From Macrostomum hystrix (lineage: Eukaryota > Animalia > Platyhelminthes): 64,000 nt of DNA. The notes below the pieces were generated by a model. The model worked only from the letters and a program-made list of their open reading frames with translations, was not told the origin of the DNA and ran no database searches. The DNA is taken from the NCBI GenBank assembly GCA_950097015.1, contig CATNEN010000002.1:5890001-5954000 (forward strand), in the 5' to 3' direction. Of the stretch, positions 1 through 64,000 are shown piece after piece. Made by a program: the position numbers and the translations under genes. Each line of letters begins with the position of its first letter. Within the stretch, counting starts at the first letter, position 1.

Positions 1-140
1 GGCGCGGCACATTTAAAAGGCTCTGTACAGCTGTTCAGTCCATGGACACGGATTTTACAACTGGGCGAACTGAAGGAATGGGAAATTATCGGTTTTGCTC
101 AGGTGGACTGGGACTCGAACTCCCGACCTAAGGGCTCTAA
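1..140 (-). mobile_element. tRNA-derived SINE copy (family A), 3' part cut off by the window edge
   Basis: Minus strand reads TAGGTCGGGAGTTCGAGTCCCAGTCCACC (tRNA T-arm/B-box), then TTCGCCCAGTTGT...GTCCATGGACTGAACAGCTGTAC. This nearly matches the element at 63355-63515. Confidence 0.6.
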
Positions 141-678
141 TTTCTAATGAGTCAAATTCCGATTACTTTCAAAAGAAGGTTAAGTAACTTCAACCCTAAA
201 ATAAATTATCTAGAAAAGTGCAAAGTAGTGTCGCATTCATGCTATAAAATAGCCGCTAACACTAAAGTGTTGCAAACATCAGTTGTACTTTTATACTGCA
301 TTGCAGAGACGAAGCTATACCAGAACTCATTTTCATGATGGCATCCAGTTATGAATTTTCTCAGCCCCTCACTGCCAGTCACCGAATATCCAATATGCCG
401 GCTTGAAGTCGTGACTTCGCTTAACTTATGAGTCCGTTTTCCTGAGTCAGGGAGAATTTTCATCCAACATCTGCTGCTCGGAAGTGATTGCCTAGTCCGA
501 CAAGTCAAGTCGCTTTTGCTTCCGGTAGTGCAGAGCTCCTCCCGTCAGAATTGGTCGCCATAAGAAAATTCTTCAACGATTCGAAGAAAATCATTAACTC
601 GCGGTTCGAGTCTATTTATAGATTGAGCACAAACCTCACGGGGATAGCTTGTTTGCAGGCAGTTTTTAACTTCTATAG

Positions 679-2151
679 CAGGGGTCGGCGAACTCCAGCC
701 CGCGGGTCAGATGCGGCCCTCGAAGGTTCAATCCGGCCCGTTGCCCCTTCTGACATCTACAGTGTCCTGTTTCCTCTCTCCCATGTCTCATCTCTCCCGT
801 GTCTCATCTCTCCCGTGTCTCATCTCTCCCGTGTCTCATCTCTCTCGTGTCTCATCTCTCCCGTGTCTAATCTCTGACGTGTCTCATCTCTCCCGTGTCT
901 CATCTTTCCCGTGTCTCATCTCTCCCGTGTCTCATCTTTCCCATGTCTCATCTCTCCCATGTCTCATCTCTCCCATGTCTCATCTCTCCCGTGTCTCATC
1001 TCTCCCGTGTCTCATCTTTCCCATGTCTCATCTCTCCCATGTCTCATCTCTCCCGTGTCTCATCTCTCTCGTGTCTCATCTCTCCCGTATCTTATCTCAC
1101 CCCTGTCTCATCTCTCCCGTGTCTCATCTCTCCCGTGTCTCATCTCTCCCGTGTCTCATCTCTCCCGTGTCTCATCTCTCCCGTGTCTCATCTCTCTTGT
1201 GTCCCATCTCTCCCGTGTCTCATCTCTCCCGTGTCTCATCTCTCCCGTGTCTCATCTCTCCCGTGTCTCATCTCTCCCGTGTCTCATCTCTCCCATGTCT
1301 CATCTCTCCCATGTCTCATCTCTCCCATGTCTCATCTCTCCCATGTCTCATCTCTCCCGTGTCTTATCTCTCCCATGTCTCATCTCTCCCATGTCTCATC
1401 TCTCCCGTGTCTCATCTCTCTCGTGTCTCATCTCTCCCGTATCTTATCTCACCCCTGTCTCATCTCTCCCGTGTCTCATCTCTCCCGTGTCTCATCTCTC
1501 CCGTGTCTCATCTCTCCCGTGTCTCATCTCTCCCGTGTCTCATCTCTCTTGTGTCCCATCTCTCCCGTGTCTCATCTCTCCCGTGTCTCATCTCTCCCGT
1601 GTCTCATCTCTCCCATGTCTCATCTCTCCCGTGTCTCATCTCTCCCGTGTCTCATCTCTCCCGTGTCTCATCTCTCCCGTGTCTCATCTCTCTTGTGTCC
1701 CATCTCTCCCGTGTCTCATCTCTCCCGTGTCTTATCTCTCCCGTGTCTCATCTCTCCCATATCTCATCTCTCCCATGTCTCATCTCTCCCATGTCTCATC
1801 TCTCCCATGTCTCATCTCTCCCATGTCTCATCTCTCCCGTGTCTCATCTCTCCCGTGTCTCATCTCTCCCGTGTCTCATCTCTCCCGTGTCTCATCTCTC
1901 CCGTGTCTCATCTCTCCCGTGTCTCATCTCTCCCCTGTCTCATCTCTCCCGTGTCTCATCTCTCCCGTGTCTCATCTGTCTCGTGTCTCATCTCTCCCGT
2001 GTCTCATCTCTCCCGTGTCTCATCTCTCCCGTGTCTCATCTGTCTCGTGTCTCATCTCTCCCCTATCTCATATTTCTACAGTCAATGCGGCCCGCTGTCG
2101 TCTTTTAGTTTCTATCTTTGGCCCGCCAGCAATTAAGTTGGCCTACCCCTG
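679..2151. mobile_element. Non-autonomous hAT-type DNA transposon (MITE) containing a minisatellite array
   Basis: Left TIR CAGGGGTCGGCGAACT; right TIR (reverse complement) CAGGGGTAGGCCAACT, 14/16 identical. Perfect 8-bp TSD TTCTATAG at 671-678 and 2152-2159. Subterminal GCCCGCGGG/ATGCGGCCC motifs resemble hAT MITEs. Confidence 0.85.
764..2074. repeat. 16-bp minisatellite (GTGTCTCATCTCTCCC)n, ~80 copies
   Basis: Visible tandem units. The rare variant GTATCTTATCTCACCCC recurs at 1087 and 1439 (352 bp = 22 units). Confidence 0.97.
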
Positions 2152-2595
2152 TTCTATAGTATTATTCCTAATAATTTAGCTTTGTATGTGTGTGAGTGTG
2201 GGTTTGACTGTGTCCCAAATATGGCTAAAACAGAGTACAGCGGCCACCATAGGCCGTTTATAAAAATAGCTTTAAAAATTCAATCAGCTAATTTAGAAAT
2301 CTGAATGGCCAAGACAATAGAGTCGTAAATCATAATTATTTCCCATTTGTTTCCCCATTTAGCAGCTGCCCACAGTGATACCAATTTTTATGGGTACTTC
2401 TGAGAGACTATGCTCATATGGGCGACATTGTATGTTGCTCAGTCTGCTCAGTTGAAATTGTGATATTCACAGGAAATGTACACTTCTGATAGTAGAAACT
2501 TTTGTTTCATTGATTTTAACTAGTTCCGTCCACAGGTTAGGCAAGTATCTTACCTGGCAGACATATTATAACTCACTTGTTTGAAAAGGTTTTCA

Positions 2596-3235
2596 CCTGT
2601 TAGACAAGGTGCCTACCTGTTAGACAAGGTGCCTACCTGTTAGACAAGGTGCCTACCTGTTAGACAAGGTGCCTACCTGTTAGACAAGGTGCCTACCTGT
2701 TAGACAAGGTGCCAACCTGTTAGACAAGGTGCCTACCTGTTAGACAAGGTGCCAACCTGTTAGACAAGGTGCCTACCTGTTAGACAAGGTGCCTACCTGT
2801 TATACAATGTGCCTAAATGTTAGACAAGGTGCCTACCTGTTATACAATGTGCCTAAATGTTAGACAAGGTGCCTACCTGTTAGACAAGGTGCCTAAATGT
2901 TAGAAAAAGTGCCTACCTGTTATACAATGTGCCTAAATGTTAGACAAGGTGCCTACCTGTTAGACAAGGTGCCTACCTGTTATACAATGTGCCTAAATGT
3001 TAGACAAGGTGCCTACCTGTTAGACAAGGTGCCTACCTGTTATACAATGTGCCTAAATGTTAGACAAGGTGCCTACCTGTTAGACAAGGTGCCTACCTGT
3101 TAGACAAGGTGCCTACCTGTTAGACAAGGTGCCTACCTGTTAGACAATGTGCCTACCTGTTAAACAAGGTGCCTACTTGTTATACAATGTGCCTAAATGT
3201 TAGACAAGGTGCCTACCTGTTAGACAGCGTACCTA
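2596..3235. repeat. 20-bp minisatellite (TAGACAAGGTGCCTACCTGT)n
   Basis: Visible tandem units with degenerate flanks. Confidence 0.97.
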
Positions 3236-3814
3236 CATGTTAGGCATATCATCCAGCAGATAAGGTGTTCACTTGTTACACAAGTTAACCGCATTTTTAG
3301 ACAACATCGCCTGTTCGACTGAAGTGCAAAGTCAAGAAATGCCAGTTTGAGTGCAGGAAAGATCCCAAGGAACAGCTGTTGACTTTGCTTGATTGTCACT
3401 GCATCTCGCGTTTCTTTCGAAGAAAGAAGGCTGCCGTTCTTGAGTAAATTCTCAGGGTTCGTCAGCTCAAGCATGTCAAATTTGCTTTCTTACTGTTGCC
3501 CCGGTGAAAACTAAGGTGCGTCATTCACAATTCGTCAATATTCATGAGCCTGTGAAGCTTAGAGTACGATGTAAGTTTCCTCGCCTGTTAATTTCACGCT
3601 CTCCTATTATTTGAAGAATTTCATAACGAAAGGTTTTCCAGATAGAAAGGTTTCTTCATGTTTAATAATTTATCTAATTAAAGTTGCGGCGAAAATGTTC
3701 CTTGAATGTAAAAACTGAAATATAATCCTTTTAGATAAGTTCTTTGCATTCGTTGAATTTGCAATACTAACAGCGATTCTATCTGAAAAGCTAGGAATAT
3801 ACCTGAACATCTAT

Positions 3815-5470
3815 CTATCACTCTAGCTAAAGATCTAGCTATGATTCTAGCTTGACATCTAGCTACGATTCTAGCTAAAGATCTAGCTGCGATTCCAGCT
3901 AAAGATCTAGCTGCGATTCCAGCTAAAGATCTAGCTGCGATTCCAGCTAAAGATCTAGATGCGATTCTAGCTTGACATCTAGCTATGATTCTAGCTACGA
4001 TTCCATATGAAGATCTAGCTACGATTCCAACTGAAGATCTAGCTACGATTCCATCTAAAGATCTAGCTGCGATTCTAGCTAGAGATCTAGCTTCGATTCC
4101 ATCTAAAGATCTAGCTGCGATTCCATCTAAAGATCTAGCTGCGATTCTAGCTAAAGATCTAGCTACGATTCCATCTAAAGATCTAGCAGCGATTCCATCT
4201 AAAGATGTAGCTGCGATTCTAGCTAAAGATCTAGCTGCGATTCTAGCTAAAGATCTAGCTGCGATTCCAGCTAAAGATCTAGCTGCGATTCCAGCTAAAG
4301 ATCTAGCTGCGATTCCAGCTAAAGATCTAGCTGCGATTCCAGCTAAAGATCTAGGAGCGTAGCTCCGATTCCAGCTGAAGATCTAGCTACGATTCCATAC
4401 AAAGATCTAGCTACGATTCTAGATTGACATCTAGCTATGATTCTAGCTACGATTCCAACTGAAGATCTAGCTACGATTCCAACTGAAGATCTAGCTACGA
4501 TTCCAACTGAAGATCTAGCTATGATTCTAGCTACGATTCCATATGAAGATCTAGCTACGATTCCAGCTGAAGATCTAGCTACGATTCCAGCTGAAGATCT
4601 AGCTGCGATTCTAGCTTGACATCTAGCTATGATTCTAGCTACGATTCCATATGAATATCTAGCTGCGATTCCAACTGAAGATCTAGCTGCGATTCCATCT
4701 AAAGATCTAGCTGCGATTCTAGCTAAAGATCTAGCTGCGATTCTAGCTAAAGATCTAGCTGCGATTCCAGCTAAAGATCTAGCTTCGATACCAGCTAAAG
4801 ATCTAGGAGCGTAGCTCCGATTCCAGCTGAAGATCTAGCTACGATTCCATACAAAGATCTAGCTACGATTCTAGATTGACATCTAGCTATGATTCTAGCT
4901 ACGGTTCCAACTGAAGACCTAGCTACGATTCCAACTGAAGACCTAGCTACGATTCCAACTGAAGATCTAGCTACGATTCCAACTGAAGATCTAGCTACGA
5001 TTCCATCAAAAGATCTAGCTGCGATTCCAACTGAATATCTAGCTACGATTCCAACTGAAGATCTAGCTATGATTCTAGCTACGATTCCATATGAAGATCT
5101 CGCTACGATTCCAGCTGAAGATCTAGCTACGATTCCAACTGAAGATCTAGCTATGATTCTAGCTACGATTCCATATGAAGATCTAGCTACGATTCCAGCT
5201 GAAGATCTAGCTGCGATTCTAGCTTGATATCTAGCTGTGATTCTAGCTACGATTCCAGCTGAAGATCTAGCTACGATTCCAGCTGAAGATCTAGCTGCGA
5301 TTCTAGCTTGACATCTAGCTATGATTCTAGCTACGATTCCAGCTGAAGATCTAGCTACGATTCCAGCTGAAGATCTAGCTACGATTCCAACTGAAGATCT
5401 AGCTACGATTCCATTTAAAGATCTAGCTACGATTCCATCTAAAGATCTGGCTGCGATTCTAGCTAGATGT
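3815..5470. repeat. 24-bp minisatellite (GATCTAGCTGCGATTCCAGCTAAA)n with a 452-bp higher-order duplication
   Basis: Tandem units. The interrupting CTAGGAGCGT motif occurs at 4351 and 4803. Confidence 0.95.
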
Positions 5471-5887
5471 CTACCTTGGATTCAGAGAAAAGGTCACAAG
5501 CTACTTCAGGAACAAATGCGAGTACTTAGGAGATGTACTCTTAAGTACTTGATCGAGTATTTCCCATTGAAAATGCGAAAAATTTTCGTTCTCGATGCGC
5601 ACATTATTCCGACGGTCACCTGTCAGTGATATTTTTACGCCTAGCAACTAAAATGTCGCCAGTTTTACCCTAAAAGCCGCTAAACAGCTTCTTGTTTCTT
5701 GCATGCAGAATTTCCTTTATTGCCGCAGCTTCGGTCGCCACCTCCTGGTCTCTCAGAGTTTCTTGAAGTCTTCCGGATCCATTTCAGATTCTTGGATTCC
5801 AAAACTGGTTTCGACCAAAGAGCCTTATTGCTTGAATGATTGTATTTAGTGTACAAACAGAACGTTGGGGACACGTGTGGTATATTT

Positions 5888-5934
<47 letters not shown>
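5888..5934. repeat. (GCA)15 microsatellite
   Basis: Direct reading. Confidence 0.98.
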
Positions 5935-6358
5935 TATTCTCTCTCGCTCCGTAGCCCAAGGCAATGCAGAAATCAAATTAATTGGCATGAAAGGAACTGA
6001 TGGCCTACTGGCATATATTTATATAAATACACATGCACAGCACATCAAACTGTTCAAGACGTCCTTGCATTCAGACCCAGACCTTGGTCCTTGAATGTTG
6101 AATGAAATTTATATTCTTTGCATCCTGATTTTATCGTTTGTTATCGTATGTGGTTCTAATCTGTATGTGATTGCTATTAAAACAGATTACAGATTACAGA
6201 TTAATAGCAATCACATACAGATCACCGCTTCAGAGGATCCTGAAGATTATTTCGGCACTGATCCCCTCTCCTGGCTGACTGAGGGTCATGAAATAACACT
6301 CGTACCTGCAGAACAATGGTTATTTGGTGATTACCTGAAAGTGTACGGGTTTATCATT

Positions 6359-7420
6359 GCATGAAGTAAAATGAGGTAATGAATGATTACATGAAAAAAC
6401 ATGGGGTAATGAATGATTGCATGAAAAACATGGGGTAATGAATGATTGCATGAAGGAAAATGAGGTAATGAATGATTTCATGAAAGAATGTGAGGTAATG
6501 AATGATTTCATGAAGGAAAATGAGGTAATGAATGATTGCATGAATGAACATGAGGTAATGAATGATTTCATGAAAGAATGTGAGGTAATGAATGATTGCA
6601 TGAAAAAACATGGGGTAATGAATGATTGCATGAAGGAAAATGAGGTAATGAATGATTGCATGAAAGAATGTGAGGTAATGAATGATTGCATGAATGAACA
6701 TGAGGTAATGAATGATTTCATGAAAGAATGTGAGGTAATGAATGATTGCATGAAAGAATGTGAGGTAATGAATGATTGCATGAAAGAATGTGAGGTAATG
6801 AATGATTTCATGAAAGAACATGAGGTAATGAATGATTGCATGAAGGAAAATGAGGTAATGAATGATTGCATGAAAGAATGTGAGGTAATGAATGATTGCA
6901 TGAAGGAAAATGAGGCAAATGAATGATTGCATGAAAGAATGTGAGGTAATGAATGATTGCATGAAAGAACATGAGGTAATGAATGATTGCATTAAAGAAC
7001 ATGAGGTAATGAATGATTGCATGAAAGAACATGAGGTAATGAATGATTGCATGAACGAACATGAGGTAATGAATTTACCGCATGAAAGAACATGAGGTAA
7101 TGAATGATTGCATGAAAAAACATGATGTAATGAATGATTGCATGAAAGAACATGAGGTAATGAATGATTGCATGAAAGACAATGAGGTAATGAATGATTG
7201 CATGAAAGAAAATGAGGTAATGAATGATTGCATGAAAGAAAATGAGGTAATGAATGATTGCATGAAAGAACATGAGGTAATGAATTATTGCATGAAAGAA
7301 AATGAGGTAATGAATGATTTCATGAAAGAATGTGAGGTAATGAATGATTGCATGAAGGAAAATGAGGTAATGAATGATTGCATGAATGAACATGAGATAA
7401 TAAATGATTGCATGAATGAA
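6359..7420. repeat. 30-bp minisatellite (ATGAGGTAATGAATGATTGCATGAAAGAAC)n
   Basis: Tandem units; explains the MNDCMKEHEV-type ORFs. Confidence 0.97.
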
Positions 7421-8635
7421 CTCGGAGTAGTTAAGAATTATAGGAATGAATGAATGGTATTGTAATAATTATTATGAAGCTTCTGGGAACACTCCAATGT
7501 GATTGAAACACTTTTCAGGGCAAAATGTTTCTCCAGCTCTACTTCCAGTAGAAACAACGTTTCTTAGTTGCATATTACGCAGTTTCGCTTAAGAAAGACT
7601 TCTGCTTAATCTTCTCAGAGTTATAATTAGTTTCTTCCAATCAAATCTGCCTCATAAAATACTCGTAAATTGGGTTTCCTGCCCGCACCTGTCCCGTGCA
7701 TCTTAACAAAAAACTCATTACTTTCTGGATCAGCCCAGGTCGACAATTTTCAATTAGCCCCGCGGCTACCAGAGCTAATTAAATTTTGCACAGAGGTTGG
7801 CTTCAATTAATTGTGTGAGAGTTTTGATTGACAGCTAATTCCCTGCAAAAGCTAGTTACTGAGAATTAATAAGCCAAATAATTATTGGCAACACTTGAAA
7901 ACCAATTCAAGTGTGTGTGACTCAGCCGCTTAAATAAGCATTTTATGACTAATCAATAGAAGACAATTTTCCTAAGCAAAATCTTGATCGACTTTTCTAA
8001 GAAATGTCGAGTGGCTCCCTTTTGCAGTAGTCCCAGTGAGGACTTATATTTTAATGTGTTGATTCACCTGCTTCTCTGAGCACACCTCATTCTGTTCAGA
8101 CACATCTGTGAGCAACACTTTAACTGAGTAAAGAGTAAATAACATTTTAAGGCCTTGGAGACACAGGCTCCCGCTGTGCAAACTTCATTTTAAACGCGCT
8201 TGTAACAATCATTCAAACAAACAGGAAAGCGAACAATCAAACCATTGTGTCATGAGTGCAAGTGGGGCCACTTGACAACTGTTAATTTCTCGATTGATCA
8301 GTTCCACAGTCGTGAGAACTCGGGCCTAAAGCCCGAATTGCAGGGACTAAAAACTGTGAATTTAACATCTGGCACAGCTCTGTTTGACAAGCTCAACTGC
8401 GTGGACCGCATCTCACTTTCCTCTTCTCAGCTGACAATTCGAGCCAAAAGCACGAACGAACGAATGACAAGAGCCAATTCACTTCTGCTTCACACCTGTT
8501 GGGAACTCAGCACTTGCGGCTTTTGCTGTTGTAATTTGAGCTGCCTTGTGTAAGCTCATTCGATTTGGAAATGGCCAAGATTTGTGCTCACGTCGTGGAA
8601 AACCTTAATCCGGTTGGCATATTGTGAGATTCTTT

Positions 8636-10360
8636 CTGTGAGTGTGTGGGTTCTCTCTATGAGTGTGTGGGTTCTCTGTGTGTGTGGGTTCTCTATGTGT
8701 GTGTGTGGGTTCTCTGTGAGTGTGTGGGTTCTCTGTAAGTGTATGGGTTCTCTGTGAGTGTGTGGGTTCTCTGTGAGTGTGTGGGTTCTCAGTGAGTGTG
8801 TGGGTTCTCTCTATGAGTGTGTGGGTTCTCTGTGAGTGTGTGGGTTCTCTGTGAGTGTGTGGGTTCTCTGTGAGTGTATGGGTTCTCTCTCTGTGTGTGG
8901 GTTCTCTGTGAGTGTGTGGGTTCTCTGTGAGTGTGTGGGTTCTCTGTGTGTGTGGGTTCTCTGTGAGTGTGTGGGTTCTCTGTGAGTGTGTGGGTTCTCT
9001 CTGTGTGTGGGTTCTCTGTGAGTGTGTGGGTTCTCTGTGAGTGTGTGGGTTCTCTGTGAGTGTGTGGGTTCTTTCTGTGAGTGTATGGGTTCTCTGTGAG
9101 TGTGTGGCTTCTCTGTGAGTGTGTGGGTTCTCTGTGAGTGTATGGGTTCTCTCTGTGAGTGTATGGGTTCTCTCTGTGAGTGTGGGTTCTCTGTGAGTGT
9201 GTGGGTTCTCTCTGTGAGTGTGTGGGTTCTCTGTGAGTGTATGGGTTCTCTCTGTGAGTGTATGGGTTCTCTCTGTGTGTGTGGCTTCTCTGTGAGTGTG
9301 TGGGTTCTCTCTGTGAGTGTGTGGGTTCTCTCTGTGAGTGTGTGGGTTCTCTCTGTGAGTGTATGGGTTCTCTCTGTGAGTGTGTGGGTTCTCTCTGTGA
9401 GTGTGTGGGTTCTTTCTGTGAGTGTGTGGGTTCTCTCTGTGTGTTTGGGTTCTCTGTGAGTGTGTGGGTTCTCTCTGCATGTGTGGGTTCTCTGTGAGTG
9501 TATGGGTTCTCTCTGTGAGTGTGTGGGTTCTCTCTGTGAGTGTGTGGGTTCTCTCTGTGAGTGTGTGGGTTCTCTCCGTGAGTGTGTGGGTTCTCTCTGT
9601 GTGTGTGGGTTTTCTGTGAGTGTGTGGGTTCTCTGTGAGTGTGTGGGTTCTCTCTGTGAGTGTGTGAGTTCTCTGTGAGTGTGTGGGTTCTCTCTGTGAG
9701 TGTGTGAGTTCTCTGTGAGTGTGTGAGCTCTCTGTGAGTGTGTGGGTTCTCTCTGTGAGTGTGTGAGCTCTCTGTGAGTGTGTGGGTTCTCTCTGTGAGT
9801 GTGTGGGTTCTCTGTGAGTGTATGGGTTCTCTCTGTGAGTGTGTGGGTTCTCTCTGTGAGTGTGTGGGTTCTCTCTGTGAGTGTGTGGGTTCTCTCCGTG
9901 AGTGTGTGGGTTCTCTCTGTGTGTGTGGGTTCTCTGTGAGTGTGTGGATTCTCCGTGAGTGTGTGGGTTCTCTCTGTGTGTGTGGGTTCTCTGTGAGTGT
10001 GTGGGTTCTCTGTGAGTGTGTGGGTTCTCTCTGTGAGTGTGTGAGTTCTCTGTGAGTGTGTGGGTTCTCTCTGTGAGTGTGTGGGTTCTCTCTGTGAGTG
10101 TGTGGGTTCTCTCTGTGAGTGTGTGAGTTCTCCGTGAGTGTGTGGGTTCTCTCTGCATGTGTGGGTTCTCTGTGAGTGTGTGAGTTCTCTGTGAGTTTGT
10201 GGGTTCTCTGTGAGTGTGTGGGTTCTCTCTGTGAGTGTGTGGGTTCTCTCTGTGAGTGTGTGGGTTCTCTCTGTGAGTGTGTGGGTTCTCTCTGTGAGTG
10301 TGTGGGTTCTCTCTGTGAGTGTGTGAGTTCTCTGTGAGTTTGTGAGCTCTCTGTGAGTGT
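8636..10360. repeat. 19/21-bp minisatellite (GTGAGTGTGTGGGTTCTCT[CT])n
   Basis: Tandem units. Confidence 0.97.
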
Positions 10361-10935
10361 ATATGCACTCTCAATGCACTATTTTTCATATCAGTGCTTG
10401 AGCTCTGAATATCCTATTGTGCGCAAGGTTATTCAGTAGCAGCTGCATGACGCAATATTGAGTTCTGCCCATTGCTGCTGCAACCGGCCAAACAACACGA
10501 AATGGTTTTGTTTGAAGAATAAAAAAGCGATGAAGCTCGGCTTGTAAATTATGGAATAGCACCTGGAATGCCTCACGTGCCTGCATGGAGCCGTTCGGTA
10601 AAATTAAAGCCAATAAATAATTAAAGTTATGGAAAACAGGGGCGCGCTGGGGTTAGTGGCATTGGGGCGGGCGCAATAAACTTAACATCGTTCAATTCAG
10701 CGGGCTAAATAAATTAAATACTAAATAATTGACAAAGCTTAAATTAGCTTGGAAATTCATGCTGGGCCTTGGGCTAGGCAGGTCACTTTGTTGGTGCGGC
10801 TTGCTGGGACAGAAATTAGCTGCTGCTGCTGCAGCAACTCTCCTCTTAATTAAATTTGCATTGGACAACTTTGCGACTAACTTCTCATGAAAGCTATTTG
10901 CTTGGGCTATCAGTGCAGTGCTTGGCAGAACTGAA

Positions 10936-11097
10936 TCCCTCAGTCCCTCAGTCCCTCAGTCCCTCAGTCCCTCAGTCCCTCAGTCCCTCAGTCCTTCAGT
11001 GCCTCAGTCCCTCAGTCCCTCAGTCCCTCAGTCCCTCAGTCCCTCAGTCCCACTGAATCCATCAGTCCATCAGTCCCTCAGTGCCTCAGTCCCTCAG
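10936..11097. repeat. 8-bp repeat (CCCTCAGT)n
   Basis: Direct reading. Confidence 0.95.
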
Positions 11098-11629
11098 TTC
11101 CTGATTTCCTTAGAAAGGTCCTGAAGTGCTGCTGAAGTGCTCCTGAAGTATAATTCACCAATCCATACCCTGATGCAATTCATAGTACTGCAGCATACTA
11201 CTCGCCTCACACATACTACTGACCGGCGCGCAATTATTTTTAATTAAATTGACGAGTCGCACAATTGCAATCAAAGTTTGAAGAATTACCTGACCCCCTT
11301 GCCACAGTCTGGATGGGGAATCTCGCGGCCCACTCTGCTTAATAAGGTCGTTTCTGTTCAATTTATTTAATGCGCTTGGCCCCATTTAGCAACCTTAGTT
11401 TACAGACAATATGCACACACGATATAGTAATGCGATTGCCAATCTGTGAGACTGGCTGATGGGAGATCGAGGACCGGCAATTGTTTTAATTGCAAATCTC
11501 TGCCGCCACCAAACAGCCACCAATATTTTAGGCTCCTTCTGCCAATGTCCACCTCATTTTTAGGCAGACATTCCCAGGGATAAAATAATTCTTCTGCATT
11601 ATCTTATCCACTCTTGCCATCTCGCTCCC

Positions 11630-11935
11630 ATTCCTACCCTCTCCTTCTCTCTCCTTCCCTTCCCTTCCCCTCTCTACCCCTGTCTTCCCCTGTCTTAACC
11701 TCTCTACCCCTGTCTTCCCCTCTCTACCCCTGTCTTCCCCTCTCTACCCCTCTCTACCCCAGTCTTCCCCTGTCTTCCTCAGTCTTCCCCTGTCTTCCCC
11801 TGTCTTCCCCTGTCTTCCCCTGTCTTCCCCTGTCTCCCCCTCTCTTCTCCTCTCTACCCCTCTCTACCTCTGTCTTCCCCTCTCTCTACCCCTCTCTACC
11901 CCTGTCTTCCCCTCTCTTCCCCTCTCTTCCCCCAA
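11630..11935. repeat. CT-rich 10-bp repeat (CCCCTGTCTT/CCCCTCTCTA)n
   Basis: Direct reading; degenerate edges. Confidence 0.9.
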
Positions 11936-12825
11936 TTTTTCTCCTCCGCTTTCTTCCCTTTCTTCCCCTCTATCCCTATCTTACACTCCTGCCCCTACTT
12001 TCCTCTCATCTCCCTACGTTCTTTCTTATCCCTCCAAGCCCTCTTGTTGAATTTTATTATTAAATTAGTATATTTGATAGTTTTTTATCAACTGTATTGA
12101 CAGGTAAACATACAGATATTTCATGATTCCCTCCAGTGCTAACTGGAGTAGCCAATTAATTAACGCATTAATTAAATAGGTAAACCCAAGCACAGCGCTA
12201 GACATAATTAAACCAATTAATTTTTAATTCTAAAAAACCGAAAACAACAAAGAATTGCCGGCGACAAAAAATTAACTCCTGAGACATTGTGCCCTAAGCT
12301 GTAGTTTTGCTCAAATTTAATGAAAAATTACTGACTGACGACACACGCGCGCGCACAAAAGAAGCTTGCACAATGACAGACAAAAATAAGAAAAACAGCT
12401 CAATAAATATTCTTCTGCTTTTTATAGTTAGCTCCATATAGTTAAGAAATTCGCGAATCCAATTCTGCTTCCATTTCATTCTTCGAAGCTGTTTTAATAC
12501 GCAGCATTTGTCTGGAAGAAAGAATTAAATTATAAATATAATTGTGCCTTTTTTGAAAAAGCCCTTACAAATTAAAATCGTGACTGCTCCAGTGAGCAGT
12601 TTATCCATCTGGGCATGACAGGAAATGCGCTTTGTCGCATTAGCAGAATTAATTAATTATTTTAAATTAATTGCTTACTATGGAGCTGACCACACGGCTA
12701 ACCAACGGGCGACGGTTGAGCAGATTGCTTTTCCGATTCCATAACAAGCACGGCTGATTGTTCACAAGCCGCTGCGCTGCGGCTTGGGCCCAACAAATGC
12801 GTGTCACTGTCCGCTTCATCCGCTT

Positions 12826-13280
12826 CTCTCCCCTGTCTCATCTCTCCCCTGTCTCATCTCTCCCCTGTCTCATCTCTCCCCTGTCTCATCTCTCCCCTGT
12901 CTCATCTCTCCCCTGTCTCATCTCTCCCCTGTCTCATCTCTCCCCTGTCTCATCTCTCCCCTGTCTCATCTCTCCCCTGTCTCATCTCTCCTATGTCTCA
13001 TCTCTCCCCTGTCTCATCTCTCCCCTGTCTCATCTCTCCCCTGTCTCATCTCTCCCCTGTCTCATCTCTCCCCTGTCTCATATCTCCCCTGTCTCATCTC
13101 TCCCCTGTCTCATCTCTCCCCTGTCTCATCTCTCCCATGTCTCATATATTCCCGTGTCTCATCTCTCCCATGTCTCATATATTCCCGTGTCTCATCTCTC
13201 CCATGTCTCATATATTCCCGTGTCTCATCTTTCTCTGTCTCATCTCTCCTATGTCTCATCTTTCCCTGTCTTATCTCTCA
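12826..13280. repeat. 16-bp minisatellite (CCTGTCTCATCTCTCC)n, same family as 764-2074
   Basis: The monomer differs from the first array by one base. Confidence 0.96.
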
Positions 13281-13829
13281 CCGCCTCATCTTCAAGTTTT
13301 TTTTACTATTTTCTAATTTCACCGATATTTTAGAAGATGAAAATGACGTTTGCAAAAGACCGTTTCGACAAGCAGTTCGATCCCAAGGCACCCAGAAATT
13401 CAACCTTAGCAACTAAAACTATTCAGCTATAAACACAATTCGTTTGGCTGTCCGATGCTGACTGGTGATAAAAAAGCTAAGCAAACTGACTTTGACAACT
13501 AGCCAGACAATGGGCCAGCCGTGGCTGCAATTTTTTTTCACCTGATGGTCTAAGCTGATTAGCGCACCAACTGATTTCAGGGATTTGTTTACGCTTGTGC
13601 TCCAAGCGACGAGAGTTTAAACAAAACAGAAAATGGAATTTTCTCATTAGTCGTATTTGATTTAGGAATCTCCGAATAAATCTTAGATTGTAAGGGCAGC
13701 AGCAAACGGCGGGGGATGTGGGAGAAAATGGTTGGCAAAGATTGACAGATCCGATGGGATCAAATGAGAGAAGAGAGGAATTGTGGAGGTGGCAATCAGG
13801 GAAGAAGGAATTTGAAAGAATAGGAATTG

Positions 13830-14290
13830 GGAACGGGGAACGGGGGGAAGAGGATAATCGGAGATTAGGGAATAGGGTAATTAGGTAAAAAAAGAATCTG
13901 GGAAGAGGAGAATATAGGAAGAGGGAAATTAGAGAAGATGGAAAGAAGGGAATAGGGGATTAGGATAGAGGGGAAGAGGGGAATCTGGGAATTCGGGAAT
14001 CGAGAAGAGGAGAAGAGGAAAATTTGTGAGGAGGGGAAGAGGGAATAGGAAAGAGGGGAATAGGGAAGATGGGAATAGGGAAGATGGGAATAGGGAAGAA
14101 GGGAATATCGAAGAGGGGAATAGGAAAGAGGGGAATAGGGAAGATGGGAATAGGGAAGATGGGAATAGGGAAGAGGGAATAGGGAAGGGGGGAATAGGGA
14201 AGAAGGGAATAGGGAAGAAGGGAATATCGAAGAGGGGAATAGGGAAGAGGGGAATACGCAAGATGGGAATAAGGAAGAGGGGAAGTGGGG
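13830..14290. repeat. GA-rich ~15-bp repeat (GGGAATAGGGAAGA[G/T])n
   Basis: Direct reading; degenerate 5' half. Confidence 0.9.
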
Positions 14291-15054
14291 AATGTAGTAG
14301 GTTAGAGTGGGCAGCTGTTGTCGCTTTTGCTAGCAATGTGACTGAAATCACCCAGCTCAATCGTGATTTTTAAGCATCCAATTTTTATGTGCATTTGTGG
14401 AACAGGCAATTTCTCCTATACCGATTGTAATTAACTGGTCTGCCCATTTCACAGCCTGCATCGCCTCTTGGCTGGTAAATCAGGCAAGCTAGCATCGCTC
14501 AATAATCTACTAAAAAAATTGACGAACTGGGGCCGCGTTAAATTCGGGATTCTAGGTCATAAAAGGAAATTGACTGTAATTACCCTGCATAGCTCTGCTG
14601 AGTGCTTTCAGGCCGATTAGAGTGGGTAAATGCTTTCTTGAAAATCTATTCAAATCTCTATTTTAATTTCAATATTGTTTGACCGCGTTGGGGCACATTT
14701 TTGACAGCGTTAAGTCTTCTCTCTCTCTCTTTCGCACACTCAAAAAAACACGGAGTTCCACTTTATCATAATTATTATTATCAGAGTCTTGCCTCAGAGC
14801 TTTCCACTTTGAAAAAAGGCCCCCCCTTTTAGGAGGCCGGTTTGAGTGTCGCGATTTCCGTGAAATCTGCAAAGGCAATTAGGCACTTCCTGGAATAAGG
14901 CAGGCCTGCTCTGAAATTTTGAACTTGTTCCACTGGCCTCATTCGGGTGGCTGCCTAGCTGTCTGCAGGAAATCTTCTCAAAAATTGGGCGCCACTTCCT
15001 CTGCAGTAACTGCCCCAGCCTTGCGCTTGACGCAGTAACCAGGCCATAACCAGA

Positions 15055-16160
<1,106 letters not shown>

Positions 16161-17317
16161 TTTGATTGATTGACAGATTGATGGATATATAAACAGGAAA
16201 TAGTTTTTTTTCTGTTCAGATGTCATAGAGGAAATTTATCCCATAAAAAAGCAATCGCGACTGTTCGCTGCGCACTCCCAGATCCCCAGAAAGCGGCTGT
16301 CTTGACACCCCATGGAGCCGGTGTCGCCGCCACTTTGCGCAAAAGACCGAAGAGTTTGCAACCCCCGCCGCAGCCCTCCTCCGTTAATGGCAGCGCGGCT
16401 CTCGCATGCGTTAGTTACAGCTGTGAGGAATAGCCGAGCCATATGCATTATTGCTTTCAGTTTTAAAGGCCTGTTTGCTATGAAAACACGCGGGGCTGAG
16501 AGGTGCCGTTGGGGCGGAGGTGGGCGGAGGTGGCCCGGTCCCAAATGCAGATGCATTAACTTCGGCACTCATTCGAAACCCGTGCGCGGCTCTCAGCTCT
16601 CCACCGCCTCCTCCCAGTTGTCTGTGCCGCTCTCCCCTTGAAGGCAATGACGCATTTCGGCCGGGCTAAAAGGCCTCTCACACTATGTATGCTAATGCCA
16701 ATCAAATGGAAAAGCGTTCGGAGAACCCCGAAATGCTAATGGGTTTTTAATCCGTTCTGCTTGAGTAATTAACAGGTTCCCAATCCTTGTCCGCGCCGTT
16801 AACAGCCCACCACCTCCAGCGAGACGCCACACCAATGCGCGCGGTCTCTAAGATTTTTCCCCTTCAATTTTCAAAGCTTTCAAAAGCTTTGAGACGTGCA
16901 ATCTATTGCTTTTAAAAGGGTCTTGTCTTTCCTGCGCTCACACTCTGTGCCTGATGACCGATCTCAGCTATCTAGTTAAGAATAGCTAGCTAGTAAAAAT
17001 AAGAATACAATCTACATTGTACATAATCTCCCTGCTTACAGAACAGACTCAAATATATATTCTCATTAAAAATCAATTTCACTCGCCCGTTTCTGCTGTT
17101 TGTTCGTCGTTATAAAAAAACGTTTGGCGGAAATTCGTAGAGATTGGACGCAATTTGAGGATAACCGACTCAGCCGGACGGGAAAAATTTGAGAACTGAA
17201 CAAACAGAAATCTATAGGCTGCTATTTGAGTTCAGCTCAGGCTATCAATTTGGCTCGACTCTGTAGAGCTGTACTCTGCACTGGATTGATAGATAGTTCA
17301 GACTGAAATAGTGTAAC

Positions 17318-17955
17318 GGGAGAGAGTGACAATGGGAGAGAGTGACAATGGGAGAGAGTGACAATGGGAGAGAGTGACAATGGGAGAGAGTGACAATGGG
17401 AGAGAGTGACAATGGGAGAGAGTGACAATGGGAGAGAGTGACAATGGGAGAGAGTGACAATGGGAGAGAGTGACAATGGGAGAGAGTGACAATCGAAGAG
17501 AGTGACAATGGGAGAGAGTGACAATCGAAGAGAGTGACAATCGAAGAGAGTGACAATGGGAGAGAGTGACAATGGGAGAGAGTGACAATGGGAGAGAGTG
17601 ACAATGGGAGAGAGTGACAATGGGAGAGAGTGACAATGGGAGACAGAGACAATGGGAGAGAGTGACAATGGGAGAGAGTGACAATGGGAGAGAGTGACAA
17701 TGGGAGAGAGTGACAATGGGAGAGAGTGACAATGGGAGAGAGTGACAATGGGAGACAGAGACAATGGGAGAGAGTGACAATCGAAGAGAGTGACAATGGG
17801 AGAGAGTGACAATGGGAGAGAGTGACAATGGGAGAGAGTGACAATGGGAGACAGAGACAATGGGAGAGAGTGACAATGGGAGAGAGTGACAATGGGAGAG
17901 AGTGACAATGGGAGAGAGTGACAATGGGAGAGAGTGACAATGGGGGAGAGTGACA
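17318..17955. repeat. 16-bp minisatellite (GGGAGAGAGTGACAAT)n
   Basis: Tandem units. Confidence 0.97.
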
Positions 17956-18611
17956 GAGAAAGATGAGCGAATCGGGGGAGGAACTATAACTAGTAGAGCA
18001 GCTAGACCAGGTGCCTCATTTTGATTGAGTGTAACTTCAGATTGAGCCACAGTCAGTGACTTATCAATGGTTATCAATCCATGCCTGGGAGAGTTCCAAT
18101 CAGAAAAATTTGGCGGACAGTTACCTGTCATGGGACAGCCCCAGCCGGCCTTAACTAGCGTTTGTCTTCAGGTAAATATTGTCACACACTGCTCGCGCGC
18201 GCACACACACACACACTGAGTATAGTTAATTATGTCGGGGAGGCTGGGAGAGCTGCGAAATGAGATGAAGTCAGAATGGCTGCCATTTTCTGAGTTCCTT
18301 ACTCGCCTGTGACATGCTTAGAATAAGTGCGGCGCACAGACATGCCAGCCAATTAATTACGCACTAGCCGGCGACGGAGGGTGGCTTGGCCCGGGGTTTG
18401 AAAGCAAAGCTAATTAAACAAATTAATTAGCTGGCTGCAGTTGGGGAGGTGGGCAGGTGCCGAGTTCATGTAACTGCCCCGACTGCCCCCAACTTGGCAA
18501 ATTAATTAGCGTACTGCATTTCACCGACTCAAGGAAACAATGGGGAATAATGAGATTAGAAATACTGCGAGATGAGGCAAATATGACATTTAAAAAGATA
18601 GGAGAAATAGT

Positions 18612-19085
18612 GAGATGGGAGAAATGGAGACATGGGAGAAATGGGGACATGGGAGAAATGGGGACATGGGAGAAATGGAGAAATGGGAGAAATGGGGACA
18701 TGGGAGAAATGGGAACATGGGAGAAATGGGGACATGGGAGAAATGGAGAAATGGGTGAAATGGGGACATGGGAGAAATGGGGAGATGAGAGAAATGGGGA
18801 AATGGGGAGATGGGAGAAATGAGGAAATGGGGAGATGGGAGAAATGGGAACATGGGAGAAATGAGGAAATGGGGACATGGGAGAAATGGGAACATGGGAG
18901 AAATGGGGACATGGGAGAAATGGGGACATGGGAGAAATGGGGACATGGGAGAAATGGGGAGATGAGAGAAATGGGAACATGGGGAGATGGGAGAAATGAG
19001 GAAATGGGAAGATGGGAGAAATGGGTATATGGGGAAATGGGAGAAACGGCGAGATGAGAGAAACGGGGAGATCAGGGAGAATAGA
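18612..19085. repeat. 17-bp minisatellite (GGGAGAAATGGGGACAT)n
   Basis: Tandem units. Confidence 0.95.
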
Positions 19086-19742
19086 GACGGGGACCCGGAT
19101 GTAGATTTTTGTTCTCAAGTTGAGCTAAATCATAAGTAATATCATAAAATGTGCAAATAAAATGTTAAAAAAATTCAACGAAGTACTGAATCTCAGTGTC
19201 TCGCTTAAACAGGCAAATTTATATATTTATAATTTAAGTCTGCCTTTAAAAGTTGCGGGTGATGAACAATATACTTCTGCAAGTCAAAAGAAAGAGTTTT
19301 TAGAGGCATTCCATTTCAGGGATTGGATAGGACGAAATCGCATCTGACAAAAATTTATCCCACTTAAAAATACTACCTTTGGGCCATTGTTAACAGTGAA
19401 ATTAAATAGAGAACTTTGAAAATTTAAGATCATTAAAAAATTGGGAGCGATGAGAAGTGTCAAACAATTTGAGGACTTCAATTAGCAGATTTACAAGCCA
19501 TGAATTTGAACGAAATCTCCTAAAGGGGCTGCAGTATGTACAGTCTCAGATCAGTTGGGAGCAAAACAAACACCAGAGGGACTCTTTGTGTACAAGGCGA
19601 CTGGGTGTGGAGAGAGAGCGCAAGTATGTGATAAATATAATTGGTGAATATTTCAGCGAGTGTCATCAGGGAATGAAGTAAGTCAGTCAGCTAAGCGTCC
19701 TTCGCAGGTGCTCTGATAAAGAAATTGCTTTATATTTGTGGA

Positions 19743-19784
19743 CTAGCAAACTGGTTGTAAGTGGGCTGTCTGATTTGCGGTTGC

Positions 19785-19837
<53 letters not shown>

Positions 19838-20118
19838 TCTGCGTTGGCTGCTTCTTCTTGCCTCCGCCCCGCTTGGTGCCTGCCGTTGCTTGGCCCGTCG
19901 GCTGCTGCTGCTGAGAGCCGAACACTTTGGCAAAGTCGCCCTCGCACACGGGAAGGCCGTTGGCGATTGCGTAGCGATCCCCCGGCTGCAGCTGCGAGTT
20001 GCACTGCGAGCAGACGAAACAGTTGACGTGGTAGACTTTGTTGTGCGAGCGGAGCACGAACTCGGTGGCGGGAATGTGCATCGAGCAGCCGGAGCAGGTG
20101 CCCTGACTGCCGAACATC
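19743..20118 (-). CDS. LMO4: LIM-domain-only protein (LMO4-like), coding exon 3 (LIM2, poly-Q, stop)
   Basis: Acceptor CAG|G ATG at 20118 completes the AA|G codon from exon 2. LIM2 ligands CSGC...HVNCFVCSQC...CEGD; 17 Gln; ends QPVC* (vertebrate LMO4 ends QKVC as I recall). Confidence 0.9.
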
Positions 20119-20273
20119 CTGACGACAGGCGGTGGGGAAAATCGATATTGGAAGTTGCCAAAAGAAGACTAGCGATGATGCTGCTAGCATACAAATGGAC
20201 TTTTATAAACACGTTTCTTAATAATCGTGGCGTAAGAAATATTTGAGTTGTTTGATAAAGGTGGCTGGAATGA

Positions 20274-21755
20274 GTGTGAGGGTCTTGTGCGGTGAAGGGT
20301 TTGGGGTACTGAATGAGGGTCTTGTGCGGTGAAGGGTTTGGGGTACTGAGTGAGGGTCTTGTGCGGTGAAGGGTTTGGGGTACTGAGTGAGGGTCTTGTG
20401 CGGTGAAGGGTCTGGGGTACTGAATGAAGGTCTTGTGCGGTGAAGGGCTTGGGGTACTGAATGAGGGTCTTGTGCGGTGAAGGGTTTGGGGTACTGAGTG
20501 AGGGTCTTGTGCGGTGAAGGGTTTGGGGTACTGAATGAAGGTCTTGTGCGGTGAAGGGTTTGGGGTACTGAGTGAGGGTCTTGTGCGGTGAAGGGTTTGG
20601 GGTACTGAGTGAGGGTCTTGTGCGGTGAAGGGTTTGGGGGTACTGAATGTGGGTCTTGTGCGGTGAAGGGTTTGGGGTACTGAGTGAGGGTCTTGTGCGG
20701 TGAAGGGTTTGGGGGTACTGAGTGAGGGTCTTGTGCGGTGAAGGGTTTGGGGTACTGAATGAAGGTCTTGTGCGGTGAAGGGTTTGGGGTACTGAATGTG
20801 GGTCTTGTGCGGTGAAGGGTTTGGGGTACTGAGTGAGGGTCTTGTGCGGTGAAGGGTTTGGGGTACTGAGTGAGGGTCTTGTGCGGTGAAGGGTTTGGGG
20901 GTACTGAATGTGGGTCTTGTGCGGTGAAGGGTTTGGGGTACTGAGTGAGGGTCTTGTGCGGTGAAGGGTTTGGGGGTACTGAGTGAGGGTCTTGTGCGGT
21001 GAAGGGTTTGGGGTACTGAATGTGGGTCTTGTGCGGTGAAGGGTTTGGGGTACTGAGTGAGGGTCTTGTGCGGTGAAGGGTTTGGGGGTACTGAGTGAGG
21101 GTCTTGTGCGGTGAAGGGTTTGGGGTACTGAGTGAGGGTCTTGTGCGGTGAAGGGTTTGGGGGTACTGAGTGAGGGTCTTGTGCGGTGAAGGGTTTGGGG
21201 TACTGAGTGAGGGTCTTGTGCGGTGAAGGGTTTGGGGTACTGAATGTGGGTCTTGTGCGGTGAAGGGTTTGGGGTACTGAGTGAGGGTCTTGTGCGGTGA
21301 AGGGTTTGGGGTACTGAGTGAGGGTCTTGTGCGGTGAAGGGTTTGGGGTACTGAATGTGGGTCTTGTGCGGTGAAGGGTTTGGGGTACTGAGTGAGGGTC
21401 TTGTGCGGTGAAGGGTTTGGGGTACTGAATGTGGGTCTTGTGCGGTGAAGGGTTTGGGGTACTGAGTGAGGGTCTTGTGCGGTGAAGGGTTTGGGGTACT
21501 GAATGTGGGTCTTGTGCGGTGAAGGGTTTGGGGTACTGAGTGAGGGTCTTGTGCGGTGAAGGGTTTGGGGTACTGAGTGAGGGTCTTGTGCGGTGAAGGG
21601 TTTGGGGTACTGAATGTGGGTCTTGTGCGGTGAAGGGTTTGGGGGTACTGAGTGAGGGTCTTGTGCGGTGAAGGGTTTGGGGTGCTGAGTGAGGGTCTTG
21701 TGCGGTGAAGGGTTTGGGGTACTGAGTAAGAGTTTTGTAGGGGAAGGGTTTGGGT
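20274..21755. repeat. 37/38-bp G-rich minisatellite (GGGTCTTGTGCGGTGAAGGGTTTGGGGTACTGAGTGA)n in LMO intron 2
   Basis: Tandem units. Confidence 0.97.
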
Positions 21756-22759
21756 TGGCTGCCGAGCGGAATAAAACAACGCATCGATCTCTATCTTTCA
21801 CGCAATGAATTATTTTCCCAACCGTCTGTTAAGATCCAAAATTTAGATGACGCAAATACTGACTTAGTATTTGCAGAAAATTAGGCAAAGAGCAGCAGAA
21901 TTAGACAAAGAGATATAAACTTTGATAACGAGTCTCTAAAAAACCCATTCTGTACAATAGATAATCAAGCCGAACAGTCATCTTGGCACGATGAAACACA
22001 ATGGTCGCTTATCTGGGATCGATCAATGAGTCCTCGGTGCTCAATGCCAGTCATTGGATTGTCATAAACGTAGCTTCAGTGGGGAAATTTCGATTGGGGA
22101 GAGTCATCAGGGAAATTAGGAAAATTGCTAAACAGGAAGATGGGAGCAGCTCTAATATAATTAGCGTAGACTGATTAGCCCGGTAATTAGGCAATTTCAG
22201 GCTATTTATATGGATGTGTATAAAGTCAGAGCTAGAGCATAACTATGCCCCTATCTATTGCAGAGAGGCAGCAGGACCCGCGCAATCATTAAAGTTAATT
22301 GCCCGCAGCCAGATCCCGCAGAATGCTGGCTGAACAGCAAAACTGAAATGCATCCACTACGGCAAAGAGTGCAGTTTTTTGCCGCGGAGTTGTTGCGTAT
22401 AGAGCTCTATTATAAACTATTTTGCCGGATAGATGGTCTCAAAGTGTGCTCAGAATTCACTTAGCCACGGGGAACGCCACTCTAGAACTGTTTCTTTATT
22501 TCAGTTTTATTGGGAAATGATATGGGGAGCGGGGGGACAGGATAAATAAGGATAAATTCGATTTGACGATCGGGGGATTATTAGATAAGTGGTTTAGGAT
22601 CTGCAAAGAATTGGGATCATGGTCTTGAGAATTACACAACCCAGTCATTTCTGCTTGTGGAATTAGAACTGAAACAAACTGAGTAGGACAGGTATTTTAC
22701 TTGATTTTATTCAAATTTTGTTGATCAAACTGTTTCGTAGCCTTTTTAAAACTATCAAA

Positions 22760-23195
22760 GTTGAGTCTCGTAAATCTCAGACTGTACTCAAAGTTGAGTC
22801 TCGTGAATCTTAGACTGTACTCAAAGTTCAGTCTCGTGAATCTCAGACTGTACTCAAAGTTCAGTCTCGTGAATCTTAGACTGTACTCAAAGTTCAGTCT
22901 CGTGAATCTCAGACTGTACTCAAAGTTCAGTCTCGTGAATCTCAGACTGTACTCAAAGTTCAGTCTCGTGAATCTCAGACTGTACTCAAAGTTCAGTCTC
23001 GTGAATCTTAGACTGTACTCAAAGTTCAGTCTCGTGAATCTCAGACTGTACTCAAAGTTCAGTCTCGTGAATCTTAGACTGTACTCAAAGTTGAGTCTCG
23101 TGAATCTCAGAATGTACTCAAAGTTGAGTCTCGTGAATCTCAGACTGTACTCAAAGTTGAGTCTCGTGAATCTCAGACTGTTGTACTCAAAGTTT
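22760..23195. repeat. 33-bp minisatellite (CAGTCTCGTGAATCTCAGACTGTACTCAAAGTT)n
   Basis: Tandem units with no spacers. Confidence 0.97.
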
Positions 23196-23991
23196 CTATA
23201 CCGTGGATGTCAGCTTTCTCTTTTCGCATTGTTCTTAGCTCTTGAACTTAAACTCAGTGGCAACGATGCTAGATTAAAAAAACTGTATATAGAATCCTAA
23301 AATGTTCCAATCCCAACAGACAAATCCCAATCCATAGTTCAGTGTCGTTTCTCCTTCTGTCTTCCCAGCTGGGTGCACTGGCTTGTTAAAACTCCCGTGG
23401 CCTCGTTAATCAATTTCTTTCTCTGCCTGATTAAATTTTGCAGTCGTGAGCTAGATCTGATGTTCAATTAAGAAGCACTTCCTAGCAATTAGAGTTGTTT
23501 GCAATTCTGTCTCGTATTTTTGTGTGTAGATCCTTGATACAAGCTAAATTATTTTAGCCAACTAATACTGTAATTGCTGTACAGACTTCGTCATCATCAT
23601 CTTCTCCATCATCATCCAGCGAGGTGGGCATCGCGAGCTTGTTTTTGCGTGCCTCTCTGAGTGTGTGTGAGCAGTTTTAGTGAGGACTGAGCGCGCTGCA
23701 CAGCCTGCTTAATTAAATACTGGTACCAGCATGAGACAGAACTCAGTAATTAGATCCACGCATGCTCATTGCGCTCGGGATCTGAGTGGGCGATGGGAAA
23801 GCAAAGATTGGAATTAAATTGAAGGCCGCGATTTTTTGGGAAAAAACTCCCCTGCAATCCCCCTGTAAAGATCATTCGGATTGTTCAGTGTTCAGGTACA
23901 GGGAACAGGATGATGTTGTAAAAATGCTATCTAATTAATTTGCTCAAGTAGTCGGGTACTTTATATTGCTGGTTGAAAAATGCACACTCAC

Positions 23992-24214
23992 TTGAGATAG
24001 TCGTTTCGGCACAGGATCAAGCCGCTGCGAGAGTAGCAGGAGTCGCCGAGGTCGCAGAGGGCGCAGCCGCACTGGTGACACTTAAGGCAGCGGGTGTGCC
24101 AGCAGCGGTCCACGGCCTGCAGAAGGAACTGCTCTGTGATCTGGCAGCCACAGCCGGCGCACCAGGTGACACCTCCCGGCATCGACATCGCCATTGAGTG
24201 ATGCGAAGGATTGC
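23992..24214 (-). CDS. LMO4: LMO4-like coding exon 2 (LIM1)
   Basis: Acceptor CACGCAG|GC at 24214; donor CTC AA|GTGAGT at 23992. WCAGC...DRCWHTRCLKCHQC...LCDLGDSCYSRSGLILCRNDYL closely resembles LMO4 LIM1. Confidence 0.92.
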
Positions 24215-24265
24215 CTGCGTGATTTGGGTTTGGAGTTTGGTTAGTAGAAGCGTGGTTAATAGTGG

Positions 24266-24606
24266 ACACTGATGATACCATGGTACATGAGGCACGCACT
24301 GATGATACCAAGGTACAGGAGACACGCACTGATGATACCAAGGTACATGAGACACGCACTGATGATACCAAGGTACAGGAGACACGCACTGATGATACCA
24401 AGGTACATGAGACACGCACTGATGATACCAAGGTACAGGAGACACGCACTGATGATACCAAGGTACATGAGACACGCACTGATGATACCAAGGTACAGGA
24501 GACACGCACTGATGATACCAAGGTACATGAGACACGCACTGATGATACCAAGGTACAGGAGACACGCACTGATGATACCAAGGTACATGAGACACGCACT
24601 GAGACA
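24266..24606. repeat. 30-bp minisatellite organised as an exact 60-bp dimer (…GGTACAGGAGACAC… / …GGTACATGAGACAC…)
   Basis: Lines 24301, 24361, 24421, 24481 and 24541 are identical. Confidence 0.98.
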
Positions 24607-27600
24607 CGTTCATACTTGTTCACTATCGGTCATGCACCATGCTAGCTATCTCATTCGAGAAGGAAGAATGAAGCAAATATCTACAAAACATAATTGTAAC
24701 ATCGCATGAACAGGAGACAGGAGAAAGTAGAAGGTTAAGGATAGAGGCAAATTAAGGAACTAAGAGAGCGGAGTAGCAAAAAATAGACCTGGCGGTCCCG
24801 TTAGTTAGGAAATTATGCGGAACCTGTAATTGAAGCAATTTTCGGCAGGCTGTGCAGCAGCCCCATCCATCCAGCTGGGTGTGTTTTTAAGTTTTCCCTC
24901 CTTCCCTCCTCCTCCCTCATTTTTACCTGGAGAGGCCTCCCCAGCGCTCGGTCGGCACTCAGGGCGGCGGGGGGCGCCAAGTCGTACAAACAGGCCCCCT
25001 TTCGCTCATTTTCTCGCGCCCCGTAGCCCAGTTGCCGAGGGTAACCCGATACTAATTGCGTTAATTTGGACACTGGGGTGGGAGCTGCGAGAGAGTGAGA
25101 GGAACTGGGAAGGAGAAGCGAAAGTAGATGCAGAAAAATAGAGCAAACGTGGACTTGGAGCACCAAAAAGCATCAGCAGCGGAGTGGAGAGGGAGAAGGG
25201 GGGCAGTGGGGATTCAGTGGAAACACATTAATTACACGGACGGCCGGACATGGGACAGGGCGAGAGTAATTGAAAGTAAAGAGAGAGAAAATATAAGAAA
25301 AAAGAGAGAAGTGGGAGAGTCGAGAGGCAAATGAGGTTGGCAAAGGGAAGCAAGCGATGGAAGAGTCGGATTTGGAGGCCGGTTTGGTTTGGGAGTATTC
25401 TTGCAGGAAAGGGAGCAGAAGAAAACTCCACTTTCTCCCATTTCTCCCTCTCGCATCTGTGTCCCCCCAAATCCCAATCTGTAGCATTTCATGCAATTAT
25501 TTCGACATCAATTAAGACACACGTCTCGGCCCGGTGGCCAAGATTGGGAGAAGGGAGTGATTTTGGGGGAGATGGGGAAGCAGCCCTTCTGTGTCTAATT
25601 AAGTATTGACCCCCCGTCCGCTCCCAAGCGCCCACCCCACTCCTCAGGCCATCCAGTGGCCTGCTTTATTAACCTCACTGGTCCACCCAGGCCCCCCACC
25701 TACCAAGCCAAATCTTGCTGACTCCGAAATTTTTAATTAGCATCATTAGGCTCGCGGGGTGGAGTGAGACAGGCTTTAGTTTGACTCTTGTTCCGATTTC
25801 TCTGTGCCGCTTTCTCGTATATTGTATCGCCGGGTACGCTCGTACTCTACGCCCCGCACTGATGACACAATGCTTGCGGATCACGTCATGCGCTATGTAC
25901 ATTCGAATGTACAAATCTGTGTCTTCGGCAGGTCGTGGCTGTCGCAGCTCAAGCCCGGGCCTGTGAGGCAATTAGCCACCCACGAGAGGCGAGAAATTCA
26001 CCCTCTCCCCCTCCCTGTCCATGTCATGCTATCACAACTGTTTGCTCAGACTGGGGCCAGATTAAGGTTGGGGTGGCTGGCCAGAATAAACAGGCCTAAT
26101 TAATGGCTCTGCAATCGCCAGCCCGCCACCCCTCCGGTCCCTATGTTTGTGCGGGCATAGCAGGACAGCCGCCCCCGAGCCCTTAACACACAACCCGGCC
26201 GGCATATATATACACACGCGAGGGTAAACAAACTGGTCAAAATCGCAATTAAATGGCCCCCCAACAGCCGGCCAGTGGGCCTGCCTGCAGCGGAGAGAAA
26301 TTTCATTCATTTATTTCATTGGTTATGGAAAGCTGGAAAAACTAAGCAAAGCCGCCCGTTAAGAGAGACGCATCCTAAGCTGCTGCTGCTGCTGCTGCCG
26401 CTTCTAACCCGGCAGCGTCTCTTGCTTGCTGCCATGTTTGCCCAAGTCGTGGCAAAGCCACGCAAGCAAATTGGCCCAATAATTGCCTTGGAACACCGCG
26501 GAGTCTGCCTGGGCTCAGGAGGGGTAGGTGGGCAATTTTCGCCGGACTATTGTTGACTGTGTTTTTCCTTCCCTACTTCCTTCCTTATTTTTTGCCTTCA
26601 TTTCAACCTGCATAACAAGCTTCCGTGGGCGGTCGCAGGTGAGGCGGCGACCTCAGCTGCTGCTGACTTCCATCTACAATTTCTCAGTTTAGCTGGCTCT
26701 AGCAGCATAGAGCAAATTTGTAGAAAATCTACACAATTTCGCAAATTGATTGATCAATTAAGTCGTTGGAGGGCCAGGCAGGAAAAGATGGGGCCAGAAA
26801 ATTGGTTCGACGGCTTAAAGGCTTACAGAGGAGGTCCGGAATGCAATCCAATCTACACTTTGCCAATCCCTGCACTGGAGCCATAAGCGTGGGATAATCC
26901 GCCTCCAAGTTCTACCGGGCGGCCGTCGGTTGCCCCAGAGGTCGCAGCGGCAGCACTTTAATTTTGCACAACACGACACGTATTCAATTCAATCCGACTG
27001 CACATCAAAACGCATTTTTCGATTTTTCGGGCCTAATCCCCCCTGCCCACACCCTCCTCCTCCTGCTCCCCTTTCTCTCTTCCCCATTGAAATCCCAATC
27101 GTTGCCGATAATCCTTAATCGAATTTCGGCATCTATAAGCGCACAGCTGCCTTTCCTTCAGCCAGGCGGATTAACAGATTGGGCCATAGAGCGGCAATTG
27201 TGAGCCACGGATTCGGCGCTGGCGAAAGGAGGATCCGTCATCAATTCCAAGATATCCCCCATTTTTTTATCCCCAAGCCGATGATAATAATAATAATAAT
27301 AATAATGTCAGTCCCGGGATCACATAAAACTGCGTCTATATTAGCTGATTGGGATTAACTGTTGAGCAAACTGTTAACTGTTGAGTACAATCCAGCCTAC
27401 TATGAATAGCCCCAGGCTAGCCCCATGCACGCAGGGCAGGACAGATGGGAAAACAGTTGTGCCGTACACGTGTGTGGGAGATTTGACCCTGGTAGTCTGC
27501 AGCTGATTGGCAATGTCCGCCCGGCCTCAAACGCGTGTCACTCTGAGCCACACACATCTGATGGGAAGGGCAGATGGAGGGGTGTGATACGGCGGGCAGT

Positions 27601-28369
27601 TTGGGATAAATAAGTTTTTAATTAAGGGTGCCCTCCGCTCTCCCATCTCCGGGTCATAATTGCTCCCAATTATTAAATATGCATAGGCAGGCGCGGGCCT
27701 TAGCAAATATTAACTCCATCGAGTTTCACTTCCTCAATCCATCCGACCCCCATATTACCTTTCACCCTGATCCTACCCGGCCCTTGCAATTCCACCCGTG
27801 GGACAAATACCGTTTGGCAATTAAGCTCGCTAATGCTTTCCCACCACTCCCCTCCTTTCCTCTCTCTCGTCTATGCAGTGTTCCGCAATGAAGTATATTA
27901 GAGAAGGACGGAGGTGGGGGCGGGAGGAGTGGATCGCCGAATGCTTCGGGATTGGAACTTCAGGGCTTCAGGGCGGGTTGGGGAGGGGACTTTTAATTAA
28001 GCCGAGCGCGGCATCGCAACCCTCAAGCCGCCCCTCCTCACCGCCCTGAAATCCCCTCTAAAGTGTACTGCGCCCCCAACCTCCAATTATCTTCGCTCTC
28101 TTCCACTTCCTTTTGAGGAGAAGAAACGAGCCCCATTAAAAACCGACTGCAATCGGTACAGCTAGAGGGGAGAGGCCAGGCCACTCAATTTAGCCATGCC
28201 ACTTCGGTTCCAGCTGCGTGGTCTGCGACCCTGTGAACCAACGATTCATGTTTCTGTTCATCTTTGATCCTTTTGATCTTCTTTGGTACTGGTAAAAAGA
28301 TAACCAGTGACCCTCTAAAGGTCGTTGAAAGGAGTGCTTTAGACTCAGCAACGAGGAATGTTGAAACGA

Positions 28370-28728
28370 GTTGTTGTGACGCACGGAAGGACGTTGATAC
28401 TGTTTTCATATGGCGCACCAAAGGAAATTAAAAAGGGTTTGACTTGTTTTGACACTTCAAATGACATTTGACGCTTTGAAGGACGTCAGAATCGGTTGCT
28501 TGTGACGCTGTGAAAAACGTCGGGACTCGGAATTGGGTTGGTTGTGAAGCTCTGAAGGACGTCGAAATGGGTTGGTTGTGACGCTCAGAAGGACGTCGAA
28601 ATGGGTTGGTTGTGACGCTCAGAAGGACGTCGAAATGGGTTGGTTGTGACGCTACGAATTACGTCAGAATGGGTTTGTTAGGGCACTCTGAAGGACGTTG
28701 GAGTGGGGTGGGTTGGTTGTGACGCTAC
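28370..28728. repeat. 34-bp degenerate minisatellite (TGTGACGCTCAGAAGGACGTCGAAATGGGTTGGT)n
   Basis: About three near-perfect central copies with decayed flanking copies. Confidence 0.88.
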
Positions 28729-29436
28729 CATAGGTCGGTATGTTGACTATTCGACGAATAAAGAAACGCTATTTCGACCACCTTCGGATTTACCTTCAAT
28801 CGAATCAGATTAGCCGATGTGCTGAAGCACAAGTCGTACAGTTGTTTAAACATTGTTTCTCAACGTTCAAACAAATATAATTGACTGTAACCCCACTCTG
28901 TTAAATGACCAATGCTATAAGCGATTGGAGATAGTATATAGGGCAATTCATCATGCATAGAGCGTGAGTAGGTCCGCGATTTCTGTCCATTCTGGGAGCA
29001 TTGTGAATATTAATCGTCATCAATCATTTAAATTGACAAATCACACTCAGTATTTGGGTGAGTGAGTCACAAGGCATTTTATTGTCTTCGATTGAGTTTT
29101 ACAAAACAGTTACGACGATACGATCAATCATTGCTATACAGGGATTCATGGCAGTGGAGTGTGGAATATGGAATATTTTCCCAATTGCTAGGGACTATTA
29201 TTAAAAGGGCCAGGGGATTCGGGGAAGCAAGCGACCATTGTTTTGGACAGAACTACTTAATTACATATTGCCCACAGAAATCTGATATCAAACACACACG
29301 GCCAGTCTATTGATGCCTGTACAGCTTAATATAATATAATAAGTCAGCAGTTCCATTTCCCTTTCTAAATTCCCTTTTCTAAATTTAAACCTACTTAATC
29401 GTTACACTAAATTCTCTATAATACCATTCCCGAAAT

Positions 29437-32400
29437 ACGAAACTACACGAACCTGAGACATTACCAATACGAGACTACACGAACCTGAGACATTACCAAT
29501 ACGAGACTACACGAACCTGAGACATTACCAATACGAGACTACACGAACCTGAGACATTACCAATACGAGACTACATGAACCTGAGACATTACCAATACGA
29601 GACTACATGAACCTGAAGCTTTACCAACCCGAGAATACACGAACCTGAAGCTTTACCAACCCGAGACTACACGAACCTGAAACTTTACCAACCCGAGAAT
29701 ACACGAACCTGAAGCTTTACCAACCCGAGACTACACGAACCTGAAGCTTTACCAACCCGAGACTACACGAGCCTGAAGCTTTACCAACCAGAAACTACAC
29801 GAACCTGAAGCTTTACCAACCAGAAACTACACGAACCTGAAGCTTTACCAACCCGAGACTACACGAACCTGAAGCTTTACCAACCAGAAACTACACGAAC
29901 CTGAGCTTTACTAACCCAAAACTACACGAACCTGAAGCTTTACCAACCAGAAACTACACGAACCTGAAGCTTTACCAACTCAAAACTACACGAACCTGAA
30001 GCTTTACCAACCCAAAACTACCCGAACCTGAAGCTTTACCAACCCAAAACTACACGAACCTGAAGCTTTACCAACCAGAAACTACACGAACCTGAAGCTA
30101 TACCAACCCAAAACTACACGAACCTGAAGCTTTACCAACCCAAAACTACACGAACCTGAAGCTTTACCAACCAGAAACTACACGAACCTGAAGCTTTACC
30201 AACCCAAAACTACACGAACCTGAAGCTTTACCAACCCAAAACTACACGAACCTGAAGCTTTACCAACCCAAAACTACACGAACCTGAAGCTTTACCAACC
30301 CAAAACTACACGAACCTGAAGCTTTACCAACCCAAAACTACACGAACCTGAAGCTTTACCAACCCAAAACTACACGAACCTGAAGCTTTACCAACCCAAA
30401 ACTACACGAACCTGAAGCTTTACCAACCCGAGACTACACGAGCCTGAAGCTTTACCAACCCGAGACTACACGAGCCTGAAGCTTTACCAACCAGAAACTA
30501 CACGAACCTGAAGCTTTACCAACCCGAGACTACACGAGCCTGAAGCTTTACCAACCAGAAACTACACGAACCTGAAGCTTTACCAACCAGAAACTACACG
30601 AACCTGAAGCTTTACCAACCCGAGACTACACGAGCCTGAAGCTTTACCAACCAGAAACTACACGAGCCTGAGCTTTACTAACCCAAAACTACACGAACCT
30701 GAAGCTTTACCAACCAGAAACTACACGAACCTGAAGCTTTACCAACCCAAAACTACACGATCCTGAAGCTTTACCAACCCAAAACTACACGAACCTGAAG
30801 CTTTACCAACCCAAAACTACACGAACCTGAAGCTTTACCAACCCAAAACTACATGAACCTGAAGCTATACCAACCCAAAACTACACGAACCTGAAGCTTT
30901 ACCAACCCAAAACTACACGAACCTGAAGCTTTACCAACCCAAAACTACACGAACCTGAAGCTTTACCAACCCAAAACTACACGAACCTGAAGCTTTACCA
31001 ACCCAAAACTACACGAGCCTGAAGCTTTACCAACCCAAAACTACACGAACCTGAAGCTTTACCAACCCAAAACTACACGAACCTGAAGCTTTACCAACCC
31101 AAAACTACACGAACCTGAAGCTTTACCAACCAGAAACTACACGAACCTGAAGCTTTACCAACCCAAAACTACACGAACCTGAAGCTTTACCAACCCGAGA
31201 CTACACGAGCCTGAAGCTTTACCAACCAGAAACTACACGAACCTGAAGCTTTACCAACCAGAAACTACACGAACCTGAAGCTTTACCAACCCAAAACTAC
31301 CCGAACCTGAAGCTTTACCAACCCAAAACTACACGAACCTGAAGCTTTACCAACCAGAAACTACACGAACCTGAAGCTATACCAACCTAAAACTACACGA
31401 ACCTGAAGCTTTACCAACCCAAAACTACACGAACCTGAAGCTTTACCAACCAGAAACTACACGAACCTGAAGCTTTACCAACCCAAAACTACACGAACCT
31501 GAAGCTTTACAAACCCAAAACTACACGAACCTGAAGCTTTACCAACCCAAAACTACACGAACCTGAAGCTTTACCAACCCAAAACTACACGAACCTGAAG
31601 CTTTACCAACCCAAAACTACACGAACCTGAAGCTTTACCAACCAGAAACTACACGAACCTGAAGCTTTACCAACCCAAAACTACACGAACCTGAAGCTTT
31701 ACCAACCCGAGACTACACGAGCCTGAAGCTTTACCAACCCGAGACTACACGAGCCTGAAGCTTTACCAACCAGAAACTACACGAACCTGAAGCTTTACCA
31801 ACCCGAGACTACACGAGCCTGAAGCTTTACCAACCAGAAACTACACGAACCTGAAGCTTTACCAACCAGAAACTACACGAACCTGAAGCTTTACCAACCC
31901 GAGACTACACGAGCCTGAAGCTTTACCAACCAGAAACTACACGAACCTGAGCTTTACTAACCCAAAACTACACGAACCTGAAGCTTTACCAACCAGAAAC
32001 TACACGAACCTGAAGCTTTACCAACCCAAAACTACACGATCCTGAAGCTTTACCAACCCAAAACTACACGAACCTGAAGCTTTACCAACCAGAAACTACA
32101 CGAACCTGAAGCTTTACCAACCCAAAACTACACGAACCTGAAGCTATACCAACCCAAAACTACACGAACCTGAAGCTTTACCAACCCAAAACTTCACGAA
32201 CCTGAAGCTTTACCAACCAGAAACTACACGAACCTGAAGCTTTACCAACCCAAAACTACACGAACCTGAAGCTTTACCAACCCAAAACTACACGAGCCTG
32301 AAGCTTTACCAACCCAAAACTACACGAACCTGAAGCTTTACCAACCCAAAACTACACGAACCTGAAGCTTTACCAACCAGAAACTACACGAACCTGAAGC

Positions 32401-33110
32401 TTTACCAACCAGAAACTACACGAACCTGAAGCTTTACCAACCAGAAACTACACGAACCTGAAGCTTTACCAACCCGAGACTACACGAGCCTGAAGCTTTA
32501 CCAACCAGAAACTACACGAACCTGAAGCTTTACCAACCAGAAACTACACGAACCTGAAGCTTTACCAACCCAAAACTACACGAACCTGAAGCTTTACCAA
32601 CCCAAAACTACACGAACCTGAAGCTTTACCAACCCAAAACTACACGAACCTGAAGCTTTACCAACCCTAAACTACACGAACCTGAAGCTATACCAACCCA
32701 AAACTACACGAACCTGAAGCTTTACCAACCCAAAACTACACGAACCTAAAGCTTTACCAACCCAAAACTACACGAACCTGAAGCTTTACCAACCAGAAAC
32801 TACACGAACCTGAAGCTTTACCAACCCAAAACTACACGATCCTGAAGCTTTACCAACCCAAAACTACACGAACCTGAAGCTTTACCAACCCAAAACTACA
32901 CGAACCTGAAGCTTTACCAACCCAAAACTACACGAACCTGAAGCTATACCAACCCAAAACTACACGAACCTGAAGCTTTACCAACCCAAAACTACACGAA
33001 CCTGAAGCTTTACCAACCCAAAACTACACGAACCTGAAGCTTTACCAACCCAAAACTACACGAACCTGAAGCTTTACCAAACTACACGAACCTGAAGCTT
33101 TACCAACGAA
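29437..33110. repeat. 32-bp satellite (ACTACACGAACCTGAAGCTTTACCAACCCAAA)n, ~3.7 kb, in LMO intron 1
   Basis: Tandem units with an internal 1279-bp duplication. Confidence 0.98.
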
Positions 33111-33950
33111 AAAGTAAATGAATGAACTTGCAAGTTCAAAAACAAAATTTTATGAACTTTCACCGAGCCGAAACGAGATAAAAAGGGTTTTACCAAACAG
33201 AAATTTCAGATAGCTAGCTTGCAGATCTGGTTTCAGAAATAACAGTAAATAGTTAAACTATATAGCTGGCTCGTAATATAAGTGTTACTGTAATTTAATA
33301 CCCTCATATTGTATTTTATTGGCCAATGGTCGACTATACTTCGTGGTTTTGTGAGGCCAAGATATAATTTACTATTGCAATGCAGTTGAAAAATTGTTCG
33401 AGTTTAAGGCCTGATTTATGATCCTATTTATTTGACACTGGGAATGGACACAATGCGGGTGTTTGAGGGAATAAAAGGATACAAGGGTTGTGAAATAGAG
33501 CGACAGTTGGAGACAGAGAAATTCACTGTGATTCACGCCACACACACAACTTACATTTGCATTTTATATATTAGCTATAAGCTAATCAGGACACAAGAGG
33601 TCCATATGCAGTGCGAATGGTTATATAATGACAATAACAATAAATAGTTTTAAAATGCGCATATTAAGAGCTGCAGAGCTCTGCCATTTTTATAGCTATA
33701 ATAGCTGTCTAGCTGGCTGAAGCACGCAATATCCTGAAATAAGCTAGATATTATAGATTAGACGCGTTGCCAAGCTGGGGTCAAGCTAAAAACCATATGT
33801 CCAAGCTACGGTGCTATCAGTGTCAGTCTGTCTGTGTGCTTAGCATGCGTGTGTTTGCTTGTGAACACCACTGGCTTGTCCATTCAAGATCTCTGACTAA
33901 TTTTCTGGGGCTGTAGTAAGCTTAGCTAGCTTTGCTCACAGCAACAACCG

Positions 33951-34733
33951 TGACGGGGGCGGATCCTGAGAGAGGCCGCGGATCCAGTGACAGGGGAGCG
34001 GATCCAGTGACAGGGGAGCGGATCCGGTGACAGGGGAGCGGATCCGGTGACAGGGGAGCGGATCCAGTGACAGGAGAGCGGATCCGGTGACAGAGGAGCG
34101 GATCCAGTGACAGGGGAGCGGATCCAGTGACAGGGGAGCGGATCCAGTGACAGGGGAGCGGATCCAGTGACAGGGGAGCGGATCCAGTGACAGGGGAGCG
34201 GATCGGGTGACAGGAGAGCGGATCCAGTGACAGGAGAGCGGATCCAGTGACAGGGGAGCGGATCCAGTGACAGGGGAGCGGATCCAGTGACAGGGGAGCG
34301 GATCCGATGACCGATGAGCGGATCGGGTGACAGGAGAGCGGATCCAGTGACAGGGGAGCGGATCGGGTGACAGGGGAGCGGATCGGGTGACAGGGGAGCG
34401 GATCGGGTGACAGGGGAGCGGATCCAGTGGCAGGGGAGCGGATCCAGTGACAGGAGAGCGGATCCGGTGACAGGGGACCGGATCCAGTGACAGGGAAGCG
34501 GATCCAGTGACAGGGGAGCGGATCGGGTGACAGGGGAGCGGAGCGGGTGACAGGGGAGCGGATCGGGTGACAGGGGAGCGGATCGGGTGACAGGGGAGCG
34601 GATCCAGTGACAGGGGAGCGGATCCAGTGACAGGGGAGCGGATCGGGTGACAGGGGAGCGGATCCAGTGGCTGGGTGGTGAATCGAGTGACAGGGGAGCG
34701 GATCGGCTGAAAGGGGAGCGGATCCGGTGACAT
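33951..34733. repeat. 20-bp minisatellite (GGGAGCGGATCCAGTGACAG)n
   Basis: Tandem units. Confidence 0.97.
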
Positions 34734-34804
34734 GGTAGCAACTAGTTAGACATGGTGGGGCCTGAGGGGTGGTCAGGGATAATTTCACGCGAAAGTCAAC
34801 TTAC

Positions 34805-34976
34805 GTCCATTCACGGGCCCAGCTTCGATTGCTCCGCCGCCGCTTCCAACGCCGCCGCCACCGCCGCCTCCGAACTCGTCGAGCTCGCTGACGACGCCGT
34901 TCTCCGCCAGCGCACCAACTGGCCCGGTCTGCATCGGGGCTGCATCCGCCAGTCGATAGTGCGCGTGGGAAAGCAT
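34805..34976 (-). CDS. LMO4: LMO4-like putative coding exon 1 (Gly-rich N-terminus)
   Basis: ATG at 34976; donor GGA C|GTAAGT at 34805. Phase 1 matches the exon 2 acceptor (C|GC = Arg). Joined CDS is 771 nt (256 aa). No homology support for this exon. Confidence 0.65.
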
Positions 34977-35205
34977 CCCTGGGATGTCTAAATCTAGTTT
35001 CTAATTTCTGAGGATCCCTCGAGGGAGATGGACTTCTTTGGAAAAGCCGAATTCGCCTAAGAGCTAATTGATTTGCGCACAAATTCTGTTAGCCTCTTTT
35101 TCTCCTCGTTAAGTGGTATTATCAACCTCCTGGTGGGGGCTCCGAAAGTCTAAATAGCTTCGGCTTCTCTGGCTTGGCCCTTATCTCCCCTCTCGTTTTC
35201 CTTCG

Positions 35206-35216
35206 TTTTATATATA
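35206..35216 (-). promoter_or_regulatory. Candidate TATA box of the LMO gene
   Basis: Minus strand TATATATAAAA about 230 bp upstream of the exon 1 ATG, downstream of GC-rich boxes (35250-35310). Confidence 0.35.
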
Positions 35217-35754
35217 TGCATGCGTGCGTGCATAAATAAAATTGTCCAGCGCGCACGCGCCACTCACGCCTCAGCCCGACACCCACCCCCGCCGCGCGCA
35301 CCCACCCCAACAAGCCCAAACCGATTTTTCTTCCTGGTTTGGGTGTGATTCATTCGACAGTGGCGGTGTCAGCCAACCCTGGACAATTTGTGCCTGTACA
35401 CGCCTGCCCAGGGGTTGAGGACCATTGATGCGGGCTTTGAGTGTGGGGGGGGGAAGAAAAGAGAATGAAAGAATCCATTCTCTCTCCGGCGTGTTCTTAT
35501 CTCAGTTTGTGCGCGACCGGGAGACTTTGGGAAGCGGGGAAATCCCATTTTTATTAGATTGGACTTGGATTGTTGCTGGGGTGGATGCTGTTATTATTGT
35601 TTATTAATTTATTAGATGCTCTAACTGTCTACTTTAAGTAGAATATTAATTCTATGGCATTTTCAGGGTAATGTAAACAACAGCATTTTTTCAAGGTCGG
35701 TCTGAACACAACAAAGTCTTGTGTTAGTACTCTGTCAATTGTCTAGCGGTCTCT

Positions 35755-37141
35755 CTTGTCTAACACTCTCAGGTTTATCTAACACTCTCAGGTTTATCTA
35801 ACACTCTCAGGTTCATCTAACACTCTCAGGTTCATCTAACACTCTCAGGTTTATCTAACACTCTCAGGTTCATCTAACACTCTCAGGTTTATCTAACACT
35901 CTCAGGTTCATCTAACACTCTCAGGTTCATCTAACACTCTCAGGTTTATCTAACACTCTCACTTTTCTAGCACAATATCACTTGTCTAATACTCTCTTAC
36001 CTGTTTAACGTTTTCTCACTTGTCTAACACACTCAGTCTTGTCTAACGCTCTCTCACTTGTCTAACGCTCTCTCACTTGTCTAACACTCTCTCACTTGTC
36101 TAACACTCTCTCACTTGTCTAACAGTCTCTCACTTGTCTAACACTCTCTCTTGTCTAACACTCTCTCACTTGTCTAACACTCTCTCACTTGTCTAACACT
36201 CTCTCTTGTCTAACACTCTCAGGGTTGTCTAACACTCTCTCACTTGTCTAACACTCTCTCACTTGTCTAACACTCTCTTACTTGTCTAACACTATCTCAC
36301 TTGTCTAACACTCTCTCACTTGTCTAACACTATCTCACTTGTCTAACACTCTTACTTGTCTAACACTATCTCACTTGTCTAACACTCTCAGGGTTGTCTA
36401 ACACTCTTACTTGTCTAACACTCTCTCACTTGTCTAACACTCTTACTTGTCTAACACTCTCAGGGTTGTCTAACACTCTCTCACTTGTCTAACACTCTCT
36501 CACTTGTCTAACACTCTTACTTGTCTAACACTCTCTCACTTGTCTAACACTCTCTCACTTGTCTAACACTCTCTCTTGTCTAACACTCTCAGGGTTGTCT
36601 AACACTCTCTCACTTGTCTAACACTCTCTCACTTGTCTAACACTCTCTCACTTGTCTAACACTCTCTCACTTGTCTAACACTCTCTCACTTGTCTAACAC
36701 TCTCTCACTTGTCTAACACTCTCTCACTTGTCTAACACTCTCTCACTTGTCTAACACTCTCTCACTTGTCTAACACTCTCTCACTTGTCTAACACTCTCT
36801 CACTTGTCTAACACTCTCTCACTTGTCTAACACTCTCTCACTTGTCTAACACTCTCTCACTTGTCTAACACTCTTACTTGTCTAACACTCTCTCACTTGT
36901 CTAACACTCTCTCACTTGTCTAACACTCTCTCACTTGTCTAACACTCTCTCACTTGTCTAACACTCTCTCACTTGTCTAACACTCTCTCACTTGTCTAAC
37001 ACTCTCTCACTTGTCTAACACTCTCTCACTTGTCTAACACTCTCTCACGTGTCTAACACTCTCTCACTTGTCTAACACTCTCTCACTTGTCTAACACTCT
37101 CTCACTTGTCTAACACTCTCTCACTTGTCTAACACTCTCTC
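35755..37141. repeat. 19-bp minisatellite, two subfamilies (CTAACACTCTCAGGTT[T/C]AT) then (CTTGTCTAACACTCTCTCA)
   Basis: Tandem units. Confidence 0.96.
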
Positions 37142-37779
37142 TTAGAGAGAGTAAGTCTTTGTAAGTCTTTATCCATAAATTTCCTTTTTATGAATGAGTT
37201 TCCTATGTAATTTCACGGCCCACAACTTTTCCCAAAGTATCGACTTCAGGTCGGGCCTCATGAAATCGAATAAGCGGTTGCTTGTTTTTGCGATATAAAA
37301 AATAATAGTAACAATATGTTCGAAGAAGGTGCTCAGCTAGTGACACGCAAGCCAATGTAGCATGAAATTCGCATGCTGATTCTCTAGGCCTAGCGCAAGC
37401 CCCTGCAGATTGATTAAATATTGACAGATTGACTGTGAGGGAGAACGGCTTGAGTGGCAAAGCTTGAGTATAACTGGCGATGAAACAGCATTTTAATGAT
37501 TAAGCATAGATGAGCAATTATTGTAGCTGGCCTGTGTATGAGTGTGCAGCATTCAATAACTACACTGAATCCATTTATTCAGAAAAAAATGCATGGATAT
37601 TCGTTATTTGTTTGTTGATTTTCCCTGCAAATCGATAAATATTTTGAATTACTGATTAGTAGGCTGATAGGTTATTAGGCTGTTTGATTAGTAGATGCTT
37701 GATAAGTAGACTCTTTTTTAGTAGATGATTGATAAAAAGACTTGTTTATTGGTTGACTTGTTGATTAGCAGATTGATTA

Positions 37780-38300
37780 ATTAGCAGACTGATTGGTTAT
37801 TATATTGATTGGATAACATGCTGAAGTATTGACTGATAATCAGATTGATTGATTAATCAGATTGATTGATTGATTAATCAGATTGATTGATATTCAGATT
37901 GATTGATTGATTAATTAGATTGATTGATAATACGCTTGATCGATAATCAGATTGATTGGTTAACATATTGATTGATAATCAGATTGATTGATTGATTAAT
38001 TAGATTGATTGATAATCCGCTTGATCGATAATCAGATTGATTGGTTAACATATTGATTGATAATCAGATTGATTGGTTAACATATTGATTGATAATTAGA
38101 TTGATTGGTTAACATATTGATTGATAATCAGATTGATTGGTTAACATATTGATTGATAATTAGATTGATTGGTTAACATATTGATTGATAATCAGATTGA
38201 TAATCAAATGGTTTGATAATCCGATTGGTTGATTGATAATCAGATGGATTAATTAGCATATCGATTGATAAACAGATTGATGGATTTTTTGAAGAGAGAT
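37780..38300. repeat. Degenerate TTGA-rich repeat with a 32-bp core (GATTGATTGGTTAACATATTGATTGATAATCA)
   Basis: Direct reading. Confidence 0.85.
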
Positions 38301-39424
38301 TGATTAGTTAGTTGGTTGATTTATTGAATTATCAGGATGTAGGATTGATGGATTAATCGATTGATTGAGTTGCAGAATTTTAGAAGATTGATTAGTTGAT
38401 GGGCTTACCAATATCAATCAATCATCATTGATCAATCAATTTCGATTGTTAGAAATAGAACTAGCCTGATTTTCCAGCTCAAATAAAAAAGTTTTGATAA
38501 AGTTCGTAACAATATTTAATCCTTTATCCAGAAGAAACGCTTAAAATTGCTTAAAATTTTTAGCTTTTAAAAAACCTGGCAGATTCATTGAAATCTATTG
38601 AGCCATGCATGGATACTAGATGGGAACCAGTGGGCTTGTGCAGCAAAAAAGCACAATTTTCCCCTTCCCCAAAACTGGGATAGCAGCAAAACATCTCGCG
38701 GCCATGCATTCGGGAATCACGATTCAACCGCAAAAAAAATAATAAAAAAGCAGCACTTGAAACCTGAACACGCAGTTGAGGGGCTTGAAGATCGGGACAA
38801 TGGGCCTAGAATAGCTCGTATCTGGACTACCCCCGCTTTAATGCTATTTTTTTATTAAAGCATTCCGAGTTGGTTCCAGTTGAATAGCTTCTGCATCATT
38901 GATAGAGAAATGAGTTTAGCCAGGTGTGAAGCTGCTGCTGCTGCTGCTGCTTGGACCAGAAATTCGGCTCGCTGCCGATGGAGACACGGACAAACATTGT
39001 GGGGTGGGTGAGTCTGTGCTCAATAGCTGTATAGCAACATACTGGGGTTAAAACTCAATGCCCGTGCCAGTAGAGGGGCCGCCCACTAGAGAAATGAAAG
39101 GAACTAGCTGCATCGGAGACTGGGGCCGGGAAAACAGAAAGACACAACTAGCTGGTACATGGAAGGAGTGGAAGGGGCGCTTTCTTGCTTCAATGAATTC
39201 GAACAACAGACTTCAACAGAGAGCAGAGGAGCGGGTCTGGCGTGCAGGGGAATTGGAAGGAACCCAAATCGCATACTCAACCATTCCCGTATTGTTAGGA
39301 GCTACTGAATTTCAGCTTTCTATTTTTTTATCGCTTTTTTTAAAGTTAAACACAAAAGCCAGCGTTGCTGTTACTGATTATTTTAACAGGGCGTGAGTTG
39401 AGAGAAGGGGTGAGAGCTCATGGG

Positions 39425-40260
39425 AGAGATGAGAGCTCTTCTCAGGGATAGAGATGAGATACGGTGGAAGAGAGGGAGAGGGAGATGAGAGAGGGAGATG
39501 AGAGAGGGAGATGAGAGAGGGAGATGAGAGAGGGAGATGAGAGATGGATAGGTAGATGAGAGAGGGAGAGGGAGATGAGAGAGGGAGATGAGAGAGGGAG
39601 AGGGAGATGAGAGTGGGAGAGGGAGATAAGAGTGGGAGAGGGAGATGAGAGTGGGAGAGGGAGATGAGAGAGGGAGAGGGAGATGAGAGAGGTAGATGAG
39701 AGAGGGAGAGGGAGATGAGAGTGGGAGAGGGAGATGAGAGAGGGAGATGAGAGATGGAGAGGTAGATGAGAGAGGGAGAGGGAGATGAGAGTGGGAGAGG
39801 AAGATAAGAGTGGGAGAGGGAGATGAGAGAGGTAGATGAGAGAGGGAGAGGGAGATGAGAGTGGGAGAGGGAGATGAGAGAGGGAGAGGGAGATGAGAGT
39901 GGGAGAGGGAGATGGGAGATGGAGAGGTAGATGAGAGTGGGAGAGGGAGATGAGAGTGGGAGAGGGAGATGAGAGAGGGAGATGAGAGATGGAGAGGTAG
40001 ATGAGAGAGGGAGAGGGAGATGAGAGAGGGAGAGGGAGATGAGAGTGGGAGAGGGAGATAAGAGTGGGAGAGGGAGATGAGAGTGGGAGAGGGATGAGAG
40101 AGGGAGATGAGAGAGGGATGGTGAGATGAGAGAAGACATGAGGGGAGAGGGAGATGAGAGAGGGATGGTGAGATGAGACAGGAGATGAGTGAGGGAGAGG
40201 TAGATGAGAGAGGGAGAGGGAGATGGGAGATGGAGATGAAGGGTGAGATAAGAGTGGAAG
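39425..40260. repeat. GA-rich 15/21-bp minisatellite (GAGATGAGAGAGGGA[GAGGGA])n
   Basis: Tandem units. Confidence 0.93.
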
Positions 40261-40698
40261 GGTGAGATCAGATAGGATGGGAGCGGAGTTTTAGTGAGTG
40301 AGATGACGGATGTGATGATAGGCAGAAGAATTGGTAAGTGTTACAAATTGATCATGAAACAAGCTGTAGAGATTTTTTCTGCAGTTGAAGCTATGACTGT
40401 AGCTCCTGTTGCTAAATATTGAAAGCGATGTCTACAGCAGTTTATTTTAGATGTCAAACTAATCATTTTACTATTAATAATAAAACGAAATAGGGTGAGT
40501 CGAACTTAAGAACAGACGGAATTAAAGAATTTAAACCACTAGCCAAAATAGTGTGTTTAAATCTATCTGATCAATTTAGACTTCAACTGGTTTGAGAATG
40601 GCTTGGGATTACCTTACTATTCATTTGAAGAATAATATGTTTGAAAACTTCATTCGTTATTAAAATATTTCTCGCATTTGTTTCTGGGTGAGGCTAGC

Positions 40699-40875
40699 TC
40701 AACACTGCACAGGTGTACTTGTCCCAGGCTCCGCGGCTGCTCTGTCCTGCTCAGAGGCTGACTGCCTCATCAGGGTCGTCTCCATCTCGCGGCGCAGCTC
40801 CTGATCCTCGATGATCTTCTGCTCAGCTGAGACTACTCGACGCTTCCGGCCCAGCAAGTTGTTGTTCTCATCGTC
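40699..40875 (-). CDS. nan: Nanchung/OCR-type TRPV channel, exon 12 (terminal)
   Basis: Acceptor CCCCAG|GAC, phase 0; DDENNNLLGRKRR...PVQC* (TGA at 40699). Weak homology support. Confidence 0.7.
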   Translation of the reverse strand, partial: DDENNNLLGRKRRVVSAEQKIIEDQELRREMETTLMRQSASEQDRAAAEPGTSTPVQC

Positions 40876-40897
40876 CTGGGGAGCGGTAGGAGAGGTT

Positions 40898-41410
40898 GCA
40901 CCTGAGATACACCTGATATACACCTGAGATGCACCTGAGATACACCTGATATACACCGGATATACACCTGAGATGCACCTGAGATACACCTGATATACAC
41001 CTGATATACAACTGAGATACACCTGAGATACACCTGATATACACCTGAGATGCACCTGAGATACACCTGATATACACCTGAGATACACCTGAGATACACC
41101 TGAGATATACGAGATACATCCTGACATACACAGAACCATCCCGACAGACACAGAACCATCCTGACAGACAAAGAACCATCCTGACAGACAAAGAACCATC
41201 CTGACAGACACAGAACCATCCTGACAGACACAGAACCATCCTGACAGACACAGAACCATCCTGACAGACACATAAACCATCCTGACAGACACAGAACCAT
41301 CCTGACAGACACAGAACCATCCTGACAGACACAGAACCATCCTGACAGACACAGAACCATCCTGACAGACACAGAACCATCCTGACAGACACAGAACCAT
41401 CCTGACAGAT
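40898..41410. repeat. Two abutting arrays: 11-bp (CACCTGAGATA)n, then 20-bp (CAGACACAGAACCATCCTGA)n
   Basis: Tandem units; the switch is at about 41112. Confidence 0.95.
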
Positions 41411-42379
41411 ACAGAGACGGATAGAATTGAGACACGAAAATGGTGGCTGAAATTCGTGACGCAATTACCAAGATGTTACTATGCTCAATTGCTGCCCCAG
41501 GACAATATCCCAATACCAAAGTGTCAATTGTACTCCGAGGTAAAAAAAATTCATTTCCGATTTGTTCTGGATGAATATGACAGAATTATTTAGGCAGAAT
41601 GATATTTTCGTGACAAAGGCGGGTTACTCAAAAGACACATTAATTGCAGGGCATCACCCGGCTGTGGAAATTACCCTAAAAATATCTTCTCACCCCCCTA
41701 TAAAGCCGCTACCACACGAAGCGTCAATCAAAAGCGACTCGGTTAATAATTATTTCTTGACAGGCCAAATGCTCACGAGTTCATAGTAAACTGACACTGA
41801 TAATTATCTGCTTCTGCTGCTGAAGCCTCACCTGGAGCAGTAATGCCAGTTGGACTGCCACAGGTGCTCAGAAACAGACTCATGTTTGTGTTGTTTTATC
41901 AGGATTTTGAAGAGTCCGATTTTGAACACGAAAAGTTGTAAATCACATCTCAAGTTCGAGCATTGCATGTCGCAAGTTGAGACGACTCAAACTTTGTGTC
42001 AGACAGAATCAGAAAACTATTTTTAGACAGAGTATGAAACTGATAAAATATCATGAAAATGATCCATAAAATAAAGCATCATGAAGCACTGATAAAAGCC
42101 CCAGCTACACTACTGAAAAGAAACCAATTGAGTAGCATGACGAGAGCATAGCACAGATGATAAATTTCACTGTTCGAATGCTGATAACGCCACGCTATTT
42201 AACTGGTGTAGGCCTGAAATCTAACACGGTTATTAAAATTTCTTGTCAAGGTCAATTTAAGCAAACACGAGCAAAAAAGGACTCTGACCTTTGTCCCTGG
42301 TACCGACTGGCTCTGAACATTTCTATGCTCAATCTCTTGCAAGCAAGTTTCAAGTCAAACATTAATTGTATAGTGGACA

Positions 42380-42590
42380 CCTGAGACAGAACAGCTGAGA
42401 CAGAACAGCTGAGACAGAACAGCTGAGACACAATGCCATGAGACAGAACAGCTGAGACAGAACAGCTGAGACACAATGCCATGAGACAGAACAGCTGAGA
42501 CAGAACAGCTGAGACAGAACAGCTGAGACAGAACAGCTGAGACAGAACAGCTGAGACAGAACACCTGAGACAGAACAGCTGAGACAGAAT
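42380..42590. repeat. 14-bp minisatellite (GAGACAGAACAGCT)n
   Basis: Tandem units. Confidence 0.95.
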
Positions 42591-42646
42591 GCCATAATTC
42601 AGAACAGCGGTGAGAGGCAGGGGCTTCAGCTGTTCAGCGAACTCAC

Positions 42647-42772
42647 CGCACTCTTCCAGCGCACAACCAGAGCTCGGCGACCGTCCTGCAGCAGCTGTGA
42701 GTAGCTCTCTTGGTGCGCCTGGCACTCCTGCCTGGTGAAAGTCTGCTCAACCACCAGCAGGATGCGAGCCCA
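42647..42772 (-). CDS. nan: TRPV exon 11 (second half of the TRP helix)
   Basis: CTGCAG|TGG...GCG|GTGAGT. WARILLVVEQ...YSQLLQDGRRALVVRW resembles Nanchung WARIVLVVER...YSQPMSDGRRALVLR as recalled. Confidence 0.92.
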
Positions 42773-42945
42773 CTGCAGGTAAATTCAGTTTCAGAGAATA
42801 ATGTATTGCTCAGAATTGTCAGGTAACTTTGTCTGCGAATTCAGTAAATCACAATAAGCGGGCCATTCAAAATAAAAATGAACACTTAATAACCAACAGC
42901 ACTTGAAACCACGATTGGCGTTCCGGTCTAGAGAATATGTTTTTT

Positions 42946-42951
42946 TTTATT
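42946..42951 (-). terminator. Candidate poly(A) signal of DHCR24
   Basis: AATAAA within AAAATAAAAAAAAA about 265 bp after the DHCR24 stop and about 170 bp before the TRPV exon 11 acceptor. Confidence 0.45.
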
Positions 42952-43214
42952 TTGCAGAGGAAATCAACAAACAGTCTATATTAGACTTACTTATTTGAGT
43001 TTATCTATTAGTACGGCCAAGAGTAAAGCTTATAACAATTCTAACATGCAAAGTGTACTTAAAAAACAATCATAGAAAAATTTAAACACCACTTTGCCAA
43101 CAACTGCTAACGCTTTATAGTATCACTATATCACCAGTTTAGTTCAAACGACTTGGATGCTTGCAATTAAGAAAATTGTTTTTTTGCTGGACAATGGCCT
43201 AACCACAATGTTCC

Positions 43215-44750
43215 TCAGTCTCGCACGCTTCTATTGATCTTGTCGTAGACGCGCGGAAATGCGTCGTTGGTTCGAGTCAGGTTTTCCCTCAGCTTGTTGT
43301 ATAGTCGGTGATCGAACATCGCCTCGAACTCGTCCGTCGTCATGAATGTGTCGGCGTAGAGCATCTGGAAGCCGCGGACCTGGCGCACGTAGGCCTCAAG
43401 GCGGCGGGTTGTGGCCTCCGCCTTGTACTGCGCGTTCTTGGGCGCTCCGTACGCGCCGATGTCAACGTACATCTGGGCCTGGTCGTCCCGCGGGCGGAGC
43501 ATGCCGGGGTTGTCGGGCAGGTAGAACGGGCACAGCCACAGCGGGTACATGTTGATCTCGCGGTGGAACACGCGAACGGCCTCGGCTAACTCAGTCATCG
43601 GCACCAGCATGTCCTGGATGATCTGGTGCGTCTCGTACATCTTCTTCACTGTCTCGCCCTGCGTCAGCTTCATCAAGGACACCTTGGGAGGCACAGCCCA
43701 GCCAAGAAGGTAGCGGAAAATCGGATGGTTGCCGAACGGCACAATGTCTTGCATCTGCCAGAAGATGCTGCGCGAGTGGCGGTGATAATAGTGCCTGGTG
43801 GGAATGAACTCCACGCCGCCGCCGGTCTTAAGAAACTTCTCCACGTGCTTGAAAAACCACGGCTTCCAGTAGTCGCCGATGCGGTTGATCTTGTCCGGGT
43901 CGGCCTGGTTGGTGGACTTGCCCACCATGACAACTCCGGTCTCAGCTGAGTAGACCAGGCCCTCCACAAAGTCGTTTTCCTCGCGTTTTGCCGATTCAAC
44001 TGCGAAAGTCTTGGACAGTTCGTCCAGCGAGTGGCAGGGGATGTACGTGAGCCGGACGAACGAGTGCGCCGGGATCAGGCGGATGGTGGCGGACACCAGG
44101 AAGCCCAGGGTGCCGTAGGACCAGGGCACGGCGTAGAACAGGTCGGAGTTCTCCTTGGCGCTGCAGGTGACGAGGCTGCCATCGGCTAGAACCAGCTCGT
44201 AGCTCTCGCAGATGTGCTGAAAGAGGCCGTGCACGTGCGACGAAGTCTCCACGCCGGTGCCCATGACGAGGCCGCCGACGGTGAGGTCGTCCAGCTCGGG
44301 CACGATGGGGATGGTCCAGCCGAGAGGCAGCAGGGTGGCCGTCAGCTGCCCCATCGACACCATCGGCTCGCAGCGCACCGTCCTGGAGTTCGGATTGACC
44401 TCCAGGATGTCGATCAGGTTGACGTTGACATTGTAGTGCGTCTTCTTGTACTTTCCCCGACGGAAGGACATGTTCTGCCAGCCCGGCCTGGCGGTGCAGA
44501 GTTTCTGCTGGCTGCCGCTCTTGGCCCAGGCCGCGATCTGGCGCTGGACGTCCTTCACCCGGGCGTCGTGCTGGCGCGGCGCGCTGCGCAGCCTGAAGAC
44601 GATCTTGTTGCGCACGTAGAAGAAGGCATCGTAGAGTAGCGACAGCGGCAGCAGGAACAGCAGAACGAACACCCAGCGGTAGTTGACCAGGATGTAGGCG
44701 AACAGCTTCTCAGACATTGGCGCATTCTCAAGACCAGCCATCGGGTCCAT
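43215..44750 (-). CDS. DHCR24: Delta(24)-sterol reductase, intronless, nested in TRPV intron 10
   Basis: Uninterrupted 511-aa ORF with RWVFVLLFLLPLS, TARPGW, GKYKKTH, VPELDDLTVGGLVMGTGVETSSH, YELVLADG and LFYAVPWSYGTLGFL, all DHCR24/DWF1 FAD-oxidoreductase motifs. Confidence 0.97.
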   Translation of the reverse strand: MDPMAGLENAPMSEKLFAYILVNYRWVFVLLFLLPLSLLYDAFFYVRNKIVFRLRSAPRQHDARVKDVQRQIAAWAKSGSQQKLCTARPGWQNMSFRRGKYKKTHYNVNVNLIDILEVNPNSRTVRCEPMVSMGQLTATLLPLGWTIPIVPELDDLTVGGLVMGTGVETSSHVHGLFQHICESYELVLADGSLVTCSAKENSDLFYAVPWSYGTLGFLVSATIRLIPAHSFVRLTYIPCHSLDELSKTFAVESAKREENDFVEGLVYSAETGVVMVGKSTNQADPDKINRIGDYWKPWFFKHVEKFLKTGGGVEFIPTRHYYHRHSRSIFWQMQDIVPFGNHPIFRYLLGWAVPPKVSLMKLTQGETVKKMYETHQIIQDMLVPMTELAEAVRVFHREINMYPLWLCPFYLPDNPGMLRPRDDQAQMYVDIGAYGAPKNAQYKAEATTRRLEAYVRQVRGFQMLYADTFMTTDEFEAMFDHRLYNKLRENLTRTNDAFPRVYDKINRSVRD

Positions 44751-44835
44751 GGCTGTGTGTTTTTGCTCACTGTTTGTCTTTGTTTAGCAATCAAAGCTTT
44801 CTGGTTCTGCAAACGTCAATTTTTCTTCACAATCG

Positions 44836-44842
44836 CTTTATA
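44836..44842 (-). promoter_or_regulatory. Candidate TATA box for DHCR24
   Basis: TATAAAG about 30 bp upstream of TTTGCAG|AACC and about 90 bp upstream of the ATG. Confidence 0.35.
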
Positions 44843-45126
44843 AGCCAGTCAAAAGTAGCAGAACAAGGCCAAGGCACACATTGCTTCCTATGCAGAGTGT
44901 GGGGCCGAGTGGTACGATTTTTTAAAGTCCATTGTACTGACACTATCTCTCCACACTTTCCATTCAGCCATCTGTACGCTAATATAGACACCCGCCTCAT
45001 GGAGAATGTACGCGAGTAATGTCCAGCCCAGTTCAAGAGTGACCAGTTGTACTCTCTGACAAATAATAATTTTTACACTCATTCCGTCTACTGAAAGTAG
45101 AAATGCAAGAACATTGCAGTGCTCAC

Positions 45127-45243
45127 CTGACGCAGCCATTCTTTCTGAGTCTCGTTGACAGCCTCGAATGTGTGACCCATCATGGCGATGAGCATGTTGA
45201 CCAGCAGCAGAGTGACCAGGATCATGTAGACCACAAACAGGAA
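45127..45243 (-). CDS. nan: TRPV exon 10 (S6 and start of the TRP helix)
   Basis: CACAG|TTC...CAG|GTGAGC; [39 protein letters not shown]. Confidence 0.95.
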
Positions 45244-45325
45244 CTGTGAGTTTTCAAAGAGTTCATAAAAATTCATACATAAGACCGATTTTTCTTGAGT
45301 TGTCGTCGTCTATGGCAATTCCTAC

Positions 45326-45471
45326 CTTCCCCATGCTGCTGTGTGCCGAGCAGTCAAACTGCTCGTAGATCTCGGCGAACTCTCCCAGCGACATGATGAA
45401 CATCCCCATCAGGGCCTCGCCGGGGTCGTGAAAGATGCTGGCGTCGACGCGGCGGAAGACGATAAACATCG
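45326..45471 (-). CDS. nan: TRPV exon 9 (pore region)
   Basis: CGCCAG|CG...AAG|GTAGGA; MFIVFRR...ALMGMFIMSLGEFAEIYEQF. Confidence 0.93.
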
Positions 45472-45524
45472 CTGGCGGTGTGAAGGGTTTGATGTGGTTT
45501 TGACGCTTGTTGAAACGCTCCCAG

Positions 45525-45795
45525 TCTTTTGATTGGCTAGAGGAATAACACTGGGCTCCCCAAAGAAACATTCTGTACTCTGATTGGCTGGAGGTATGCA
45601 ATGTGACTCTCAAATGTGTTTCCCGTGCTCTGATTGGATGGAGGAATAAAGCGTGACTCTTACATGTACACTCTGAATTGACCTCTGATTGGCTGGAAGA
45701 ATATACCAAAACTTTCCTATATGTTTTCCGTGTTCCGATTGGATGGAGGAACAAAACGTGGCTATTCAATGTACACTCTGCATTCTGATTGGTTC
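45525..45795 (-). promoter_or_regulatory. Six phased CCAAT/Y-box motifs in TRPV intron 8
   Basis: ATTGG at 45532, 45583, 45633, 45688, 45738 and 45788, mostly in a CTGATTGG[C/A/T] context. Confidence 0.5.
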
Positions 45796-45848
45796 AATTC
45801 ACGCTAATGTACATCCGATGTGAGACACTCGGCCCTCAGTTTGCTCAC

Positions 45849-46110
45849 CCTGCGAGAAGCCCATCATGAAGATGATGTAGATGGTGCAGAAGCGCAGCAG
45901 ATCGCCGACCACCATCCTGTAGATCATCAGCACGAAGGGGCCGACAATTTTAAAGCCGCGACAGAAGAATAGAAAGTACGGCGCCGTGAACAGGATGGCA
46001 AACACGGCGATGTAGTCTTCGACGTCGGAGACACAGGCAGCGCGACAGGGCACCATGGCAACCACGAGGATGCAGGACGTCTGGTACAGACAGCGCATTG
46101 GCGTGGCTTT
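45849..46110 (-). CDS. nan: TRPV exon 8 (S3-S5)
   Basis: GAGCAG|AAA...CAG G|GTGAG; TAPYFLFFCRGFKIVGPFVLMIYRMVVGDLLRF is a Nanchung/OCR hallmark. Confidence 0.96.
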
Positions 46111-46231
46111 CTGCTCGGAATGGATCGAAACAGATTCTTCCTCACTTAGTCTCGTTTCTACGCGGGTACGTTATTATTATATACTCCTTATAGTTTGCTC
46201 CCCAAATCCTCGACACAGACCATCCACTCAC

Positions 46232-46339
46232 CAGCATCATGACGTAAATTCGAATGCCCTGGTAGTAGATGTCTCGACAAACGAAGCATAAATTTCCTGT
46301 TGCCATGACTACCACGACGCACTCACAGACGAGACGGAG
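46232..46339 (-). CDS. nan: TRPV exon 7 (S2)
   Basis: GTTCAG|CTC...CTG|GTGAGT; LRLVCECVVVVMATGNLCFVCRDIYYQG. Confidence 0.9.
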
Positions 46340-46404
46340 CTGAACAGGGAGATCAAAGCGGGATTTTAAATACATTTATAATAATTTCTCGTAATAGAAG
46401 TGAG

Positions 46405-47005
46405 ATCTAATCCCTCAGTTTCTAATCCCTCACGATCCCACAGGCTGCAATCCCTCAGGGTCTAATCCCTCAGGGCCTAATCCCTCAGTATCTAATCCCT
46501 CAGGGCCTAATACCTCAGGATCTAATCCCTCAGATCTAATCCCTCAGATCTAATCCCTCAGATCCCTCAGGATCTAATCCCTCAGATCCCTCAGGATCTA
46601 ATCCCTCAGATCCCTCAGGATCTAATCCCTCAGGATCTAATCCCTCAGATCGCTCAGAATCTAATCCATCAGGATCTAATGCCTCCCGGCCTAATCCCTC
46701 AGGATCTAATCCCTAAGATCTAATCCCTCAGATCGCTCAGAATCTAATCCTTCAGGATCTAATCCTTCAGGATCTAATCCCTCAGGATCTAATTCCTCAG
46801 GATCTAATCCTTCAGGATCTGATCCCTCAGGATCTAATCCCTCAGGATCTAATCCCTAAGATCTAATCCCTCAGATCGCTCAGAATCTAATCCTTCAGGA
46901 TCTAATCCTTCAGGATCTAATCCCTCAGGATCTAATTCCTCAGGATCTAATCCTTCAGGATCTGATCCCTCAGGATCTAATCCCTCAGGGCTAAATCCCT
47001 CAGGT
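46405..47005. repeat. 14/15-bp minisatellite (TCTAATCCCTCAGGA)n, TRPV intron 6
   Basis: Tandem units. Confidence 0.95.
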
Positions 47006-47022
47006 TCTCAGGCAGCGCTCAC

Positions 47023-47218
47023 GTAGCTCTCCCAGTCAGGTGTGGCCAGCAGGTAGCACTTGTTCTTCACTTGTATCTGGGTGGTGGTGAAGCTGCCGTT
47101 GCCCAAAGACACGTTCAGCTCTCGAGTTGTGGGGTAGCGGTCAGTTCCAGGCCGCAGCAAGAACACGGTCAGGAAGAACACGAAGTAGGCAGCGAAAGAG
47201 AAGAACATGCGGAAGAAT
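47023..47218 (-). CDS. nan: TRPV exon 6 (S1 and loop)
   Basis: ACCGCAG|A TTC...TAC|GTGAGC; RFFRMFFSFAAYFVFFLTVFLLRPG. Confidence 0.93.
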
Positions 47219-47259
47219 CTGCGGTTTAAATGAAGGAATGGGGACTTTTGTTCATTTTT

Positions 47260-48900
47260 ATAGCGGATTTCTTGTTCTTGGAGCGGATTTCATTTCTGGG
47301 AGCGGATTTCTGGTACTGGGAGCGGATTTTTTGTTCTGGTAGCGGCTTTTTTGTTTTTGGAGCGGATTTCTTGTTCTGGGAGCGGATTTCTGGTCTTGGG
47401 AGCGGATTTCTTGTTCTGGGAGCGGATTTCTTATTCTGGGAGCGAATTTCTTGTTCTGGGAGCGGATTTCTTCTTCTGGGAGCGGATTTCTGGTTTTGGG
47501 AGCAGATTTCTAGTCTTGGGAGCGGATTTCTGGTCCGGGAGCGGATTTCTGGTCCGGGAGCGGATTTCTGGTACTGGGAGCGGATTTCTGGTACTGGGAG
47601 CGGGTTTCTGGTTCTGGGAGCGGATTTCTGGTACTGGGAGCGGATTTCTGGTTCTGGGAGCGGATTTCTGGTACTGGGAGCGGATTTTCTTGTTCTGGGA
47701 GCGGATTTCTGGTCTTGGAAGCGGATTTCTTGTTCTGGGAGCGGAATTATTGTTCTGGGAGCGGATTTCTTGTTCTGAGAGCGGATTTCTGGTACTGGGA
47801 GCCGATTTTTTGTCTTGGAAGCGGATTTCTGGTTCTCGGAGCGGATTTCTGGTACTGGGAGCGGATTTCTGGTACTGGGAGCCGATTTTTTGTTCTGGGA
47901 GCGGATTTCTGGTACTGGGAGCGGATTTCTGGTACTGGGAGCGGATTTTTTGTTCTGGGAGCGGCTTTTTTGTTTTTGGAGCGGATTTCTGGTCTTGGAA
48001 GCGGATTTCTGGTTCTAGGAGCGGAATCATTCTTCTGGGAGCGGATTTCTGGTTCTAGGAGCGGATTTCGTCTTCTGGGAGCGGATTTCTGGTCTTGGGA
48101 GCAGATTTCTAGTCTTGGGAGCGGATTTCTGGTTCTGGGAGCGGAAATAGTTGTTATGGGAGCGGATTTCTGGTCCGGGAGCGGATTTCTGGTACCGGGA
48201 GCGGATTTCTGGTTCTGGGAGCGGATTTCTTGTTCTGGAGCGGATTTCTGGTACTGGGAGCGGATTTCTGGTACTGGGAGCGGATTTTTTGTTCTGGGAG
48301 CGGCTTTTTTGTTTTTGGAGCGGATTTCTTGTTCTGGGAGCGGATTTCTGGTCTTGGGAGCGGATTTCTTGTTCTGGGAGCGGATTTCTTATTCTGGGAG
48401 CGAATTTCTTGTTCTGGGAGCGGATTTCTTCTTCTGGGAGCGGATTTCTGGTTTTGGGAGCAGATTTCTAGTCTTGGGAGCGGATTTCTGGTTCTGGGAG
48501 CGGATTTCTTGTTCTGGAGCGGATTTCTGGTACTGGGAGCGGATTTCTGGTACTGGGAGCGGATTTTTTGTTCTGGTAGCGGCTTTTTTGTTTTTGGAGC
48601 GGATTTCTTGTTCTGGGAGCGGATTTCTGGTCTTGGGAGCGGATTTCTTGTTCTGGGAGCGGATTTCTTATTCTGGGAGCGAATTTCTTGTTCTGGGAGC
48701 GGATTTCTTCTTCTGGGAGCGGATTTCTGGTTTTGGGAGCAGATTTCTAGTCTTGGGAGCGGATTTCTGGTCCGGGAGCGGATTTCTGGTCCGGGAGCGG
48801 ATTTCTGGTACCGGGAGCGGATTTCTGGTTCTGGGAGCGGATTTCTTGTTCTGGAGCGGATTTCTGGTACTGGGAGTGGATATCATGATCAGTAAGCGGA
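47260..48900. repeat. 20-bp minisatellite (GGGAGCGGATTTCTGGTTCT)n filling TRPV intron 5
   Basis: Tandem units with internal block duplications (47342, 48301, 48580). Confidence 0.97.
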
Positions 48901-48961
48901 TTTCATGATCAGGGAGGGGATTTCATAATCAGGTATCGAATTTTATTGCAGAAGTGCTCAC

Positions 48962-49044
48962 CTTCGGCGCACATAGGTTTCCCATTTTCGTTCCAGTAGG
49001 CGGACCACAACACCGTCCAGCATGTTCAGGTGCTCAATCTTGGA
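48962..49044 (-). CDS. nan: TRPV exon 5
   Basis: TTTCAG|TCC...AG|GTGAGC; SKIEHLNMLDGVVVRLLERKWETYVRR. Not in the ORF track. Confidence 0.93.
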
Positions 49045-49134
49045 CTGAAAGCAAGAAATTTGTTTATTGGGTTGAAATCGGAGTTGAAATCAGAACCACG
49101 CTCGTATTTTCCTTTCCATTCCTTCTTCCATTCG

Positions 49135-49430
49135 GATCTTAGGGATTTCCATTGAGATCTAAGGGATTTTAATTGGTATCCATGGGATTTCCATTGGGAT
49201 CTAAAGGATTTCCAATATGATCTAAATTATTTCCATTGGGATGTAAGGGATTTCAGTTGGGATCTAAAGAGATTTCCGTTGGGATCTAAGGGATTCTCAC
49301 TGGGATATAAAGGATTTATATTGGGATCCAAGGGATTTCCATTGGGATCTAAAGGATTTCGATTGGGATCTAACGGAAACCATTGGGATCCAAGGGATTT
49401 CCAATATTATCCAAGGGATTTTCATTGGGA
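49135..49430. repeat. Degenerate 21-bp minisatellite (GGGATTTCCATTGGGATCTAA)n, TRPV intron 4
   Basis: Tandem units. Confidence 0.9.
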
Positions 49431-49744
49431 CTGTAACACACTAAAAGTGGTGAACGAACCTCGCGCTGGCAGACCGAGACCGGTTTCTGGCTTGTTTGCC
49501 TTCGTCAGTCATTCATAGCCACACGCCGTCCTCTCCCACCACTCTTAGTGTGGACAGAAGTCTCTTTTAAGCTTGCCATTTTTATGGCGATATTTTTTTG
49601 TGTTATGTGAGAGTTTTGCAGCCAAGTCTTTGCTTTTCTACTGTTGTCAGTAGTCTGAATTGTATCTCTCACAGGGACGATATGTATTTCGATTAGGATC
49701 TTTAATTGGTTTTGGAGAGGTTTCCATTGCGAACTAGTACTCAC

Positions 49745-49894
49745 CCCAAAGGCTATGTAGATCAGGGAAGAGTCCTTGTTGATGGAGCCGTCATGTCGGA
49801 TGGTGTCCAGTTCCGTCAAGGGGTGAGCCACACACATCACCTCACTGTAGCGCCAGCGGACCTCGCGATCGAGCATGAGGATCAGGTTGTGCAT
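49745..49894 (-). CDS. nan: TRPV exon 4
   Basis: GACCAG|ATG...GGG|GTGAGT; LDREVRWRYSEVMCVAHPLTELDTI...INKDSSL. Confidence 0.94.
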
Positions 49895-49984
49895 CTGGTC
49901 AATGCGTTTCAATATTTTTTAGCACTAACAACTCTACCGCAAGTAATAAATCAGAATTTTAATTTTTACTCCAAAGCTTAAAAA

Positions 49985-50395
49985 TTAATCTCACACATTC
50001 CTATACCAATCTCACCCATTCCTGTAACAATCTCACCCATTCCTATACCAATCTCACCCATTCCTGTAACAATCTCACCCATTCCTATAACAATCTCACC
50101 CATTCCTATAACAATCTCACCCATTCCTATAACAATCTCACCCATTCCTATAACAATCTCACCCATTCCTATAACAATCTCACCCATTCCTATAACAATC
50201 TCACCCATTCCTATAACAATCTCACCCATTCCTATAACAATCTCACCCATTCCTATAACAATCTCACCCATTCCTATAACAATCTCACCCATTCCTATTA
50301 CAATCTCACCCATTCCTATAACAATCTCACCCATTCCTATAACAATCTCACCCATTCCTATAACAATCTCACCCATTCCTATAACAATCTCACCC
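49985..50395. repeat. 21-bp minisatellite (TCTCACCCATTCCTATAACAA)n, TRPV intron 3
   Basis: Tandem units. Confidence 0.96.
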
Positions 50396-50576
50396 TGTTG
50401 CCCCATCATCTCGCCCTACTATCACATTATCTCACCCTATTTTCTCATCATCTCACCCTGTTGTCTCATCATCTCACTCTATTAACTCATCATCTCACCG
50501 TACTGTCTCATCATCCCCATCTATCTTCTCATTCTCATCCCTTAAAAGCAAGCTCAACACATTCCGAGATTCGAAC

Positions 50577-50853
50577 CTCCAACCGTCCGAGCTTGGCAGC
50601 CAGGGTGAGTGGCGTGAGGCCCTGGTTGTTGCGAATGTCCAGTCGGGCCTTCTTATTCACCAGCAGAATGAAGAGCTTCTGGGCCACCTTCAGGTTCATG
50701 TTGGGCTGGTGAATGACCAGGATGTGCAGCACTGTGTTGCCATTGGTGTCCTGACGGTTGGGATCCGCGTTTCTCGACAACAGCAGCCGCACGCATTGCT
50801 CCTGACCGCAGCAGGCGGCGAAGCTCAGCGGGTACTCGCCCCAGTACACGTGC
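50577..50853 (-). CDS. nan: TRPV exon 3 (ankyrin repeats)
   Basis: GTCCAG|G CAC...GAG|GTTCGA; VYWGEYPLSFAAC...QDTNGNTVLHILV...NNQGLTPLTLAAKLG. Confidence 0.96.
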
Positions 50854-51034
50854 CTGGACAAGGACAGGTTAGATTGCCCCCCACAGCAGTCAGTACTCCC
50901 GAATTCAATCAGAAAGTATCACTTTCTTTGACTACTCGTAGGTTACTAGAATATCACGTTCGATTCGTTTTAAGAACCACCAGGAATACATTTTTATCCC
51001 CTGGAACATATAATCCCCTCCGTGTCCCCTTAAA

Positions 51035-51325
51035 ATATCCTCAGAATCAATCACCTCAGAATCTATCCCCACAGAATCAATCCCCTCAGAATATATCCCT
51101 CAGAATCAATCCCCTCAGAATCTATCACCTCAGAATATATCCCCTCAGAATCTATCACCTCAGAATCTATCCCCTCAGAAAATATCCCATCAGAATCTAT
51201 CCCCTCAGAATCTATCCCCTCAGAATCTATACCCTCAGAATCTATCCCATCAGAATCTATCCCCTCAGAATCTATCCCCTCAGAATCCATCCCCTCAGAA
51301 TCTATCCCCTCAAAATCTATCCCAT
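51035..51325. repeat. 15-bp minisatellite (TCTATCCCCTCAGAA)n, TRPV intron 2
   Basis: Tandem units. Confidence 0.95.
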
Positions 51326-51355
51326 TCTTAAGCATCGCTGAGTGCTGATGCTCAC

Positions 51356-52022
51356 CCCTCATAGTTGGTCTCGACCTTGAGATCCAGGTACTCATCGTCC
51401 AGGTAGCTGATTCTCTGCTCCTTCTGATCCTCGCAGCCGAAGAACGCCCCGAAGCAGCGCTGGTGAATGTTGGCTCCATGGTCCAGCAGGAACTTCACCA
51501 TGACGGGGTCCTCGTTGGAGATGGCGATGTGCAACACGGCCTCGCCGTAGTACACATCCAGCAGGTAGATGTCGTTGATGACCTTCGGGTAGAACTCGAT
51601 GATGCGCCTGGCAACGTCCATGTGGATTGGCGTGGCATTCAGGAAGCAGAGGTGCAGGCAGGTCTCGCCCACGGCTCCCCGCTGCTCGAGATCCCAGCAG
51701 ACGTCGCGATATCCGTTGTCAACCTCCTCGTTGCCGCCGCCGCTGACGCAGGTGCCGTCGGCGTCCGTGTCGGCGTGAACAATGTCCAGCATGGGGTAGA
51801 CATTGTTGCTAGGCGTGGCTCGCTTGCCTTTCCGGCCGGCTGGCGATTTCGCTAACGGCGGTGGACCGTCCCGAGTTCGAAACTTGACCAGCTCGGAGAC
51901 GTGCACTTTTTTGCCTTCTCCGTCGTTATAGAGAAACAACCTCATCTCCTGCTTGATGCGCTCGTCCAGACGGCGATAATCCTCAGCTGTCTGACATTTC
52001 TTGGCCGCCTCGATGAGCTCGC
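51356..52022 (-). CDS. nan: TRPV exon 2 (N-terminus and ankyrin repeats)
   Basis: TTCGCAG|GC...GG|GTGAG; RGAVGETCLHLC, YYGEAVLHIAISNEDPVMVKFLL, RCFGAFFGCEDQK, TNYEG. Confidence 0.96.
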
Positions 52023-52389
52023 CTGCGAATCCGCGGGATTTTTCCATTCTTTACTATTAACTTTGTATCGTTGGAGGATTTTTCAAAGTTTCCGCTGAGT
52101 TTTCTAGGAAACTATCTTGACTTTGGTTCTGAATTCGTATTAATGAAAAAAATTTTCTTGTCTACCTGTGGTTTGTCTGTACGGGGGCGGATTTTGTGCA
52201 CAAAGAGCGGATTCTATTTGAATTGTGGATTTTTAGGAAATAGAGGGATTTTCTGTAAAAGGAAGGATTTTTTAAAGGAGGTGGATTTTCTGAAAAGGTG
52301 GATTTTCCAAGAAACTGGACTTTTAAAAGAGGTGGATTACATGTAAATCGGCAGTTGTACATAGTGTGAATTTTCTAAAAACAAAGACA

Positions 52390-53350
52390 ATTTTCTAAGA
52401 AGGCCGATTCTCTGAGAAGTGCGGATTTCCTTAGAATGGCGGATTTTCTTAGAATGGCGGATTTTCTTAGAAGAGTGGATTTTCTTAGAAAGATGGAATT
52501 TCCTAAGAATGGTGGATTATCTTAGAAGGGTGGATTTTCTTAGAAGAGTGGATTTTCCTTAGATGGGTGCATTTTCTTAGCAAGGCGGACTTTTCTTAAG
52601 AAGGGTGGATTTTCTTAGAAAGGCGGATTTTCCTAAGAAGGGTGGGTTTTCTTAGAAGGTTCTTGGAATGGAGGATTTTCTTAGAAGAGTGGATTTTTTC
52701 TTAGAAGGGCGGGTTTTCTCAGAAACGCGGATGTTTCATAGAAAGGCGGATTTTCTTGGAAGCGCGGATTTTCCTTAGAAGGGTGCATTTTCTTAGAATG
52801 GTGGATTTTCTTAGAAGGAAGGATTTTCTTAGAAGTAAGGATTTTCTTAGAAACGCGGATTTCCTAAGAAGGGCAGATTTTCTTAGAAGGGCGGATTTTC
52901 TTAGAAGGGCGGATTTTCTTAGAAGGGCGGATTTTCCTTAGAAGGGTGCATTTTCTTAGAAAGGCGGATTTTCTTAGAAGGGCGGATTTTTCCTAAGAAT
53001 GGCGGATTTTCTTAGAAGGAAGGATTTTCTTAGAAGGAAGGATTTTCTTAGAAGTAAGGATTTTCTTAGAAACGCGGATTTCCTAAGAAGGGCAGATTTT
53101 CTTAGAAGGGCGGATTTTCTTAGAAGGGCGGATTTTCTTAGAAGGGCGGATTTTCCTTAGAAGGGTGCATTTTCTTAGAAAGGCGGATTTTCTTAGAAGG
53201 GCGGATTTTCCTAAGAATGGCGGATTTTCTTAGAAGGAAGGATTTTCTTAAAAGCGCGGATTTTCTAAGAAGGGCAGATTTTCTTAGACGTGCGGTATTT
53301 CTTAGAAGGGTGGATTTTCTTAGAAACGCGGATGTTCTGAGAAGGGCGGA
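52390..53350. repeat. 18-bp minisatellite (GGCGGATTTTCTTAGAAG)n, TRPV intron 1
   Basis: Tandem units. Confidence 0.94.
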
Positions 53351-54024
53351 TTTTTAAAGAGAACGGAACATTTTCATTTGACGGCTATATTTTCTGAAAC
53401 AAATGCTTTGCTTAGAATGGATGGATTCTCTGTAAAGAAGCAAATATTCTTGAATAACGCTGATATTCTGTAAGGAGCCAAATTTCTACTCGTATCATAT
53501 GAAGTCTATCTGAATTTATGTCAAAGATATTTATAAATAAATATCATTGTGGTCTTACTAGAAAATATTTCGAAATTAGAATTTCATAGAAATAGAGATT
53601 ATTTTGGGATTTAATTTCAGCAAATCGATGATTTAACAGCTTGATATTTAAAAGTGCTAACAACTCCAACAACTTAGCCTGAACGTTGGCAAAAAATACA
53701 TCCGCTTTGTAGGGCCCACTATCTGAGCTGCTTTAAACATCCCTCCAGATTTTCAAAATCAGCTTTGGAATGAGCTCACGTTCTCACTCAGCGATAAGGA
53801 TAAGGGATTATTGGGATTTGAGCTGGCTCTGTTGACATTGGCGACGGCAAACACGGGTCTAGCCGCGAGTCTCTGTTTACTTGGCCAACCTGAGCACTAG
53901 TGCTCAAACAGCTGAGCTGCGGAGTAGTTGAGATCAGAGCAGCTTAGTTGGCCTGGAACTCAACAGCTTTGCACCTGCGATTTACACCTGTGCTTCAGCA
54001 CCAGGTTAATGTTCAGATTAGATG

Positions 54025-54690
54025 GATCAGGGAAGGCGATTAGCTCACCTACCTGAGGGATCAGGGGAAGGCGATTAGCTCACCTACCTGAGGGATCAGG
54101 GAACGGGATTAGCTTGGCTACCTGAGGGATTAGGGGAAGGGGATTAGCTTGGCTACCTGAGGGATCAGGGGAATGGGATTAGCTCACCTACCTGAGAGAA
54201 CAGGGGTATTGGATTAGCTTGGCTACCTGACGGATCAGGGGAAGGGGCTGAAAGATCAGGGAACGGGATTAGCTTGGCTACCTGAGGGATCAGGGGAATG
54301 CGATTAGCTTGGCTACCTGAGGGATCAGGGGAATGGGATTAGCTTAGCTACCTGAGGGATCAGGGGAAGGGGATTAGCTCACCTACCTGAGGGATCAGGA
54401 GAAGGGAATTAGCTTGGCTACCTGAAGGATCAGGGGCATGGGATTAGCTTAGCTACCTGAGGGATCAGGGGCATGGGATTAGCTTAGCTACCTGAGGGAT
54501 CAGGGGAATGGGATTAGCTCAGCTACCTGAGGGATCAGGGGCATGGGATTAGCTTAGCTACCTGAGGGATCAGGGGAATGGGATTAGCTTAGCTACCTGA
54601 GGGATCAGGGAAAGGGGCTGAAAGATCAGGGAACGGGATTAGCTTGGCTACCTGAGGGATCAGGGAAAGGGGATTAGCTTAGCCACCTGA
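54025..54690. repeat. 35-bp minisatellite (GGGATTAGCTTAGCTACCTGAGGGATCAGGGGAAT)n, TRPV intron 1
   Basis: Tandem units. Confidence 0.95.
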
Positions 54691-55152
54691 TGCAATAAGG
54701 CAATGGAAGGGGATTTAACAGTCAGATCGTGAGATGGCAGGTATTCAAAGGCCAGGGAAGCGAGCTGTCAATTAAATGTCTCTCAATTCCAACCCCAAAA
54801 TGTGCCACTTGAACCGATAATCCAGTCGAGAAGTTCATCAGTTTCAGCCTCACAGCCAATTAGCTCTGCCTGCCTGCGTTCTAAAAAGTGCAGCTTCAAA
54901 AAACACCTACAAAATCCGTCTCTGCAACTCTATGCGAAAAATTTTAAACTGAAAAGAAAGATGGGAGAGCTGAAGAACTCAAAACTTGCCATTAGTTCCC
55001 GTTGAGCTCAAAAACCTATCCGTGCTCAGACAATGCGCCGGAAACCTGACTGACTGCTGCTGCAGAGTCTGACCGACTGTAGATCAATGTTTGGTTGCCT
55101 ATGGCAACCAACTAACTGGTTTACTGAGGCTGTGCTGTTAGCCTGCTTTAGG

Positions 55153-55475
55153 GAATAGAAAATAGTAGAATAGAATATAATAGAATAGAAAAGAATAGAA
55201 TAGAATAGAATAGAATAGAATAGAATAGAATATAATAGAATAGAAGAGAATAGTATAGAATAGAATAGTATAGAATAGAATATAATAGAATAGAATAGAA
55301 TAGAATAGAATAGAATTGAAAAGAATAGAAGAGTAGAGAATAGAATAGAATAGAATAGAATTGAATAGAATTGAAGAGAATAGAAGAGAAGAGAATAGAA
55401 TAGAATAGAATAGAATAGAATAGAACAGAATAAAATAGAATAGAAGAGAAGAGAATAGAATAGAGTAATAGAATG
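55153..55475. repeat. (AATAG)n microsatellite
   Basis: Direct reading. Confidence 0.97.
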
Positions 55476-55953
55476 TAAGCAAATACGAGTACTATTAGAG
55501 ACTACAATAAAAATTCGTCCTATTTTCAACTTGAACAACCATGGGATAATCGCCAATAGTAAAACTGCAACTCAACATATGTTTCCCGTATTTGAAGCAT
55601 ATTCAGGGGATATTGCTTTGAACATTTTCAAAGCAATCAAGCGAATAGAACAATTATCATATGAATTGGAAAATACGGAACGAACGAAATAATATATCTA
55701 ATAGAAATTATTAAATAGAAGACATGCTACACAAGGGATGGAATATATAATATATAAAATAGAATAGACAAACTAAATAATAGGGAATTAAATATAAGAA
55801 AATTTATGGAATAGGATATAGACGGATTGGAAAATTATTAAAATAGTTTAATTTAAACCCGAGACCCCAATTGTGGCGGGAGTAAACCGAATTGAGTAGA
55901 AATCAAAGTTAAAGGTTCTGGGACTTCGAAACAAAGCAACCGAGACAATTCAC

Positions 55954-56050
55954 CTCCTCCGGTCAGATCAACGAATCGATAGGCTTTGAAGGCCTTGTTG
56001 TCCGTCTGTTCCTTCACCGAGGACTGGATGTTCGGCTGGTTGTTGCCCAT
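55954..56050 (-). CDS. nan: TRPV exon 1 (start)
   Basis: ATG at 56050. MGNNQPNIQSSVKEQTDNKAFKAYRFVDLTGG parallels the recalled Nanchung N-terminus MGNTESNVTSGVKKQ...LYKFVNLKGGG. Donor G|GTGAAT, phase 1, joins exon 2. The 12 exons total 2406 nt (801 aa). Confidence 0.9.
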
Positions 56051-56634
56051 CCTGCTGGCTGGTCTGCTCAAAAATCTCCACCCAGATTCCTGTCGAGTGA
56101 TGAAGGGAAGTTACTAGATTCCCTAGACTGTTTTCTAATTTATCTAGGGAAAATGAGAGAAGGAAGGAGACTGAAGGAAGAGCTTGCGAGAACCTATGGG
56201 CGGTCACCTGGTTGCCATAGCAACAGCTTTGTGTTTTACGCGCGCGAGAAAGAAAGACAAGGGAGAGGAGAGAGAAAAAAACTGCAACTGGCTTGCATTG
56301 GGGAGTTTTGGGAAGAATCCCAAACTCAAACTCAAACTGCGTGAGGGAGCCTTAAAAGGTAAAAAAAATGCTTTACCGCTGCCCACTGCTGCTGCTGCTA
56401 CTGATGCAGGTCCACTTTTCATTTTTCAGAAATCGATCAACTTCCCTTATGCAACTCATTCAAGAAGTGGGCGATAAATTATTGATGAATAAAAATTGCC
56501 TTCCACAGAAGTGACGCTGTGTATTTTGGGGAAGTGTACGCTTGTATGAGAGGGAACATTTTCTCAACATTCTTTTCTAAATGTTTGATTGCTCATTGGA
56601 GTGGTATTTATTGTTAGACTTCACTAGTCATCTC

Positions 56635-57130
56635 CATAATTAGCCTTCCCATTATCCCCCCAGTCCATCATTAGCCTTCCTATTCTCCCCCCACTCCATC
56701 ATTAGCCTTCCCATTCTCCCCCACTCCATCATTAGCTTTCCCATTCTCCCCCAGTCCATCATTAGCTTTCCCATTCTCCCCCAGTCCATCATTAGCCTTC
56801 CCATTCTCCCCCCACTCCATCATTAGCCTTCCCATTCTCCACCAGTCCATCATTAGCCTTCCCATTCTCCCCCACTCCATCATTAGCTTTCCCATTCTCC
56901 CCCAGTCCATCATTAGCCTTCCCATTCTCCCCCAGTCGATCATTAGCCTTCCCATTCTCCCCCCACTCCATCATTAGCTTTCCCATTCTCCCCCAGTCCA
57001 TCATTAGCCTTCCCATTCTCCCCCAGTCGATCATTAGCCTTCCTATTCTCCCCCCACTCCATCATTAGCTTACCCATTCTCCCCCAGTCCATCATTAGCT
57101 TTCCCATTCTCCCCCAGTCCATCATTAGCC
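56635..57130. repeat. 30/31-bp minisatellite (CCATTCTCCCCCAGTCCATCATTAGCCTTC)n
   Basis: Tandem units. Confidence 0.96.
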
Positions 57131-57434
57131 TTTATTCTCACTTCAAAAAAAGTTAATGGTTTATAAAAGCTATAGAAAAGCTTGTCGCATTTATAGAACT
57201 AAATAAGTACTCTCACCTGACTACTCTCAATATACAAGTTTTATGAGTAGAAAAGTTTGGACCATTGCAAAAAGCTTTAAAGAACACGAAGTACGAGCCG
57301 TATTTTCTAGCATACACTAAACTATCAGAGTTGAGCCAACTATCATAAATCGATGTCTGAAAAAAACTGATGTGTCCACAAAAAGTTTCCGTTAGGGATT
57401 TTATTTTTTATTACAGATATCAGCAGCTACCAGT

Positions 57435-58892
57435 CCGTGTCTCATCTGTGCTGTATCTCATTTCTGTATTGTCTAATCTCTCCCGTGTCTCATCTCTGTA
57501 TTGTCTAATCTCTCCCGTGTCTCATCTCTCCCGTGTCTCATCTCTCCCGTGTCTCATCTCTCCCGTGTCTCATCTCTCCGGTGTCTAATCTCTCCCGTGT
57601 CCCATCTCTCCCGTGTCTCATCTCTCCCGTGTCTCATCTCTCCCGTGTCTCATCTCTCCCGTGTCTCATCTCTCCCGTGTCTCATCTCTCCGGTGTCTAA
57701 TCTCTCCCGTGTCCCATCTCTCCCGTGTCTCATCTCTCCCGTGTCTCATCTCTCCCGTGTTTCATCTCTCCTGTGTCTCATCTCTCCCGTGTCTCATCTC
57801 TCCCGTGTCCCATCTCTCGCGTGTCTCATCTCTCCCGTGTCTCATCTCTCCCGTGTCTCATCTCTCCGGTGTCTAATCTCTCCCGTGTCCCATCTCTCCC
57901 GTGTCTCATCTCTCCCGTGTCTCATCTCTCCCGTGTTTCATCTCTCCTGTGTCTCATCTCTCCCGTGTCCCATCTCTCCCGTGTCCCATCTCTCCCGTGT
58001 CTCATCTCTCCCGTGTCTCATCTCTCCCGTGTTTCATCTCTCCCGTGTCTCATCTCTTCCGTGTCTAATCTCTAACGTGTCTCATCTCTCCCGTGTCTCA
58101 TATCTACCGTGTCTCATCTCTCCCCTGTCTCGTCTCTCCCGTGTCCCATCTCTCCCGTGTCTCATCTCACCCGTGTCTCATCTCTCCCGTGCCACATCTC
58201 TCCCGTGTCTCATCTCTCCCGTGTCTCATCTCTCCCGTGTCTCATCTCTCCCGTGTCTCATCTCTCCCGTGTCTTATCTCTCCCATGTCTCATCTCTCTC
58301 GTGTCTGATCTCTCTCGTGTCTCATCTCTCCCGTGTCTCATCTCTCTCGTGTCCAATCTCTGACGTGTCTCATCTCTCCCATGTCTCATCTCTCCCGTGT
58401 CTCATCTCTCCCGTGTCTAATCTCTCCCGTGTCTCATCTCTCCCGTGTTTCATCTCTGCCGTGTCTCATCTCTCCCGTGTCTCATCTCACCCGTGTCTCA
58501 TCTCTCCCCTGTCTCATCTCTCCCGTGTCTCATCCCTCCCATATCTCATCTCTCCAGTGTCTCATCTCTCCAGTGTCTCATCTCACCCGTGTCTCATCTC
58601 TCCCCTGTCTCATCTCTCCCGTGTCTCATCCCTCCCATATCTCATCTCTCCCGTGTCTCATCTCTCCCGTGTCTCATCTCTCCCGTGTCTCATCTCTCCC
58701 GTGTCTCATCTCTCCCGTGTTTCATCTCTCCCGTGTCTCATCTCTCCCGTGTCTCATCTCTCCCGTGTTTCATCTCTCCCGTGTCTCATCTCTCCCGTGT
58801 CTCATCTCTCCCGTGTCTCATCTCTCCCGTGTTTCATCTCTCCCGTGTCTCATCTCTCTTGTGTCATCTCTCCCGTGTCTCATCTCTCCCGT
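57435..58892. repeat. 16-bp minisatellite (GTGTCTCATCTCTCCC)n, third locus
   Basis: The monomer is identical to that at 764-2074. Confidence 0.97.
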
Positions 58893-59989
58893 GGAGAAAT
58901 CTCTATATCAATTCTCTACAATGAAAGCCTTTGTCATTGTCATGGCCCATAAGGTATGGAAGATTGCCGACCCCTGTTGCAAAAGGTTAAGTGAATTTTT
59001 AGTCTCAAAATTTCGCTAAAAATCAGTTTCATAGCCTCGGGGCATGTGTGTGTGCGAGCTTTAACTGGGATCTTTTATCCATAATAAAAAAGGGATGCTA
59101 CACCAAAATGTGCCAACGAACAGCTGGTCGATCATGTCTCATTGTGCGATGGGTGACATTGCGCAACACCCTGTTATCTGTCTGAATAGCCGGTATTTTG
59201 TACACTTTCATTTTCGCACCTTGCACACAAAGCATTCGATAAAAGGCAGCAGAGAATCGAATCACTCTGGATGACCTCAGCAACTAAATGCGGCTGCTCA
59301 CTTCAGATTTGACTTGAAATTGACTCAAAAACCACTGGTTGCGCAACTGGGGAAAATTTAGTCTGAAATCCCTACCCGCTGTTCGGACAATAATTTGGCA
59401 TTTTGAGACGACTTATTGCAAAATGCGAGAAAAATCCATTGCTCAGGATGAGCAGCCTCTCAGTGGGCGGTCGGTGTTTGGTACCGAACGGATCCAGCTG
59501 GGCTACTGCGGCCAGTCAGAGGTGCGAAAGCTAGGAATAAGTTAGGTGAGCTGTTCATAACAGACTTGCTCTCAGTTCTCATATTATACTTGCATTCTAT
59601 TGCTACAAAATCTATTTACACCCTGGCGTTCTTTATCTTTAACTATTCGCTACTTTTGCTATATGGAACTGTGTTTTACTTGGTTAAATCTGATGCAAGA
59701 ACACATAAGCATGCCATTCATTAGCAGCCTACAGTTAAATTGTGTACCGTCAACTGTTAAACTATTATATTAAAATATTTGGCTGCCAAAACGATAACTT
59801 TCTATCGTTAAGTCTATGATGCTAACAGTCAATGATTAACTGCCTATCAAAGGGTGTCTACCCTTAATACTACCTCGTTATCTCTACATCATTAACACTA
59901 CATCGTTAATTGGTACATCGCTAACTCTAAATTGTTAAATGAATATGGTTTACTTTAAATCGTCAACTATATATCGTTAAATTAATATA

Positions 59990-61085
59990 GTTAACTCTAC
60001 ATCGTTAACTCTACATCGTTATCTCTACATCGTTAACTCTACATCGTTAACTCTACATCGTTATCTCTACATCGATATCTCTACATCGATATCTCTACAT
60101 CGTTAACTCTACATCGTTAACTCTACATCGTTAACTCTACATCGATATCTCTGCACCGTTAACTCTACATCGTTAACTCTACATCGATATCTCTGCACCG
60201 TTAACTCTACATCGTTAACTCTACATCGTTATCTCTACATCATTAACTCTACATCGTTAACTCTACATCGTTAACTCTACATCGATATCTCTGCACCGTT
60301 AACTCTACATCGTTAACTCTACATCGTTAACTCTACATCGTTATCTCTACATCGTTAACTCTACATCGTTAACTCTACATCGTTAACTCTACATCGTTAT
60401 CTCTACATCGTTAACTCTACATCGTTATCTCTACATCAATATCTCTACATCAATATCTCTACATCGATAACTCTACATCGTTAACTCTACGTCGTTAACT
60501 CTACATCGTTATCTCTACATCAATATCTCTACATCGTTAACTCTACATCGTTAACACTACACCGTTAACTCTACGTCGATATCTCTACATCAATATCTCT
60601 ACATCGATAACTCTACATCGTTAACTCTACGTCGTTAACTCTACATCGTTATCTCTACATCAATATCTTCACATCGTTAACTCTACACCGTTAACTCTAC
60701 ATCGTTAACTCTACATCGTTAACTCTACATCGATATCTCTACATCGATATCTCTACATCGTTAACTTTACACCGTTAAATCTACATCGATATCTCTACAT
60801 CGATATCTCTACATCGTTAACTTTACACCGTTAACTCTACATCGATATCTCTACATCGATATCTCTACATCGTTAACTTTACACCGTTAACTCTTCATCG
60901 TTATCTCTACATCGATATCTCTACATTGATATCTCTACATCGTTAACTCTACATCGTTAACTCTACATCGTTATCTCTACATCGTTAACTCTACACCGTT
61001 AACTCTACATCGTTATCTCTACATCGCTATCTCTACATCGATATCTCTACATCGTTAACTTTACACCGTTAACTCAAAGTCTACA
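59990..61085. repeat. 14-bp minisatellite (TCGTTAACTCTACA / TCGATATCTCTACA)n with long decayed flanks
   Basis: Tandem units. Confidence 0.96.
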
Positions 61086-61471
61086 TCGTTAACTCTTTAT
61101 CATTAAATATATATCGTTAACTTTACACCGTTAACTCTACATTGTAAACTCAACATCGTTAACTCTATCTCGTTAACTGTCTATTCGTTAACCTCAGTAG
61201 TTAACTTTACGTCGTTAAACGACTATAATTAACTTTCTTATCTTTATCGTTATCTATTACTCTTTTTCGTTAATTGTTAACCGTCTTATATTTTACTTTT
61301 CATAACTGACTGTCTATCGTTAACTGATCGTTAACTGATAGACTAATTTTCAATATTCGAATTCGGTCAATCAGACAAGAAGCACAGTGGGTCCATAAAA
61401 ACGTGGGCACAGCGGGCCTGGTGGGTCCATGAAAACGATTCGTCACATCCCAAACCCGAGCCCACTCACGC

Positions 61472-61549
61472 AGCCAATGAGAGAGCGCGTAGCGGGCTTC
61501 CGGTCGCAGCCTCCCCATCGGACACTCCCCCCAATTAATGAGGATAAAT
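61472..61549 (+). promoter_or_regulatory. Candidate bHLH promoter: CCAAT box (AGCCAATGA, 61472) and TATA-like GATAAATA (61542)
   Basis: Motif order and spacing upstream of the ATG at 61659. Confidence 0.35.
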
Positions 61550-61658
61550 ACAGCGGATAGTTTTTGAGTCCGAATTAACGATATCGAATCCCACGCACTA
61601 AAGGTGTCAGACCGTCTCACAAGAGGATTAGAGACAGACTCAATCGACTCTCGCAACA

Positions 61659-61819
61659 ATGAGCTGCCAAAAGCTGACAAGCCACTTCGCACCGGCCTGG
61701 GACTTTGCTCCCGCAATGTCGTCTCCCTACTGGAGATACAGGAGCACCTGCCACCAGCTGCCATTGCTGCAGCCGCTGCCGCCACCGACTCCGCTGAGAT
61801 GGAACAGTTGCACATTGGC

Positions 61820-61852
<33 letters not shown>

Positions 61853-62246
61853 GATGGTTTTGACCCGGGCTGCAGCCGCCTCCATGCGGCCACCTCAGCG
61901 GCAGCCGCGGCGGCAGCGTCGTCAGCAGCCGAGGCGCAGCAGGAACAGCGCCAGGACGGCGCAGTCAGCCGAGGAGCGACTCTTGGCCAATGAGCGGGAG
62001 CGAGAGCGGATGGGTCAGCTGGCTGACGGCTTCCGCCAGTTGAAGCTGCACCTGCCGAACATTCCACCGGACATGAAGCTGTCCAAGCTGAACACCCTGC
62101 GCCTGGCAACCAGGTACATCCAGGAGCTGACGGAACTGCTCCATCCCGATTCGACAACGACGAAGCCGGTCGATCGGCGAAGCGACGGAAGTTCAAGCAG
62201 CGCTGCCGATGCATCCGCACTGGGAGCTGACACATCTGGCTGGTGA
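61659..62246 (+). CDS. Class A bHLH transcription factor, most like the MyoR/TCF21/musculin group; single exon
   Basis: RLLANERERERMGQLADGFRQLKLHLPNIPPDMKLSKLNTLRLATRYIQELTELL has the ANxRERxRM and PPDxKLSKLxTLRLA motifs. Subfamily and start codon are uncertain. Confidence 0.88.
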
Positions 62247-62394
62247 CGCTGTTTCCTTCGATCATTGTTCACGGAGCTCTTTTAATTTCGATGTGACTCA
62301 AATCGGTTCTCACTCTTACTGAGCACTTCTCAGCGGTCGCTACATCTGCTCTTTTCACCTGTCCACTTCCAATTCTATTTATCTACTTCTTAGC

Positions 62395-62817
62395 CTAATC
62401 TGTCTACTTCTCATCCCTAACCTGTCTACTTCTCATCTCTAACCTGTCTACTTCTCATCTCTAGCCTGTCTACTTCTCATCTCTAACCTGTCTGCTTCTC
62501 ATGCCTAACCTGTCTACTTCTCATCCCTAAGCTGTCTACTTCTCATCTCTAACCTGTCTACTTCTCATGCCTAACCTGTCTACTTCTCATCCCTAACCTG
62601 TCTACTTCTCATGCCTAACCTGTCTACTTCTCATGCCTAACCTGTCTCCTTTTTATACCTCCAACTCCAATTCCGATCTCCAACTCAACTAACTACTTTC
62701 TAACTCACCAGTCTACCAATCAACTCACCAGTCTACCAATCAACTCACCTGTCTACCAATCAACTCACCTGTCTACCAATCAACTCACCAGTCTACCTAT
62801 CAACTCACCTGTCTACT
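62395..62817. repeat. 22-bp (AACCTGTCTACTTCTCATCCCT)n followed by 20-bp (CAACTCACCTGTCTACCAAT)n
   Basis: Tandem units. Confidence 0.92.
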
Positions 62818-63354
62818 TGAAAAGAGAAGTGAGAAGCGACCGTGAGAAGCATGCTATATTTGCTAACTGTTTGCTAACCAAAGATTTTAATTATTATTGC
62901 GCAGGAAATTCTTATAAAATGCTTTTTATATTGCTACTGATAGTAGTATGTAATGCAATTCGGAGTTCATCTTAGCCTTGCTTAATATACAAGACTTAGA
63001 TTTTTTGTTTCGACCATATTTTTCACTCTGCCAGGTGCCACAAAGCAATGAGAATGTTTCTTGTTAGGCTATTTTATTATCTTTTAGAGCACAAATTTGT
63101 ATCTTTATTTAATTTTTTTCCAATTCTAGAATTCCAACAAACTATTTTTTCGCTCCAGCCCTGCCTTTCACTTTGTCTCTTAACTCGAAAATTTTGCTCA
63201 TTCTACACTCGAATTTTTTTAACTGCGTCGTTTAAATTCTCGAAATTTGCTTGCAGGTTCTCTAGCATTGCGTCATTGCCTAATAGATGTTTCTAAACAG
63301 TGCCATGTACAGTTAAACAAAATTATTCATTTTTCTTAGTCTTCTTGCATCTAA

Positions 63355-63515
63355 AGTGGTTTCAGTCAAGTAGTTAAACTGGCGTCGAACTGGCAACGTG
63401 AAGGTCGGGGGTTCGATTCCTACTCAAGAACTAAACTCGACTTATATTCACCCAGCTGTTAAGCAGACACCTTGTGGCGCATCCCAGTCCATGGACTGAG
63501 CAGCTGTACTCAGAC
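63355..63515 (+). mobile_element. tRNA-derived SINE (family A)
   Basis: tRNA-like head ending AAGGTCGGGGGTTCGATTCC (B-box), then TTCACCCAGCTGT and GTCCATGGACTGAGCAGCTGTAC, shared with the copy at 1-140. Confidence 0.7.
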
Positions 63516-63535
63516 TTACTATTAATATAAGGCTT

Positions 63536-63880
63536 GAATATAATATTGGGGGTGAGTCGAAGAGCAGTTAACTCTTTGCCTCTCGCACCAAGGTCCCTGA
63601 GCTCGAGGCCACATTCATTTGGGGCGCAGCCGTGCAGAGAAGGCTTGGGGGCTTGTCGTGCAATTGACGCCCTTGAGGGCCAACCTCCAAGGCACAGTGA
63701 GAGTGTACACTGCATGACGATGAGAATGGCAGGGCAGGTGTACACACCTGTGTCAGTGTGTGCTCAGGAGCCATCGAAATGGGCAGAATTGCCTCCTCGC
63801 TGGCTGCAGGTCCATTGCCACCAATTGATGTGCTATTGCCTGTAGCTCTCCTGCAATTGTTATTATCATTATCATCATTA
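63536..63880 (+). mobile_element. Second SINE (family B) flanked by a 20-bp TSD
   Basis: Direct repeat TTACTATTAATAT[A/G]AGGCTT at 63516-63535 and 63881-63900 (19/20). Degenerate tRNA-like head (GGGGGTGAGTCGAAGAGC...GAGCTCGAGGCC) and an (ATT/ATC)n tail. Confidence 0.7.
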
Positions 63881-64000
63881 TTACTATTAATATGAGGCTT
63901 AAAAAACAAAGATTGTAAGTAATTTAAAGAAAAATATCGATTGAAGGACTTCTAGATAAAGCACAGAAAAAGCTTCACTGAAGACTAAAAAAATGAGAGC

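Follow-up and report, generated by a model that had tools for sequence, protein, structure and literature searches.

The window analysed here (64,000 nt of the Macrostomum hystrix contig CATNEN010000002.1, positions 5,890,001 to 5,954,000) contains on its minus strand a TRPV channel gene with 12 coding exons (56050-40699), the tenth intron of which harbours, in the same orientation, an uninterrupted open reading frame (ORF) of 511 amino acids identified by sequence as the delta(24)-sterol reductase DHCR24 (Table 1). The exons in the window span the full length of the TRPV proteins of Mytilus (794 aa) and of an ant (911 aa) in tblastn comparisons, including S5-S6 and the motif EWLRQWARIL. Concerning the subfamily, the M. 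lignano ortholog (P0275), in which the ankyrin families are present, matches Nanchung (9nvo) with 579 bits (E 1e-172), Inactive with 283 bits (E 4e-83), and TRPV6 with 196 bits; by these match scores against structures, the host is a TRPV channel of the Nanchung subfamily. Intron 10 separates the Q and W codons within the TRP box, a site across which the homologs of Mytilus (EWFRQWAKVV) and of the ant (EWQRQWARIV) are unbroken. Upstream of exon 10, exon boundaries are backed by the RNA joints 46110/46232 and 45471/45849; exon 12 is based on the loose end of an RNA contig (contig 10 of run X6) that matches 40845-40874 exactly, and on the agreeing C-terminus of the M. lignano model P0273. Tandem Repeats Finder (TRF) detects no tandem array in 42600-46400, whereas all remaining TRPV introns above 500 nt carry one, and no structured RNA is matched in Rfam within 40000-57000.

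Table 1. Features of the TRPV/DHCR24 locus (positions within the window)
Feature	Position	Strand	Description
TRPV exons 1-9	45326..56050	-	approximate coding pieces; tblastn with P0127, P0132, P0121 and M. lignano orthologous exons
TRPV exons 1-4, pieces (approx.)	56050-55934, 52023-51355, 50852-50574, 49897-49745	-	
TRPV exons 5-9, pieces (approx.)	49032-48961, 47187-47020, 46372-46232, 46110-45849, 45471-45326	-	
TRPV exon 10	45127..45243	-	S6 helix and first half of TRP box (...EWLRQ), then GTGAGC; RNA joints 45243/45326 and 42772/45127, tblastn
TRPV intron 10	42773..45126	-	phase 0, GT..AG, 2354 nt; RNA joint in X5 and X6
Unspliced RNA contig over exon-10 donor into intron 10	44957..45149	-	X5 record 7; one run, low depth
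TATAAA motif	44837..44842	-	87-92 nt upstream of DHCR24 ATG; candidate core promoter element
DHCR24 mRNA	42909..44828	-	extent covered by RNA contigs; unspliced, about 1.9 kb, colinear with the genome, wholly within intron 10
DHCR24 coding sequence	43215..44750	-	511 aa, single exon, ATG to stop, stop codon included
AATAAA	42946..42951	-	sole canonical poly(A) signal between DHCR24 stop and host acceptor
TRPV exon 11	42647..42772	-	WARILLVVEQ...RWKSA, CTGCAG directly before; X6 contig 10 covers 42646-42772
TRPV exon 12 (last coding exon)	40699..40875	-	DDENNNLL...STPVQC, then stop

The nested ORF occupies 1536 of the 2354 nt of intron 10 (65.3%). Its residues 64-197 match the Pfam family FAD_binding_4 (FAD-binding PCMH-type domain) with 53 bits (E 3.3e-14; score cutoff 26.4 bits), and with named delta(24)-sterol reductases of animals (molluscs, a brachiopod, echinoderms, and vertebrates) it shares 59-68% identity over at least 96% of the length, and with DHCR24 of M. 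lignano 93%. Matches of other FAD oxidases in the PDB are confined to the FAD domain (E 1e-11 or weaker); judged by homology, the ORF is DHCR24 and not another FAD-linked oxidase. A hydrophobic N-terminal stretch, FAYILVNYRWVFVLLFLLPLSLLY, was read by eye from the translation as a candidate membrane anchor. The nested gene would be the working DHCR24 of these worms, likely reducing delta-24 sterols, such as desmosterol, to cholesterol, to which the conversion of dietary sterols by insects provides a parallel (PMC8471071).

Transcripts of both genes are present, and splicing of the host pre-mRNA removes the nested gene cleanly and in its entirety. The RNA evidence consists of contigs from public runs, the ends of which only approximate true mRNA ends. 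The joint 42772/45127 (minus strand, GT..AG), which skips 2354 nt, occurs in contigs of two runs (X5 and X6), and a single X6 contig (contig 10) joins TRPV exons 10, 11, and 12. Unspliced DHCR24 contigs are found in four runs (X1, X3, X5, and X6) from two studies: they extend over 42940-44790 in X5, over 42909-44737 in X6, over 42922-44813 in X1 (plus 15 nt matching 44814-44828 with variants), and over 42928-43874 and 44417-44826 in X3. The DHCR24 transcript thereby covers 82% of the intron. Within the same runs, DHCR24 reaches a contig depth of about 200-245 and the exons of the channel one of 2-7, a contrast that is indicative only, as the runs were picked for containing the stretch. Among the RNA contigs, no chimeric TRPV-DHCR24 joint was seen, and a cis-spliced chimera was rejected on this ground and because exon 10 spliced into 44806 would not be in frame with the ATG of DHCR24 (56 nt). 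All of the structure read from the letters in the original prediction is borne out by these data: the complete ORF within the intron and on the strand of the host, now identified by Pfam and homologs; the filling of about 65%; the end of exon 10 in EWLRQ and the start of exon 11 in WARIL, upheld by the translations and the RNA joint; the position of the intron within the TRP-box codons; and the want of a minisatellite, by which this intron was said to differ from most others of the gene. The exon 10-exon 11 junction, on the presence of which the nesting had been made to depend, is likewise found.

Regarding possible control elements, the four DHCR24 contig 3' ends fall 6-37 nt downstream of the AATAAA, and in M. 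lignano, too, an AATAAA follows the DHCR24 stop at a comparable distance. M. lignano has a counterpart of the TATAAA motif in TATATAAG, which precedes the ATG of DHCR24 by about 70 nt. Since no more than about 14 nt separate the TATAAA from the farthest contig ends downstream of it, those of X1 and X3 at 44826-44828, this motif is too near to act as the sole determinant of the start.

The same nesting is found at all three M. lignano loci (three independent contigs of another assembly), with DHCR24 in a single exon at each; the layout is thus no product of chance. Divergence from M. lignano is the same for both genes (dS 0.80-0.84), with an omega of 0.05 for DHCR24 and of 0.03 for TRPV; these ratios show strong purifying selection on both genes, and the nested layout is, according to the shared arrangement, older than the split from M. 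lignano. All named DHCR24 proteins of M. lignano in the similarity cluster are the nested gene. In Lingula, DHCR24 has non-TRPV neighbours and is not adjacent to a TRPV gene. With a GC3 of 0.87 versus 0.80 in the host exons, DHCR24 appears compositionally native; a foreign origin or contamination was rejected, given this near-host GC3, the dS equal to that of the host, and the identical intronic location in a second assembly.

The best explanation, to which we assign a probability of roughly 80%, is a same-strand host/nested pair conserved in Macrostomum, in which an intronless DHCR24 of probably retroposed origin resides in an intron of a Nanchung-type TRPV gene, both being independent units. 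DHCR24 would possess its own promoter in the stretch of about 300 nt from the 5' splice site of the host to the DHCR24 transcript start, as suggested by the contig ends, the depth contrast, and the TATA-like motifs in both species, and it would use its own AATAAA. The two transcription units would be active at very different levels, probably in different cells. It follows from the geometry, as originally pointed out, that full-length channel transcripts must traverse the DHCR24 poly(A) signal; host polymerases would pass it often enough for full-length channel mRNA to be made. Overall, the evidence leans towards two independent transcription units in an ordinary nested-gene arrangement, without sign of a regulatory switch or of a co-expression unit.

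Concerning the origin, the unrelated genome GCA_001642005.1 possesses a 33-nt intron between the same Q and W codons of TRPV, so that the position of intron 10 is old and DHCR24 would have entered a pre-existing intron. DHCR24 of Lingula comprises at least 7 coding pieces, and the lack of the introns of its orthologs in the nested gene (its coding sequence is one ORF and its mRNA is unspliced) is a retrogene trait. Probably, a spliced DHCR24 mRNA was retroposed into the already existing TRPV intron. The alternative, which concerns the origin only and which we hold to be doubtful but far from negligible, is that DHCR24 lost its introns gradually or by recombination and reached intron 10 by transposition or rearrangement at the DNA level. 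It would accord with the lack of retroposition scars: neither flanking direct repeats nor a target-site duplication was found around the insert, nor a conserved poly(A) tract, the A-run at 42940-42950 merging with the AATAAA, lying inside the mRNA, and not being conserved in M. lignano. It would also accord with an intronless, 68% identical DHCR24 of another organism (L005), next to which no TRPV exon occurs within 1.9 kb upstream, a distance too short to decide; from this case, the loss of the DHCR24 introns may predate the nesting or be separate from it. However, such scars are not expected in an insertion as old as this one, being unlikely to survive a dS above 0.8. Further points speak against a DNA-level origin: at least 6 ancestral introns are all missing at once in a lineage with a mean of about 4.9 introns per gene, the insert barely exceeds the length of one mRNA, and the 3' UTR is compact and ends at the AATAAA.

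As to regulation, it is improbable that the splicing of intron 10 stands in competition with the nested poly(A) site, the ratio of full-length Nanchung to a truncated channel (...EWLRQ plus 12 residues, then a stop) being governed by DHCR24 activity or the sterol state. The geometry does make these two outcomes exclusive for each transcript, and in human cells, both retained introns and premature polyadenylation have been documented upstream of nested genes in tandem orientation (PMC3192792; PMC11694760). The unspliced X5 contig over the exon-10 donor, moreover, has a depth similar to that of the channel exons, and the three other introns in the examined stretch are without such a contig; it implies some read-through of the host or a start of DHCR24 farther upstream. 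Yet this is one low-depth contig of one run, which could equally well stem from nascent RNA, from trace DNA, or from rare DHCR24 transcripts that start farther upstream (about 1% of the DHCR24 depth suffices), and no contig connects exon 10 with the DHCR24 body, as X5 has a gap at 44791-44956. Apart from short blocks, the flanks of intron 10 are poorly conserved between M. hystrix and M. lignano. The conservation of the nest in M. lignano, which could also be cited in favour of a competition, is expected even without function and is no argument for one, because a nested gene is not easily relocated out of its host, and nothing links the two products functionally. Slightly less credible still is the more specific proposal that the DHCR24 poly(A) site serves as regulated intronic termination for Nanchung, by which the activity of the DHCR24 locus would tune the dosage of a mechanosensory subunit, the arrangement being kept by selection; where the site is used, the channel would break off halfway through the TRP box, with 12 intron-encoded residues following ...EWLRQ.

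Even fainter prospects are given to a promoterless DHCR24, the mRNA of which would be cut from the channel pre-mRNA in an operon-like manner, by spliced-leader trans-splicing at the AG at 44808-44807 and polyadenylation. In M. lignano, trans-splicing affects about 39% of the genes, polycistronic precursors account for about 7% of the transcription units (PMC5730564), and a good acceptor-like TTTGCAG, which includes this AG, is situated 57 nt upstream of the DHCR24 ATG. But the X1 and X3 contigs run colinearly through the AG to 44826-44828, from which it follows that no spliced leader is added there; no DHCR24 contig with foreign 5' letters was seen (the 15-nt loose end in X1 is a genomic variant), the aligned sequence in M. 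lignano is ATCAGCCTC, in which the TTTGCAG is not kept, and contig depth is about 40 times lower in the upstream host exons. A spliced-leader or decoy-exon reading of the TTTGCAG was rejected on the grounds of this read-through and lack of conservation for the bulk of the RNA, contigs dropping minor variants, such that a minor trans-spliced fraction could go unseen. Finally, an assembly or annotation artefact with misplaced exons or a misplaced DHCR24 has next to no probability and was rejected, in view of the RNA joint at the exact predicted splice sites in two runs and of the same order in three M. lignano contigs; no support for it was found, though public M. lignano protein models have mis-joined both genes.

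These public models, which are broken by the nest, are the UniProt entries A0A1I8HD04, a DHCR24-Nanchung chimera, and A0A1I8HBT4, a truncated Nanchung. The main value of the conserved host/nested pair described here is in annotation, as studies of flatworm TRP channels or of sterol metabolism using either entry would be misled. Besides, it provides a clean, conserved, and RNA-backed case of an essential-looking enzyme gene in sense orientation within a short intron, and since transgenesis works in M. lignano, it could offer a tractable case for studying how polymerases of the host pass over an active poly(A) signal inside the gene. In the searchable literature, nothing relevant was found on a DHCR24-in-Nanchung pair or on DHCR24 in Macrostomum.

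Among known systems, the polycistronic units of M. lignano that are resolved by a spliced leader (Wudarski et al. 2017, PMC5730564) belong to the same genus and resemble the present locus in the same-strand downstream ORF within a longer primary transcript and in the acceptor-like site before the ATG; unlike in these units, the DHCR24 contigs carry no spliced leader and read through that site, and the gene is intronic instead of following the 3' end of an upstream gene. The interference reported for tandem nested genes and L1 (Kaer et al. 2011, PMC3192792) shares with it unspliced RNA reaching from the upstream exon into the intron, whereas intron retention and premature polyadenylation there are set against one low-depth contig in one run here, with no polyadenylated truncated host transcript found. 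Like orphaned retrogenes that have replaced an intron-containing parent, DHCR24 is intronless (versus at least 7 exons), under purifying selection, highly expressed, and situated in an intron of an unrelated gene, but in contrast to them it retains no poly(A) remnant or target-site duplication; it also differs from young extra copies in appearing to be the main DHCR24 of its lineage.

In layout, the locus resembles the nested pairs of Drosophila and mammals (Assis 2016, PMC5174743; Montibus et al. 2024, PMC11694760). The original prediction had stated that nested genes are mostly antisense to their host; to regard same-strand nesting as exceptional is overstated, given that such cases account for about 29% of the nestings in Drosophila, most of them with an intronless inner gene (PMC5174743), and that both orientations are 'broadly similar' in mouse and human (PMC11694760). 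Intronless inner genes make up 71.5% of the same-strand nestings of D. melanogaster (Assis 2016, PMC5174743). The usual nested gene occupies a small part of a long intron, whereas DHCR24 fills most of a short one. Shared with the Drosophila and mammalian pairs are the short intronless protein-coding gene, enclosed by a single intron of a bigger gene with many exons and oriented like it, the transcription of both partners, and the joining of the host exons over the inner gene. Nested genes of this same-strand, intronless type form a familiar class, to which the two Macrostomum genes add a pair and a lineage undescribed in the searchable literature and no new kind of mechanism.

The nesting of a complete DHCR24 (delta(24)-sterol reductase) gene within intron 10 of a TRPV channel gene, on the same strand, is confirmed, and the observation is made stronger by RNA evidence and by synteny. 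The uninterrupted ORF of 511 aa contains an FAD_binding_4 domain (Pfam) and is, over nearly its full length, 59-68% identical to named delta(24)-sterol reductases of molluscs, a brachiopod, nemerteans, echinoderms, and vertebrates; other FAD-linked oxidases align over the FAD domain alone. Three Macrostomum lignano DHCR24 entries belong to its 90%-identity cluster. The coding exons of the host were located from 56050 down to 42647 by tblastn with full-length TRPVs of Mytilus (P0127) and an ant (P0132) and a M. lignano fragment (P0121). The host is a Nanchung-type TRPV, since its M. lignano ortholog matches, among solved chains, Nanchung with an E value of 1e-172, Inactive with 4e-83, and TRPV6 with about 1e-56. 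Homologs are continuous at the junction (EWFRQWAKVV and EWQRQWARIV), such that the host intron interrupts the TRP box in phase 0, between its Q and W codons. ORF, exon translations, and homolog continuity all agree with the original prediction, and the ORF, expected to fill about 65% of the intron, occupies 65.3% of its 2354 nt.

Positions of the features in the window
Feature	Position	Strand	Remarks
TRPV exon 10	45243-45127	minus	ends ...EWLRQ, then GTGAGC
TRPV exon 11	42772-42647	minus	CTGCAG before, starts WARILLVVEQ
TRPV last coding exon	40875-40699	minus	set by 522-nt X6 contig
Host intron 10	42773-45126	minus	skipped by X5 and X6 contigs
Further skips of X5 and X6 contigs	45244-45325, 45472-45848, 46111-46231		
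DHCR24 ORF	43215-44750	minus	ATG to stop
AATAAA of DHCR24	42951-42946	minus	
Conserved AATCG.ACCACTC(.G) block	44900-44921		L002 about 9800-9830
DHCR24 contig, X1	42922-44813		plus 15 letters, a variant of 44814-44828
DHCR24 contigs, X3	42928-43874, 44417-44826		
DHCR24 contig, X5	42940-44790		single, unspliced
DHCR24 contig, X6	42909-44737		single, unspliced
Minisatellite arrays, TRPV introns	40899-41415, 42377-42589, 46404-47008, 47262-48924, 49126-49430		
Minisatellite arrays, TRPV introns (rest)	49987-50532, 51039-51323, 52390-53354, 54024-54672, 55153-55464		

RNA evidence comes from contigs of four public sequencing runs of two studies (X1, X3, X5, X6), placed on 42600-46400. The contigs of X5 and X6 are identical to the window and must derive from RNA because they skip introns; the three skips tabulated as joints have GT..AG ends on the minus strand. 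The joint of exon 10 to exon 11, which was to be expected if the channel is spliced across the nested gene, is present in both runs. One X6 contig of 522 nt comprises these two exons and 291 nt more, the far end of which matches 40845-40874 exactly and thereby defines the last coding exon. No joint between any TRPV exon and the 5' region of DHCR24 was found among the contigs on 42600-46400.

DHCR24 itself is covered by unspliced contigs in all four runs, and their four 3' ends lie 6-37 nt downstream of the single AATAAA past its stop. Word depth in the same runs is about 200-245 for DHCR24 versus 2-7 for the channel exons, although depth is a poor measure and the runs were chosen because they contain this stretch; as the upstream exons of the channel are far rarer, most DHCR24 RNA cannot be a by-product of channel transcripts. 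A spliced leader at the acceptor-like TTTGCAG (44813-44807) is unsupported for the bulk of the RNA, X1 and X3 reading straight through. These two runs, labelled as different organisms, show differences from the window at roughly 0.5% of sites. In X3, moreover, 47 nt of the DHCR24 3' UTR are missing (window 42968-43014) and TTTA is inserted close to the poly(A) signal (window 42943); the differences look like population or sister-taxon variants. A 1668-nt contig of SRR28338165 spans just the DHCR24 mRNA of a third close relative, with a dS of 0.66 to the window and of 0.87 to M. lignano, and fits an unspliced transcript of the same kind in a further species.

In one run, X5, a contig of 193 nt (depth 3.2) extends unspliced across the exon-10 donor (45149 to 44957), whereas no contigs were found in the other three introns of 42600-46400. 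It may represent host RNA, either nascent or with the intron retained, of the kind reported for stretches upstream of tandem nested genes (PMC3192792), or host transcripts bound for the DHCR24 poly(A) site; a host transcript ending there would encode a channel whose last 17 residues are EWLRQ and 12 intron-encoded ones, followed by a stop. It may equally reflect a rare upstream start of DHCR24 or trace DNA.

The same nesting occurs at three M. lignano loci (L002-L004, assembly GCA_002269645.1), each with a single-exon DHCR24 of 1536 nt that is flanked, on the same strand, by the orthologous TRPV exons, with exons 1-10 upstream and exon 11 downstream. The distance from the end of exon 10 to the ATG is 449 nt, and that from the stop to the start of exon 11 is 723-794 nt. 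Comparison of the window with M. lignano gives a dS of 0.79-0.83 for DHCR24 against 0.84 for seven TRPV exons, with omega values of 0.05 and 0.03, respectively; GC3 is 0.87 and 0.80. Both genes are therefore functional and native, and have been paired since before the two species split. The nest also predates the duplication of the M. lignano copies, between which dS is 0.03. The non-coding parts of the intron have mostly diverged; common to both species are a TATA-like motif (70-90 nt before the ATG), an AATAAA (265-290 nt past the stop), and the AATCG.ACCACTC block, a candidate promoter element some 170 nt ahead of the ATG.

The host intron had been reported as free of minisatellites, unlike most TRPV introns; indeed, no tandem array lies in 42600-46400, whereas all other TRPV introns above 500 nt contain minisatellites (at least one array per intron, with units all different and 5-35 nt long). 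In M. lignano, however, a minisatellite (unit of about 23 nt, L002 about 11930-12140) is situated between AATAAA and exon 11; a lack of arrays is therefore not a conserved property.

As to origin, a TRPV gene in GCA_001642005.1, which we take to be the orthonectid Intoshia linei, has a 33-nt intron at the same position and phase (L006:6305-6337; ...KEWIRQ / GTAATT...TTTAG / WASIIL). This genome is distant and AT-rich, with tiny introns. The Q/W intron is thus ancient; it predates the nest, and DHCR24 moved into an intron that was already there. The DHCR24 of Lingula consists of at least seven coding pieces over 5 kb with unrelated neighbours, and M. lignano genes have on average about 4.9 introns (PMC5730564). 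The loss of all introns, together with an insert only slightly longer than a single mRNA (82% of the host intron is covered by the transcript), points to retroposition, which we consider a moderately probable route; neither a target-site duplication nor a conserved poly(A) remnant was found around DHCR24. An intronless DHCR24, 68% identical, on a contig of DRR639838 has no TRPV exon in the 1.9 kb of AT-rich sequence upstream and could help to time intron loss relative to nesting.

Most likely, DHCR24 and Nanchung constitute two independent transcription units on shared DNA. DHCR24 transcription would start about 300 nt into the intron and end about 135-165 nt short of the host acceptor, its high-level product plausibly reducing delta-24 sterols that the worm takes up or derives from its diet; this sterol role is based on that of the enzyme in insects (PMC8471071). 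Nanchung would be produced at a low level, by polymerases that have to read past the DHCR24 poly(A) signal; the joints show that this happens. Usual candidates for an ignored intronic poly(A) signal are expression in separate cell types and a splicing machinery that suppresses poly(A) sites in introns. Regarding the proposed switch tying sterol conversion to the channel, the evidence leans towards two independent units.

The nest has also broken automated annotation in M. lignano: the public 610-aa "DHCR24" model P0273 (UniProt A0A1I8HD04) is a chimera in which DHCR24, its C-terminus frameshifted and running into its 3' UTR, is spliced to TRPV exons 11-12, and the matching TRPV model P0275 (A0A1I8HBT4) ends after exon 9. 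Mending these chimeric and truncated models is of practical value.

No paper on a DHCR24/Nanchung pair was found in the literature searched. More than a tenth of mouse and human genes occur in nested pairs, the two orientations being "broadly similar" (PMC11694760). In Drosophila, about 10% of genes take part in nested structures, 71% of these opposite-strand, and 71.5% of same-strand inner genes are intronless, a bias interpreted as the result of selection against mis-splicing (PMC5174743). Of this same-strand, intronless class, DHCR24 within Nanchung is a textbook member.
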